Shown: positions 1-64,000 of the stretch, in pieces | Numbering within the stretch: the stretch's first letter is position 1 | How the letters are laid out: each line of letters opens with the position of its first letter | Translations under genes and position numbers: made by a program | NCBI RefSeq assembly: GCF_963676685.1 | Contig: NC_092350.1 | Span: 30,318,001-30,382,000 of the forward strand | From: Mytilus edulis | Lineage: Eukaryota | Direction: 5' to 3' | Length of the DNA stretch: 64,000 bases | Notes under the pieces: generated by a model | What the model was told of the DNA's origin: nothing | Databases searched by the model: none | Seen by the model: only the letters and a program-made list of their open reading frames with translations

Positions 1-33
1 AACAATTCACTTTCATTAATAAACATGATACTA

Positions 34-361
34 TTTATTGGAACAGTGTGATTCTAAAACTTGATTATCATAACTTTCAGAGAAGTATAAACACTGTTTA
101 CTAATTTTGTTTGACTCGTAGATTGATTTCCAAATTCCGACAAAATCATTCGAAATTTGAATATTAATGATTACAGATAGTTCACTTCAAGAATTTGATC
201 TTATATTCCATGGAGAGAGACACTAACATTCCTAATTCCGTTGACTAGTGTAACAGTTCTATCATATATCAGTCATTTATTATGAAGCTGAGAATAGTGA
301 CCTATATCAGTGGCTCATCCATACATAGGGAGTGACCCTCAATTAGGTACGGTGACTTCAT
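34..361 (-). other. Candidate terminal exon of the secreted-protein gene (completes Gly codon, TGA at 358-360, then 3'UTR)
   Basis: Acceptor acgcag|ATGA gives ...YCG-stop. AATAAA on the minus strand at 34-39. The gene could instead continue beyond the window. Confidence 0.35.
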
Positions 362-729
362 CTGCGTTGTCAAAGTTATTATTAATTTTTGGTATACTAT
401 AGTTTAACCTACAATGAATATAAACAAACACTCAAGATGTACAAGTTATAATGATTTACTCTAAATCAAGGATTCAATTTGTCTTGAACATGCATGAACT
501 ACTTGCCACTGGACGTTAATCAACTGATAACCAGCAATTAATTAATCAAGCAATGATAGGGATGGAATTATATTCCTCTGGTTCATCGTACATTGTAGCA
601 AGTTTGGGAGAATTGTAATTCCTTTGAGTAAACAAGTCATTAGCAGATAGAACTACAATATTTTAAATCATCACATTTCACTCAAAACTTTTATCACTTC
701 TAATTGCTTATCAAATATTAATATCTTAC

Positions 730-825
730 CCGCAGTATCTCTCCGCCTGTTCATATGCAGCCTGAATTTTCAAGGCAATGGTAGATTTACCTTTAAAGAC
801 GTCCCTCCCAGCCTTTTTAACTTGT
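730..825 (-). CDS. Secreted cationic protein, internal exon (QVKKAGRDVFKGKSTIALKIQAAYEQAERYC)
   Basis: Acceptor ttacag, donor GTAAG, 96 nt, phase 2-2. C-terminal part resembles exon 13166-13273 (IEKAFKLADRYC vs IQAAYEQAERYC). Confidence 0.65.
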
Positions 826-922
826 CTGTAATTTATTTAATGCACATTTAAGTCCTTTTTTATTCGTCAAATACGAATTCGAACAAATTAGTTTCTTTCA
901 TTTTGCATAATAAAACTCAGAA

Positions 923-1226
923 AACAAGAATGTGTCCCCAGTACACGAATGCCCCACTCGCACTATCATTTTCTATGTTCAGTGGACCGTGAAATTGGGA
1001 CAAACCCTCTAATTTGGCATTAAAATTTAAAAGATCATATCATAGGGAACATGTATACTACGTTTGAAGTCGATTGGACTTCAACTTCATCAAAAACTAC
1101 CTCGACCAAAACTTTAACCTGAAGCGGGACAGACGGACGAACGAACGGACGAACGAACAGACGGACGAACGGACGCACAGACCAGAAAACATAATGCCCC
1201 TCTACTATCGTAGGTGGGGCATACAA
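923..1226 (+). mobile_element. HINE/pearl-like non-autonomous element (Helentron-associated type), one core unit
   Basis: Starts AACAAGAATGTGTCC, ~160-bp core, (GACG/GAAC)n microsatellite, 3' palindrome ATGCCCC...GGGGCAT. Second copy at 1923-2375. Confidence 0.7.
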
Positions 1227-1922
1227 ATAATATTGAATGATTAATTCCGAGTTTGAATAAAACTTTTCCTCCCCTAGACAAACAAGTCATACAAAAAGCA
1301 AGAGGCTGTAATGAGTTTTCGTCGTTCACCATGGTCTATATGCACTTTGAACTATCGACACTCTCTAACATAGAATAGAATTCATGACAAAATTCTTGTT
1401 TTAGTTGATTTTGTATTACTGATAATTTTTTCTGTTTATAATTTCTATCGATATTTTTTTTTTTTTTTTTTTTTACCAAAAAACAAAACAAAAAAGTGTA
1501 TGAAATTTTTATTTGAGGGCAATCAATTCATTCCGATTCTAGTACTAATACTGTCTATAAAAGATGGACGAAAGGTACCAGAGGGACACTCAAACTCATA
1601 AGTCGAAAATAAACTGGCTAAAAAGTAAAAGACCAACAGACAAACCATAGTAAACATAACACAAACATTAGAAATATGTTTTATACGAGATACCTCAATG
1701 ATGAATGTACTAAATGAATGAATTTGACAAGTAGTTTTACAGGAGAAAATTTTTGTAAAAGTTAGCAGACACAAACGGATGTCGACGGAAGCCGGACGAC
1801 GAACGCCAAGTGAAGAGAAATGCTCACTTGGCCCTTTTTGGCTGATGAGCCAAAAAGGATTAATACAGTATAAATGCTACTGATATTCGCATGTAAACAA
1901 TGCAATAGTTATTATACTATCT

Positions 1923-2375
1923 AACAAGAATGTGTCCAAAGTACACGGATGCCCCACTCGCACTATCATTTTACATGTTCAATGGACCGTGAAATTGGGT
2001 AAAAAATCTAATTTGGCATTTAAATTATAAAGATCATATCATATGGAACATGTGTACTAAGTTTCAAGTTGATTGGACTTAAACTTCATCAAAAACTACC
2101 TTGACCAAAAACTTTAACCTTAAACTCCCACTTTCTTTTATTATGTTCAGTGGACCGTAAAATTGGGTTCAAAAGACTAATTTGGCTTTAAAATTAAAAA
2201 GATGATAATTATCATAAGCAACAAGTGTACTAAGTTTCAAATGATTGGACTTCACCTTCATCAAAAACTACCTTGACCAAAAACTTTAACCTGAACGGAC
2301 GGACGCACAGACGCACGAACAGACGAACGGAGCCACAGACCAGAAAACATAATGCCCGTAGGTGGGGCATAAAAA
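1923..2375 (+). mobile_element. HINE/pearl-like element, copy with two tandem core units
   Basis: Same termini as 923-1226. The core (atgttcagtggaccg...accaaaaactttaacct) is present twice, followed by the microsatellite and terminal palindrome. Confidence 0.7.
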
Positions 2376-5300
2376 AGAAAATCCTTGTTGTAACTAGGTG
2401 CTCAATGTCAACGTCAATGTGTATATATATTTGTAACGCTTCTCATTTTGCAAGCATTGTTCGAGTAAGGGTGTAAAATGGGACATTTAACCTACTGTAT
2501 AATAAAAGAATAATATTGACAACTAGGATTTATCATGTTCTCAGTTGAACCAGGAAGAATTAAGCATGTTACAATTCCGAAATAAAGTCCACTGAAACCC
2601 ACAGACAAGCATGGAAATAACATAGGAATTACAAAAACTCCTAATGAAGTGAGACTGGGGATAGAACGAATAAGATTCTCCAACATTACATGTCTATATT
2701 GGCATATGCAAACACGCAAATTCAATAACAAAATCTTATTCTAACATAATCGATTAGCAAATGATGAATATAATTTTATCAAGAAAAAACATATATTTAG
2801 AATAACAAAATTCAATTTTTAAATGAAATTATGGTTGTTTTTGAAATTTGAGTACTCTCATATATGTAATTAAGTGTCTTTTTTTAGATGTATTTATGTT
2901 TGTACCCATCTAATGAGTTAAACCTTTTTCAACTGATTTTATTGTTCGTTCTTATGTTGTACTGTTATACCACTGTCCCAGGTTAGGGAGAGAGTTGAGT
3001 GCCCGTTTACATGTTTAACCCTGCAACATAGTGTGTGTATGTGCCTTTCCCAAGTCAGGAGCCTTTAATTCAGTGGTTGTCGTTTGTTGCTGTGTAACAT
3101 ATTGTTTTCGTTCATTTCTTTTCTTCATAAATTGGACTGTTAGTTACCAATTTTCAATTGTTTTACATTTGTCATTTCGGGGCCTATAATGAGTATTTGG
3201 TTTGCGCATTGTTGAAAGCTGTACGGTGACATATAGTGTCATTTGGTTTCTTGTGGAGAGTTATTTCATTGACAATCATGCCACATCTTCTTTTGTTTTA
3301 TACAGGCTTAAAAACACAGTGATCACCAAATACTAGAAACAAAAGTCGTATTCATTTTAATGATAGATATATATCTTAATATTTGAACCTAGCTATCTTG
3401 GTTTTGCTTATGTTCGGACTTAAAAGAGTAAAAATTACGTAATGTACGTAATGAGGAGGAATTTTTATTATGAAATGAATTACTTAAGGTTGATGGATAA
3501 ATGGTTTTCTTGGTATCTTTTTCGAGGCTTATTTCCGAAGAATAAAAAAGAATTATCATTAATTTCGCCAAGAAAACTCTATACACCATGTTTTCTTCTT
3601 ATTGGTGTTGTGCGGTTTATATACTCGCTTAAGGTCTAGTTAATATAGATTATAACACTATGTACATCGAGTGTAATACAGTATTTCTCCAATTGATTCA
3701 GTTGATAGATACAATTTTAAACGTTAATATTCGGGGGTTGAAACTATTTCTCTTAAATAATGATTTTTAGACGTAAGGAAGACAGCCTCCAACTTTTCTT
3801 TTCAATGATCGAGAAATAGGTGTGTTCTTTGTATGTGCCTTGCGTCAGTTAGTGTTGTGGGAAACTGTTGAGAATCGCGACTTGATATATTTCTAGTAGT
3901 CTTGTCTTTGTAATTTATCAATGTGTTACATTTTCTATGTTTGATTTTCCATCAGCTGCAAATCCTTTCATTTTTTTCTTAGGTATTGTTGATATATTTG
4001 TATTGTTTTATATTATTTCGAAGAATCAGTAAAAGACATACCTAGGCATAGAAAACTTTGGCAGTAAAAATTTGAGTCTTTCATCAACCTTCACACTGTT
4101 ACTTCTTAGCGTTGACCTTTCACTAGGGAGAAGGCATTTATTCTCAGTGCCATCAACATAAACTACACTATACAATACTGATAAAAGTACTGCATATTCC
4201 TGAAAAACAATGAAAACTCCCTATTACCGGCTATTGGTAGTGAATATACACCATATAATATATCAAACGAGACGGTTTTTTTTCGACACAGAAGGTATGT
4301 AGATATAAATAAAAATATATGTCAAAGTGCCAATGAGAAAACTCTCAATCCAAAACACAATGTATAAAAAGTATGTAATTATAGGTCAAAGTACGGCTTT
4401 CAACACGGAGCCTTGACCATACACATTTTTTAGCTGTAATACAATACTGCGACTTCTAGTATCATGAACAGCTACCCATTTTGTCTACTCTTAAAAAAAA
4501 AGAATATGGAACACAAGTTTTACTCTTTGGATAATTATGCTCTTGTAATCATTGACCCTTTCTGTGTTCATGTGATCTGATTTTGTTAGCTTAGGTAGTT
4601 CTTCAGTCATGCACATTAGCCCTCATTGTCTTACAATCATACCACTTCAACCAGTTATATTAAAAAGTAATTAAATTATATAAAACGATAAACTGAGAGC
4701 TCCGATTAAATATCGTCTAGTGGGCAATATTTCAGTCACATTTAAGGCGATAATTTGATATCATATGTTCATGAACGGTACTTTGTACAAAACTTTATTT
4801 CAAATTTTAAAAAGTATATCTAGATTATCAAATACAAATCAGAAAATTAAGTAAAAATTCTTACCTTCAAATGCATAATGTCTCGTTTCTTTTTCTACTT
4901 TTGTGAATTTATGCATGTTTATTTTCATACCTAATGTGCTTGTTCAAACTGTTGCAGGATATGAACTTTGTTGTAAAGTAAATCATCTTAACTACATACG
5001 GTTGATTTGTAATTTATAAATTCTCATATATCTAATATATTATGACTTACGTATTAATATAAGTAATTTATTCATTTAGCTAGGAATTTGAACACTGCAT
5101 ATATAATGTAGAATATGCAATACAGTATATCTATAAATAATAAACGCACAAATCCTTGTGTACTTTTGACTTGTAGACGACGTTATTTTCACTGTACCAT
5201 CTGCTTGAAGCAGGAACTATGTAAATCGTTTTCAATGAAATTTTTCTTTCATCTCAAAAAATGTAACAGAAAAGAAAGGATTTGGCGAATTTTTAAAACA

Positions 5301-6219
5301 TGAGCTCAACTTTATGTTGAATGCAAATATAATAGTTATAATTCGCTCATGATTATATGTTTGGCAAGAGCACCTAGTTATCTCAAAGTTTTTTGGGCGT
5401 GATTTTGTTCCTTGTCATATGATAAAAATTCAAGAACTTGTGTTTCTTACATAAAAGAAATGAAGTTAAAGGTTTCAAACAACAAAGATAAAGTAAATCC
5501 CTCGGAAATATTATGAACGCCACCATGATTTCGATGACTTTATGGCCAAGTACCAATATCTATACATATATGAAAGAACGCAGCTAATATGTTGAACTTT
5601 TTGTAATAACAATACCTTTCTAGTTTAATCGATTGCAGCATCCCAGAGTTCGTCTTGTTTTTGTAGTTGTTTTCTCACCTCAGAGTAAAGATTTTCGTAC
5701 GCTTTTACTGTTTTTAATGCTGTTTCATTGTTATTTACTTCTGTGGTTGTCCGTTATTTTTTTATTTATAGTTTTTGCTTGCAAAATGTTATCGGTTTCC
5801 TCTTTTTTAAAGTATTGATATATATTTTAAATTTGCATCGATAAGACATCTTATTTTTCGTTTTTGTTGTCAATATTATGGAATTCCATGCAAATGTCGT
5901 ACAGGTGAGAGATTAAGCTAGCTATAAAATCAGGTTTAACCGACCATTTTCTAGATAAGAAAATGCCTGTACCAAGTCAGACTATGACAATTGTTTACCC
6001 TTCGTTTGATGTTTATGAGCTTTTGATTTGCGAATTGATATTGGACTTTCCGTTTTGAATAATAATAATAATAATAATAAATTCTTTATTTAAAGAGGGT
6101 AAACTCAGTTAGTGAATGGCCATTGGAGTGCTGTATATTTGCAATTTTACTTTTTAAATACTTCATTTCATTATACTAATGTTGAAATTGTTTTCCCACG
6201 ACTTCAAGTTGTTGTCGTT

Positions 6220-6665
6220 ATACATTCTGATTTCGAACCTGTTTTAGGACATTTATTGGTAGATACCTGAACCAAAACATGTTTTATGACATTGTCTGTT
6301 TTTCTATGTAAAAAAAAAATGCTTGTGGACACTTTTCGGTAGCTCTCTGTACCAGAAGATGTTTTAGAACATGTGTCAGTAGTTGTCGATACCGGAAGTT
6401 TTAGAACATTTTGCAGTATATTTATGCAACAAAAATGTTTACGACATCTAGTTCTCTGTACAAAAGATGTCTTAGAAAACATTTGCCTGTAGTTTTGTCT
6501 TCTAGAACCTGTTTTTGGACATCTGTCAGTAGGTTTCGGTATATGAAAATGTTTAATGACAGTTGGCAGCAATTCTGTGTGCTAGAACTTTAGGACTGTG
6601 TCTGTAGTTCAACGTAAAATAACCTGCTTAATGATACTTGCCAGTAGCTTTCTGTACAAGATGAT
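6220..6665 (+). repeat. Degenerate left flank of the 40/41-bp satellite
   Basis: Recurrent TTTTAGRACATYTGTCAGTAG-like motifs. Explains spurious ORFs 6204-6572 and 6411-6593. Confidence 0.75.
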
Positions 6666-6679
6666 GCTTTATTTTTGTA

Positions 6680-6872
6680 CATAAAATAGGCCGTTAGTTT
6701 TCGCGTTTGAATTGTTTTACATTGTCACTTCGGGGCCTTTTATGGCTGACTATGCGGTATGGGCTCATTGTTAAAGGCCGTACAGTGACCTATAGTTGTA
6801 AATTTCTGTGTCATTTGGTCTCTTGTGGAGAGTTTTCTCATTGGCTGTCATACCACATCTTCTTTTTTATAT
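6680..6872 (+). mobile_element. Abundant non-autonomous interspersed repeat (family A, possibly Helitron-type)
   Basis: GGCCGTTAGTTTTC...GGCCGTACGGTGACCTATAG...CATACCACATCTTC. Related copies at ~2850-3300, 4315-4420(-), 19052-19248, 20885-21135(-), 25655-25890(-), 27480-27985, 28070-28170, 28440-28695, 44715-45150(-), 59375-59495. Confidence 0.7.
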
Positions 6873-6875
6873 TTA

Positions 6876-8712
6876 TGACATATGTTACTAGTTCTCTGTA
6901 CAATAACCAGCTTTAGGACATATGTCAGTAGTTCTCTGTATAACAACCAGCTTTATGACATATGCCAGTAGTTCACTGTACCTGATCCTGATTTAGGACA
7001 TATGTCAGTAGTTCTCTGTACAAAAACCAGCTTTAGGACATATGTCAGTAGTTCTCTGTACAATAACCTGCTTTAGGACATATGTCAGTAGTTCTCTGTA
7101 CAATACCCAGCTTTAGAACATATGTCAGTAGTTCTCTGTACAATAACCAGCTTTAGAACATATGTCACTAGTTCTCTATACAATAACCAGCTTTAGAACG
7201 GTCAGTAGTTCTCTGTACAATAACCAGCTTTAGAACATATGTCAGTAGTTCTCTGTTCAATAACCTGCTTTAGGACATATGTAAGTAGTTCTCTGTACAA
7301 TAACCAGGTTTATGAGATATGTCAGTAGTTCTCTGTACAATAACCAGGTTTATGACATATGTCAGTAGTTCTCTGTACAATAACCTGCTTTAGGACATAT
7401 GTCAGTAGTTCTGTGTACAATAACCTGCTTTAGGACATATGTCACTAGTTCTCTGTACAATAACCAGGTTTAGGACATATATCAGTAGTTCTCTGTACAA
7501 TAACCAGCTTTAGAACATATGTCAGTAGTTCTCTGTTCAATAACCTGCTTTAGGACATATGTAAGTAGTTCTCTGTACAATAACCAGGTTTATGAGATAT
7601 GTCAGTAGTTCTCTGTACAATAACCAGGTTTATGACATATGTCAGTAGTTCTCTGTACAATAACCTGCTTTAGGACATATGTCAGTAGTTCTGTGTACAA
7701 TAACCTGCTTTAGGACATATGTCACTAGTTCTCTGTACAATAACCAGGTTTAGGACATATATCAGTAGTTCTCTGTACAATAACCTGCTTTAGAACATAT
7801 GTCAGTAGTTCTCTGTACAATAACCAAGTTTAGGACATATGTCAGTAGTTCTCTGTACAATAACCTGCTTTAGAACATATGTCACTAGTTCTCTGTACAA
7901 TAACCAGGTTTAGGACTTATATCAGTAGTTCTCTGTACAATAACCAGCTTTTGGAAATATGTCGGTAGTTCTCTGTACAATAACCTGCTTTAGGTATTAT
8001 GCCACTAGTTCTCTGTACAATAACCAGGTTTAGGACATATATCAGTAGTTCTCTGTACAATAACCTGCTTTAGAACATATGTCAGTAGTTCTCTGTACAA
8101 TAACCTGCTTTAGGACATATGTCAGTAGTTCTCTGTACAATAACCTGCTTTAGGACATATGTCACTAGTTCTCTGTACAATAACCAGGTTTAGGACTTAT
8201 ATCAGTAGTTCTCTGTACAATAACCAGCTTTTGGAAATATGTCGGTAGTTCTCTGTACAATAACCTGCTTTAGGTATTATGCCACTAGTTCTCTGTACAA
8301 TAACCTGCTTTAGAACATATGTCACTAGTTCTCTGTACAATAACCAGGTTTAGGACTTATATCAGTAGTTCTCTGTACAATAACCAGCTTTTGGAAATAT
8401 GTCGGTAGTTCTCTGTACAATAACCTGCTTTAGGTATTATGCCACTAGTTCTCTGTACAATAACCAGGTTTAGGACATATATCAGTAGTTCTCTGTACAA
8501 TAACCTGCTTTAGAACATATGTCAGTAGTTCTCTGTACAATAACCTGCTTTAGGACATATGTCAGTAGTTCTCTGTACAATAACCTGCTTTAGGACATAT
8601 GTCACTAGTTCTCTGTACAACAACCAGGTTTTGGACTTATATCAGTAGTTCTCTGTACAATAACCAGCTTTTGGAAATATGTCGGTAGTTCTCTGTACAA
8701 TAACCTGCTTTA
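6876..8712 (+). repeat. 40-bp tandem satellite (TTTAGGACATATGTCAGTAGTTCTCTGTACAATAACCWGC), about 45 homogeneous units
   Basis: Direct 40-bp periodicity. Degenerate units flank it at ~6220-6665 and ~9178-10170. Confidence 0.95.
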
Positions 8713-9177
8713 GGTATTATGCCACTTAATAATAGTACGTCACATCCGGTTGCATGAAAATAGGTCGAAAAAAACATTTCCTTGAATTTGGCAGTTGTAG
8801 GTAATAAGTCCTACTATTCGTTGCATTAACACATTTCTGGGTCATAAACATGTATCTTGAGTGTTTCAAAGCACCAATATTTTATTCATTTGGCGTTTCT
8901 ATAGAATATTTTGTAAACTTGAAGTTACATGGTGTCTAAACCTTGTACGCATGTTAAAAAGAGGTGAACATTTGATTGGTTTACTTCCAGTGATGGTCAT
9001 TTTCTTATATTGAATGGAATGTTATGTGATTTTTTTTCCCTATTGTATTAAACAGGATAAAACTTTACTCATGCTAAGTATTTCTTTATTTGAAACAAAG
9101 ATAAATTCTGCACAATTTTTTGAAAAGTGCAAATTAAACATTGACTAATAGGGGAAAATCAATGATGGCATTTCACC
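8713..9177. mobile_element. Kolobok-like non-autonomous DNA transposon inserted in the satellite
   Basis: Begins GGTATTATGCCAC, ends ATGGCATTTCACC (imperfect TIR). TTTA is duplicated on both sides, and the satellite unit resumes in register. Confidence 0.6.
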
Positions 9178-10170
9178 TTTAGTACATATGTCAGTAGTTC
9201 ACTGTACCAGAACCTGCTTTAGGACATATGTTAGAAGTTATCTGTATCAAAACCAGTTTAGGACATTTGCCTAAGGTTCTCTGTACCTGATACTGCAATA
9301 GGACTTTGTCAGTATTTATTTGTATAAAACCGTTTAGGACATTTGTCAGTAGTTATCTGTACTTGATCTTGCCATATGACATTTGTCAGTAGTTATCTGT
9401 ACTTGATCCTGCCATATGACATTTGTCAGTAGTTATCTTTACTTGATCCTGCCATATGGCATTTGTCAGTAGTTATCTGTACTTGATACTGCCATATGAC
9501 ATTATTAAGGACGTTGTCAGTAGTCTTCTGTTCCCGATCCTGCTGTAGGAAGTTTGTCATTAGTTATCTGTATCCAACCCTGTTTAGGACATTTATCAGT
9601 AGTGTTCTGTACCAGTGTCAGTTGTTTTATGTTAAAAAACTAGTTTTATGATTATTTAGGTTGTTCTCTCTACCAAAGACTTTGGCAATATTTCTCTGTA
9701 TCGAAGATGCTTTAGGACATTTGCAATAGTTCTGGATACCAGAGTAGTTATTTGTGCTAGAATCTGCTTTATGCGATCTGTCAGTTGTTCTCTGTACCAA
9801 AACTAGTTTTAGGGCAGTGTCGGTTTTTATATGTAAAATAACCTACTTTTGGACACTTGTCAGTATCTTTTTGTACTAGAAGATGTTTTAGGAAATCAGT
9901 CAGTAGTTTTCGATATCGGAACCTGTTTTAGGACATTTGTCAGTAGTTTACTATATCAAAGATGGGTTAGAGCATTTGTTAGTATTTCGCTATACAATAC
10001 CCTGCTTTAGGACATTTGTAGTGTAGTTCTCTGCACACAAACCTATTTAGTACATTGTTTAAGAAATTCTTTGTACCACAACTAACCGATTTAAGAGCAT
10101 TGTCATTTGTTTTGTGTAAAAGAATCTGCTGTAGAACATTTGTGAGTATCTCTCTGTACAAGAAGATGTT
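9178..10170 (+). repeat. Degenerate older portion of the 40/41-bp satellite
   Basis: Recurrent TTTAGGACATTTGTCAGTAGTT-like motifs at about 41-bp spacing, with a short 41-bp sub-array at ~9340-9500. Confidence 0.8.
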
Positions 10171-10904
10171 TCACGATACTTGATTGTTGTTCTGTGTGTT
10201 ATTCTTTGCTAATGTTTTTTTATGGATAGTGAAAATCAGATAATTCTGCGTTTCCTTAATGTCGAAAGTGTTGTTTATTCAATAATAACTGACAATGATT
10301 AACATCGATACCTGCTTAACAATGGAAACATATTTGCTTTCTAAAAAGCTTTAGATGTGAGGAAATGAATAATGTGCTGAAAGTGCTTTCTGAATGAACG
10401 TTTCCTTTGAAAGAAGTATAATAATAACCTCTTTACCAAACTAAATAAGGTGTTTATTTTCATGGATAGTAAGGGGAACAAGAATATGTTACAACTCTTT
10501 TTATGCCATTTCTGTGTATCTAAATCAAAGGAAAAATGATTTTTTAAATCGTTTATTACGTAGTATGTTTACACGTTAATTGACTACACTCACAACAGCG
10601 TGATACCGTTAAAACTTCTTTCACAATATCGATTTTGTTACCCCTTTTACAGATAGCGTAAAACGGAATGTCTACAAAACTGGATAGTTGACAAATATAT
10701 TTTACTACAGGAACAGCTTTAGGATCTGGGTGATCTTCACCAAGGGCACATTTTCCACTGTGAAAAAAATATATTTAAAAAAAATCAAGACAATATTTGA
10801 ATATTAAACTGATTCAATTTTTCTTAATCACTGAGATGTAATCATTTGTAACGTTGCCTGACAATATCTAAGTAATATAACACTTTTTGGAGACATGTGT
10901 TAGT

Positions 10905-11090
10905 AAAAAGTAAAATCACAAAAATACTGAACTCCGATGAAATTCAAAACGGAAAGTCCCTAATGAAATGGCAAAAGCAAATGATAAAAGACACTAAACG
11001 AATGGATAACAACTGTCGGATTCCTGATTTTTTACAGGCATTTTCAAATGTAGAAAATGTTGGATTGAACCTGGTTTTATAGCGCTAAAC
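10905..11090 (+). mobile_element. Interspersed repeat family B
   Basis: AAAAGTAAAATCACAAAAATACTGAACTCCG...GGAAAGTCCCTAA. Related copies at ~12022-12160, ~60898-61150 and inverted at ~5850-6060. Confidence 0.65.
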
Positions 11091-11579
11091 CGATCATAGA
11101 AAGTATGGTTCAAACTCCATTTGTCAAAGTTGACCGAAGAGGAAATTGGTTATTCTTGAAATTTTCTTAAATGTCATAGTTTTATATTGTACCAGATTTT
11201 ATTATTATTATTATTGAATTTTACACTTTTATATGTTACTGTAAAATATAAATATAATAGTTATTGTTAACAAGTCGTATGACTATATATGTTATCCTGT
11301 TGAAATCAAGAAAACTAGTGTTATTATTATTACAAAAGATCCTTTATAGGTTCCAAGCAATATCATATCCTTGAATTTCAATTTATTATTTATGGTTGAG
11401 CATTCTGCACAATGAAAGCAAATCTAAAAAACGCTTCGAACACGGCACAAAATTAATAAAAAAAAAACATATTTACATGAGATTTGAGTTTAGGTTACTG
11501 CTCTTAAAAGGTTATTTTGGTTCTTAAGACGAAAATGTGAAATTCATTGCAATATTGAGTGATATTCTGTAATTCATAC

Positions 11580-11765
11580 CTTTCACAGTTATATGTTGGA
11601 CAATTTGGTATCTTCAAAAAGTTCTTAAGAGTATAGCATGCCATCCCATTTTCAGCGATAAAAGTCTCTGGAAATTGCGCTTTGCTCCAACTTCCTGGAC
11701 ACAGTACAGTCTTCTCAAAGTCCTTTACTTTGAATCCAGTAAATGTAGATGTAAATGTTGGCTTT
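11580..11765 (-). CDS. Secreted cationic protein, internal exon (KPTFTSTFTGFKVKDFEKTVLCPGSWSKAQFPETFIAENGMACYTLKNFLKIPNCPTYNCE)
   Basis: Acceptor gttttag, donor GTATGA, 186 nt, phase 2-2. Lies within track ORF 11504-11791. Confidence 0.7.
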
Positions 11766-12409
11766 CTAAAACATAGTAAATTGAGTTGCACATTGTTTTA
11801 CACATCAGTAATTGGCTTTTTGGAACGAAAACCAGTATGCTAGAACTTTTTTTTTCTCAATATCTTTCGGATTGAAATGCTTTGTTATACTGTTTTTTTT
11901 TTTATCATTTATCTTTATCATAATTACCGTGTCAATTTCCATATAATCACAATTATATCACCTATTTGCCTCTACGAATTAAAACATGTTTAAAGGTTAA
12001 AAAATGCAAAACCAACTTCGCAAAAAGTAAAACAACAAAAATACTGAACTCCGAGGAAAATTCTAAACGGAAAGTCCCTAATCACATGGCAAAATCAAAT
12101 GATAAATCATATCAAACGAATGGACAACAACTGTCATATTCCTGACTTGGTACAGGCAAATCATCGCTTACACTTTCAACGCTTTATCAATTAATTCATC
12201 GCAATTTTTGGACTGCTATTTAACACGTGGAAATGCAAATCCATCAATGATTGTCTTACTCGACACGTATGCTTACTATTGTTTAATATAAATATGGTTG
12301 TTTACTGAGCTAACAGAATATCTTAAACCCGGAAGGATGGATAACGTCCAGCGTCAATTTTTAAAACATATTTAGGACGAGAGCATGAAATGTAATATGA
12401 TTATAAACC

Positions 12410-12650
12410 CTTCTTTGTACTGAACCGCCATGCTAATTCGAATTTTAACGTGCTAGTTTACAAGGTGGTCGTCTATAGGAAGACATGTCACCCAAGTTAT
12501 TATGATTATAAGCCGACCAGATTTTTCTCTTACTACTTGATACCGCGCGTCTAGCGGAGAAGCAGAAAATGTTAATTTTGAAGTTGAGGGTTGACTTGGT
12601 TGAGTTCGAACCTAAGGATTCCAACACTCGAGGCAAAATGGTACCACGAA
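12410..12650 (-). mobile_element. Degenerate tRNA-derived SINE
   Basis: Minus strand reads GCCTCGAGTG...GGTTCGAACTC (B-box-like)...TGCTTCTCCGCTA...GACATGTCT...CTAGCAC, resembling mollusc SINEs as I recall them. Confidence 0.5.
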
Positions 12651-13165
12651 ATGCCAATGCGGTGAAAAATTCTACCGAAAGGAGTTCATCTCCGGAATAA
12701 AAAAAACCCCTGAAGACCACTTAGCAGGAAGAAAAAACTTCTGATTTGTCATAGTAAAGTGATATATCATGTTACTTTATAATCTTAAATATTACAACAA
12801 TGCCTTAATTAGTATATAGAATAATGGGCAGATTAAAGTGGTTATCTAAAAAATAATAAAAAAACCAATATCAAGGATGAACTATAAAAGTTCTCAGCAA
12901 CTTGTTTTAAAAAAACATTTTTTTTAAATTTATGACGATTTCATATTGTGTGCTATCCAATCTTTCCAGGTTCCACCATCACTAAAAGATGGCCGCCATG
13001 AAATACCCAACTTTGCAGAAAACGCCGTTAAATACCAAATAATTAATCACTAATACCAGGAACATGTATATTGTGTTTTTTTTTCATATATTTTTCAAAG
13101 AAGACTTTGACTGTATACTGTAATATTTTATACAATGTACTTTTAATGATTATAAATGAACTTAC

Positions 13166-13273
13166 CTACAATATCGATCTGCTAGTTTAAAAGCTTTTTC
13201 TATTTGATTATTTAGGGAACGAAATTTTCTCCTCCTAAACCTTAATCTCTTCATGAAAATATCGAAGTCTCTC
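13166..13273 (-). CDS. Secreted cationic protein, internal exon (RDFDIFMKRLRFRRRKFRSLNNQIEKAFKLADRYC)
   Basis: Acceptor ttttatag, donor GTAAG, 108 nt, symmetric phase 2-2, open frame. Confidence 0.65.
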
Positions 13274-13991
13274 CTATAAAAACAGTAAATGATGTCAGTA
13301 GTTCTCTGTACAACATCTTTGGTCCGCAAATATCAAAATCATCAAAAGGACCTTAAGAGCTACGTCTTCGCAGCTACCATAGAACACAAATGCACTTTTT
13401 TTTTATTCAACTGACCATTTTCTGATGTTTGTTCGATCAAATTATCCACCAATGCTCGTCTTTGTATACTAGTTTTACATAGCATTATATGTATTTTGAT
13501 TTTGCACTTTAATGGTTTTCAAATAAGACTTAGAAATCTTTTCAATCTTTTGGAAATATAAACATATTCTACTGAGTACTGTCTCATATGAACAATTTTT
13601 CTCACGTATTTCGCTTTTAACATTTTAATACATAATTTTTTTTTGTCTTAGTCTCCGTTTCGAATCGAAAGGTCAATGGGTAATGTCATTAGAACAATAC
13701 CTTACTGATAGAACTTAACAATATCAATATATTTGTATCCACAGATCGTTTGATTCTGAAACGGCAAACCCCGAAACCCCTAAAACAATAATAATGTCAA
13801 GTTTGGTTGAATTTTCTTTTATTATGACATTTGTTAGCCAATTACACACGCGTTTAGGTGTACGATTATGAAACTATTATCTATATTTCATGAAAGATTC
13901 GTAGCATTAGTAAAAAGATACTTTTATATGAGAAACTGGTGATTGTTTTGCCTATGAGTCCTGAAATGAAAATACTTTTCTTGACACTTAC

Positions 13992-14119
13992 TGTGGAAAG
14001 CCCTTCGATTTTGGCTTTTTTGAAAATCTTGCAGCTCTCTCGCTGGGTAAAAGACATTTATCTGACTGTGCATCAGCAAGATGGTATAAGACTAAAGTGA
14101 TGGCACTGACCAAAATAAT
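13992..14119 (-). CDS. Secreted cationic protein, coding exon 2 (IILVSAITLVLYHLADAQSDKCLLPSERAARFSKKPKSKGFP)
   Basis: Acceptor ccacag, donor GTAAGT, 128 nt open (phase 0 to 2). Hydrophobic core ending in A-D-A, a signal-peptidase-like site. Confidence 0.65.
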
Positions 14120-14529
14120 CTGTGGATGGATATAAAACAGTCACAAAGGAAGAGTGATTAAAAAGACACAATATTCATTTACCGTTTCCTTCTTAAGACT
14201 TCGAAAATTACAACTTCCAAAATCTAAATCTTATTTTCAAATGAAAAAGAAATCATAATGATCGGTTTTCATTGTACTAGAGTAACATCTATGTATATAT
14301 GTATAATGCCTCCTGTCCGGCTAATGAACTATTTCGTCATTCGTTACTCATTTTGATAAATGCTAGTTACTATCGGCCATAAAACGTAACATCATGATGT
14401 TTAAAAAATTTGAAGTTTCTTGAAGCTGCATTGGTATCTTTCTATAGTACAGAGTGACACAGTCCTTGACACACTGAGAAAGGGGAGATAATCTATAATG
14501 TTACGCTACAGAACTCACTTATATAAGCT

Positions 14530-14760
14530 TAGATTGGATTGATTATTAGTGTTTTAACGCCATTTTAAAGCGCCACTTTTGGGCTATTTAGTGGCGGCCA
14601 GCTTTTATTGGTAGCGGAAGCCAGAGTGCCAGGAGGAAACCACCGACCAGTCACCTGCGATAAATAGGAAAACTGACAGTCATTAGAATCGAGTGCACCT
14701 GTACGGGCGGAGTTCGAACTCACAACCTCAGTGTTGACTGGTTAATGATAGTACAGTAGT
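14530..14760 (-). mobile_element. tRNA-derived SINE remnant (second family)
   Basis: Plus strand TTTTAACGCC...GTGGCGG.CAG.TTTTATTGGT...GGAAACCACCGACC...GTTCGAACTCACAACC, the reverse complement of a SINE with a B-box. Confidence 0.55.
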
Positions 14761-16584
14761 ACAGGCGGAAACCCGATTGAAATAGAACAAAAGAATCGAA
14801 GCTCTTTGATAGAGAAGGCGATAAATGCTTACTGTAATGTTTACTGTAGTAACCCAAAAAATAAAAGTTAATAGAAACAAATAAAATGACAATTTTCTTC
14901 TCAATTACGAAGTGTTCTATTATAAAAACACCATTTGCATAAGGTTTTAATTTATCTATTACATAGTTAAGCAGAACAATTAGATATCAAGTCGACGACA
15001 TGCGTATCTATCAAGTTGGATGTAGAAAATGCATAACCTCCGATTTTTTTGAAAAAAATTACCACGATTGGAGAACATATCAATCCATTAGTTCAGTAAT
15101 TGTCGTGTCTGCCCTTCCATTATGTGACTCAAGAAAAAAATATATAAAATGGGTTACAATTGTATCGAAAAGAGAAAACCGAGTGCACCTTTTTATGTTA
15201 GTGCGTGTTTGAGTGGAATATTTTGTCCTGAAAACGTATAAAGCAAGAATATTTGATACATCATCTCGCTTCAGATTCTATCACTTTTATATATCAAACC
15301 TACAGGTTGACTTTATAACATAAAAAAATCACAGTACTAAAAGATGAAATATATGGGTCAAGTGAAATACCTATCTAATGAATCATAAAAACAGAGAAGG
15401 TGTGTTCGAATAGCTATTTTTTATACTAAAAGTACTTGACGACAGTCTTTCAAGTTGTATTCATGATGAAAATGCATATCTTCAAAAAAAAATGTTTGTG
15501 TGTGATAACGAAAGGTTTATAGTCTTTAACCATTAAACAAATCTAGTCTGTCCTTCCACGAAATATTTAATTAGAATTTTTTTTAAATGTTTATGAATTT
15601 TCAAATCTTTCACCTGACAACCGATTAGACAATAGTTTTAAGTTGTATCAATGCAGACAAGATTATTAACTGATGTTCATTAGCTAGAAGATACATTTGT
15701 CTTTTAAAATACAACTGACGTATAAGGATCGTAATAGTGCTATGCGGATAAATCTATCGGATTTCAAGAGCAAAATTGGCAACGCGTCATCCCTACAATG
15801 GCTTCCATTTTTACGATTGTGAAAATTAACTGGCGTAATGGGGAGATAATTTTGACGAAGTAGATTCCTGACTGAGTAGAATTACTTAAACCACTATAAG
15901 CTTAGATGTATCGTCTTAAATATGTATGTATCACTTGCCAGTGTACGTTAAGCAACCGACAGTAAATAAACCCAACATAATTTATAGTTAATAACGAAGA
16001 GTTAGTTTTAAAATAACGATAACAACCATATAGTCTCTAGCAAAAAATTCGAATTTAAGCATAATTTCTAAACTTCCAAATCTATCTTTTATCCAATTTT
16101 TTGAAGAACTCACCTGTAAATGCATCTTTTCATCCAATGGTATCTGTCATATCAAACAAAATGGCACAACTGGTGCACAATCTAATTTCATATAGATTTT
16201 GTATCCATGAATGCATTTCTGAACAGTTAATTTGTCTAGTTACTTATAAATTGTATACAGCATTAAAATTATGCAAAACTATAATAAATAATCAATAGTG
16301 TAAGAAATAAGGAAATAATTTCATAAAAAAAGAATTTATGATTACGAAGTATTACAGAAATTCTTTATAAACATGTTAAATACGACTTTAAATGGATTCC
16401 TATTTTTTTTCGCGTTCTTAATCAGTTTCAATATATATTATATATGTTATGTATATTTGTAATTAGTAATCTTGTTTTTAAGCGTACGAGCAGCATGTGC
16501 TTCCTCGGGTAAGTTCTAAGTTCAGAAGCAAAAAAAGTGAGACAGCAAAAAAAAAAAAAAAAACCCAATGCGTTCGATATTGCA

Positions 16585-17020
16585 TAAAGGAGGATCGAAA
16601 TATACCAGAGGGACATTCAAACTCATAAATTGAAAAAACCTGACAACCCCATAGTTAAAAAAGAAGAAAAAAAGGTAAACAGACAAACAATAATACACAA
16701 AACACACCATAGAACACTAAAGACTAAGCAACGCGAACCCCACCAAAACTAGGACTGATCTAAGGAGCTCTGGAAGGATGAGGAGATCCTGCTCCACATG
16801 TGATACCCGTCATGTTGCTCATGCAAGTTCAAACCCGGTAACAAGTCTGATATTAGGTTGGTCACATTCGTGAAAAGGGGACGAGATTGTAGTTACGATA
16901 TTACAAACATATCCGCTATCATCTGTGAAACAGATATTCTATAATGGTCAACTGGCGTCCGTAAAATTTACGAAGGGATGATTTCAACTTCACCATCTAA
17001 TTTGGAACTCTTGGTTTACG
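16585..17020 (-). mobile_element. Penelope-like element 3' remnant
   Basis: Minus strand encodes degenerate VKLKSSLRKFYGR..DH...SVSQMIAD, followed by a conserved 3' non-coding tail. Related pieces at 1560-1665 and 61150-61740. Confidence 0.55.
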
Positions 17021-17758
17021 AGCATAACATGCTAGTCACTGTTGACGCTAACTCGTGACAGACGCTAACTAATTGATATTTCAATTGTTAAGTGTGTCGA
17101 TAGTAGTATTCTAGTAAGGTACACAGGATAAAACTATACTTGCTGATTGTTTATGTATATGATATTCAAATGTAGATTCATAATTCTTTCAAGGGATCAA
17201 AAAGTGTAAGAACGGTTAAATTCATAACCTAGAATGTTCATATTATTTTGAGGCCGTACTTAACTTTCCTGTTTCTTGACCACATGTAACAGGATCGTTA
17301 TTTAAAAAAAAGATATTACAGGGAAAAGCTGTTTGTGTTTTATTTTTTTGTAAAAGTTATTGATGACCATGAAATTAAGTATTTGTACTTGATGCCGCCC
17401 GAGACAATTCAATATTGTTACATTGGCTCCTGACGGGATCAAACTGGATACAGGGTTTACAAAAAAATCAAACTCTTATATACCAAGTTGTGATGCATTA
17501 CGTTGATTAGAGAAGAAGAAGTAAACAAGGGTTAATTTTCCCTGACCAAACCTGACCGATCTGGTCATGGGATTAGTATTGAAACAATTTTAGGTGAGAA
17601 AGAAATAGAAGTTCAAGACGACAAAATAACACCAATAATGATAAAAACTATTGAGCCAAAAAATAAATAAATCGATAAACCTTGTTTAGCTGCAATTATA
17701 ATTCATATATAAGAAAGGAATATCCCTGGCATGTTTGGATCTGAAAATAACTACTTAC

Positions 17759-17782
17759 TCCCAAGACAGAACGAAAACTCAT
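17759..17782 (-). CDS. Secreted cationic Cys-containing protein (unknown family), coding exon 1 (MSFRSVLG)
   Basis: Acceptor-like ttgcag just upstream, ATG at 17782, 24 nt, then donor GTAAGT. Phase 0, joins in frame to exon 13992-14119 to form a signal peptide. Confidence 0.6.
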
Positions 17783-19051
17783 TTTCTGCTGCAATATATA
17801 GAGGAAAGCATGATTGTGTACAAAATCTAACATACATAGATAAGCCGCCTTAGCAACAGGTAAAATATTATATTCCGCCCGCATTAAATCATTCTATCTC
17901 CCCTTACAAACACCATCCCCGGGAGTTTCAAATTGTTGTCTCCTAATCATATACATTTGTATATAATGATATCATATATATCCTACCTATAATTTCTAGA
18001 CATGATCTGTCATATTAATTACAAGTTTTGATACCATTGATACAGCAGAGTCGATCATTATCTTTGGCATTGCTATTGACAGAGATCCGGTTTAAATGAA
18101 ATTTGAACACCTATGTATTCAATGTATATAAACTGATTATCTAACTGTGTGGTCTTAAACGACCTCAACTGGCTGGTAAGCCATCACAAGGTCGACTCGG
18201 CGTCAGAAGGCGTTTGGTGAGCGATTAAATATTTTGTTGACGTAATAATGAAACGTTGGAATGGACGATTTTTTTTGGTACGATTTTTTTGGTTTGTTGA
18301 TTATTTTGTACTATTTCATTGTGGTTAACTGTCTTCACAACGGCTGCTTTCAGAGCCATGTAGTTTACCTGTCAGTTTTGCAGCCCGCTTACCACGATGA
18401 TGAAGTACTGGTCGATAAGTCGATAAATTTTGTGAGCACTGCATATGATGTTGATCATTAACGTAAGGCAGTCATGGCTTTCCATATAACAACGTTCTGG
18501 AATAACGACGTGACGTTATTTCATTTTGAGCTACCTCCAATGAAATAATACACAACATCGATCCAACAATTGCAAAGCGTTGGCTAGCAGTCATATTCAG
18601 AGGTATAATTCAAAATAATTTTCAAGAGAGTGAAGTCCTTTTAATCATGTTAGTATCTTGAAATAGATATAAGGCCAAAGTTATGATTTTTTGGTTTGCT
18701 CGTTTTTTGTAGTCTTTTTTATTGTTTTCAATACAAACTTGTAAAATATTTTATAGTTTTGATGAATATTTTGTAAAATATTTTCAAATAAAAGTTAAAA
18801 AGAAATACCATTTAAATTGGAAATGTTTAGTTTTTTATGGTGATTGTGTGTCTATGTGTGGGTGTGTGTGTAGATATTCTTAATGGCTGGCTGGTTTTGA
18901 AAATATGACGACACAAAACTTTATGAAACACACTCACAATAATCAATTTGTTAGTAATTAACTTTATGCAAATTTAAAGATAAATCAAGTGTCATAACTC
19001 TTGAACGATAAAAATGGAAACAACAAAAAGTGAAATTCATTTTTTTTTATA

Positions 19052-19248
19052 TAAATAAGGCCGTTAGTTTTCTCGTTTGAATTGTTTTACATTGTCATAT
19101 CGGGGCCTTTTATAGCTTACTATGCGCTATGGGCTTTGCTCATTGTTGAAGGCCGTACGGTGACCTATAGTTGTTAATGTCTGTGTCATTTTGGTCTCTT
19201 AAGGACAGTTGTCTCATTGGCAATCATACCACATCTTCTTTTTTATAT
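19052..19248 (+). mobile_element. Family A interspersed repeat copy
   Basis: Near-identical to 6680-6872. Confidence 0.7.
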
Positions 19249-19867
19249 TTACATTATACTTATTGGTCCAAAATAAAGGCAACAGTAGTATACCGCTGTT
19301 CAAAACTCATATATCCATGGACAAAAAACAAAATCGGGGTAACAAACTAAAACCGAGGGAAACGCATTAAATATAAGAGGAGAACAACGACATAACACCG
19401 AAACGTAACACACACAGAAACGGACCAAGCATCAGACAAAACACCACGAGAATAACAAATATAACATGAAAACCAAATACATGAATTTGGGATAGACAAG
19501 TACCGTGCCACGTCTTATCTCAATTTCTCAAAAATAAGAGAAAACACAAACGACTCAACGTTAAAATGCAACACACACAGAAACGAACAATAATATAACA
19601 ATGGCCATCTTCCTGACTTGGTACAGGACACTTTTAAAGGGGGAATAAAAGTGGTGGGTTGAACCTGGGTTGTGGCATGCTAAACCTCGCACTTTAATGG
19701 CAAAGTTAAATATAACATTGAAATGACAACATAATATTACAGGACTACAATACAAATTAATAGAACATATTAGACAAAGAAAAACATGATTAATAGATAA
19801 CAAAAGGCATCAGGTTTAAAATTCAATACGCCAAAAACGCGTCTTGTCCACACAAGACTTACAAGTG

Positions 19868-20349
19868 ACGCCCGGATATATAGGTCGAAAGTGAAAAAAG
19901 TACAAAGTTGTACAACACTGAAGATCAAAAGTTGAAAAGGTTTCGCCAAATACGGCATTGTTTTTATGCCCGGGATAAGAACATTCTTATTATATAGAAC
20001 AATTCATGCTATTGCAAACAGTAAATTATATCAAATGAATATGAAAGAGATATACATAAAGAAACTGAAGTATTAACTAATTACAGAAAACTAAACCCGA
20101 ATACATAACGCCCAGATATAAAAGATCGAAAGTGAAAAAGGTACAAAGTTGTACAGCACTGAAGATAAAAAGTTGAAAAAGTTTTGCCAAATACAACATT
20201 GTTTTTATGCCCAGGATAAGAACATCCTTATTATATAGAACAATTCATGCTATTGCAAACAGTAAATTTTAACAAATGAATATGAAAGAGATATACATAA
20301 TGAAACTGAAGTATTAACTAATTACAGAAAACTAAACCCGAATACATAA
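19868..20349 (+). repeat. Tandem duplication, 2 x ~240 bp, within an interspersed repeat (~19270-20560)
   Basis: ACGCCC.GATATA...AAACTAAACCCGAATACATAA repeated at 19868 and 20108. Confidence 0.85.
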
Positions 20350-22167
20350 TGCTATTAAAGTTTAACACAGAATAGACACACCCGAATCAGTCCAGGCGTC
20401 AACGTAATTAAAAAAATGTGACGTCACATACGATGGCGAAAAGGCACAAACGTTATGCCACATTTGAATTTATGAAATTTAGAAAGAGTATGACGTCACA
20501 TATGAAAAACTATCAAAGTGAGATAGAATTAGGATTGATTTAAGATTATATTAGAACTAAATACTGATAATTCATTTAACGTTCGATTTATATGTCAATT
20601 AATTTCAAAGGGAATTCTCCGCTTATTATCCAATGTTAGGGTACTACTGTGTTGGAGATTATAAAAAAAAATTGTTTTCAGAGGTTAAATAGAGAACACT
20701 TTAAGAAATTAATTGTAATTTTAATGGAGTACTTTAGATTTCAAAAGACAGGTAATTGCAATTTAAATCATTTTCACTTTTAAGATTCCAGAGTGGTTGA
20801 ACTTGATTGTTAGAAAAATCCAAAATTTTTTGGTTTCTTGGTAAAAAAAAGAATAGATCTTCTTTATGAAATGAATAGAAATTTAAAAAGTGGTGTGAGT
20901 GCCAATGAGAAAACCTTTCCAAGTCATAATGTATAAAAAAAAAAAGTTAACAATTATAGGTCAGAGTACAGCTTCAACACAAAGAATTGGATCATACCGA
21001 AAAGTAAGCTTTAAAGGGTCCAAAAATGACTAGTGTAAACCAATCCTAAAAAGATTCTAAATAAAGAGAAACGAGAAACACTTATGAACCACACCAACAA
21101 AAGACAAACACAGCACGAAAGGCTCCTGACTTAGGATTAATGACTTCGTCGTTTTCAATTTTACAGCTCAAGAGTTATGAGAGTTGAAAAAAAATCAAAA
21201 TTTTGTAGTTTTGGATAATGAATTGAGAACCTCTTTTGAAATTAATTGACATTTAAATGGACTGTTTTTGAACCCTAAGAATATTAAGTTAAATCAATTT
21301 TTGTTTTTTAAATATTACCGTTCTAGTGTTGCGATACTTGGTTGTTGCAAAAATGAAAATAAAAAATGTGGATGCCGAAATGATAAATAGAAACACCATT
21401 ATAAAATTAAGTAAAATTTGAATGGAATGTTTAGGCCAATGAAGACAGGTTACAGTCGGTTTTCGTCATTTCGCTTTAACCGTTCCAGACTTACTAGGAT
21501 AAATTGTTGATTGTTGGACCAATTCAGCCGTTTTGTAGTTTCCGGATAATATGATATCTTATTAACTGCGAGTGGGAGTTTCTGTGATTATCAAATACTT
21601 TTTTTTTTATTTTGCTGTTAAAATCAAGATTGGTACCAGTAATCCATAAATGTAAAACTATTACAATGTTAAATTTTTGAAGTGGACTAAATTTCTGGTC
21701 ATTTCTTAACTCGAGGACTAGAGGATACATGCATTGTAAGGTTTGTTTGTGCACGGCAATTGTACATCCTTTATGCAAATAAATAAAGAGATATGTTATT
21801 ATTATCAATTGTAAGCGTTTTACCAAAAACTCAACAAAGCAATAGTTGCCATTCATTTTTGGCGATTGATTTTTTTTTTAAATGTTAAAGATCGTAAAAT
21901 GTTTTTAATAACAACGTAATAAAGAATATAATTTTATTTTTGTATCACAAAGAAACAATCGAAGATTTTGACCATTAGTCAAGTGAAGCAAATGTCCAAC
22001 TAAAAACACATTAGTTGCTAATGTCAGAGGCTATGACAAGTAATGGCTTCAATTAATAGTACTAAAAATAACATATCTTTCAATAAATAATAATATCCAG
22101 CTGCTAAGAGCTGAAAAACACAAACATATCTCAATAGAACTGTGTTTCGGACAACGAAACAGTTAAA

Positions 22168-23280
22168 TCATATAGACGTTGAAGGCACTGTTCCGTTTAA
22201 CGGCCAACTATTTTTCTCGTCTCTTACAGCCCTGTCGAACGTATGTGATGGCGAGCTGAGTTGTGATGTACAGTTCATTACTCCAATGTGATTTCTTCTT
22301 CCTAGTGAAGAAATATTTGTAATCGTGTATTGCTCACGTCTATAACACTGCATGGTAGACATGCAAAATACTTCCCTGCATCCACGACGGAAGTTGGAAT
22401 TATAACACATGTAAATTGCCGGCTTGATGACGCTGGAACTAAAAACGAGTATAACGCATGCGTAGTACCAGAAATTGTCAATGGGAGTTGATGTCAAGAA
22501 ACCAACGATTAGCTGAAGGAAATACATAGGTGAAATCAACACGACGTTTGACAGAGCAGTGATCATTAACATTTTCACCATTTTAACTTTGGTTCTTGGA
22601 ACTGAATTCATTGTTCTTTGAAATTGAAGACACACACCTGAATGTCTCCATATAAAGTGGAACACCTTCGCGTAAAGCACAATCATGATAACAACAGGCG
22701 ATGTATACTGTATTATAAGTATAGAGATGATGTAACCTACTCCTGCCCACCGCGCCGTCTCTGGTGATATATATGTTGGACAAAAATGGAAGCTTACATT
22801 GTTTTTAGTAATCACAACTTCCTCATAAAAATACAGAGAAAAACTAGAAAATACCATTGAAACAAAACCGGCAACTCCAATCATTCTTTTTGACGTACCA
22901 CGTGTGACTTTGAATGTCAGTGGGTAAATTATGGTATAAAACCTGTCTACACAAATAGAGGTCAGAACAAAAGCTGTGACACCTAGTGTGAAATGCTGTA
23001 GGAAGCGAGTGATTCGGCACATAAAATCTCCGAATGGCCATTTTCCCACCAAAATACTTCCTGTTATCCAAGGAAGAGCTGTAATCGCAAAAAGTAGATC
23101 CGTACAAGCCAATCCGACTATGAAATAATTTGTAGTGGACTGGACCCTTCGACTTCGATAAATTACTAAGCACACTAAAACGTTTCCTAGTATACAAAGT
23201 ATCCACAGTATACAAATAATTAATGTTAAAAATACAACCTGGCCGCTGCGGATATCTTCTGAGAGGCCAGGTTCATTCAT
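22168..23280 (-). CDS. GPR19: GPR19-like class A G-protein-coupled receptor
   Basis: 370-aa 7TM ORF with GNVLVCLVIYRSRRVQSTTNYF, ICVDRFYTIIYPLTFKV, RTMNSVPRTKVK, KPAIY (KP in place of NP) and NFRRGCREVFCMS. These match the vertebrate GPR19 sequence as I recall it. Acceptor at 23452-23454 opens the coding exon. Confidence 0.9.
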   Translation of the reverse strand: MNEPGLSEDIRSGQVVFLTLIICILWILCILGNVLVCLVIYRSRRVQSTTNYFIVGLACTDLLFAITALPWITGSILVGKWPFGDFMCRITRFLQHFTLGVTAFVLTSICVDRFYTIIYPLTFKVTRGTSKRMIGVAGFVSMVFSSFSLYFYEEVVITKNNVSFHFCPTYISPETARWAGVGYIISILIIQYTSPVVIMIVLYAKVFHFIWRHSGVCLQFQRTMNSVPRTKVKMVKMLMITALSNVVLISPMYFLQLIVGFLTSTPIDNFWYYACVILVFSSSVIKPAIYMCYNSNFRRGCREVFCMSTMQCYRREQYTITNISSLGRRNHIGVMNCTSQLSSPSHTFDRAVRDEKNSWPLNGTVPSTSI

Positions 23281-23619
23281 ACTACAATCGATTCATATCA
23301 AGTTCTAATAGGTTACATATCCATTCCTGCTGTATTGTGTGTGTTACACTAAAGTATTCTGAATTGGTGGTTGTCATTTTCTTGCTTATATTTGAAGACA
23401 CCTTTCGTCAATTTTGTCTGTATTTTGCACTTTGTGTGCAATCTAATACACCTAAAACAGAATTGAACAAATCTAAATTAAATCAAATTTCATTATTCAT
23501 GTAGCAATCTTTGTACAAAGAACGTACTATATCAATGTACAAAAACAAATGTATAATTAATTAAAAGTTAAAGACAAAACTTTTTACAAATGTGTGACAT
23601 TACTCTTCCTCGTCATTAC

Positions 23620-24366
23620 ACAGGACGATTGCGCTTTTTTTTAACCTGTAAAACGATAGGACATTTGCGCTTCAATTATTATGGACATTTTCGCTTTAAA
23701 GTTTGATTCACCTGTATTAATTAAACCGGACATTTGCGCTTTTTACCTATAGTCGTCTACCTGTAATTCTATTGAGAAGTTATCATAACGTCAATAAATT
23801 TAATTTATATTAGTACGACAAATCGTCCAGAATCCTTCCATGCCCACTATAATGAACAGTTTCTATTTTTTTGGTATCTTTTTGAAGAGTATCATTGAAC
23901 AACAGTCGGTGAATTACATTAAGATTCGTTACATTGATGAATAGGCACCCTGGTCTGGAATTGAGAAAAAATAACTTGATTATTTATTTGAAATGTGAGC
24001 AAAATATCAGTCAGAACAGATAACAAGAGCTAAATTTGATCATTCCTTGGGCTTCCGTTATCAAGCTAAACTTACCTGTGATGACTACACATGTTTTATG
24101 TCTTTATAATGTTAACTTTAAGCTGTATATAAACTTTATAACATATATCAATGTGCTATGAAATGTGCTACGAAATGATTTTAAACTTTTAACAATAAAG
24201 AAAAATATGATTTTAACTCTTTAAGGTCAAATATTGCAAAAGCGCAAATGTCCTATGTAAAAAGCGCAAATGTCCTTTATTAAAAAGCGCAAATGTCCTA
24301 TGATTTAAAGCTCAAATGTCCACAATAAAAAGCGCAAATGTCTTATGAAAAAGCGCAAACGTCCCT
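23620..24366. mobile_element. Foldback/TIR non-autonomous element with arrays of a 17-bp subterminal motif
   Basis: Four GGACATTTGCGCTTT-like motifs on the left (23620-23745) and six inverted AAAGCGCAAATGTCC-like motifs on the right (24237-24366). Confidence 0.65.
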
Positions 24367-24394
24367 CGCCGCCTTCTTCAACAACAATTTGGGA

Positions 24395-25435
24395 ACACAA
24401 TAAAATTGAGAATGGAAAAGGGGAATGTGTCAAAGATACATCAACCCGACCAAAGAGCAGACAACAGACGAAGGCTACCAATGGGTCTTCAATGCAGCGA
24501 GAAACCCCCACACCCGAAGGCGTTCTTCAGCTGGTCAATAAACAAAAATGTATACCAGTTCAGTGATAATGGACGTCATACTGAACTTCGATATATACAC
24601 AAGAAACTTAAATTAAAAATCATACATAACTAACAAAGGACAGCGGCTCCTGACTTTGGACAGGCGCAAAAAAGCGGCGGGGTTAAACATATTGTTTTTT
24701 AAGATCTCAACCCTCCCCCTATACCTCTAGCCAATGTAGAGAAACAAACACACAACAATACGCACAGTAAAACTCAGTTCAAAAGAAGTCCGAGTCCGAT
24801 GTCAGAATAGGTAACAAGAAACTAAACAAAATGACAACGATACATAAATCAACAAAGGACTACTAGCAGTTACTGACATGCTACCTCTAGACCTCAATTA
24901 AACTGATTGAAAGATTATGTCTTCGTCATATGAATATCAAATACAATCCCTCTCGTTAGGGGTTTAGTATTATACTATCATAAAATATATGAGAAGAACA
25001 TAACCCGTATCATGCCAACAACTGGTTTTCGAAAAAAAATGTGCTTATTTCCGATGCAAAGATCCTATAAGGGATGGGAAATACCTGAACGTATAAGATG
25101 TATGCATGTTGAATTATATTTACGAATGATGTACCGATGATAAAATTTTGACTAGATTGTGATATCGAAACATCCAAATCTAAAACGTTGTTACATACAC
25201 GAACGAATCTTATAAGTTGAGAGATATAAACACCATAAGATGGTGACAAGGGAACGTCACCATCTAAAAATTGATAATTAACGATAGGAAATGAAAGATT
25301 TTCTCTTTTATCATAAATATTTTGGTACTGAGTTTCCCGTTGATGATAAAAATATCAAGATCGAGGAAATGGCAGTGTTCATTATTAGTATTAGCTTCAT
25401 TTAAAGTTAGTTCAACAGGATACATTTCTTTAGTA
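24395..25435 (-). mobile_element. Penelope-like retroelement fragment (RT C-terminal part plus 3' region), degenerate
   Basis: Minus strand YPVELTLNEANTNNEHCHFLDLDIFIINGKLSTK...PIVNYQFLDGDVPLSPSYGVYISQLIRFVRVCNNVLD, with frameshifts and deletions. Confidence 0.7.
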
Positions 25436-25903
25436 GTACATGTACTTGTAAAAGTAAACCATTATCGGTAAAGTACGATCTTCAACACGGAGTATATTCA
25501 CACCAAATAGCAAATAATAAAGGGCCCCAATGATCTTTTTAATTTAAGTATTACACAAGTGTAGTCTCTTTCAATTAATTCACAATCCTTTACATGTTAA
25601 ATTAACTGACATTTACTATCACAAAAATCGAAGTTCGTAAATTTACGTTAATAGATATAAGAAAATGTGGTGTGAATGCCAATAAGACAACTCTCCATAA
25701 AAGTCACAATTTGTAAAGGTAAACCATTATGGGTCAACGTACGGTCTTCAACACTGAGCCTTGGCTCACACCAAATAGAAATCTACAAAGGGCCCTTACA
25801 TGACTAGTGTAAAACCATTCAAACAGGAAAACCAACGATCTAATCTATTTAAAAAAACGAGATATGAGAAACATCAACAACCGACAACCAGTCCACTTAA
25901 AAT

Positions 25904-26016
25904 CAGGAGTCGGTTTCACAAAAAAACTTACGATTAAGATTGGTCGTAATTCATGAACAATTCACTATACTAACGATAAATCTTAGTCGAAATTTTGTTT
26001 GCGAAACCGACTCCTG
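25904..26016. mobile_element. Small hairpin MITE nested in a family A copy
   Basis: CAGGAGTCGGTTTC...GAAACCGACTCCTG perfect 14-bp TIR, extending imperfectly to about 38 bp. Confidence 0.65.
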
Positions 26017-28658
26017 GTTCCTGACTTACAAATATAGGACAGGTGAAAACAAATGCAGCATGTTTTAACAAGACAAAAAAATAACCGATTTTTATTGTTT
26101 GATATGGTGATTACAATCGGTCTGCAATAATTTAGTTTCGATACACTGTCCATTCGATTTTCTACGCTTAAATTTGCTCTAAATTAAGTGCCAAATTTTT
26201 CACGTTTTCTTTATAACTAGTATTTTCATGTTCCAGATTTCATGAATAAGTAATTACAGGTATTAATAAACACTGACACTAAAGACACTGAACTTTTCAA
26301 TGAGAGTCCTTTCAAATGATTAGTCAGTTTGACACTCATTCAAATGTAATTACATTAAGATAAGTAAAGCCACCTACAACTATCAAAGCAGTTTGGTAGA
26401 AAATGGGGTATAGCGATTCGCTATACATTGTTACTAATTGTTTAATTTGTGATTGGAAATTGACTAATTTTGCCGAAATCTCTGCAGCTTTACCAAATTT
26501 GTTAAAGTTCTGTAACCTTCACCCTTTCAAAATATTAAGACAAGAGAAACAAATTTCTTTAAAAAGTTTTTCATCAATCTCAAAACAAAAGAGTATCATG
26601 GCTCTCTTGGCAGGTAATTTAAAAGCCATTATTTGTCATTTTGTTTAAAACTGTTATTAGTTGCAAAGGATAAACTCGAATTGTTAGTTTATAAAAGTGA
26701 TTCTTGTCATATTAATTCCAAAAAAGAGATGCGCTTGAAAAGTGCCTTATAAGGATCTTATTATAAATGGTTTCAAAGCAAACATTTACTTAATTAACAA
26801 TGAAGATACGAAATGAAGTTATTTTGTTTCTAGGGCTTGTTATCTCTGTGCGGTTTCCTTTGAAGAGTTTTCAACGGTAAGTTAAATCAATACTGAATAG
26901 GGAATTACAAGAATCCTCTTCAAAGCATTATTGATTTAGAAACCTTAAAATACTAAATGAAAACTTCAAATACATTAAATCGGCTGAATATTGAACATCT
27001 TATCATGTTAACAAAGATGGTTATATTAAAATAGTGTTCTATGAAGTTAAGACACCAAAAAAATAAAGAACAATTAAGACCCAAGAACAGAGTCAAAATG
27101 ACGTGAATGTAAGCAACTATAATAGGTTACGTACGGCATTTAACAATAAACAAAGCCCATTTCTAGTACAAAAGCCACAACATCATCTCAATAAATAGTG
27201 ATCAAAACATAAATAAATAAGTATACTGTCAAAATAAGTATACACTGATCTGGATATATTTCTATCAATCCCGATCATATACTCCTCAACAAACGAGGTC
27301 GCTTTATGATTCCATATACATTTAATATTGTACATATATAGCACAAATGACGAGATTGTAAACTTAATACGAGTCGTTTTAGTTTGGAAAACGTTGATCG
27401 TGGTTCAAATGAACATAAATTGGGATTTTAGTCTGACAGATACATGTACATATTTATGTATTAGTTGTTATCTAAGTTGAACTTGCTGTCAGTAACTGCG
27501 AGTACTCTCAGTTCTTAACTTAGCGTCTGTTGTTGTTGTTGGATGTATAGATTCGCTGCTACGTCCGGTCTGTGTTTTCTGCTGTATTGTATCGATCTGA
27601 CGAGTTGATTATTTTTCAACTGATAGTGTGTTCTTCTGTTGTGCTGTTAAACCACTATCCCATGATAAGGAGTGATTTTGCGCCAGTAAACTAGTTTAAC
27701 CTCGCCATATTCTGTATGTGCCTGTCCCAGTCTAGAGCCTTTAGGACAACTGTTCTTTGGTCATGTCTGTCATATTTGTATTTCGCTAATTGTTTTGTTA
27801 GTAAATAGGCTGCTAGTTTTCTAAATTGTATTATTTTATTTTTTTACGTCGGGATCTTTTATATCCGTTTATATGATATGGGTTTTCTCTTGTCGTTAAA
27901 GGAAGTACGGTTGCCTTCAATTACTAACACCCATTTCATTGAAACTTTGGTTGATAGCTGTCGAATTGGCAATTATACGACATCCTCTTATTTTTTTTAT
28001 TGTATCAGGTGGACACAAATCATTTTGGGGCCCTGTATATCTTGATGTTCGTTGTGATTGTGAACCAAGGTTCCGTGTTGAAGATCTTACTTTGACCTAT
28101 AATGGTTTACTTTTACAAATTGTGACTTGGATGGGAGATTTGTCTCATTGGTACTCAGACTACATATTCTTTTACCCATTTATACAATTTTTTCATAAGA
28201 ACTCTGGAATTTATGTTGCGGACATAGTATCTGGTATAAAATGTGAAATAAAAAGAATCCATACCAACCAGGTGTTCTCATTTGCAGTTTTTTAACAACC
28301 ACATCTTTTTTTATATATGACAATTTTATAACGATAGGTTGAAGTATACAAATAATTTTGAGTAAAACATGTTGATTTTTTAAAATAAAGATGTTTTACA
28401 TGGTAAAACTTACAACTTGTATACAATATACACAATAAACTAATGGTTGGCGTTGGTTGCTGCCTATCATATTTGTTTTTCGCTTATTGTTATGTACGTA
28501 AATCAGGCCCTTAGTTTTTGTCTCGTTTGAAATGGTCCACATATTGACATATCGCGATCTTGTGTATACGGCAAAGGTGTGAGCCAAGGCTGTTGAAGAC
28601 CGTACTTTGACCTATAGCTGTTTACTTTTATAAATTATGACTTGGACGGGGAGTCGTC

Positions 28659-29173
28659 TCAATGGCATTCATACCACATCTTCTTATATCTATGTAACAG
28701 TAACAACGCTAGGTTTATATGTAGGTGTGATGTAGATATATATGATGTTTTCCTACCTGCCTCAATGGCATTTATACCACATCTTCTTATATCAATGTAA
28801 CAGTAACAACGCTATGTTTATATGTAGGTGTGATGTAGATATATATGATGTTTTCCTACCTGCCTCAATGGCACTCATACCACATCTTCTTATATCAATG
28901 TAACAGTAACAACGCTAGGTTTATATGTAAGTGTGATGTAGATATATATGATGTTTTCCTACCTGCCTCAATGGCACTCATACCACATCTTCTTATATCT
29001 ATGTAACAGTAACAACGCTAGGTTTATATGTAGGTGTGATGTAGATATATATGATGTTTTCCTACCTGCCTCAATGGCACTCGTACCACATCTTCTTATA
29101 TCAATGTAACAGTAACAGCACTATGTTTATATGTAGGTGTGATGTAGATATATATGATGTTGTCTTACCTGCC
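28659..29173 (+). repeat. 103-bp tandem repeat, 5 copies
   Basis: TCAATGGCA starts at 28659, 28762, 28865, 28968 and 29071. Confidence 0.95.
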
Positions 29174-29233
29174 AGTACACCTGATTTCTTAAGACATTGT
29201 GTTCCACATTCCGTCCTCTGCCATGTTTCCTAT
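29169..29233 (-). other. Candidate 5'UTR exon of GPR19
   Basis: Acceptor ttttcag, donor CAG|GTAAGA, 65 nt, same strand as and upstream of the GPCR. Contains a short uORF (MAEDGMWNTMS*). Confidence 0.4.
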
Positions 29234-30061
29234 CTGAAAATCAATTAGATTTGACAACGATAAATCAGCGATGTTGTTGAAGAATTAATATTGATAATCA
29301 AATCTATTACGTCAATATATAATATTGCCATGACAACATGACAAGCTAAAAATCCAGGAAAAAAATGTCAACAGGTAGAAATAATCAATAGGTTGGTTAA
29401 AACACATGTCATTGTTCTTGCACAACGAGAGTATTCAATAGTTCAACAGGCTAAGAAACAAGATTGTTTATAACACCGGATTATTATTATAGAAGTGTGA
29501 TATATGTCATATAATTACTTTTCATTTTGAATTTTTCTACCCTAAATGATGGAGTTAAGTGTTTTAAGTTATATTGTTTGAATAATCCATAAATTATCGA
29601 ATTTCAATTTTCGGAGCACACATATTACCAATTAAAGACATAATTATTCGTTCAGATTTAAAAGAAAAACATGAATAAATATTTAAAACTTACTTTTCAT
29701 TATACTGCACTATATTAAACTAAAACATGGTCCAAATAATTAAATGTTTAGGTAGTAATGTGTTTGATAATATTGATAATAAAGAGTAAACGAATTCTAA
29801 AATCCGTGAGACATCATGAAAAGTACGATAATACCGTAAATAAAGAAATACAGATATTTTCTATCTAGTCATTATTTCAGCTTAAAAAAGTGGCCATATT
29901 AAGTCCTTATCGAACCTATTCTTTTGATTAATATTATAATAAACAATAATCTAATAGGGATTTTCTTTCTAAAACTCAACTTTCTATCGTGTAAACGTTA
30001 AGTTCCGGTTACTTATCCGGATTTGGTTATGATTTAGGTTCTTTTTTTGTTTGATCTTTAA

Positions 30062-30500
30062 GGTGGCACGGTAGTGTTTACATTCCAGAATTTAGGTTGC
30101 TCTTGTGTGTACCCTACTTAGATTAATGTATATAAACAGTGTGATTGGACAAAAAATACAGTATCAACTGAACATGCTTTCCCAAACTGAGGGATGAATC
30201 AGGTGTAGAAAATATGAAATATTTTTACATACAGATGAAAATGAATTTTTGAGAATTTTTTTAAATGTTGTATTCACTGCACCATAAAAGACCTAAAAGT
30301 ACTAGCTGGCCTTAGGTTTTTAAAAATAGCAAAAAAGTAAACGGTCATGATACATATTCAAATTCATTTCTGAATAATAAAATGAAAGTACTTCAGTTAA
30401 CTGTGAATGTAGAATTTTTTGCAGTGTTAGAAAGGGGTGAAAATTCTAAAAAGGCTATCATTATCCCTTATGGGCCGCCAGGAAATACTACCGTGCCACC
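30062..30500. mobile_element. Kolobok-like MITE
   Basis: Perfect 14-bp TIR GGTGGCACGGTAGT / ACTACCGTGCCACC, flanked by TTAA and ATAA. Confidence 0.75.
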
Positions 30501-30807
30501 ATAATTGATTTTGGATTTTCATAAATGTTGGCCCCGAACATCACATGAGAGACATAAAATGTCGAAACGTAGTGGTTCTGTAAAATTGTCATTTTATTAT
30601 ATTTAGCTATTATTTTTATTATCTTTTCTGTTACTTAGATCGATATGCATAGACACATTTAATTTTTCAAAGGCACTATTTTTTTGTAAACTTTAGGAGC
30701 AGTTCATTACAGAGAAAGGTATTTTCTGTTGAAATGGAATTGAGAATCACTCTTTATGATAGATATATAGTTTATTTCTCATAAAACCATGTAATACAAA
30801 AACATAA

Positions 30808-30931
30808 AGACATGAAGATAATATCAGGTAAGTATAAACCAGGACATGAAGATAATATCAGGTAAGTATAAACCAGGACAGTAAGAAGTTAAGATTATAT
30901 CAGGTAAGTATAAACCAGGACAGTAAGAAGT
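30808..30931 (+). repeat. Short tandem repeat, 3 copies of ATATCAGGTAAGTATAAACCAGGACA
   Basis: Directly visible, with 33- and 44-bp spacing. Confidence 0.85.
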
Positions 30932-32625
30932 TTGCGTCGCTTTACTAAACAAAATAACTTGAAACAAAGGGCATATTGTCAACCCTCTCCTTTCCGTAAT
31001 GTTATTTTAAGAATTAATTTCGGTTTGCTATGGTCTGATCAATAACTGTATCGGATGCAAATGGAATAGATATTTACAATATATTTCCATAATAACGAAA
31101 AAATACAAAGTGGAATTGGATATCATAATCAGCATATATTCTAAGTACATGTAATATCAAATTATTATAATAATAATCATATGAAAATACAATTTAAATG
31201 GAGAAATAGATAATCTAATGTATGAAAATAACCTTCTGATTCCATTCATGTCTTATAAAATACAAGGAAAGGCAACCCAAATGTTTTATTTCATTTTGTG
31301 TTGTATTTATTTTTCAAATTCGTTATTTGGCATACGCAATCAATGTAACAACGAATTGATATTTTTTTCTGAAAGAACGTAGTAAAAGCCTTTGTTTTGT
31401 ACCTTATTTGAAAATTATATCCTTTTCGTTCACACATTTGTGATGTTTTCTACCAACTATCCTAGCGAAATGTGATAATTTGCAAAACATGTGGAGCTTG
31501 AATCGACAAGATTTGGTGACATAAACTTTATGTCGTGATTTCGGAAATTGCATGTTATAAATAATAACATTGTAACAAGGTATAAAAATCGATAATTTTT
31601 CATTAAAGTTTACCCGTATCGAGCCATGATGTTTCGTCGAAGCAGGTTTCATATTCATATCACATGAATATCCTCCTGTCTTAATATGATGTACTTTTGG
31701 CAACTAGACATTTGAATACAAGTCAATACCTATATCAATCTTGATAGTTCTGTACGATTATTGTATGAATTTGAAATCCAAGGAACATTTATTTTTATAC
31801 CAGACTGTATACAGTGGAGATCACTTCTAACCTCTCATTAGAACTGTCAGAATATTCTGTCATAGAACTGTTCTAACCTGTCCTAGAACAGTTCTAGCTA
31901 GAACAGTTCTACCCTAGATTTTGAAGGTGATCACCGGACGTGGAGGAAGGTGGACGTGTTTTCTGAGCTGACCTATTCTGTCGCCTACACTTACCCGCAC
32001 CCACTTATTAGTTGATTGTGTCATTACTCAAACACTAGTGCAAGTATTTGACAATTTATTGTCATTTAATAGTGGTTTTAGCAGAAAATTAATTGCGAGT
32101 GAAGGACAGGTAACATAGCGTCACCCAGCGCCATCTTGAAAAAAATTTCAAAACTTTCAAAGCAAAGGTGTTAAGTCTATACTTCACCTGAAATTAGTCT
32201 CTCCTTTCCCGGGAAACACAAGAACAATGTGTTGCTGATGTTTACTGAATTTTTAATGAACTTTTAACGAACTTTTATTGTCCATTATTTTATCCAAATC
32301 GAGTAGCTTGAAAATGATCAGTATTCTTGTGTAGTTTCACAGTCTGTGTACTCGTTCTCATTCTTCATTTTACCTTTTATCGCTTGATAAATTTTTTAGA
32401 TTTTATTGTATGTAGTAAGGTTTTTCATTTTACCTTTTAAAACACTTGAATTAAATTTTAAGCCAGTACTTAAGTAAGTTTGTGTTACTATAAAGTGTTT
32501 TATAATCAGTTTTTAATTTTTAAACTGTCCTTGATGTAGCACATGTTAGCAGATAAGTTATTTTTGCTCAAAAATATTTTTGTGTAAATCTATTACCACA
32601 CTCATTAAATTCTTTTTGGGGTAAA

Positions 32626-34638
32626 ATGGAAATTGCCAGAAGAAGAAGTGATCGAGTTAAAGGAAAGAAAGTAATGTTTACTCCCTGTAAAACAGTATCT
32701 AATACTGCAACAAAAAACAAGAAGTCTAGTAGTAATAGTAGTATTAATGAAAAAACTGTTGATTATGAATTAAATAAAAGAAAGGCTGTTAGCAAGAAGC
32801 TTGATGCTGCCGAACGGTTGTATACAGTAAAAACTGAAATAAGTCCAGGTAATCTGGTCCTTATCTTCTCTGCTGTTGCTTATGAAGAATTCAAAGTTAT
32901 AACACAGTCAGTTGTAAATAACACTGGTCTGCAGATAAATAAGACTGAGACTAAGGATAAATTAGGTGCCATTGTATCTGAATCACTGGCGATCCATAAT
33001 GGAAGCACTAAATTATTTGTTTTGAACTTTTTTAACACCACAACAAAAGTCCTTCTGAATGGCAACCAATCATATATAAAGGAATTTATAACCACTGCTC
33101 TCGGGGACATATTGTGTATTCTTGACCGTAACTCCAAATTTAGTCTTATAAACAATCAAATCAGAGAATATTGTAAAATGTTTTTAGATAACACGCAACA
33201 AAGTAATCTGGACACAGCAAGTAAAGATGAGCAAGGGGTACAAAGTTTAAGTAAGAATTCAATGGTTAGTTCTAAACAACAGACAGTGGGGACCTGTTCT
33301 AATATTAAGCCAAAAACTACTCAAAGTGACATCTTATGTCCAACATGTAAGAAGGTCTGTGGAAATGACTCAAAGGCAGTAGAGTGCGACATATGTAATG
33401 TATGGGTCCATTATAGCTGTGAAAAACTTGGTCTAAGTGACATTCATGTAATTGAAAATGACTTAACAGCAGAGTATATCTGTATAAGCTGCAAACAGTT
33501 GAGAGCCTTGCAGGCTGATTGTGTAGTAGGAGGGTCTATCTCTGATAATAGTAATGACTCAAGTAAGGGGGAAGAAATGCCAAGATCGTCCCTCTCAAGT
33601 GCTGATATTAACCCCAAGGCTCGGGGGTCGGTTGTTTCTGGTGTTACTATAATACATAAAGACAATAGACTGTTTTCTAATAATAATTCCACAAATGATG
33701 AGGATATAAATAAGGAAAATTCAAGAAGTGATAGCTCCTATAGTTCCGTACAAATTGGTTCAAACATTTTAAAAGAAGAAATAATTTCTCTAAAATTAGA
33801 AATTACTCATAAAGATAAAGGAATCAAGCAAAAGGACAGTCAAATTTATAAGTTACAAACAGAAGTGTCCACTCAGAAAAAAGAGCTTGCAGCAAGTAGA
33901 GCGTATGCTATAAAACTGGAAAATGACATTAGGGATTTAGAACACTCTTTGTTAATTCAAAAACAAAAACAAAGTTCAAGCGTGAATGCGGACTTTAACA
34001 GACAAAGCCCTTTTAGTGATAATAGTAATAAACCCGAATCAGAAAACTTAAAAAGTTGGTTTCTTGAACAGAGGATGAGGCAAATGGAAATGGAAATTTG
34101 TAAACAAGATAATAAAATAAGTAATCTCAGTGATAAACTGTTGGACTTGAGATTTGACAACAATAATCAATCAACACGGTCTCGACAAAGGCAAAATAGA
34201 GGGAGGCAAAATAATGCTAATAAGTACAGTAGAAACGAAAGGTCTCAATTTGATAGACATAGTGAAAACAAGCACTGTAAATTTCAGAATGATTTTGCAG
34301 ATTTTAGTGGGGGCATGTCATTTCGGCACGATGAATTCCAACCCAATAGTCTTCACATTGATACTAGTGGTAGTGAAAATGAGACCAATTCTGTGGTTAA
34401 TGGTCAAACAAACAATAGTGATAATTTTTTAGGGAATATTCATTCCAGGGGGAAATCAAAATGTCAAACACAAGCAAGGAAAAGATTTCACGAGAAATCG
34501 GAGCAAATATATATACCCCCAAGAAAGCAAATGAAACAAGTACCGCCGAGGTTCCAACGTCTTCAACAGGAAAAGTTGGGTTGCACACAGAGAGACAATT
34601 TAATGATGCCCACAATGGGCCAATCCACAAAAATGTAG
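32626..34638 (+). CDS. LINE ORF1 protein with PHD finger and coiled coil
   Basis: C4HC3 PHD: CPTC...VECDICNVWVHYSC...YICISC. Heptad-rich segment LKEEIISLKLEI...IRDLEHSL. Confidence 0.85.
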   Translation: MEIARRRSDRVKGKKVMFTPCKTVSNTATKNKKSSSNSSINEKTVDYELNKRKAVSKKLDAAERLYTVKTEISPGNLVLIFSAVAYEEFKVITQSVVNNTGLQINKTETKDKLGAIVSESLAIHNGSTKLFVLNFFNTTTKVLLNGNQSYIKEFITTALGDILCILDRNSKFSLINNQIREYCKMFLDNTQQSNLDTASKDEQGVQSLSKNSMVSSKQQTVGTCSNIKPKTTQSDILCPTCKKVCGNDSKAVECDICNVWVHYSCEKLGLSDIHVIENDLTAEYICISCKQLRALQADCVVGGSISDNSNDSSKGEEMPRSSLSSADINPKARGSVVSGVTIIHKDNRLFSNNNSTNDEDINKENSRSDSSYSSVQIGSNILKEEIISLKLEITHKDKGIKQKDSQIYKLQTEVSTQKKELAASRAYAIKLENDIRDLEHSLLIQKQKQSSSVNADFNRQSPFSDNSNKPESENLKSWFLEQRMRQMEMEICKQDNKISNLSDKLLDLRFDNNNQSTRSRQRQNRGRQNNANKYSRNERSQFDRHSENKHCKFQNDFADFSGGMSFRHDEFQPNSLHIDTSGSENETNSVVNGQTNNSDNFLGNIHSRGKSKCQTQARKRFHEKSEQIYIPPRKQMKQVPPRFQRLQQEKLGCTQRDNLMMPTMGQSTKM

Positions 34639-37600
34639 GAAAGGATATACATGTACAAGAGCCTCATGATAATGAAATAAGTATAGATAGCGTGCTGAAC
34701 ATTTTATCTTTTAACATTGAAGGTTTTTTATCTAATAATATGTATCTATCTATGCTAGAGAAAAGAGCTGATATAATTATGTTACAGGAACATTGGTTAC
34801 ATAATAGGGAAAAACAAGCTTTAGAGGAATTTTTAACTGACTTTTTATGTCTTGTAAAATGCTTCGATGATGATAAGACAAATGACCCAACTGAAAGGAG
34901 GAGGGGGCATGCTGGGGTTGCAATTTGTGTTAACAAAAAATTACAAAATCTTGTTGAACTTTTACCGGATGGATGTAATAGAGTAATAGCTATCCGTCTC
35001 AACATAAAACAGCCACTTGTGCTAATATGTGTCTATATGCCAACTAGAGGCGGAAATATCACTATTGAAGATTTTAAAACTGTACTAGATGAGCTAAGTG
35101 AAATGATAGAAAAATATCTGCCTACTTCTGATATAATTATAGGAGGTGACATGAATGCCTCACTGCATAGAAATGAGCGTAAAATACCTCGTGACATTGT
35201 CTTTGATGAATTCTTAAAATCTAATGGACTGTCAATACCTTCCACTTGCAAAAAGCAGAGTACGTTTTTTCACTTCAATAATAGAGATGAATCTCAAATT
35301 GACTATTTTGTTGAAACTAGTGCAATGGTCAAGAAATATTTGTCATTTAATCGTGAATTTCAAAATCTATCCACTCATGATCCAATTATGATTTCAATTA
35401 ACTGTTGTATTGATAGGATGGATATAAGCACTAGCGATCCTAGACCTTTACGTATAAAATGGGATAAAATTGATAAACAAAAATATGAAAATTTACTTCA
35501 AGAGAGATTAACTGAATTTAGTGATGTGGCTGTGGTTGAAACTGCTGAAAATATAGAGAACATTTTAACAAAATTTTCTGACATTATTGTGACTACTGCT
35601 GAAAGTCTATGCCCAAAAAGGAAAAAACAATTTAAGAGAAAAGGGGATTGGACCCCAGAAATGACTGAAATTGTTAAGGAGGGTAAATTTCACTATTGGA
35701 AATGGAAAAATGAAGGTAATAAAGATAATAAATCTAGCATTAACTATATTCGAATGAAAGCGCAAAAGAAAAAACTTCGTTCTGCCCAAAGACGATTGGC
35801 TGCTGAGAAAAGAGAAAATACGTATACCAAAATTATGGAATTAAATGAGAATAATGATAAACAATTTTTCGCATTAGTAAATAAGCAGAGAAATGCAAGG
35901 TCATCCACAACTTCAATTTTGAAGGTTAATAATAGACTGTATAATAATTCAGCCTCCATTCTGGGAGCTTGGGCTGAATACTTTGAAGATTTGGCCTCAC
36001 CATCTGTGCAAGATAGATTCGATAGTAAATTTTTTAATTTGGTTAATAATGACATTGAAATATTAACTGATATTTTCTTAAGTACAAGAGAACCGATTCA
36101 GGAAGTGACTGAGTACGAATTGAATAAATGTATTTTATCTTTTAAAAATGGAAAAGCTCCAGATGTTGATAAATTCACCATAGAACACTTGAAAAATGGA
36201 GGACAGACAGTTGTAAATATACTTACTAAATTGATAAACTTGATTTTTAAAACTGTTGCTGTCCCAAATAATTTAAAAATTGGGATAGGATGCCCTCTGT
36301 TTAAAAATGGAGGAAAACCAAAAGAAGATCCAAATTCATATAGACGTATAACTATAACTAGTGCTATTGGAAAAACTATTGAAAAGCTACATTTATCCCG
36401 TAACAAAAGCTCCATTAAAAATCAGCAAAGTAGATTACAAAAAGGGTTCACTGAAGGGGAATCCCCTACTGTAGCGGGGCTGGTTGTAACTGAACTAAGA
36501 ATAGAAGCTAAAGAAAAACGTTTACCCATATATATTGGATTAACTGATGCTAAAAAAGCGTTTGATATAGTGTTATTATTTAGGGCTTGGTATGAAGACT
36601 TAACTACAAAAGTAAAATGGGAAGGAAATTATTCACGTGGGTTTAAAGAAAAACAAGGCGTCCGTCAAGGAGATGTTTGGTCTCCAACTGCGTATAAAGT
36701 TTTTATCAACTCTTTACTGAAAATCTATGAGGAAAACAAAATTGGGTCGTACATAGGTTCAATATACTGTGGTGCTCCAACTGTAGCAAACGATGTTACA
36801 TTGATAGCTAATGATCCATATGATCTACAATCTATGATTAATATTCAAATGGACCATGCAAATAAATTTAGATATACGATTAGTGAACAGAAATCTTGTG
36901 TATTGAAAATAGGAGACAAGTCAGAACATTCCTGGTATATGAACGGCCAAAAGTTAAATACACCAATTAATGCTACCCACTTAGGAATAAAAAGGGACAT
37001 AAATTCTAAATTTGGAGTTAAAGAAGTTGTACCAGATAGAATACAAACTGCTCGTAAAACAGTATATGCATTGATGGGCGCTGGTCTCTATGGCCTGAAT
37101 GGGATAAATCCGAAGGTCTCAGTTCACATGATAAAGTGCTTTGTCATTCCGAGGCTACTGTATGGCCTGGATATTATTCGATTAACAAAAACTGATATAG
37201 CAAAACTATCTGTTTATTATATACAATTGTTGAAACAAATCCAGCATCTGCCGTCACGCACTGCGAATTCTGCTGTTTTAGTCCTGACTGGTCAGCTTCC
37301 TATAGAATCTGAAATTCACCAAAAAATGCTTTCCCTATTTCGTAACATTGCAGATAATCACGGGTCAGTTGAACGCAGTATCGCTCAAAGACAGCTTGCT
37401 TTGAAAACAAGAGACTCTGAAAGCTGGTTTATTCAAATTATAAAATTAACAGAAATGTATGAATTGCCATCCCCTATAGAGGTACTGGATCTAGTCTCAG
37501 AAAAGCACATTTGGAAAAAATTGGTTTATAACGCAGTGAATGACTATTGGAAAAACATTTTAATTCTTGAAGCTAGGACAAAAGTATCTATGAAAATGTT

Positions 37601-38054
37601 AAATGTTGATAACTTTAAAGTTGGTGTAGTTCATAATATCTGGGAGAGTAGTGGTTCAGAACGTTTATCCGTTAAAAGAGCATGTGTCAAAGCCAAAATA
37701 ATAAGTGGGACTTACACTCTTCAAGCTGATCGAGCAAAATTTAATGGAAATAGAACAAGTTCTTTATGCCCTCTGTGTTTTAAACAATCTGAAGACTTAA
37801 TGCACTTTCTTATAAAATGTAACTCTTTGGAAGAAGTGAGAAGGAAATTCATTATGCTACTAAGAAATCTACTAAATGATAAGATAAATGCTCTTCTTGT
37901 GGATGATTTATTTAACTTTGAAGATAATCTATTACAATTAATAGTGGACTGTACAAAATTCCAGTTTTTAAAACAATTATGGACAACTATTGAGCGCCTT
38001 TCAAGCAGCTTATGTTTTGGTCTACATCAGAAGAGAAATAGCTTGTTACTATAA
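34461..38054 (+). CDS. LINE ORF2: apurinic-like endonuclease, reverse transcriptase and C-terminal CCHC; probably catalytically impaired
   Basis: APE motifs SFNIEG, LQEHW, GGDMN, SQIDY. RT motifs YRRIT, QKGF, DAKKAFD, GVRQG, HLG. The xADD box reads VAND. C-terminal CPLC...HFLIKC. Confidence 0.9.
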   Translation: MSNTSKEKISREIGANIYTPKKANETSTAEVPTSSTGKVGLHTERQFNDAHNGPIHKNVGKDIHVQEPHDNEISIDSVLNILSFNIEGFLSNNMYLSMLEKRADIIMLQEHWLHNREKQALEEFLTDFLCLVKCFDDDKTNDPTERRRGHAGVAICVNKKLQNLVELLPDGCNRVIAIRLNIKQPLVLICVYMPTRGGNITIEDFKTVLDELSEMIEKYLPTSDIIIGGDMNASLHRNERKIPRDIVFDEFLKSNGLSIPSTCKKQSTFFHFNNRDESQIDYFVETSAMVKKYLSFNREFQNLSTHDPIMISINCCIDRMDISTSDPRPLRIKWDKIDKQKYENLLQERLTEFSDVAVVETAENIENILTKFSDIIVTTAESLCPKRKKQFKRKGDWTPEMTEIVKEGKFHYWKWKNEGNKDNKSSINYIRMKAQKKKLRSAQRRLAAEKRENTYTKIMELNENNDKQFFALVNKQRNARSSTTSILKVNNRLYNNSASILGAWAEYFEDLASPSVQDRFDSKFFNLVNNDIEILTDIFLSTREPIQEVTEYELNKCILSFKNGKAPDVDKFTIEHLKNGGQTVVNILTKLINLIFKTVAVPNNLKIGIGCPLFKNGGKPKEDPNSYRRITITSAIGKTIEKLHLSRNKSSIKNQQSRLQKGFTEGESPTVAGLVVTELRIEAKEKRLPIYIGLTDAKKAFDIVLLFRAWYEDLTTKVKWEGNYSRGFKEKQGVRQGDVWSPTAYKVFINSLLKIYEENKIGSYIGSIYCGAPTVANDVTLIANDPYDLQSMINIQMDHANKFRYTISEQKSCVLKIGDKSEHSWYMNGQKLNTPINATHLGIKRDINSKFGVKEVVPDRIQTARKTVYALMGAGLYGLNGINPKVSVHMIKCFVIPRLLYGLDIIRLTKTDIAKLSVYYIQLLKQIQHLPSRTANSAVLVLTGQLPIESEIHQKMLSLFRNIADNHGSVERSIAQRQLALKTRDSESWFIQIIKLTEMYELPSPIEVLDLVSEKHIWKKLVYNAVNDYWKNILILEARTKVSMKMLNVDNFKVGVVHNIWESSGSERLSVKRACVKAKIISGTYTLQADRAKFNGNRTSSLCPLCFKQSEDLMHFLIKCNSLEEVRRKFIMLLRNLLNDKINALLVDDLFNFEDNLLQLIVDCTKFQFLKQLWTTIERLSSSLCFGLHQKRNSLLL

Positions 38055-39267
38055 AGACTGTTCATATAGTTTTCCAAGTTAAGGAGACATACATAGTGAA
38101 ATTTATTTTTTGAGTGTGGTATAGATGATAATGATAAGCAAAGATTTAAACTGATTGTTAAAGTTAGGTGGTCTTTTTAATGCTTATATGATAGATGATA
38201 ACTTTACATATTATTTTTAGATTTTAAATGTTTATTTGTCGCTAAGCCTTAAGTACAAATAACAATGTAATGGTTCATTACCTTAAGTTTAAGAATAAAA
38301 TACTCTGCAATGAGGCTCTATGGGTAGGGGTATATACTATGTGTAAGTGTAAGGGTTAGGACTTACAGTTTGCATTTGATGAGTATGTTTAAGTGTAAGG
38401 AATGTGAATTAGACATTTGCTGAGCTGAGCAAGTTTCACAGTCTATGTGCTTGGTGGATAGATGTGATGTATATATATTCTATTGATGAGGAGAGAGATT
38501 CAAGTGAGATAAAGGACAAAATAACAATGGATGAATCTATCAAGTTTTAGATTTTAAAATATGACTGTATATACAGTTTGAATACTTTTGAATAAGTGTG
38601 GTGGCGGTGTATATAAGTGTATAAAGAAGATGTTTGTAATCCAATAGTGAATATAAGGGATTCTACACTTCAAGAGGATATTCCAACTGAAGTGGTTCAT
38701 CTGATAAAGGTGGAAAGTACAGAATAGGTAACAGGTAACAGGATGAATTATGGGATATCATAGTAATGAACACAGTGTTGTTAAACTCAAGAAAACTATG
38801 TACATTTGCACTGAGGTCTCAGATTTGCATTATCTCGTTGCCAAACTTATCCATAACGATAATGAATAATATCTGGGAGTCTGGAACGTCAGAAAAATAT
38901 ACTCGATCTGAACATGAATGAAATATTTGCCACTGGACGTAAGGCTACAAACAAAACCAATCATTTTCCTTCTTCAAATTATATTAACAGTATACATGGT
39001 ATAGTCAGTATACCTTTCCAAGAAGAGAACTTCTCATACATGTACTTTTCATTTTTAAAATAAAGTATATGAATCAGTGATGTGAGTGTTGGATGATGCC
39101 GTTAAATAGTTCTGTTTAAAAAAAAACCATCAGGAACTACTGACTAAATAAAAAGTCACTTTTTGTGACAGTTCATTATTTAATAATTTAAGTTTGGATG
39201 TAACGGGTCTTCTGTCGTTATTGTGTTATCAGCGCACATAGACATAAGTTAGTCATGTTTGTTCAAT

Positions 39268-41150
39268 TTCCAATATTGCAGTTATTTATATATGCTACAG
39301 TAAAAAAAAATATAACTGAAGTACTGTTCAACTATATAGACTCACATAAAAAAAAGCAAATATGGTCAGTTTTGGTTGATGCGGTCAAAAGATTTTATTA
39401 TACAACTCAGTCTGAAGTATGAAAACTACTGATATTTGTTTACGATTCAATACTTTGAATAAAAAGAGGATATACTGGCACTATAAATTCATGCAAACAA
39501 AATTTTGAGGTCATTGTTTTCCAATATTGCTGTAACTTGTATATTACAGTCCCTCTTGACCTAAAATTATAACTGAATTACTGTACAGCTATATAGATTT
39601 GCAGAAAGAAAGAGCAAATAAGGTCAGTTTAGATTGATGCGGTCAAAAGATTTTATTACACGACTCAGTCTGAAGTATGAAAACTACTGATATTTGTTTA
39701 CGATTCAATACTTTGAATAAAAAGAGGATGTGCTGGCACTATAAATTCATGCGAACAAAATTTTAAGGTCATTGTTATCCAATATTGCTATAACTTGTAT
39801 ATATTACAGTCCCTCTTGACCTAAAATTATAACTGAATTACTGTACAGCTATATAGATTTGCAGAAAGAAAGAGCAAATAAGTTCAGTATAGATTGATGC
39901 GGTCAAAAGATTTTATTACACGACTCAGTCTGAAGTATGAAAACTACTGATATTTGTTTACGATTCAATACTTTGAATAAAAAGAGGACATGCTGGCACT
40001 ATAAATTCATGCGAACAAAATTTTGAGGTCATTGTTTTCCAATATTGCTATAACTTGTATATATTACAGTCCCTCTTGACCTAAAATTATAACTGAATTA
40101 CTGTACAGCTATATAGATTTGCAGAACGAAAGAGCAAATAAGGTCAGCTTAGATTGATGCGGTCAAAAGATTTTATTACACGACTCAGTCTGAAGTATGA
40201 AAACTACTATTATTTGTTTTCGATTCAATACTTTGAATAAAAAGAGGACATGCTGGCATTATAAATTCATGCGTACAAAATTTTGAGGTCATTGTTTTCC
40301 AATATTGCTATAACTTGTATATATTACAGTCCCTCTTGACCTAAAATTATAACTGAATTGCTGTACAGCTATATAGATTTGCAGAAAGAAAGAGCAAATA
40401 AGGTCAGTTTAGATTAATGCGGTCAAAAGATTTTATTACACGACTCAGTCTGAAGTATGAAAACTACTGATATTTGTTTACGATTCAATACTTTGAATAA
40501 ATAGAGGATATGCTGGCACTATAAATTCATGCGAACAAAATTTTAAGGTCATTGTTATCCAATATTGCTATAACTTGTATATATTACAGTCCCTCTTGAC
40601 CTAAAATTATAACTGAATTACTGTACAGCTATATAGATTTGCAGAAAGAAAGAGCAAATAAGTTCAGTATAGATTGATGCGGTCAAAAGATTTTATTACA
40701 CGACTCAGTCTGAAGTATGAAAACTACTGATATTTGTTTACGATTCAATACTTTGAATAAAAAGAGGACATGCTGGCACTATAAATTCATGCGAACAAAA
40801 TTTTGAGGTCATTGTTTTCCAATATTGCTATAACTTGTATATATTACAGTCCCTCTTGACCTAAAATTATAACTGAATTACTGTACAGCTATATAGATTT
40901 GCAGAATGAAGGAGCAAATAAGGTCAGTTAAGATTGATGCGGTCAAAAGATTTTATTACACGACTCAGTCTGAAGTATGAAAACTACTGATATTTGTTTA
41001 GGATTCAATACTTTGAATAAAAAGAGGACATGCTGGCACTATAAATTCATGCGTACAAAATTTTGAGGTCATTGTTTTCCAATATTGCTATAACTTGTAT
41101 ATATTACAGTCCCTATTGACCTAAAATTATAACTGAATTACTGTACAGCA
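39268..41150 (+). repeat. 260-bp tandem satellite, about 7.3 copies
   Basis: CGACTCAGTCTGAAGTATG at 39661, 39921, 40181, 40441, 40701 and 40961. Confidence 0.95.
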
Positions 41151-41639
41151 CCCTTTTTATGGAAGATCAATGCATTTGAATGAGGACAATAAATTTTAGT
41201 TGGACCCCCCCCCCCCCCCCCTCCTTTTTTTTTAACTGCTGGATCCGTCCCTGGTGGTTTGGGCCGGAATAACGTATTACATTAAGGTCAGATAATTTTG
41301 TTATGTAAAACGAGTCATCCTGACTCCCCGAATGACAAATGTAAAATAAATGAAATAATAATGCCCCCCCCCCCCCAATATTAACGGCTTAATTTATGTT
41401 CAAAAAATGAAAGAAAAACAAATAATTTATGTAACACATCAACAAAAGAAAATCACTGAATAACAGGCTCCTGACTTGGAACAGGCACATACATGCAGAA
41501 TATGGCGAGGTTAAACATGTTCTCTTGCCGATTATAAATCTGAAATAAAACCGGCAAAATAGCAAAACTTTATATAATTTTAATCGCTATTTTGCCGAAG
41601 CCTTTATATTAAGACAAATATTTCTTAAAAACTTATAAA

Positions 41640-41945
41640 TCAATTCTAGCCGTAGAATTTATAATAAACTCAATTTTAGCCGTAGAATTTGAAATCAATT
41701 CTAGCCGTAGAACTGTTCTAGAAGTAGAACTGACCAAATATCCGGTCAGTTCTAGCTAGAACTGTCAGGATCAGTTCTAGGGTAGAACTGTCAGGATCAG
41801 TTCTAGCTAGAACTGTCCAAATCAGTTCTAGGTAGAACTGTCCAAATCAGTTCTAGGTAGAACTGACCAACTCAGTTCTAGCTAGAACAGTTCTAACCTA
41901 GAACTGACTAAAAGGTGTCAGGCTGACAGTTCTACATACTGTTCT
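41640..41945. repeat. Subterminal ~20-bp palindromic repeats of the TIR element's right arm
   Basis: Three AATTCTAGCCGTAGAA-like units, then repeated TAGAACTG-n(5-7)-CAGTTCTAG. Confidence 0.85.
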
Positions 41946-42124
41946 AGAACAGTTCTCCTGACAGATTCTGACAGAATTTATGAGAGGTTAGAACTGATCT
42001 CCACTGTACGTTCAACTCGGCTTATCTTGTCTGTGCAAAGAAATCATACTGTAGAAATATCAGTTACTTTGGCTCTTGTATTTATCTTTGTCAAACCAAA
42101 GAATTAGGATTTAAATATTTAAAC

Positions 42125-42293
42125 TAGGGATTTCAGGGGATATTTTTCAACGGAAGTAAAGTGAGTGGAAATATGAAGAGAAATATCTCAAGATGTATAA
42201 CAGGCAAACAAGTATCCGAGTACTAGAACTGTATTCAAGTACTCGACCTTTCGAGCGAGTACCCGAGTACTCAAGTACTCGTTGCCATCCCTA
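42125..42293. mobile_element. hAT-like MITE
   Basis: TAGGGAT...ATCCCTA termini, GAGTACTC-like subterminal repeats, flanks ATTTAAAC / TTTTAAAC (7 of 8 match, an 8-bp TSD). Confidence 0.6.
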
Positions 42294-42519
42294 TTTTAAA
42301 CATATATAGACATATATTTGAGCTGTTTTGATCATTGGTTAGTACTAAAGTATCAAAACATGTGAAAGGTAGATGACTTCCGAGACTCAGAGGTTGTAAA
42401 TAAACAATTAGTTTTAGTAGCAATTAATCACATACTTTAGATAAGATTACAAGTGTCATAAAAAGTGATAATGTGTGAAATTTAATAAAAACGCTATAAG
42501 GATCTTGCGTCATCTAGTA

Positions 42520-43829
42520 TTTTCTTGTTTCCGAATCCCGATCTGCGTCATCAATCATAAACCAGGGGAGACGGATCTATACTAGTCTTTTCTTGTTTCC
42601 GAATCCCGATCTGCGTCATCAATCATAAACCAGGGGAAACGGATCTATACTAGTCTTTTCTTGTTTCCGAATCCCGATCTGCGTCATCAATTATAAACCA
42701 GGGGAGACGGATCTATACTAGTCTTTTCTTGTTTCCGAATCCCGATCTGCGTCATCAATCATAAACCAGGGGAGACGGATCTAAACTTGTCTTTTCTTGT
42801 TTCCGAATCCCTATCTGCGTCATCAATCATAAACCAGGGGAGACGGAACTATACTAGTCTTTTCATGTTTCCGAATCCTGATCTTCGTCATCAATGCTTT
42901 ACAAGGGGAGACGGATCTATACGAGTATTTTCTTGTTTCCAAATCCCTATCTGCGTCATCAATCATAAACCAGGGGAGACGGATCTATACTAGTCTTTTC
43001 ATGTTTCCGAATCCCGATCTTCGTCATCAATCATAAACCAGGGGAGACGGATCTATACGAGTATTTTCTTGTTTACGAATCCCTATCTGCGTCATCAATC
43101 ATTAACCAGGGGAGACGGATCTAATCTAGTCTTTTCTTGTTTCCGAATCCCGATCTGCGGCATCAATTCTTTAAAAGGGGAGACGGATCTATACGAGTAT
43201 TTTCTTGTTTCCAAATCCCTATCTGCGTCATCAATCATAAACCAGGGGAGACGGATCTATACTAGTCTTTTCATGTTTCCGAATCCCGATCTGCGGCATC
43301 AATGCTTTACAAGGGGAGACGGATCTATACGAGTATTTTCTTGTTTCCAAATCCCTATCTGCGTCATCAATCATAAACCAGGGGAGACGGATCTATACTA
43401 GTCTTTTCATGTTTCCGAATCCCGATCTTCGTCATCAATCATAAACCAGGGGAGACGGATCTATACGAGTATTTTCTTGTTTTCGAATCCCTATCTGCGT
43501 CATCAATCATTAACCAGGGGAGACGGATCTAATCTAGTCTTTTCTTGTTTCCGAATCCCGATCTGCGTCAACAATGTTTAACAAGGGGACACGGATCTAT
43601 ACTAGTCTTTTCATGTTACCGAATCCCGATCTGCGGCATCAATTCTTTAAAAGGGGAGACGGATCTATACGAGTATTTTCTTGTTTCCGAATCCCTATCT
43701 GTGCTTCATCAATCATTAACCAGGGGAGACGGATCTATTCGAATATTTTCTTGCTTCCGAATCCCGATCTGCGTCATCATTGTTGAACAAGGGGACACGA
43801 ATCTATACTAGCCTTTTCTTGTTTCCGAA
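42520..43829 (+). repeat. 68-bp tandem satellite, about 19 copies
   Basis: GGGGAGACGGATCT-like motif at 42565, 42633, 42701, 42769 and onward. Confidence 0.95.
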
Positions 43830-45520
43830 AATTTATTTATGATTTCAATGTCAATTCCCTGTTACAAGCAATTTTTTTAAGCATTTCAATAATTTTATTA
43901 CATTATTTACGATTCTATGTACACTCAAAACTGTTGACTATTAAAATTAAAAGCTTGGAGCACGCTGTTTGGCATATTGACATCGATATCTATTGTCTCA
44001 TACTAATGAACAGGACTAGATATTTTTTAAATCTCCGAATAGTTCTCCGATTGCTTTATTATTATATTAAACACTGATAATATATTGGTTATATATCAAT
44101 AAAAGCATTTTGAGTACGTTTGAATCCTATGCAATTTTTGGGTTCATAGACATATTCGAAAACTGGCTGCTAGCGTAGTGGCTTCTAGCGAGTGGCTGCT
44201 AGCTTGAGCCTGGTTACAATTTAAATTATGTAAAGATGGCATAAATCATACTATAGTGAACGATTTATTCATGAAAATGAAGGAAACAAAAAACCATCAC
44301 TCTTAAAGAAACAACTATGAACTGGTTGATTATTTCCATTGTCAACCGCTTTCGATGTGCTATAACCCTATCAAGATTAGTGAAATGAAAAAAAAAGAAA
44401 GAATCAATCCCATAATATTTTGAAAGGTGTTTACTGGAGTTTAAATCTGTTCATGATGCCCTATCACTAAAATTCTATAGTGTAGAGTTATATGTGTATT
44501 ATATATAGATCATATTCCTTTCGCGTCCAACCCCCCCCCCCCCCCCCCCCCCCCCCCGACATACACACCTACATGTACATGGGTTGTATCTCTTACTGTT
44601 AAAGTTGTGCATTACACATAGTTATAATTAGCTAGTTATAATATCTATATTTTTTTCATTTTTTGCATGGACCTAACAATTTCACACTTTGCAATTTCAA
44701 TATAAGCTTCAATAAGGAGGTGTGGTATGATTACCAATGATACAACTATCCACCAAAGTTCAAATAAAGTGGATGTAAGCAATTATAGGCAACCTTCACC
44801 AATGAGATAATCACATACTGTATGTTCGGCTATGAAAGGCCTCGACATAAAAAATATGAAACATTTCAACTGAGAAAAATAACTGCCAAATTAATAACAA
44901 AGCAGTTTACAAGGGACAAATATGACAGACAGAACCAACGACAACCACTGAACTACAGGTTCCTGCCTTGGGACAGGCTCATAGTGAATGTGACGGTGCT
45001 AAACATGTTTGTGAGCGCTAAACACTCCCCTGATCTGGGAGAGTAGTGTAACAGTACACTATAAAAACAGTGTAAGAACAAACTATATAAAGATTAGTTT
45101 AAAAAGTCTGAACTCATCAGATGGATAGAAATATAAATACATGAAACAAAAACACATTCTTTACCAAGCAAACTGTAATGAGATTGGTTACGTGTATGAG
45201 ACATCAATCCACAAAATAACATTTCTGGACTTTAAAAGTTTTTTTTCTCCAAAAAACTAAAGTTTTGTTGATGATTTAAAAGAAAGAAGAAATAATCCGG
45301 TAACTTCGAGCCTGTAAAGTACTCTGCAAAACTATTTGTAATTAAACTATATTGTGATCAATAGAAAACTGAGACAACTCATCGAAAAGCGAATGTTCTG
45401 GTCACAAACTCCGCAACAGACATATATTTCTTACCGAGTAAATAACCTCTTTACCATTTGCATATATGTATATTAAAATTTATTAAACATGTAATGAATA
45501 TATTTATGGAGTCAAAAGTG

Positions 45521-48500
45521 TCAAACAATAGCATATTCAGTGCTTGATGTAGAGTACACGCGGTTGATATCGACTTCAATGTTCCACTTGTTGTAGAGGC
45601 GGGTCATTGACAAATATGATGTCAATTCGTTTGCAGCGACAAATTGATTTGACAATTCATTTTCAATTGGGTGAACAAAAATTAAGTCCTCTCCTTCCGG
45701 AATATGTGACGCCAAATGACAAAATAATGCTTTTGCTAGAATCGGGTCGTCTGCAAACAATGGAAACATCTTATGACCAACGTCTGCTGGGCGTAATACA
45801 CCATATCCAACTACACGACCGCTCTTCAAAGCAACGTATCCATTAGCCGAATTGTGAAGTGCCCATTGAGTGAGATAGACTGGGCGCGGAACGGTATGTA
45901 ACTCTGTATCATATGCCACAACGTCTTTAAAATTAACATCTTTCAATGGTACCACCTCGAAATCTCCGCTAGGAACTTCACTAATGAATGATTTGTTTAC
46001 TTTGCCCATACTATAATGTAGTGTAAATGATTGAATTTTCCAACCGAATTGATGATAAAATGAAATACGATTTGATAACGCTGTGCCACCGACATTCCTC
46101 TCTGCCATTACATCCATTACTCTACGGAATAGTTTTTGACCTATACCTAATTCACGGTAACCTTCCTTGACAATATTCAAACCGGATGATGCAATAGTCT
46201 CACTGTGTGCAAGTATACCATTGTGTCCTAAAGAAAAACAAATAAAAAATAAATATAATTTAATATTTCTGCAAATCAGAAAAGTAAAATGTTTTGCATT
46301 GTGGTCGAAGATTTGGTTCAATTTGGTAATTGGCCGATTTGTAAGAGAGGCGATAGACACCGAAGGAACATCCGAACTCATAAGTGGAATCAAAACGACA
46401 CTACCATCTATTTAGAAGATAGAAATACAATACTTTTACCGTACAACGCAATACAAGATAGCATGACTTCTCACTTTCTGCACTTTATACATAAGAGTGT
46501 TCTACAGCTAGAATCTTAAAACAAATGTTACTTTGTACAGATATATATAATTGACAATGAAACAACCAAACACAAGAATGACCTTGTTTCACCATAAGGA
46601 GATTGGATATAATTATGTATGATTGCCAATGAGACAACCATCCACTAAATAACGTTGATGTAATTAACTGTAATTAATCACCATAAACACAGAAATACTG
46701 ACCTTGTAAAAAATCAAAAACTAATTTTAAAACAGCCGGTTTAAAAGAGATAACTGTTATGCTGTTAATGATTCAATCCCCTTTTCCACTGGTAATTTGG
46801 AGAAGTCGGTTTATTCTTCGATTTTTTAAGATATTTTGCATCTTTTTTACGATTCCATTTTTGATATTGTGACATATATTAATGCATCATTTGAATGCTG
46901 ATGAAAATGTGTTAAATTCCTTATAATAACTTCAACCCTCTGTACTTTTAAGCTTACTTTAATTGTTATTTTATAAGAAGACAGCAGCTATCTGAAATCA
47001 TGACTTGCAAAATATGAAAACCTTCGAGCTTTCAAGCTTGACTATTGAACATATTCATAGATATTCGGTAACAGTCTAAGATATTTGAGTGTTGATCTCT
47101 TTAAAAATGATTTTTGTGCAGGCTATTTTGAGTTTATTTTGTTTTGTTTTTGTCACCACTGCTTTCACTGTCAACATCTGGTCTGACATATGGGGAGAAC
47201 ATGACATTCATAACCACTTACTGACTGATACAAGTTTCCGGGGACAAAAATCCCGTTTACAGTTTACCCGTTTAAATTTGCTGTTATAAATATATTTTTT
47301 TTCCAATTTTCACAGTTATACGATGTATATTTACAGTTTTTTAATGTTTTTTACGTTCCCTAGTTCGCATCACATTTATTTTGAAAAAAATCATTGTGAT
47401 ACATGTACACTCTTATAATGTCAGTTGCCCTTTAAATATTAATATTCATTTAGGGTTCATGTTTAGATTTTTTAGAATTTGAGGAGTTATTAAATCAAAG
47501 ATTAAAAGCTTGCAAGGGTAAATATTCAAAAGTTGAGAAGAAAGGATCCCCGGAATAATTCTTAAAATTTTAATGAGTCATACCACGTTTAAATATGTAT
47601 CAAAAGTCAAGACTGTATATCGAAGGAAAGGTTTTTCAAAATGGTCATTACGGAAAAAAACCCAAACATAATTGATGAATATAGTTTAAGAGCAAGTAAT
47701 TTACACTATTCAAAATGAATACACTACAACAATATCTAGTCGCCAAGCAATAATTGTTGGCATTTTCAAATGGAACTGTACATGCATGGAAAACGTAAAT
47801 ATCAAGTCGACAAGAATTCCTTAGCAGTTTATAAAATACGGAAAACGCCAATACTAAGTCACTAAGGATTCAATGAAAAATTGGATATTTACACGGAAAA
47901 TATTGATACCAAGTCGATAAGCAATCACATTGACAGTAAATAGGAAAACTCCAATTGTCGGTTCCGAATTTAGGATAAAACAATCGATATACCCAATGAA
48001 AATAAAGTATCGCAATGGATGTTAGTCAGTACTGATGGTATTATCGCAATCGTGTTCAAACTCTGCCATTTTTCTGTTTAACTTTATAAAAGGGTATACA
48101 ATTTTCTCGCATTTTACTGTCGTCCTACCCTATATACCTAACCACTGAGAGTATTTCTATGATCGATTGATTGATTGATTGTTGTTTGCTTTATTTCTAT
48201 GTTTTCATGCAATACAGTAGTAGGCGAAAAAAAGTGATATAAACCAAATTCTTATGAACAATGTTTGGTTCCAGTTCAGGAACCTAGAATTTGTTTAATG
48301 AGACAATCTCATAATTATTTAATAAATGCATCCTTGTCTTAATATCCTTTGTTAAAGACTATAGGTCCTGAGTTATTTTGAAAATATAAGTGTATAACCT
48401 ACAAGGAATTTTTTATTTTAGATTGTTCAAATTATTCGGTGAAGCACATGGTTTGTTATCCAGATAAAAGGGCTTTTGAATGCAATTCTGAATGAGAAAA

Positions 48501-49398
48501 ACATCGACACATGTATGCGTTGTATTTTGCACTTAATAAATGATAAAATGAAGATACATGTATACATGTATATATTTACGAAACATCTTATAAATCAAGA
48601 AAATGCTTTAATATAATTCTTAAAATAACTTGGATTTTACAAAAAAATGATAAATTGATATAATACTTTGATTTGAACTCTCCATAGCAGTTACATACTT
48701 CGAACACTGCACGATACTTACTACAAATATGTACATGTATACAACCTTACCTATTATCTCTCCGTCATCTTTGACTACCACCACAAGCCCGGTAGGATCA
48801 GTATTAAAAACACATTCCAAATACGATTTCTCCATATTCCATTTATTTTCAGCTAGCAGTTCATAAAGGCCTTGGATGTCTGACCGTCTCATGGGTCTAA
48901 TCTCATAGTTAATGTCGGACTTACTAGAATATGTTCTGTAAATGTATAAATCTAAGAACTGAGGTTTATCGTACATTAGGAGGCAAAATAGTCCTTTAAA
49001 AATACATTTGAAGACAAAAGATGTAGACTGAGAAAATATTTGTATGACATGAATACGTATATCATGTACTAAAGATATATGCATATAAACAACTATTAAA
49101 TGAAAACAAAACAATACAGCGAATTGATTGATGTTTTGGCTACTCAACGTCCTGCGAGTAAACGTTACGTACATATTTCAGATATCCACATATCAATGAT
49201 ATAGACATAACATTTAGAATGGAAATGGGGAATGTGTTAAAGAGACAACAACCCGAACATAGTGCAGACAACAGCAGAAGGATGTAAGGAACAGTACAAA
49301 TTAAAGAAGACATTTCACATAGCTGAACATCTCATTTTGACTCTTCCGACCAAATTTTGTACTTACTCCTGGATGCCGTATTGTTTTTCAGCAAACAT
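45521..49398 (-). CDS. GNAT-family N-acetyltransferase with YitH/HolE-like C-terminal domain, ~307 aa; exons 49367-49398, 48751-48935, 45521-46227
   Basis: Canonical GT-AG junctions with consistent phases (2, then 1). YEIRPMRRSDI start of the GNAT fold, motif A IVKEGYRELGIGQKLF, FYHQFGW, then second domain VVAYD...GYGVLRP...PLFADD. Confidence 0.85.
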
Positions 49399-50612
49399 GC
49401 TAAATTATAATTCTGGGTTAAACACGGGGGGCGGGTATCGAAACTCTGTCGCTCAAACATTCACGAGATCACCGATAATTTAGAGATATAAATATATATA
49501 AATAAGAAAACCTTATGTTGAGGCTATGAAAAATATTGCATGCACATTCACTCAATGACAAAATTATAAACACATTCAAGCAGTTAATGTCCAACATTGC
49601 ATTGACAGCAGAAAACTGAGGTCAGAGATACTGTAGACAAGATGTTATCGTATATAACCACCATGTCAATTAGTTAGGATGAATTTTTCTGTATTTTTTT
49701 TTTATTGATGACGCTCTGACTTAAACGGCCAAACTTTAATCAGATTCTCCACTGTAACAGTCTATAGTTGTATATTTGTTTTGAAGGGAAGGTGGGAGGG
49801 GGATATAGCTCTAGAAATTTTACCCCTGGCTACAAATGGGCACACAATCTTACTTACTCCGTTTGGAGTGCCGAGCCGACAATTTCCACATTTGCTTTTT
49901 CGATGTAGAAAATGATTTGAGTATATTTCCATCATCGTATATGTAATGCACAGTGAAAAAACAGCCGTATACGTAGCATATTTCAATAAATTATCATTGA
50001 TTCAATAAATTACGACTTTTATCATTTTACTCAAGTAAAAATATTGTACCTGACATTTGACGTTATTAATTTTCGCATCTGAACCAAACGAAGCAGCGTA
50101 TTCCTGAAGGCTACCATTGTTAAATTCTATAGACCTTTCCTGGGACAGAGCCACGTGGTGCCGACCTGATAAACAAAGTTTGGATAATAATAGTTTAATA
50201 TGATTACGATATTTAAGAGATAAGAGATGATTCTATTTTATAAGTACATTTCTATAATTTATTTCTTCACTATCGGATTTTATATTATCAATCATCGCAA
50301 CATATGCAGTCTGTGAAAAACTAAAAAAATCACGAATATGTGTCATATCAAAATATCTTGTCCTTTTCAACACTTTGCAAAATGTTTTCCTCGATGTTAT
50401 CTTATATCTTGCATCCAAAAAGTATCATATATCATTTGATGCTTGAGATACGATGCACTAATATATACCAATTCTACATAAAAACACATATAAGTAAACT
50501 AAAAAAAATAAATTGTAAAACGAACAAGATGAGAATTGTCACTTATACGGAAGCGTATCAGCGCCACGCATTAAACAAATATGGTGGTGCTAATACGCTT
50601 CTGCACACTTAA

Positions 50613-51156
50613 GGAGGCTCGCGGGTATAAGATTTTCAGAAAAAAAATAAACATTTATTTTTCATTACAAAATTTATTTATTACCTTTAGTAGTTGTTAC
50701 TTTATCATATGGTACACAAATCATTCATAAAAATCAATTCGTGTTGGCACAGGTGACTTTTATAGGCTCCAAATTATCTCCCTTTGGTGCAAAAATGCCA
50801 TTGTTTTGCATTAAAATTGAAATATCTTTTTTAACTCATCGGTGACCTATATTTTTTTTTTATTGTTTTCGAATAAGCTGTACATAAACTAAATAATGGT
50901 AAAATTTAAGCGATTTCTGTAATTTAGTTCTTTTTTTTATTTCGATATTACCGCTATTTCTCCTATTAGTTTAACAGAAAAAAGGGCATTAACAAAAATG
51001 TATGCTTCTTTCGAATGCAGATTGTGAGCGTAAATGAACGGTTACCCCATTTTTTTATTTCATTTTTCTAATAAGTATAAGATAAAGTTCATTTATAGAA
51101 AAATATAGAGAAATCCTACATTAAATAAAACAATTGATTTAGACCCGCGAGCCCCC
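50613..51156. mobile_element. Kolobok-like MITE with TTAA target duplication
   Basis: TTAA|GGAGGCTCGCGGGTATAA ... TTAGACCCGCGAGCCCCC|TTAA (16/18 TIR). Confidence 0.85.
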
Positions 51157-51983
51157 TTAATAGGGCGTATTGCATTTAGCTTGTTCAAGATAAAGAGAAA
51201 ACCATGGTGTTCAAGATAAAGAGAAAACCATGATGTTCAAGATAAAAAACAACAACAAAAAACAAGAAAGCAAACAAGAACAAAAACTTAAACAAGTAAC
51301 TGCAGTAGGTTTTACTTTTATCTAATTATATAAGCATTGAATGAATTAGTTCGTTATTTTATCGGGGTGTACAAAAAGTTGACCAAAGCATATTTTGAAT
51401 GAAGGGCTTTATGAATGATCATACGCTCAACCCTATACAATCTTAAAAATTCTGATAATGACATTAAATGCTTTACGTAATTTTCTATTTGTTTACCTTT
51501 AAAATATGCATTGTCAGGGGAAGCACATGCAGTCATCATGGTCACGAATGTTTTTGAATGCCTTGCGATTGTTGTCTGCCATTCAAAATGACGGATTTTA
51601 ATAAGACAGCTATGTTATGTTATTACTATTACCACTATAATTTGATTTAGAATTCTGTTCTTGTTTAGTTTATTAAATAATACTTTTGAGTTGACTATTT
51701 ATAATTTGATAACTGGTAAAAATTACCAAACATGGATAAACTAATTATATGTTCTTACATGATCAGAGTACCCATCAGATAGAATATTACATTATTTGAA
51801 GATGAGGACGCATACATTAATTGTATGACGAATTTGTATGACGAATTTGAATTTGAATCGTGTCTTCATTGATACGTATATACAGTGCAGAGATTATCAA
51901 TCTGTCATCGTGTTCGTCCACATAACAAATTGTCATTTTTTTTTGTATTTTAGTCATTCAAATAACGGATTTGCTCAATAAAC

Positions 51984-52630
51984 ATGTCACAGTTTGTAGG
52001 GAAATGGAAAGGAAATAAAGCTTCAAGAAAGAATTTTGAAGAATACTGCAAATTGACTGGTGAGTCTTTGAAAATCTGTTATTAATGTATAGCAGACAAC
52101 CACGATGTCGAGTGGCATTGAGGAATTGAATTCAGTCGAGATAGTTTCTCCTTTAATAATATAAAGCAAATTCGATTGTTCATTAGATATCATCGGAGTT
52201 TCCGTTTTTCATCGAACGGATTTTAACACCATTTATGAGTGTCACTGAAAAAATTCTAGTTTACTTCTATTTTGTTCATTTTGTCTTTCGATTAAACATT
52301 TCTGTGTGTCTTTTCCTGTAAACTAACACTATTTTACGTAGATAGTAATCTATTCATTAAGTAATCCTTTTTTATAATTACAATTCACGACAAATGATTA
52401 TTTTGAATCATATTAAAGGTATAGGACTATGTATATGACGTTGTATTGTAGGGGTTCCTGAGGATTTGGTAGAAAAGTATCGTAATGCCACTACAACTGT
52501 TGAATATGAAAATGAAGACGAGAACTGGACCATGACCGTCATATCAGATGCCATTCCAGCCCCGCGGGTATTCAAGTATAAATTAGGAGAGGAATGCGTT
52601 TCTCAAGACGCCCAAGGGCAAGGTATCAAG
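51984..52630 (+). pseudogene. Partial FABP copy 1 (exons 1-2 only: 51984-52059, 52452-52630)
   Basis: Matches exons 1-2 of the complete copy, with no exons 3-4 of its own. Could act as an alternative 5' end. Confidence 0.75.
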
Positions 52631-53720
52631 GTAAAAATTGCATATAAATAAATAGTTGTGACAGTTACAAAACAATAGAAGATATCAGTTTGATTTCTCC
52701 TATTAGTTTAACAGAAAAAAGGGCATTAACAAAAATGTATGCTTCTTTCGAATGCAGATTGTGAGCGTAAATGAACGGTTACCCCATTTTTTTATTTCAT
52801 TTTTCTAATAAGTATAAGATAAAGTTCATTTATAGAAAAATATAGAGAAATCCTACATTAAATAAAACAATTGATTTAGACCCGCGAGCCCCCTTAATAG
52901 GGCGTATTGCATTTAGCTTGTTCAAGATAAAGAGAAAACCATGGTGTTCAAGATAAAGAGAAAACCATGATGTTCAAGATAAAAAACAACAACAAAAAAC
53001 AAGAAAGCAAACAAGAACAAAAACTTAAACAAGTAACTGCAGTAGGTTTTACTTTTATCTAATTATATAAGCATTGAATGAATTAGTTCGTTATTTTATC
53101 GGGGTGTACAAAAAGTTGACCAAAGCATATTTTGAATGAAGGGCTTTATGAATGATCATACGCTCAACCCTATACAATCTTAAAAATTCTGATAATGACA
53201 TTAAATGCTTTACGTAATTTTCTATTTGTTTACCTTTAAAATATGCATTGTCAGGGGAAGCACATGCAGTCATCATGGTCATGAATGTTTTTGAATGCCT
53301 TGCGATTGTTGTCTGCCATTCAAAATGACGGATTTTAATAAGACAGCTATGTTATGTTATTACTATTACCACTATAATTTGATTTAGAATTCTGTTCTTG
53401 TTTAGTTTATTAAATTATACTTTTGAGTTGACTATTTATAATTTGATAACTGGTAAAAATTACCAAACATGGATAAACTAATTATATGTTCTTACATGAT
53501 CAGAGTACCCATCAGATAGAATATTACATTATTTGAAGATGAGGACGCATACATTAATTGTATGACGAATTTGTATGACGAATTTGAATTTGAATCGTGT
53601 CTTCATTGATACGTATATACAGTGCAGAGATTATCAATCTGTCATCGTGTTCGTCCACATAACAAATTGTCATTTTTTTTTGTATTTTAGTCATTCAAAT
53701 AACGGATTTGCTCAATAAAC

Positions 53721-54367
53721 ATGTCACAGTTTGTAGGGAAATGGAAAGGAAATAAAGCTTCAAGAAAGAATTTTGAAGAATACTGCAAATTGACTGGTGA
53801 GTCTTTGAAAATCTGTTATTAATGTATAGCAGACAACCACGATGTCGAGTGGCATTGAGGAATTGAATTCAGTCGAGATAGTTTCTCCTTTAATAATATA
53901 AAGCAAATTCGATTGTTCATTAGATATCATCGGAGTTTCCGTTTTTCATCGAACGGATTTTAACACCATTTATGAGTGTCACTGAAAAAATTCTAGTTTA
54001 CTTCTATTTTGTTCATTTTGTCTTTCGATTAAACATTTCTGTGTGTCTTTTCCTGTAAACTAACACTATTTTACGTAGATAGTAATCTATTCATTAAGTA
54101 ATCCTTTTTTATAATTACAATTCACGACAAATGATTATTTTGAATCATATTAAAGGTATAGGACTATGTATATGACGTTGTATTGTAGGGGTTCCTGAGG
54201 ATTTGGTAGAAAAGTATCGTAATGCCACTACAACTGTTGAATATGAAAATGAAGACGAGAACTGGACCATGACCGTCATATCAGATGCCATTCCAGCCCC
54301 GCGGGTATTCAAGTATAAATTAGGAGAGGAATGCGTTTCTCAAGACGCCCAAGGGCAAGGTATCAAG
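53721..54367 (+). pseudogene. Partial FABP copy 2 (exons 1-2 only: 53721-53796, 54189-54367)
   Basis: As copy 1, offset by 1737 bp. Confidence 0.75.
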
Positions 54368-55457
54368 GTAAAAATTGCATATAAATAAATAGTTGTGACA
54401 GTTACAAAACAATAGAAGATATCAGTTTGATTTCTCCTATTAGTTTAACAGAAAAAAGGGCATTAACAAAAATGTATGCTTCTTTCGAATGCAGATTGTG
54501 AGCGTAAATGAACGGTTACCCCATTTTTTTATTTCATTTTTCTAATAAGTATAAGATAAAGTTCATTTATAGAAAAATATAGAGAAATCCTACATTAAAT
54601 AAAACAATTGATTTAGACCCGCGAGCCCCCTTAATAGGGCGTATTGCATTTAGCTTGTTCAAGATAAAGAGAAAACCATGGTGTTCAAGATAAAGAGAAA
54701 ACCATGATGTTCAAGATAAAAAACAACAACAAAAAACAAGAAAGCAAACAAGAACAAAAACTTAAACAAGTAACTGCAGTAGGTTTTACTTTTATCTAAT
54801 TATATAAGCATTGAATGAATTAGTTCGTTATTTTATCGGGGTGTACAAAAAGTTGACCAAAGCATATTTTGAATGAAGGGCTTTATGAATGATCATACGC
54901 TCAACCCTATACAATCTTAAAAATTCTGATAATGACATTAAATGCTTTACGTAATTTTCTATTTGTTTACCTTTAAAATATGCATTGTCAGGGGAAGCAC
55001 ATGCAGTCATCATGGTCATGAATGTTTTTGAAGCCTTGCGATTGTTGTCTGCCATTCAAAATGACGGATTTTAATAAGACAGCTATGTTATGTTATTACT
55101 ATTACCACTATAATTTGATTTAGAATTCTGTTCTTGTTTAGTTTATTAAATTATACTTTTGAGTTGACTATTTATAATTTGATAACTGGTAAAAATTACC
55201 AAACATGGATAAACTAATTATATGTTCTTACATGATCAGAGTACCCATCAGATAGAATATTACATTATTTGAAGATGAGGACGCATACATTAATTGTATG
55301 ACGAATTTGTATGACGAATTTGAATTTGAATCGTGTCTTCATTGATACGTATATACAGTGCAGAGATTATCAATCTGTCATCGTGTTCGTCCACATAACA
55401 AATTGTCATTTTTTTTTTGTATTTTAGTCATTCAAATAACGGATTTGCTCAATAAAC

Positions 55458-58400
55458 ATGTCACAGTTTGTAGGGAAATGGAAAGGAAATAAAGCTTCAA
55501 GAAAGAATTTTGAAGAATACTGCAAATTGACTGGTGAGTCTTTGAAAATCTGTTATTAATGTATAGCAGACAACCACGATGTCGAGTGGCATTGAGGAAT
55601 TGAATTCAGTCGAGATAGTTTCTCCTTTAATAATATAAAGCAAATTCGATTGTTCATTAGATATCATCGGAGTTTCCGTTTTTCATCGAACGGATTTTAA
55701 CACCATTTATGAGTGTCACTGAAAAAATTCTAGTTTACTTCTATTTTGTTCATTTTGTCTTTCGATTAAACATTTCTGTGTGTCTTTTCCTGTAAACTAA
55801 CACTATTTTACGTAGATAGTAATCTATTCATTAAGTAATCCTTTTTTATAATTACAATTCACGACAAATGATTATTTTGAATCATATTAAAGGTATAGGA
55901 CTATGTATATGACGTTGTATTGTAGGGGTTCCTGAGGATTTGGTAGAAAAGTATCGTAATGCCACTACAACTGTTGAATATGAAAATGAAGACGAGAACT
56001 GGACCATGACCGTCATATCAGATGCCATTCCAGCCCCGCGGGTATTCAAGTATAAATTAGGAGAGGAATGCGTTTCTCAAGACGCCCAAGGGCAAGGTAT
56101 CAAGGTAAAAATTGCATATAAATAAATAGTTGTGACAGTTACAAAACAATAGAAGATATCAGTTTGATTTACACACTAAAAATCGGGTAACACATTTTGT
56201 ACGCTTCAGAATGAAATACAATTTGACAAAAAGATAATTTTCAGGCGAAAATATGAGTGTTTTGTATATTATTGATGAAATCACATTCGCCCGTTGCCAT
56301 GGACGAAATGTACATCGTCTCTATAATAACCTAACGGAGAGCAAATTGAAATGTCGTTTTATCGTCTCATGATGCTGGAGTAGTCAAATTAATGCAGCTT
56401 TCGTATTACTTTTTCGTATCACACTCAATGCTATATAAATAAAAATCTGCTGCGAGCAAAATGTGTGCCCCTATTCAGCAGAATGTCTTTGGTCAAGTCC
56501 AAATTACTCCATATGCAGAACCTATCTACCAGATTAATTTCTAATTTGTTCTTGTATATGTTGTGTACAAGTTATCATTTTGTACACAAAAATTGTACAA
56601 ATTATAATTTGTATTTTGACTTTATACAAATTGTAATTTGTACAAAAAGTGCCTGTACAAATTACAAGGTGTACAAAAAATGACGAAAATTCACTTATAA
56701 CTTGTACAAAAATTTATAATATGGATTTTGGTGGAAAATCACTAAAGAATAAATGTTATTAAATGACCACACAGTTCATCTTATTGATCAAATACTTTTT
56801 TTTAAAGTAACTTAATTCTTTGTCATTCGTTAGAGCAGGTGAGTGATATAACAGAATTAAAATTTTATATTTGCGTCAGACGCGCGTTTCATCTACAAAA
56901 GACCTATCAGTGATGCTCGAATCAAACAAGTGAAAAAGGCCAAATAAAGTATGATGTTGAAGAGCATTGAGGACCAAAAATTCCTGTAAGTTTTGCCAAA
57001 TACATCTCAGGTAATCTATTCCTGTTGTAGAAAAACATTAATAATTTAAAATTTCAAAGTTTATAAACAATTATTTTATAATTATGACCATATCAGTGAT
57101 AGTTCAACACATAAGTGCTGACTTATGGTATCAGGTATTGCACAACATCTTTTGACAGTCTCATTTACGTTCAGACGTGATGTACTCACCTATGCATTTA
57201 CATGAAAGAAATCCTGGTCAGCCTGTTTTTTAAGGGCTGTTAAACTGCTTTATATAGTAAGATTTGAAGCGCAAGAAACCATAAATAACCTGTTAAAATT
57301 CGTACAGCTATTCCTATATTTGGTACCCAAAATCTCCAGATTCAACAATTACGCCTTAAATGTTGCGAGGAATGGTTTGGACACAATTATACTGAAAAAT
57401 ATGTATAATGACATTATCCCCAACCGTTAAGTTCTGATACATTTGTAGTTACAGTCTCATTTTCTTGGTAAGATACTGATATTACTCTTAAGTTTATTGT
57501 CAACACAGCGAACGCTTCTTATCAAAAATGATCGGTGTTTCATTGTGAGAGTCGTACTCAATTTAGCTACATGTATAAGCTCATTTTGCTTGTTCTTGGT
57601 GGACACATGGTTGTTCCTTTGTGTATCTTTCCTGCTAGTTTCAGAACCTTTTGGACAAATTACTTATTCTGATCAACATGTTTACACAATTACATCAACT
57701 GAGTAAATGACTAGAAGAGTGTAAATAATAATACCTGGGATATATAGCTTTGTCAATTAATTAAAGAAATTGACCCAAAAGTAATAAGCCGTTGCGAAGT
57801 GTTGAAGAAGAGATAAATGTGAAAGTCAAAAGATGCAATTTCCTATGTAATAATTCACTCACCTGCTCAAACGAATGATTAAGAACTACTTTTGTATTTG
57901 TACATAAGATGTACTGTATGGTCATTTAATAACAATTTTATGGGTGTGTGTATCAACGCTTTTTTCAACAAAATCCATAATTATTATAAATTGTTGTACA
58001 AGTTATAAGTGAATTTTCGTCAAATATTGTACAAATTACATGTACAAGCACATTTTGTACAAATAACAATTTGTACAAAGTCAAAATACATATTATAATT
58101 TGTACAATTCTTTTGTACAAATTATGATTTGTACAAAATGATAACTTGTACACAACATATAAGTAGATCATAGATTCAATATTTGCCAGTTGACGCAAGG
58201 AAAAACGTAATTAAGTCGGAACGAACTTGTCGATTTTTCAAACAAATGCGTAAATATTTTTTGTATGTTTCTGCTTGTGTGGGTATTTCTCAATTAAAAA
58301 AATATATAATTCAAATGTGACATTTATGTTGTTTTGGTCTCTTGTATTGTTACAAATTTACTTCAATTTTAAACATTTAACATATATTCAATTCAAGAAT

Positions 58401-59581
58401 TATCTTACTAGTTTACAGCTGTTATCAACTCTGATTGGAGCATGGTAGATTCGAGTAGCTTCGAAAGAATGGGATGGAAACCAACAACAACCACAAGGAG
58501 AGTTAACGGCAATGAAATGAATGTGGTAAATAACAATATATTTTTCATTGAAAGTTTTGATATAATTAATATTACTACACGTGTTGTTTATGTGAAAACC
58601 ACTAGGTAGATACCATTACTGGTTGAGTTTCGTCAACAAGGGTATCACCAGCTCAGTGGCATTGTGTTGACATGAAATGTCATTGCTATGTTCAGATTTT
58701 TGTTAAATTTTGAATTATTCAGAACATTATGGTTTTTCTACTCCCAGGCAAAGATTGCTTTACTGCCATATTTGAGAGAAAAAAAAACTTTCATAATTAT
58801 GGTTCTTAATGCTTTTCAGGTAAAAATATATTTGGCTTTTGAATTTTTGGTTTTTATTCGGCCGGTAATAATTAGTGTCATGTTGGTGAAAATCGCGCCC
58901 GACTTACTAAATTACAAACCATTTTAAATGGTTAAAATTTTGATAAAATATGTAGCAAAAACAACGAGAATTTACCTTTGCTTGTGCTATTTTGCTAATA
59001 AGAAAAGTTTATCCAGTAGCGACATATATGATGTTAACTTATGCAGAATCAATCAATCAATCAATCAATCAATTGAAATTTAAATAAAATATCATCTATG
59101 GTTTTCTAGCAATTGCTAGAATTGTATATTAAAAGTATAAACAACGTTAATGTCATAGCTGGTATAACAATGACGAAGAACAGTTAATCAGACACTGGGA
59201 ATGAGACAATTTGAAAACACGTCGAATGTCAACTGTGATCCTTTATACTGGAAATCATAATGCAATATAAATGTTATATCAAATTATATTTTTTACCAAA
59301 AATACCCCCGAATACGTCATCTTTCTAATATTTACCAATAGCTGAATTAGGATAGAGTATCTTTGTAACAGTCTTATGGGCTTTGCTTATTGTTGAAGCC
59401 CGTACGGTGACCTATAGTTGTTAATTTTTGTGTCATTTTGGTCTCTTGTGGAGAGTTGTCTCATTCGCACTCATACCACATCTTCATATTTATATTATGT
59501 GAAAAATTAATATACAATTTTTTGTTACAGGAAACTAAAACTGGTGATGCTACCATGTCGTATGAAATGGACAAAGTATAA
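55458..59581 (+). CDS. Fatty acid-binding protein (FABP/iLBP family), 139 aa; exons 55458-55533, 55926-56104, 58412-58525, 59531-59581
   Basis: MSQFVGKWKG...NFEEYCKLTGV (GxW motif), FKYKLGEE, TTTTRRVNGNEM, ETKTGDATMSYEMDKV*. Canonical FABP 4-exon layout with phases 1, 0, 0. Confidence 0.9.
56555..58161. mobile_element. Foldback element with ~300-bp inverted arms in FABP intron 2
   Basis: 56555-56850 is the reverse complement of ~57850-58161, e.g. TATATGTTGTGTACAAGTTATCATTTTGTAC / GTACAAAATGATAACTTGTACACAACATATA and TCATTCGTT.GAGCAGGTGAGTGA / TCACTCACCTGCTC.AACGAATGA. Confidence 0.8.
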
Positions 59582-61149
59582 ATCATACAACATATCTTCT
59601 GTGTGTTAATGCTTAAAACTTAGTGATTTACGCAGTGAATATGACAAAGACTCCTGATATATTGATACTTGTTTTCAAAAGTACAATCTCTAAGTACGAT
59701 AAAAAATATTTTAAGTAAAACTGGGTCTGGTTCTTTTGCATTTTTGATATTGCCAGTCTTATTTAAAATGCACATTCTGTTATTTACTTAGACGGGGTTA
59801 CAGATCATCACTTGCAGTGTAAGAAAAATGAACCAATTTGATATTTTTCGACAAACTTTTAACTCAAATATAAGAGTATAATTAGAGAGTTTTCTTGTAA
59901 GGTAAGTACTTTCAATCGGACGAACATTTATAAATAACTGATAATGACGGTAAATGATCGGTCATGTCAATTGACCTATTAAACTTAAGTTTATTGTGAA
60001 GCCGCTCTATTTATCTTATGTCAATTTCCATGGGATGGGCAAAACAACTAAAAACCAATGAATGACGCTTTAGTCAAAAAGGTTAATAAGTTAGCCTTTT
60101 TCGATTACTTTATACTGTGTGTTTAAAGGGAACACACACAAAATGAACAGAAACATAGGGAGTATTCCATTGGTGGCGGTTAAAAGTTGAAAAATATCCA
60201 CTTAGTTCATATCAACCAGCCTAGGTGCTTCTGTGAATATTAGTTTCACAATAAAAAAAATACTCGTGCTATTAACTTATAGGATATTGTTTAAATTAAA
60301 AAAACATTATTTGTAGACTGGCAATGAAAAATATCATATTTGGAAGAAACGCAGGAATATAACTGTTTTCAATATTTTACTGCAAAAAAAACCCACTGAA
60401 GTGAACTGGCTAAAAACGTTCTTTTACCTTCTGAATAGGTACACAACTGTTTGTTTTGTACGGTTAGTATTATTTCTGTTCATTCAGATGAACAAATACC
60501 AAATACTAGTAGTTATAAATGGTAAATGAACAAATCCATGACATGCATTGTTCTTGGTTTTATATAGTGAAAGGATATAGCATATTCACTGATACTCTCA
60601 ATACCCTGCGAATCTAAACTTAGTATTTTACAAAAATGTAAATTAGTTTCGCCAATACACATAAACCAAAAGACGACATTAATTAACTAAGGAATATCTA
60701 GGACAGACATAATTGGAACAGAAGTCTTCCCCCTAAAAAATATTTGACAGAAATTGACACTGCTATAGTACAAAATACTATTATGGTGTAAACAAATCCA
60801 AATCCAAAAACAATAAAGCAAACTGGAAATCGAACAGTAGAAAAACAGTTTATATGTAGATATTTGAACGGATATAACCGATTTTAGTACACAAGAAGTA
60901 CAATAACAAAAACACTGAAGTCCGAGGAAAATTCAAACAGGAAATGTCCTAGTCAAATGGCAAAATCAAAAGGCTGAAACACAACTGTCATATTCCAGGT
61001 ATTTTCTTATGTAGAAAATGATGGATTAAACCTGGTGTTAAAGCTAGCTTAACCGCTCACTTGTATGACAGTCGCATCAAATTCCATTATATTGAAAAAG
61101 ATGTGTAAACAAAACAAACAGACACAATAGATATAAATTTCTCAAATAG

Positions 61150-61740
61150 GGTATACCAGCAACACGAACCCCACCAACCTGGAGATTCGGAAGGGTAAGC
61201 AGGTCCTGTTCCACATATGGCACCCGTCTTGTTACTCATGTTATGACAAATCCGGTCAATAGTTTTTTTCGATTCGGTAGATCACATTCGTGAAAAGGGA
61301 TCAGGGTTGTAGTTACGACATGAGGAATATATCCAATATCATCTGTGAAACGTATGTTTCAAAAAGGTCAACCAGCTCGTGATGGCTTTCTCTTCATTTA
61401 CGAAGTGTGATGATTTCAACTTCACCATTTAGAACTCTTGTTTTAATAGCTTCCCAGTAAACATCAACCCTCTATAATCAGTCCTCTTTTTTGGATTCGA
61501 GCGTCACTGATGAGTCTTTTGTAGACGAAACGCGCGTCTGACGTATATACAAAATTTAGTCCTAGTATCTATGATAAGTTTATCTATAAAGTAAAAGAGG
61601 GACGAAAGATACCAGAGGGAAAGTCAAACTCATAAATCGAAAATAAACTGACAACGCCATGGCTAAAAATGAAAAAGACAAACAGACAAATAATAGTACA
61701 CATGGCACAACATATAAAACTAAAGAATAAACAAAGGTAT
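61150..61740 (-). mobile_element. Penelope-like 3' remnants, rearranged
   Basis: Same family as 16585-17020, with the two halves in swapped order. Confidence 0.55.
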
Positions 61741-62019
61741 CCATTATAAAAAGAAAATGCGGAAAGAAGTATTATCAACTGTTTAGAGGGATATACAGTG
61801 AACATTCCCCTCTTTATTTTTTAAACTAACAAATATAATTTCATTCATGAAATAATTTTTTTTTTTGACTCAATAATTTTATTATTTTGGATAATGAAAC
61901 TTCTCTTTTAGAGGACCCACTTTGTAATGATATTACGTAATCTGTATCGGGAAAAAAAATTGATGTTGAGTAGTTGCGAAGAAGGGCAGATTTGATGTCA
62001 ATTTTGAATGGACCAGAAA

Positions 62020-64000
62020 CTTTTTTTTTTTTTTTTTTTTTAACACTTGAATATAAATTTATTGCACTAAAGCTGTTAACAATGACCTTACCGCTACAGC
62101 TTTAACTGTAAGGTACCCTGAAATAGTTAGTATCTATAAGAACAGGGTTTCATATAGATAAGTATTTTTTTTCTTAAATTTTATATTAGTATATTACAAT
62201 TAAATACAATGTGTAATAATAATGTAATACAATTTAGTACCCTGATCTGAAATAAATGATATATTTTCCTTCTATACATGTAATCAAATTAAATAACGCC
62301 CATTTAATACTCTTATCCGAAATTGAATGTTTGGTGTCAATTATCTCGTTAAAAATTACATGATTTAAGAGTGTGTGACTTCGATTTTCTTGATCGGATG
62401 GTTTACCTTGTTTAAAGGTGAGAGAGAGCATGCTTTTTAATGGATGTATGTTGAATTAGGCTACTTTACTTCTTTTTATTTGGATTTTAAATATTTTAGG
62501 TGAGTCTTTTCTTTATTTTTATTTATTTAGTTAAAGTGTTCTAGAAATATCTTCTTTAAGAGTGTTTTATTTTGGAGAAATTAAAGTTTGAAGCACTTGG
62601 ACTGTAGTATATTCTTGTAGATTGTAGGATCTTAAGTATTCGTCCAGTTCAAATTTAAACAGATTGAATACATTAGTAGATTTATTTCTTTGATCGGATA
62701 CATAGTATGATTTGTAGATAGCAAATCCTATAAGTGTCAGAATTATATTGAATCCGATATACTCATTATCTGTTATTTTGTAGCCTATTACAATGTCTTT
62801 TAAGTTAATGTTTTTGTTAAAATTCATTTGAGATAAGATTTTATTAATGATTTCCCAAAATTCTTTTAGAAATTTACATTCGATAAAAAAGTGTTGATAC
62901 GTGTCTTTGAGTTGACAAAGTTGACAAAACGGACTAGTTACGATTTTCCATTTATAGAGATTTTCTCTATTCGGTAAAATGCAAGTTATTAGTTTCCACC
63001 TAAACATTTTAAGTTTATTAAGTTTTAAATGTTGGTGTATAAACTTAAACATATATTTGGTAAAGTCATAATTTATTTCTAATTCATTTTTCCATTTATT
63101 TATGCCAATGTTTGGAGAAATTTTTTTTTGAACGAGCAATTGATACACGTTTTTGTTGCTTAAATTTTCAATTTTAATGTTTTCTTTGTTTATATTGATA
63201 AATATTCTGTTAAAATTTACTTTTGATTTGATGGATTCTTCTGTAGCTAAAATTTTTAGCCATGAGGTTGGAATTGAGTTTTTTACTTTTGAAATTTCTG
63301 CTATCCAATTTTTAGTGTTTCGCAGTTTTCTAAATATTTTATCTTGGGCAATTTTTCCATTATCGTCAATAATATCGTTAATGTAAATAAAATCACTGTG
63401 TATCCAGTTATGCATAATAAGCGGCTTGTTTTGAAATTTTATAAATTTATTACCCCAGATAACTTGCTTTCTTATTTCGACAAAGTTTTTCAATTCTGTA
63501 ATGTTCGTTTCATGAAATAAAATCCAACTTTTTATTATTTCTAAGTAAAATTCTGGAATGTCCTTAGTTATGTAATCTAGTTTTTTTAAAGTTTGGTTGT
63601 TTAAATTCATTCTAAAAATGAGGAAATTAGAACCTAATTTACTTAAAAATAATTTTGGTATCAATGTCCAATTTTCTTGTTTTGCCTGTAGCAATCTTGA
63701 GACCCATCTTATTTGAAGAGAGGAGAAATAGCTTTTTATGTCGGTCATTTTAAGCCCTCCCTGGTTATAATCTGCTACCAAAGTATGTCTTTTAACTTTG
63801 TCTTTCTTATTGTTCCATATGAAACCAAAAATTTCTCTTTCTATATCAACTATTTTTGAGTTACTTAAAGCTGTAACATTTGCTAAAAAAAGTAAATTGT
63901 GGTATAATGAGAGTTTTAACTATTAGAATTTTGCCTAAAATGGTTAAGTTTCTTTTTTTCCACGATGTTATCAGGTTTCGACTCTTTTCAAATCTAGTAT
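62020..64000 (-). mobile_element. L1/Tx1-clade LINE, 3' part, continuing beyond the window
   Basis: ORF2 C-terminus SWKKRNLTILGKILIVKTLI...FIWN...GGLKM...zf-RVT (CQLC...HFFIEC). ~520-bp 3'UTR with AATAAA and a poly(A) tail (poly-T at ~62020-62041 on plus). Confidence 0.88.
62567..63781 (-). CDS. L1/Tx1 ORF2 C-terminal portion (post-RT region and zinc-binding domain)
   Basis: 404-aa track ORF. The frame extends upstream but has a +1 shift in the T7 run at 63885-63891. Confidence 0.8.
   Translation of the reverse strand: MVADYNQGGLKMTDIKSYFSSLQIRWVSRLLQAKQENWTLIPKLFLSKLGSNFLIFRMNLNNQTLKKLDYITKDIPEFYLEIIKSWILFHETNITELKNFVEIRKQVIWGNKFIKFQNKPLIMHNWIHSDFIYINDIIDDNGKIAQDKIFRKLRNTKNWIAEISKVKNSIPTSWLKILATEESIKSKVNFNRIFININKENIKIENLSNKNVYQLLVQKKISPNIGINKWKNELEINYDFTKYMFKFIHQHLKLNKLKMFRWKLITCILPNRENLYKWKIVTSPFCQLCQLKDTYQHFFIECKFLKEFWEIINKILSQMNFNKNINLKDIVIGYKITDNEYIGFNIILTLIGFAIYKSYYVSDQRNKSTNVFNLFKFELDEYLRSYNLQEYTTVQVLQTLISPK

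Follow-up and report, generated by a model that had tools for sequence, protein, structure and literature searches.

A tandem pair of Mytilus genes with a predicted cystine-knot growth-factor fold and a distinct cysteine layout

Two tandem genes at a Mytilus edulis locus

The window, a stretch of 64,000 nucleotides from the 1.37 Gb genome of Mytilus edulis (G000:C7:30318001-30382000, ∼32% GC), contains a five-exon gene, here called gene A, and part of a neighboring sister gene, gene B, with which the initial annotation had fused it (Table 1). With the exon at 16125-16114 placed first, the exons of gene A match letter for letter the uncharacterized RefSeq protein XP_071122989.1 (211 aa). The five exons of gene B, joined by their coordinates, likewise match the uncharacterized XP_071122985.1 (215 aa) letter for letter. 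The two genes share five exons, the phases (0,2,2,2), a 186-base exon 4, and the positions of all 13 Cys residues, and their proteins are ∼39% identical. Exons 4 and 5 of gene B are 42% and 48% identical to their counterparts in gene A. Genes A and B are two tandem sister genes that arose by whole-gene tandem duplication. A partial third copy, consisting of exons 3 to 5 of gene B, comes after gene B and differs from it by 10 synonymous and one nonsynonymous change in 158 codons; RefSeq isoforms that end in this partial copy exist.

Table 1. Exons of genes A and B, all on the reverse strand, in window positions unless contig coordinates are given
Feature	Position	Strand	Details
First exon of the initial annotation, possible alternative, unsupported	17759..17782	-	ATG..GTAAGT; phase 0
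Gene A coding exon 1	16114..16125	-	Four codons; phase 0; RefSeq XP_071122989.1
Gene A exon 2	13992..14119	-	Hydrophobic signal-peptide-like stretch; Cys26; phase 0-2; AG/GT ends
Gene A exon 3	13166..13273	-	Phase 2-2; polybasic predicted helices; R-x-R-R at 58; Cys82
Gene A exon 4	11580..11765	-	Phase 2-2; first half of predicted knot; Cys105, 126, 138, 143
Gene A exon 5, absent from the initial annotation	10556..10757	-	Predicted long beta hairpin; Cys148, 167, 181, 199, 200, 202, 207; stop
Gene B coding exon 1	4865..4876	-	Four codons; phase 0; start of XP_071122985.1
Gene B exon 2, paralogue of A exon 2	4042..4199	-	tblastn 42% over 36 aa, E 6e-4
Gene B exon 3, fifth exon of the initial annotation	730..825	-	Part of XP_071122985.1
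Gene B exon 4, left of window	G000:C7:30317341-30317156	-	Paralogue of A exon 4
Gene B exon 5, left of window	G000:C7:30313887-30313695	-	Paralogue of A exon 5

Splice evidence for gene A came from contigs of four runs aligned to 10300-18000, which are of RNA type according to an automatic guess. The GT-AG joint between exons 4 and 5 (10757/11580) was found in contigs of X2 and X8, two of the four runs and from two studies. The joint between exons 3 and 4 (11765/13166, GT-AG) was present in contigs of the same two runs, and that between exons 2 and 3 (13272/13991, GT-AG) in contigs of X2. In a second alignment, the letters of exon 3 appeared as loose ends at the end of exon 2 in three of the four runs (X2, X3, and X7). 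The three middle exons of the five-exon gene first proposed therefore stand, with AG/GT ends, the phases given, and joints in RNA-type contigs, whereas its fifth belongs to another gene and its first is unsupported. In the contigs exon 4 is joined to 10757-10556; this exon 5 begins 822 bases past exon 4 with a continuous frame and carries seven of the 13 Cys, including the C-C-x-C end. As for the start, RefSeq uses the exon at 16125-16114 in four Mytilus species, and its first three codons are those of gene B exon 1. The exon at 17782-17759 is one of three upstream ATG..GT[AG]AG candidates and is absent from the database gene models found in our searches. The RNA contigs reach neither of these two first exons.

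The initial annotation had described a single gene for a cationic effector, internally repeated through duplication of symmetric exons and possibly ending at the TGA at 360-358. We regard this as extremely improbable. The chimeric join preserves the reading frame and the ends of the two exons are similar, a likeness that is real (2 of 5000 shuffles), but it is a likeness between the exon 3 ends of two separate genes. The exon at 825-730 has a complete gene of its own, the first two exons of which sit within what had been read as the last intron, and the chimera would lack most of the knot Cys. The proposed end would require an extra 4-base exon with nothing in its support. Since the supposed fifth exon belongs to gene B, the internal repeat is an artifact of a tandem whole-gene duplication read as one gene.

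Other properties assigned to the protein have been borne out. It is spliced, cationic (pI 9.5, with a polybasic stretch), and contains 13 Cys, and a hydropathy analysis gives a hydrophobic N-terminal stretch in both A and B (that of A computed with the exon at 17782-17759). The suggested convertase site occurs in the gene A sequences of four of four species, but R-x-[KR]-R is found in none of four gene B sequences.

Conservation and cysteine layout

Searches of 5.8 billion proteins and of 1.84 billion representatives (the latter giving four matches, one discarded as spurious) returned only Mytilus sequences (edulis, trossulus, californianus, coruscus, and galloprovincialis) and one further record of 149 aa (P0008), which is 41-44% identical to A and B. 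Because the representative search was run with one query sequence, it may have missed distant bivalve relatives. None of seven proteins had a Pfam match and a PDB sequence search returned no match, in keeping with the earlier view of an unrecognized family with a narrow range. M. edulis and M. coruscus, at a minimum, have both genes, which lie next to each other in the M. edulis genome. Sequence comparison indicates that the knot region is conserved more strongly than the pro-region. For gene A of M. edulis and M. californianus, 87 of 98 positions are identical in the knot region and 50 of 62 in the pro-region; the corresponding values for A versus B are 40 of 95 and 18 of 61.

The residues C105, C143, G146, C148, C167, C200, and C202 are invariant in all eight alignment rows. 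The pair thus has the six invariant Cys, the conserved Gly ahead of Cys III, and the terminal C-x-C that mark the cystine-knot superfamily in the available portion of PMC4079206. Around this core, all nine sequences have C-C-x-C, with an extra Cys beside knot Cys V, and a ring of the form C-x-x-G-x-C; the strict C-x-G-x-C occurs in none of the nine. All nine also have a fingertip spacing of Cys IV-x13-Cys ahead of the terminal C-x-C. This spacing was found as well in five of five sequences tested against shuffles, where the full Cys pattern was picked once the spacing was already known. C126, C138, and C181 fall inside the knot and two further Cys (Cys26 and Cys82) lie in the pro-region. The basic helical region has 21-24 Lys and Arg against 8-9 Asp and Glu in both genes. 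XBBXBX is the consensus of heparin-type motifs.

Predicted fold and proposed role

The two AF2 models, which were built from shallow alignments of 7-8 rows and have pLDDT < 50 at residues 13-40 and 88-103, consist of N-terminal helices followed by two beta-finger pairs, that is, two antiparallel beta-strand pairs with growth-factor knot topology. In three fold searches nearly all matches belonged to the superfamily of cystine-knot growth factors, with low scores and no single dominant family. The Foldseek search proposed earlier followed this pattern, with neurotrophins at the top of the list and no match as good as E 0.001. The best VIA match had a Z of 5.4, below that tool's trust level. In the Atlas search one-third of shuffled proteins likewise gave ten same-clan matches, and the knot score of 0.89 for gene B is to be taken as a lead only. 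Based on these models, A and B very probably adopt a cystine-knot growth-factor fold. No evidence was found for the original guess of an antimicrobial, byssal or shell, or gamete effector; the proteins are predicted to fold as growth-factor cystine knots. The two best VIA matches are a ligand trap (Noggin) and a clotting protein (coagulogen), neither of which is a receptor ligand, and the common fold therefore tells nothing of function.

Secreted ligands and ligand traps make up most of the superfamily, according to excerpts of PMC4079206, PMC11087794, and PMC9071555. Our current hypothesis, to which we give about an even chance, is that A and B are secreted, matrix-retained, short-range signaling ligands for a cell-surface receptor. 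The signal peptide would be removed and the protein secreted. Cys105-167, 143-200, and 148-202 would form the knot, Cys126-181 would tie the fingertips, and Cys26-82 would tie the N-terminal piece on. Cys138, 199, and 207 may form a further bond within or between chains, as in the usual dimers, and a dimer is probable. The basic helical region could retain the protein on sulfated matrix near its source. Furin-type cleavage at residues 58-65, an option for gene A alone, may free or activate the knot. The fingers may then engage the ectodomain of a Toll-, Trk-, Torso-, or IL-17R-type receptor.

An unlikely alternative, which still deserves to be weighed, is an extracellular ligand trap of the Noggin, DAN, or sclerostin type. 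Its knot would capture either BMP/TGF-beta ligands or co-receptors of the LRP kind, and the protein would be anchored to heparan sulfate through its basic helices. Noggin, the top VIA match, was aligned over model residues 15-204, and Gremlin, SOST, and NBL1 are among the top 12; Noggin ranks only 39 by Foldseek, however. The Cys-x13-Cys spacing is shared with nine of ten mussel DAN or Cys_knot ORFs, yet the full strict DAN pattern with C-x-G-x-C fails in all five sequences examined for it. XBBXBX motifs are present in three of three A proteins but are missing from three of three B proteins, and the Noggin and DAN genes of the mussel are located on different contigs.

It is quite improbable that the pair instead encodes a structural protein like coagulogen, which would be made as a basic precursor rich in disulfides, cut in its helical N-terminal part, and then polymerized to form a gel, a clot, or an adhesive matrix; the structural alignment with coagulogen (PDB 1AOC) is whole-length, and that protein is also basic and has helices followed by the knot. 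We also consider it very unlikely that A and B pair obligately as the two subunits of a heterodimeric hormone of the bursicon or glycoprotein-hormone kind. Both genes have been kept and are adjacent in this genome, as described above, and their Cys scaffold is similar to a hormone-type knot; but tandem duplication alone explains the adjacency, and the long pro-region stands against the short N-termini of those hormones (both hormone features from the accessible sections of PMC4079206). The boldest reading is distinctly unlikely, namely that this is a cleavage-activated mussel cystine-knot family acting as the endogenous Spaetzle-like ligand of bivalve Toll receptors, or as a coagulogen-like gelling protein. 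Invertebrate Toll receptors are said to require a Spaetzle-like helper, and molluscs to have bursicon and trunk, in extracts of PMC5484132 and PMC6425005. If true, the family would fill a role still unassigned in molluscs, and the absence of a score with any Pfam model would be the reason why it was overlooked.

Immunity, nerve growth, and patterning are all driven by cystine-knot factors, whose divergence goes past the reach of sequence search. A and B likely form an unrecognized branch of mussel signaling molecules, a family that has escaped Pfam, was filed as "uncharacterized," and has its own cysteine layout, and they are concrete candidates for endogenous ligands of bivalve Toll, Torso, or IL-17 receptors. 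Both gene models were already public in RefSeq. Given this, together with the loss of the repeat architecture and a role proposed from models, we place the significance of the locus below that originally assigned to it.

Comparison with known cystine-knot families

Genome searches for neurotrophin, IL-17, Noggin, DAN, Cys_knot, and Spaetzle were carried out exon by exon, so the counts given here are lower bounds. Spaetzle and the neurotrophins (PF16077, PF00243) resemble the mussel pair, with its putative signal, its pro-region, and its predicted C-terminal knot, and they provide the first Atlas match as well as the head of the Foldseek list. Spz1 and Spz2 also have an extra Cys adjoining the fifth knot Cys and a C-C-x-C end (PMC2772990, in part). 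However, they have no other Cys inside the knot, unlike the mussel pair with C126, C138, and C181. Relative to the whole group, the mussel proteins have five additional Cys in or just past the knot, where neurotrophins have only the six knot Cys, and no Pfam score, and the neurotrophin consensus motif, as quoted from Fig. 5 of PMC2772990, is found in none of nine sequences. The single mussel neurotrophin match in the genome is over the cut-off and lies on C10. The search for Spaetzle PF16077 in this genome gave no match over the cut-off, its sole match being the neurotrophin, below cut-off; a 2009 survey did not recover Spaetzle from lophotrochozoans, as far as the consulted portion of PMC2772990 indicates.

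Noggin, the Noggin-like proteins, Trunk, and PTTH (PF05806) resemble the pair in having helices ahead of the knot, and the C-x-S-G-x-C ring spacing is shared with the mussel trunk-like ORF L051. An N-terminal clip of Noggin is described in the sections of PMC9071555 available to us. The mussel pair differs from this group in a much longer first finger and in its lack of a Pfam score; two of four Noggin genome matches were over the cut-off, both on C9. The DAN, sclerostin, bursicon, and glycoprotein-hormone (CTCK) knots (PF03045, PF00007) share the eight core Cys in order, the 13-residue gap, and the terminal C-x-C, whereas the mussel pair has the C-x-x-G-x-C ring and carries two Cys in a basic pro-region that is long. 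Seven of eight DAN-type and five of six Cys_knot genome matches were over the cut-off, on other contigs. IL-17 (PF06083) is among the fold matches, and the Atlas clusters hold 13-22% IL17 members, but the pair has no Pfam score for this family either; 32 of 33 IL-17 genome matches were over the cut-off, none of them on C7, the contig of the window.

The neurotrophin motif and the strict DAN pattern both fail, Pfam matches are lacking, and the pair cannot be placed in any of the named families compared. Its cysteine layout is a mosaic of Spaetzle, Trunk, and DAN traits.

Database models of genes A and B and a partial copy of gene B

Several database models depart from gene A, which encodes a predicted cystine-knot protein, and its tandem sister, gene B. 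The 175-aa protein P0005, which comes from a separate M. edulis annotation, leaves out gene A exon 3 (13273-13166) with the frame kept. Omission of this symmetric exon removes the polybasic helix and Cys82, and could reflect either a true isoform or an annotation slip. Two further models, P0013, which fuses gene B with a CARD-domain gene, and P0011, which extends gene A into additional C-terminal sequence, are probably annotation errors.

Left of the window lies a partial third copy of gene B, which forms the end of some RefSeq isoforms. Exons 1 and 2 of this copy were looked for and gave no match. Over the 158 codons compared, it differs from gene B at 10 synonymous positions and 1 non-synonymous position. 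It may serve as an alternative 3' cassette, or it may stem from a duplicated haplotype.

Other features of the window

Of the two long open frames in the LINE-type element, the 693-aa frame encodes a PHD finger, and the 1209-aa frame encodes an endonuclease and a reverse transcriptase.

Features in the window (window coordinates) and on contigs C7 and C13 of the same genome
Feature	Coordinates	Strand	Remark
Gene B partial third copy, exons 3-5 (L005, L006)	G000:C7:30305988-30301525		left of window
Tandem array, 40 bp x 46	6872-8714		between genes A and B
Rhodopsin-family GPCR open frame, 374 aa	23292-22171	-	7tm_1, E 1.7e-37
LINE-type element, two long open frames	32557-38051	+	
Tandem array, 260 bp x 7	39306-41149		
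Tandem array, 68 bp x 19	42514-43829		
GNAT acetyltransferase exon(s)	46411-45524, 49177-48623	-	
Tandem array, 1737-base-period unit, three recurrences	about 51200-54700		
Additional zf-RVT frame	63919-62570		
L051 ORF	G000:C13:55592560-55592805		Noggin score under cut-off

Relatives of the GPCR frame and of L051

The GPCR frame lies ∼6 kb upstream of gene A. Its closest solved relative is neuropeptide FF receptor 2, and it may resemble GPR19. Elsewhere in the genome, the L051 ORF is likely a mussel trunk-like gene; hhalign gave it a probability of 68 against the mussel IL-17 set and 79 against the mussel Noggin set.
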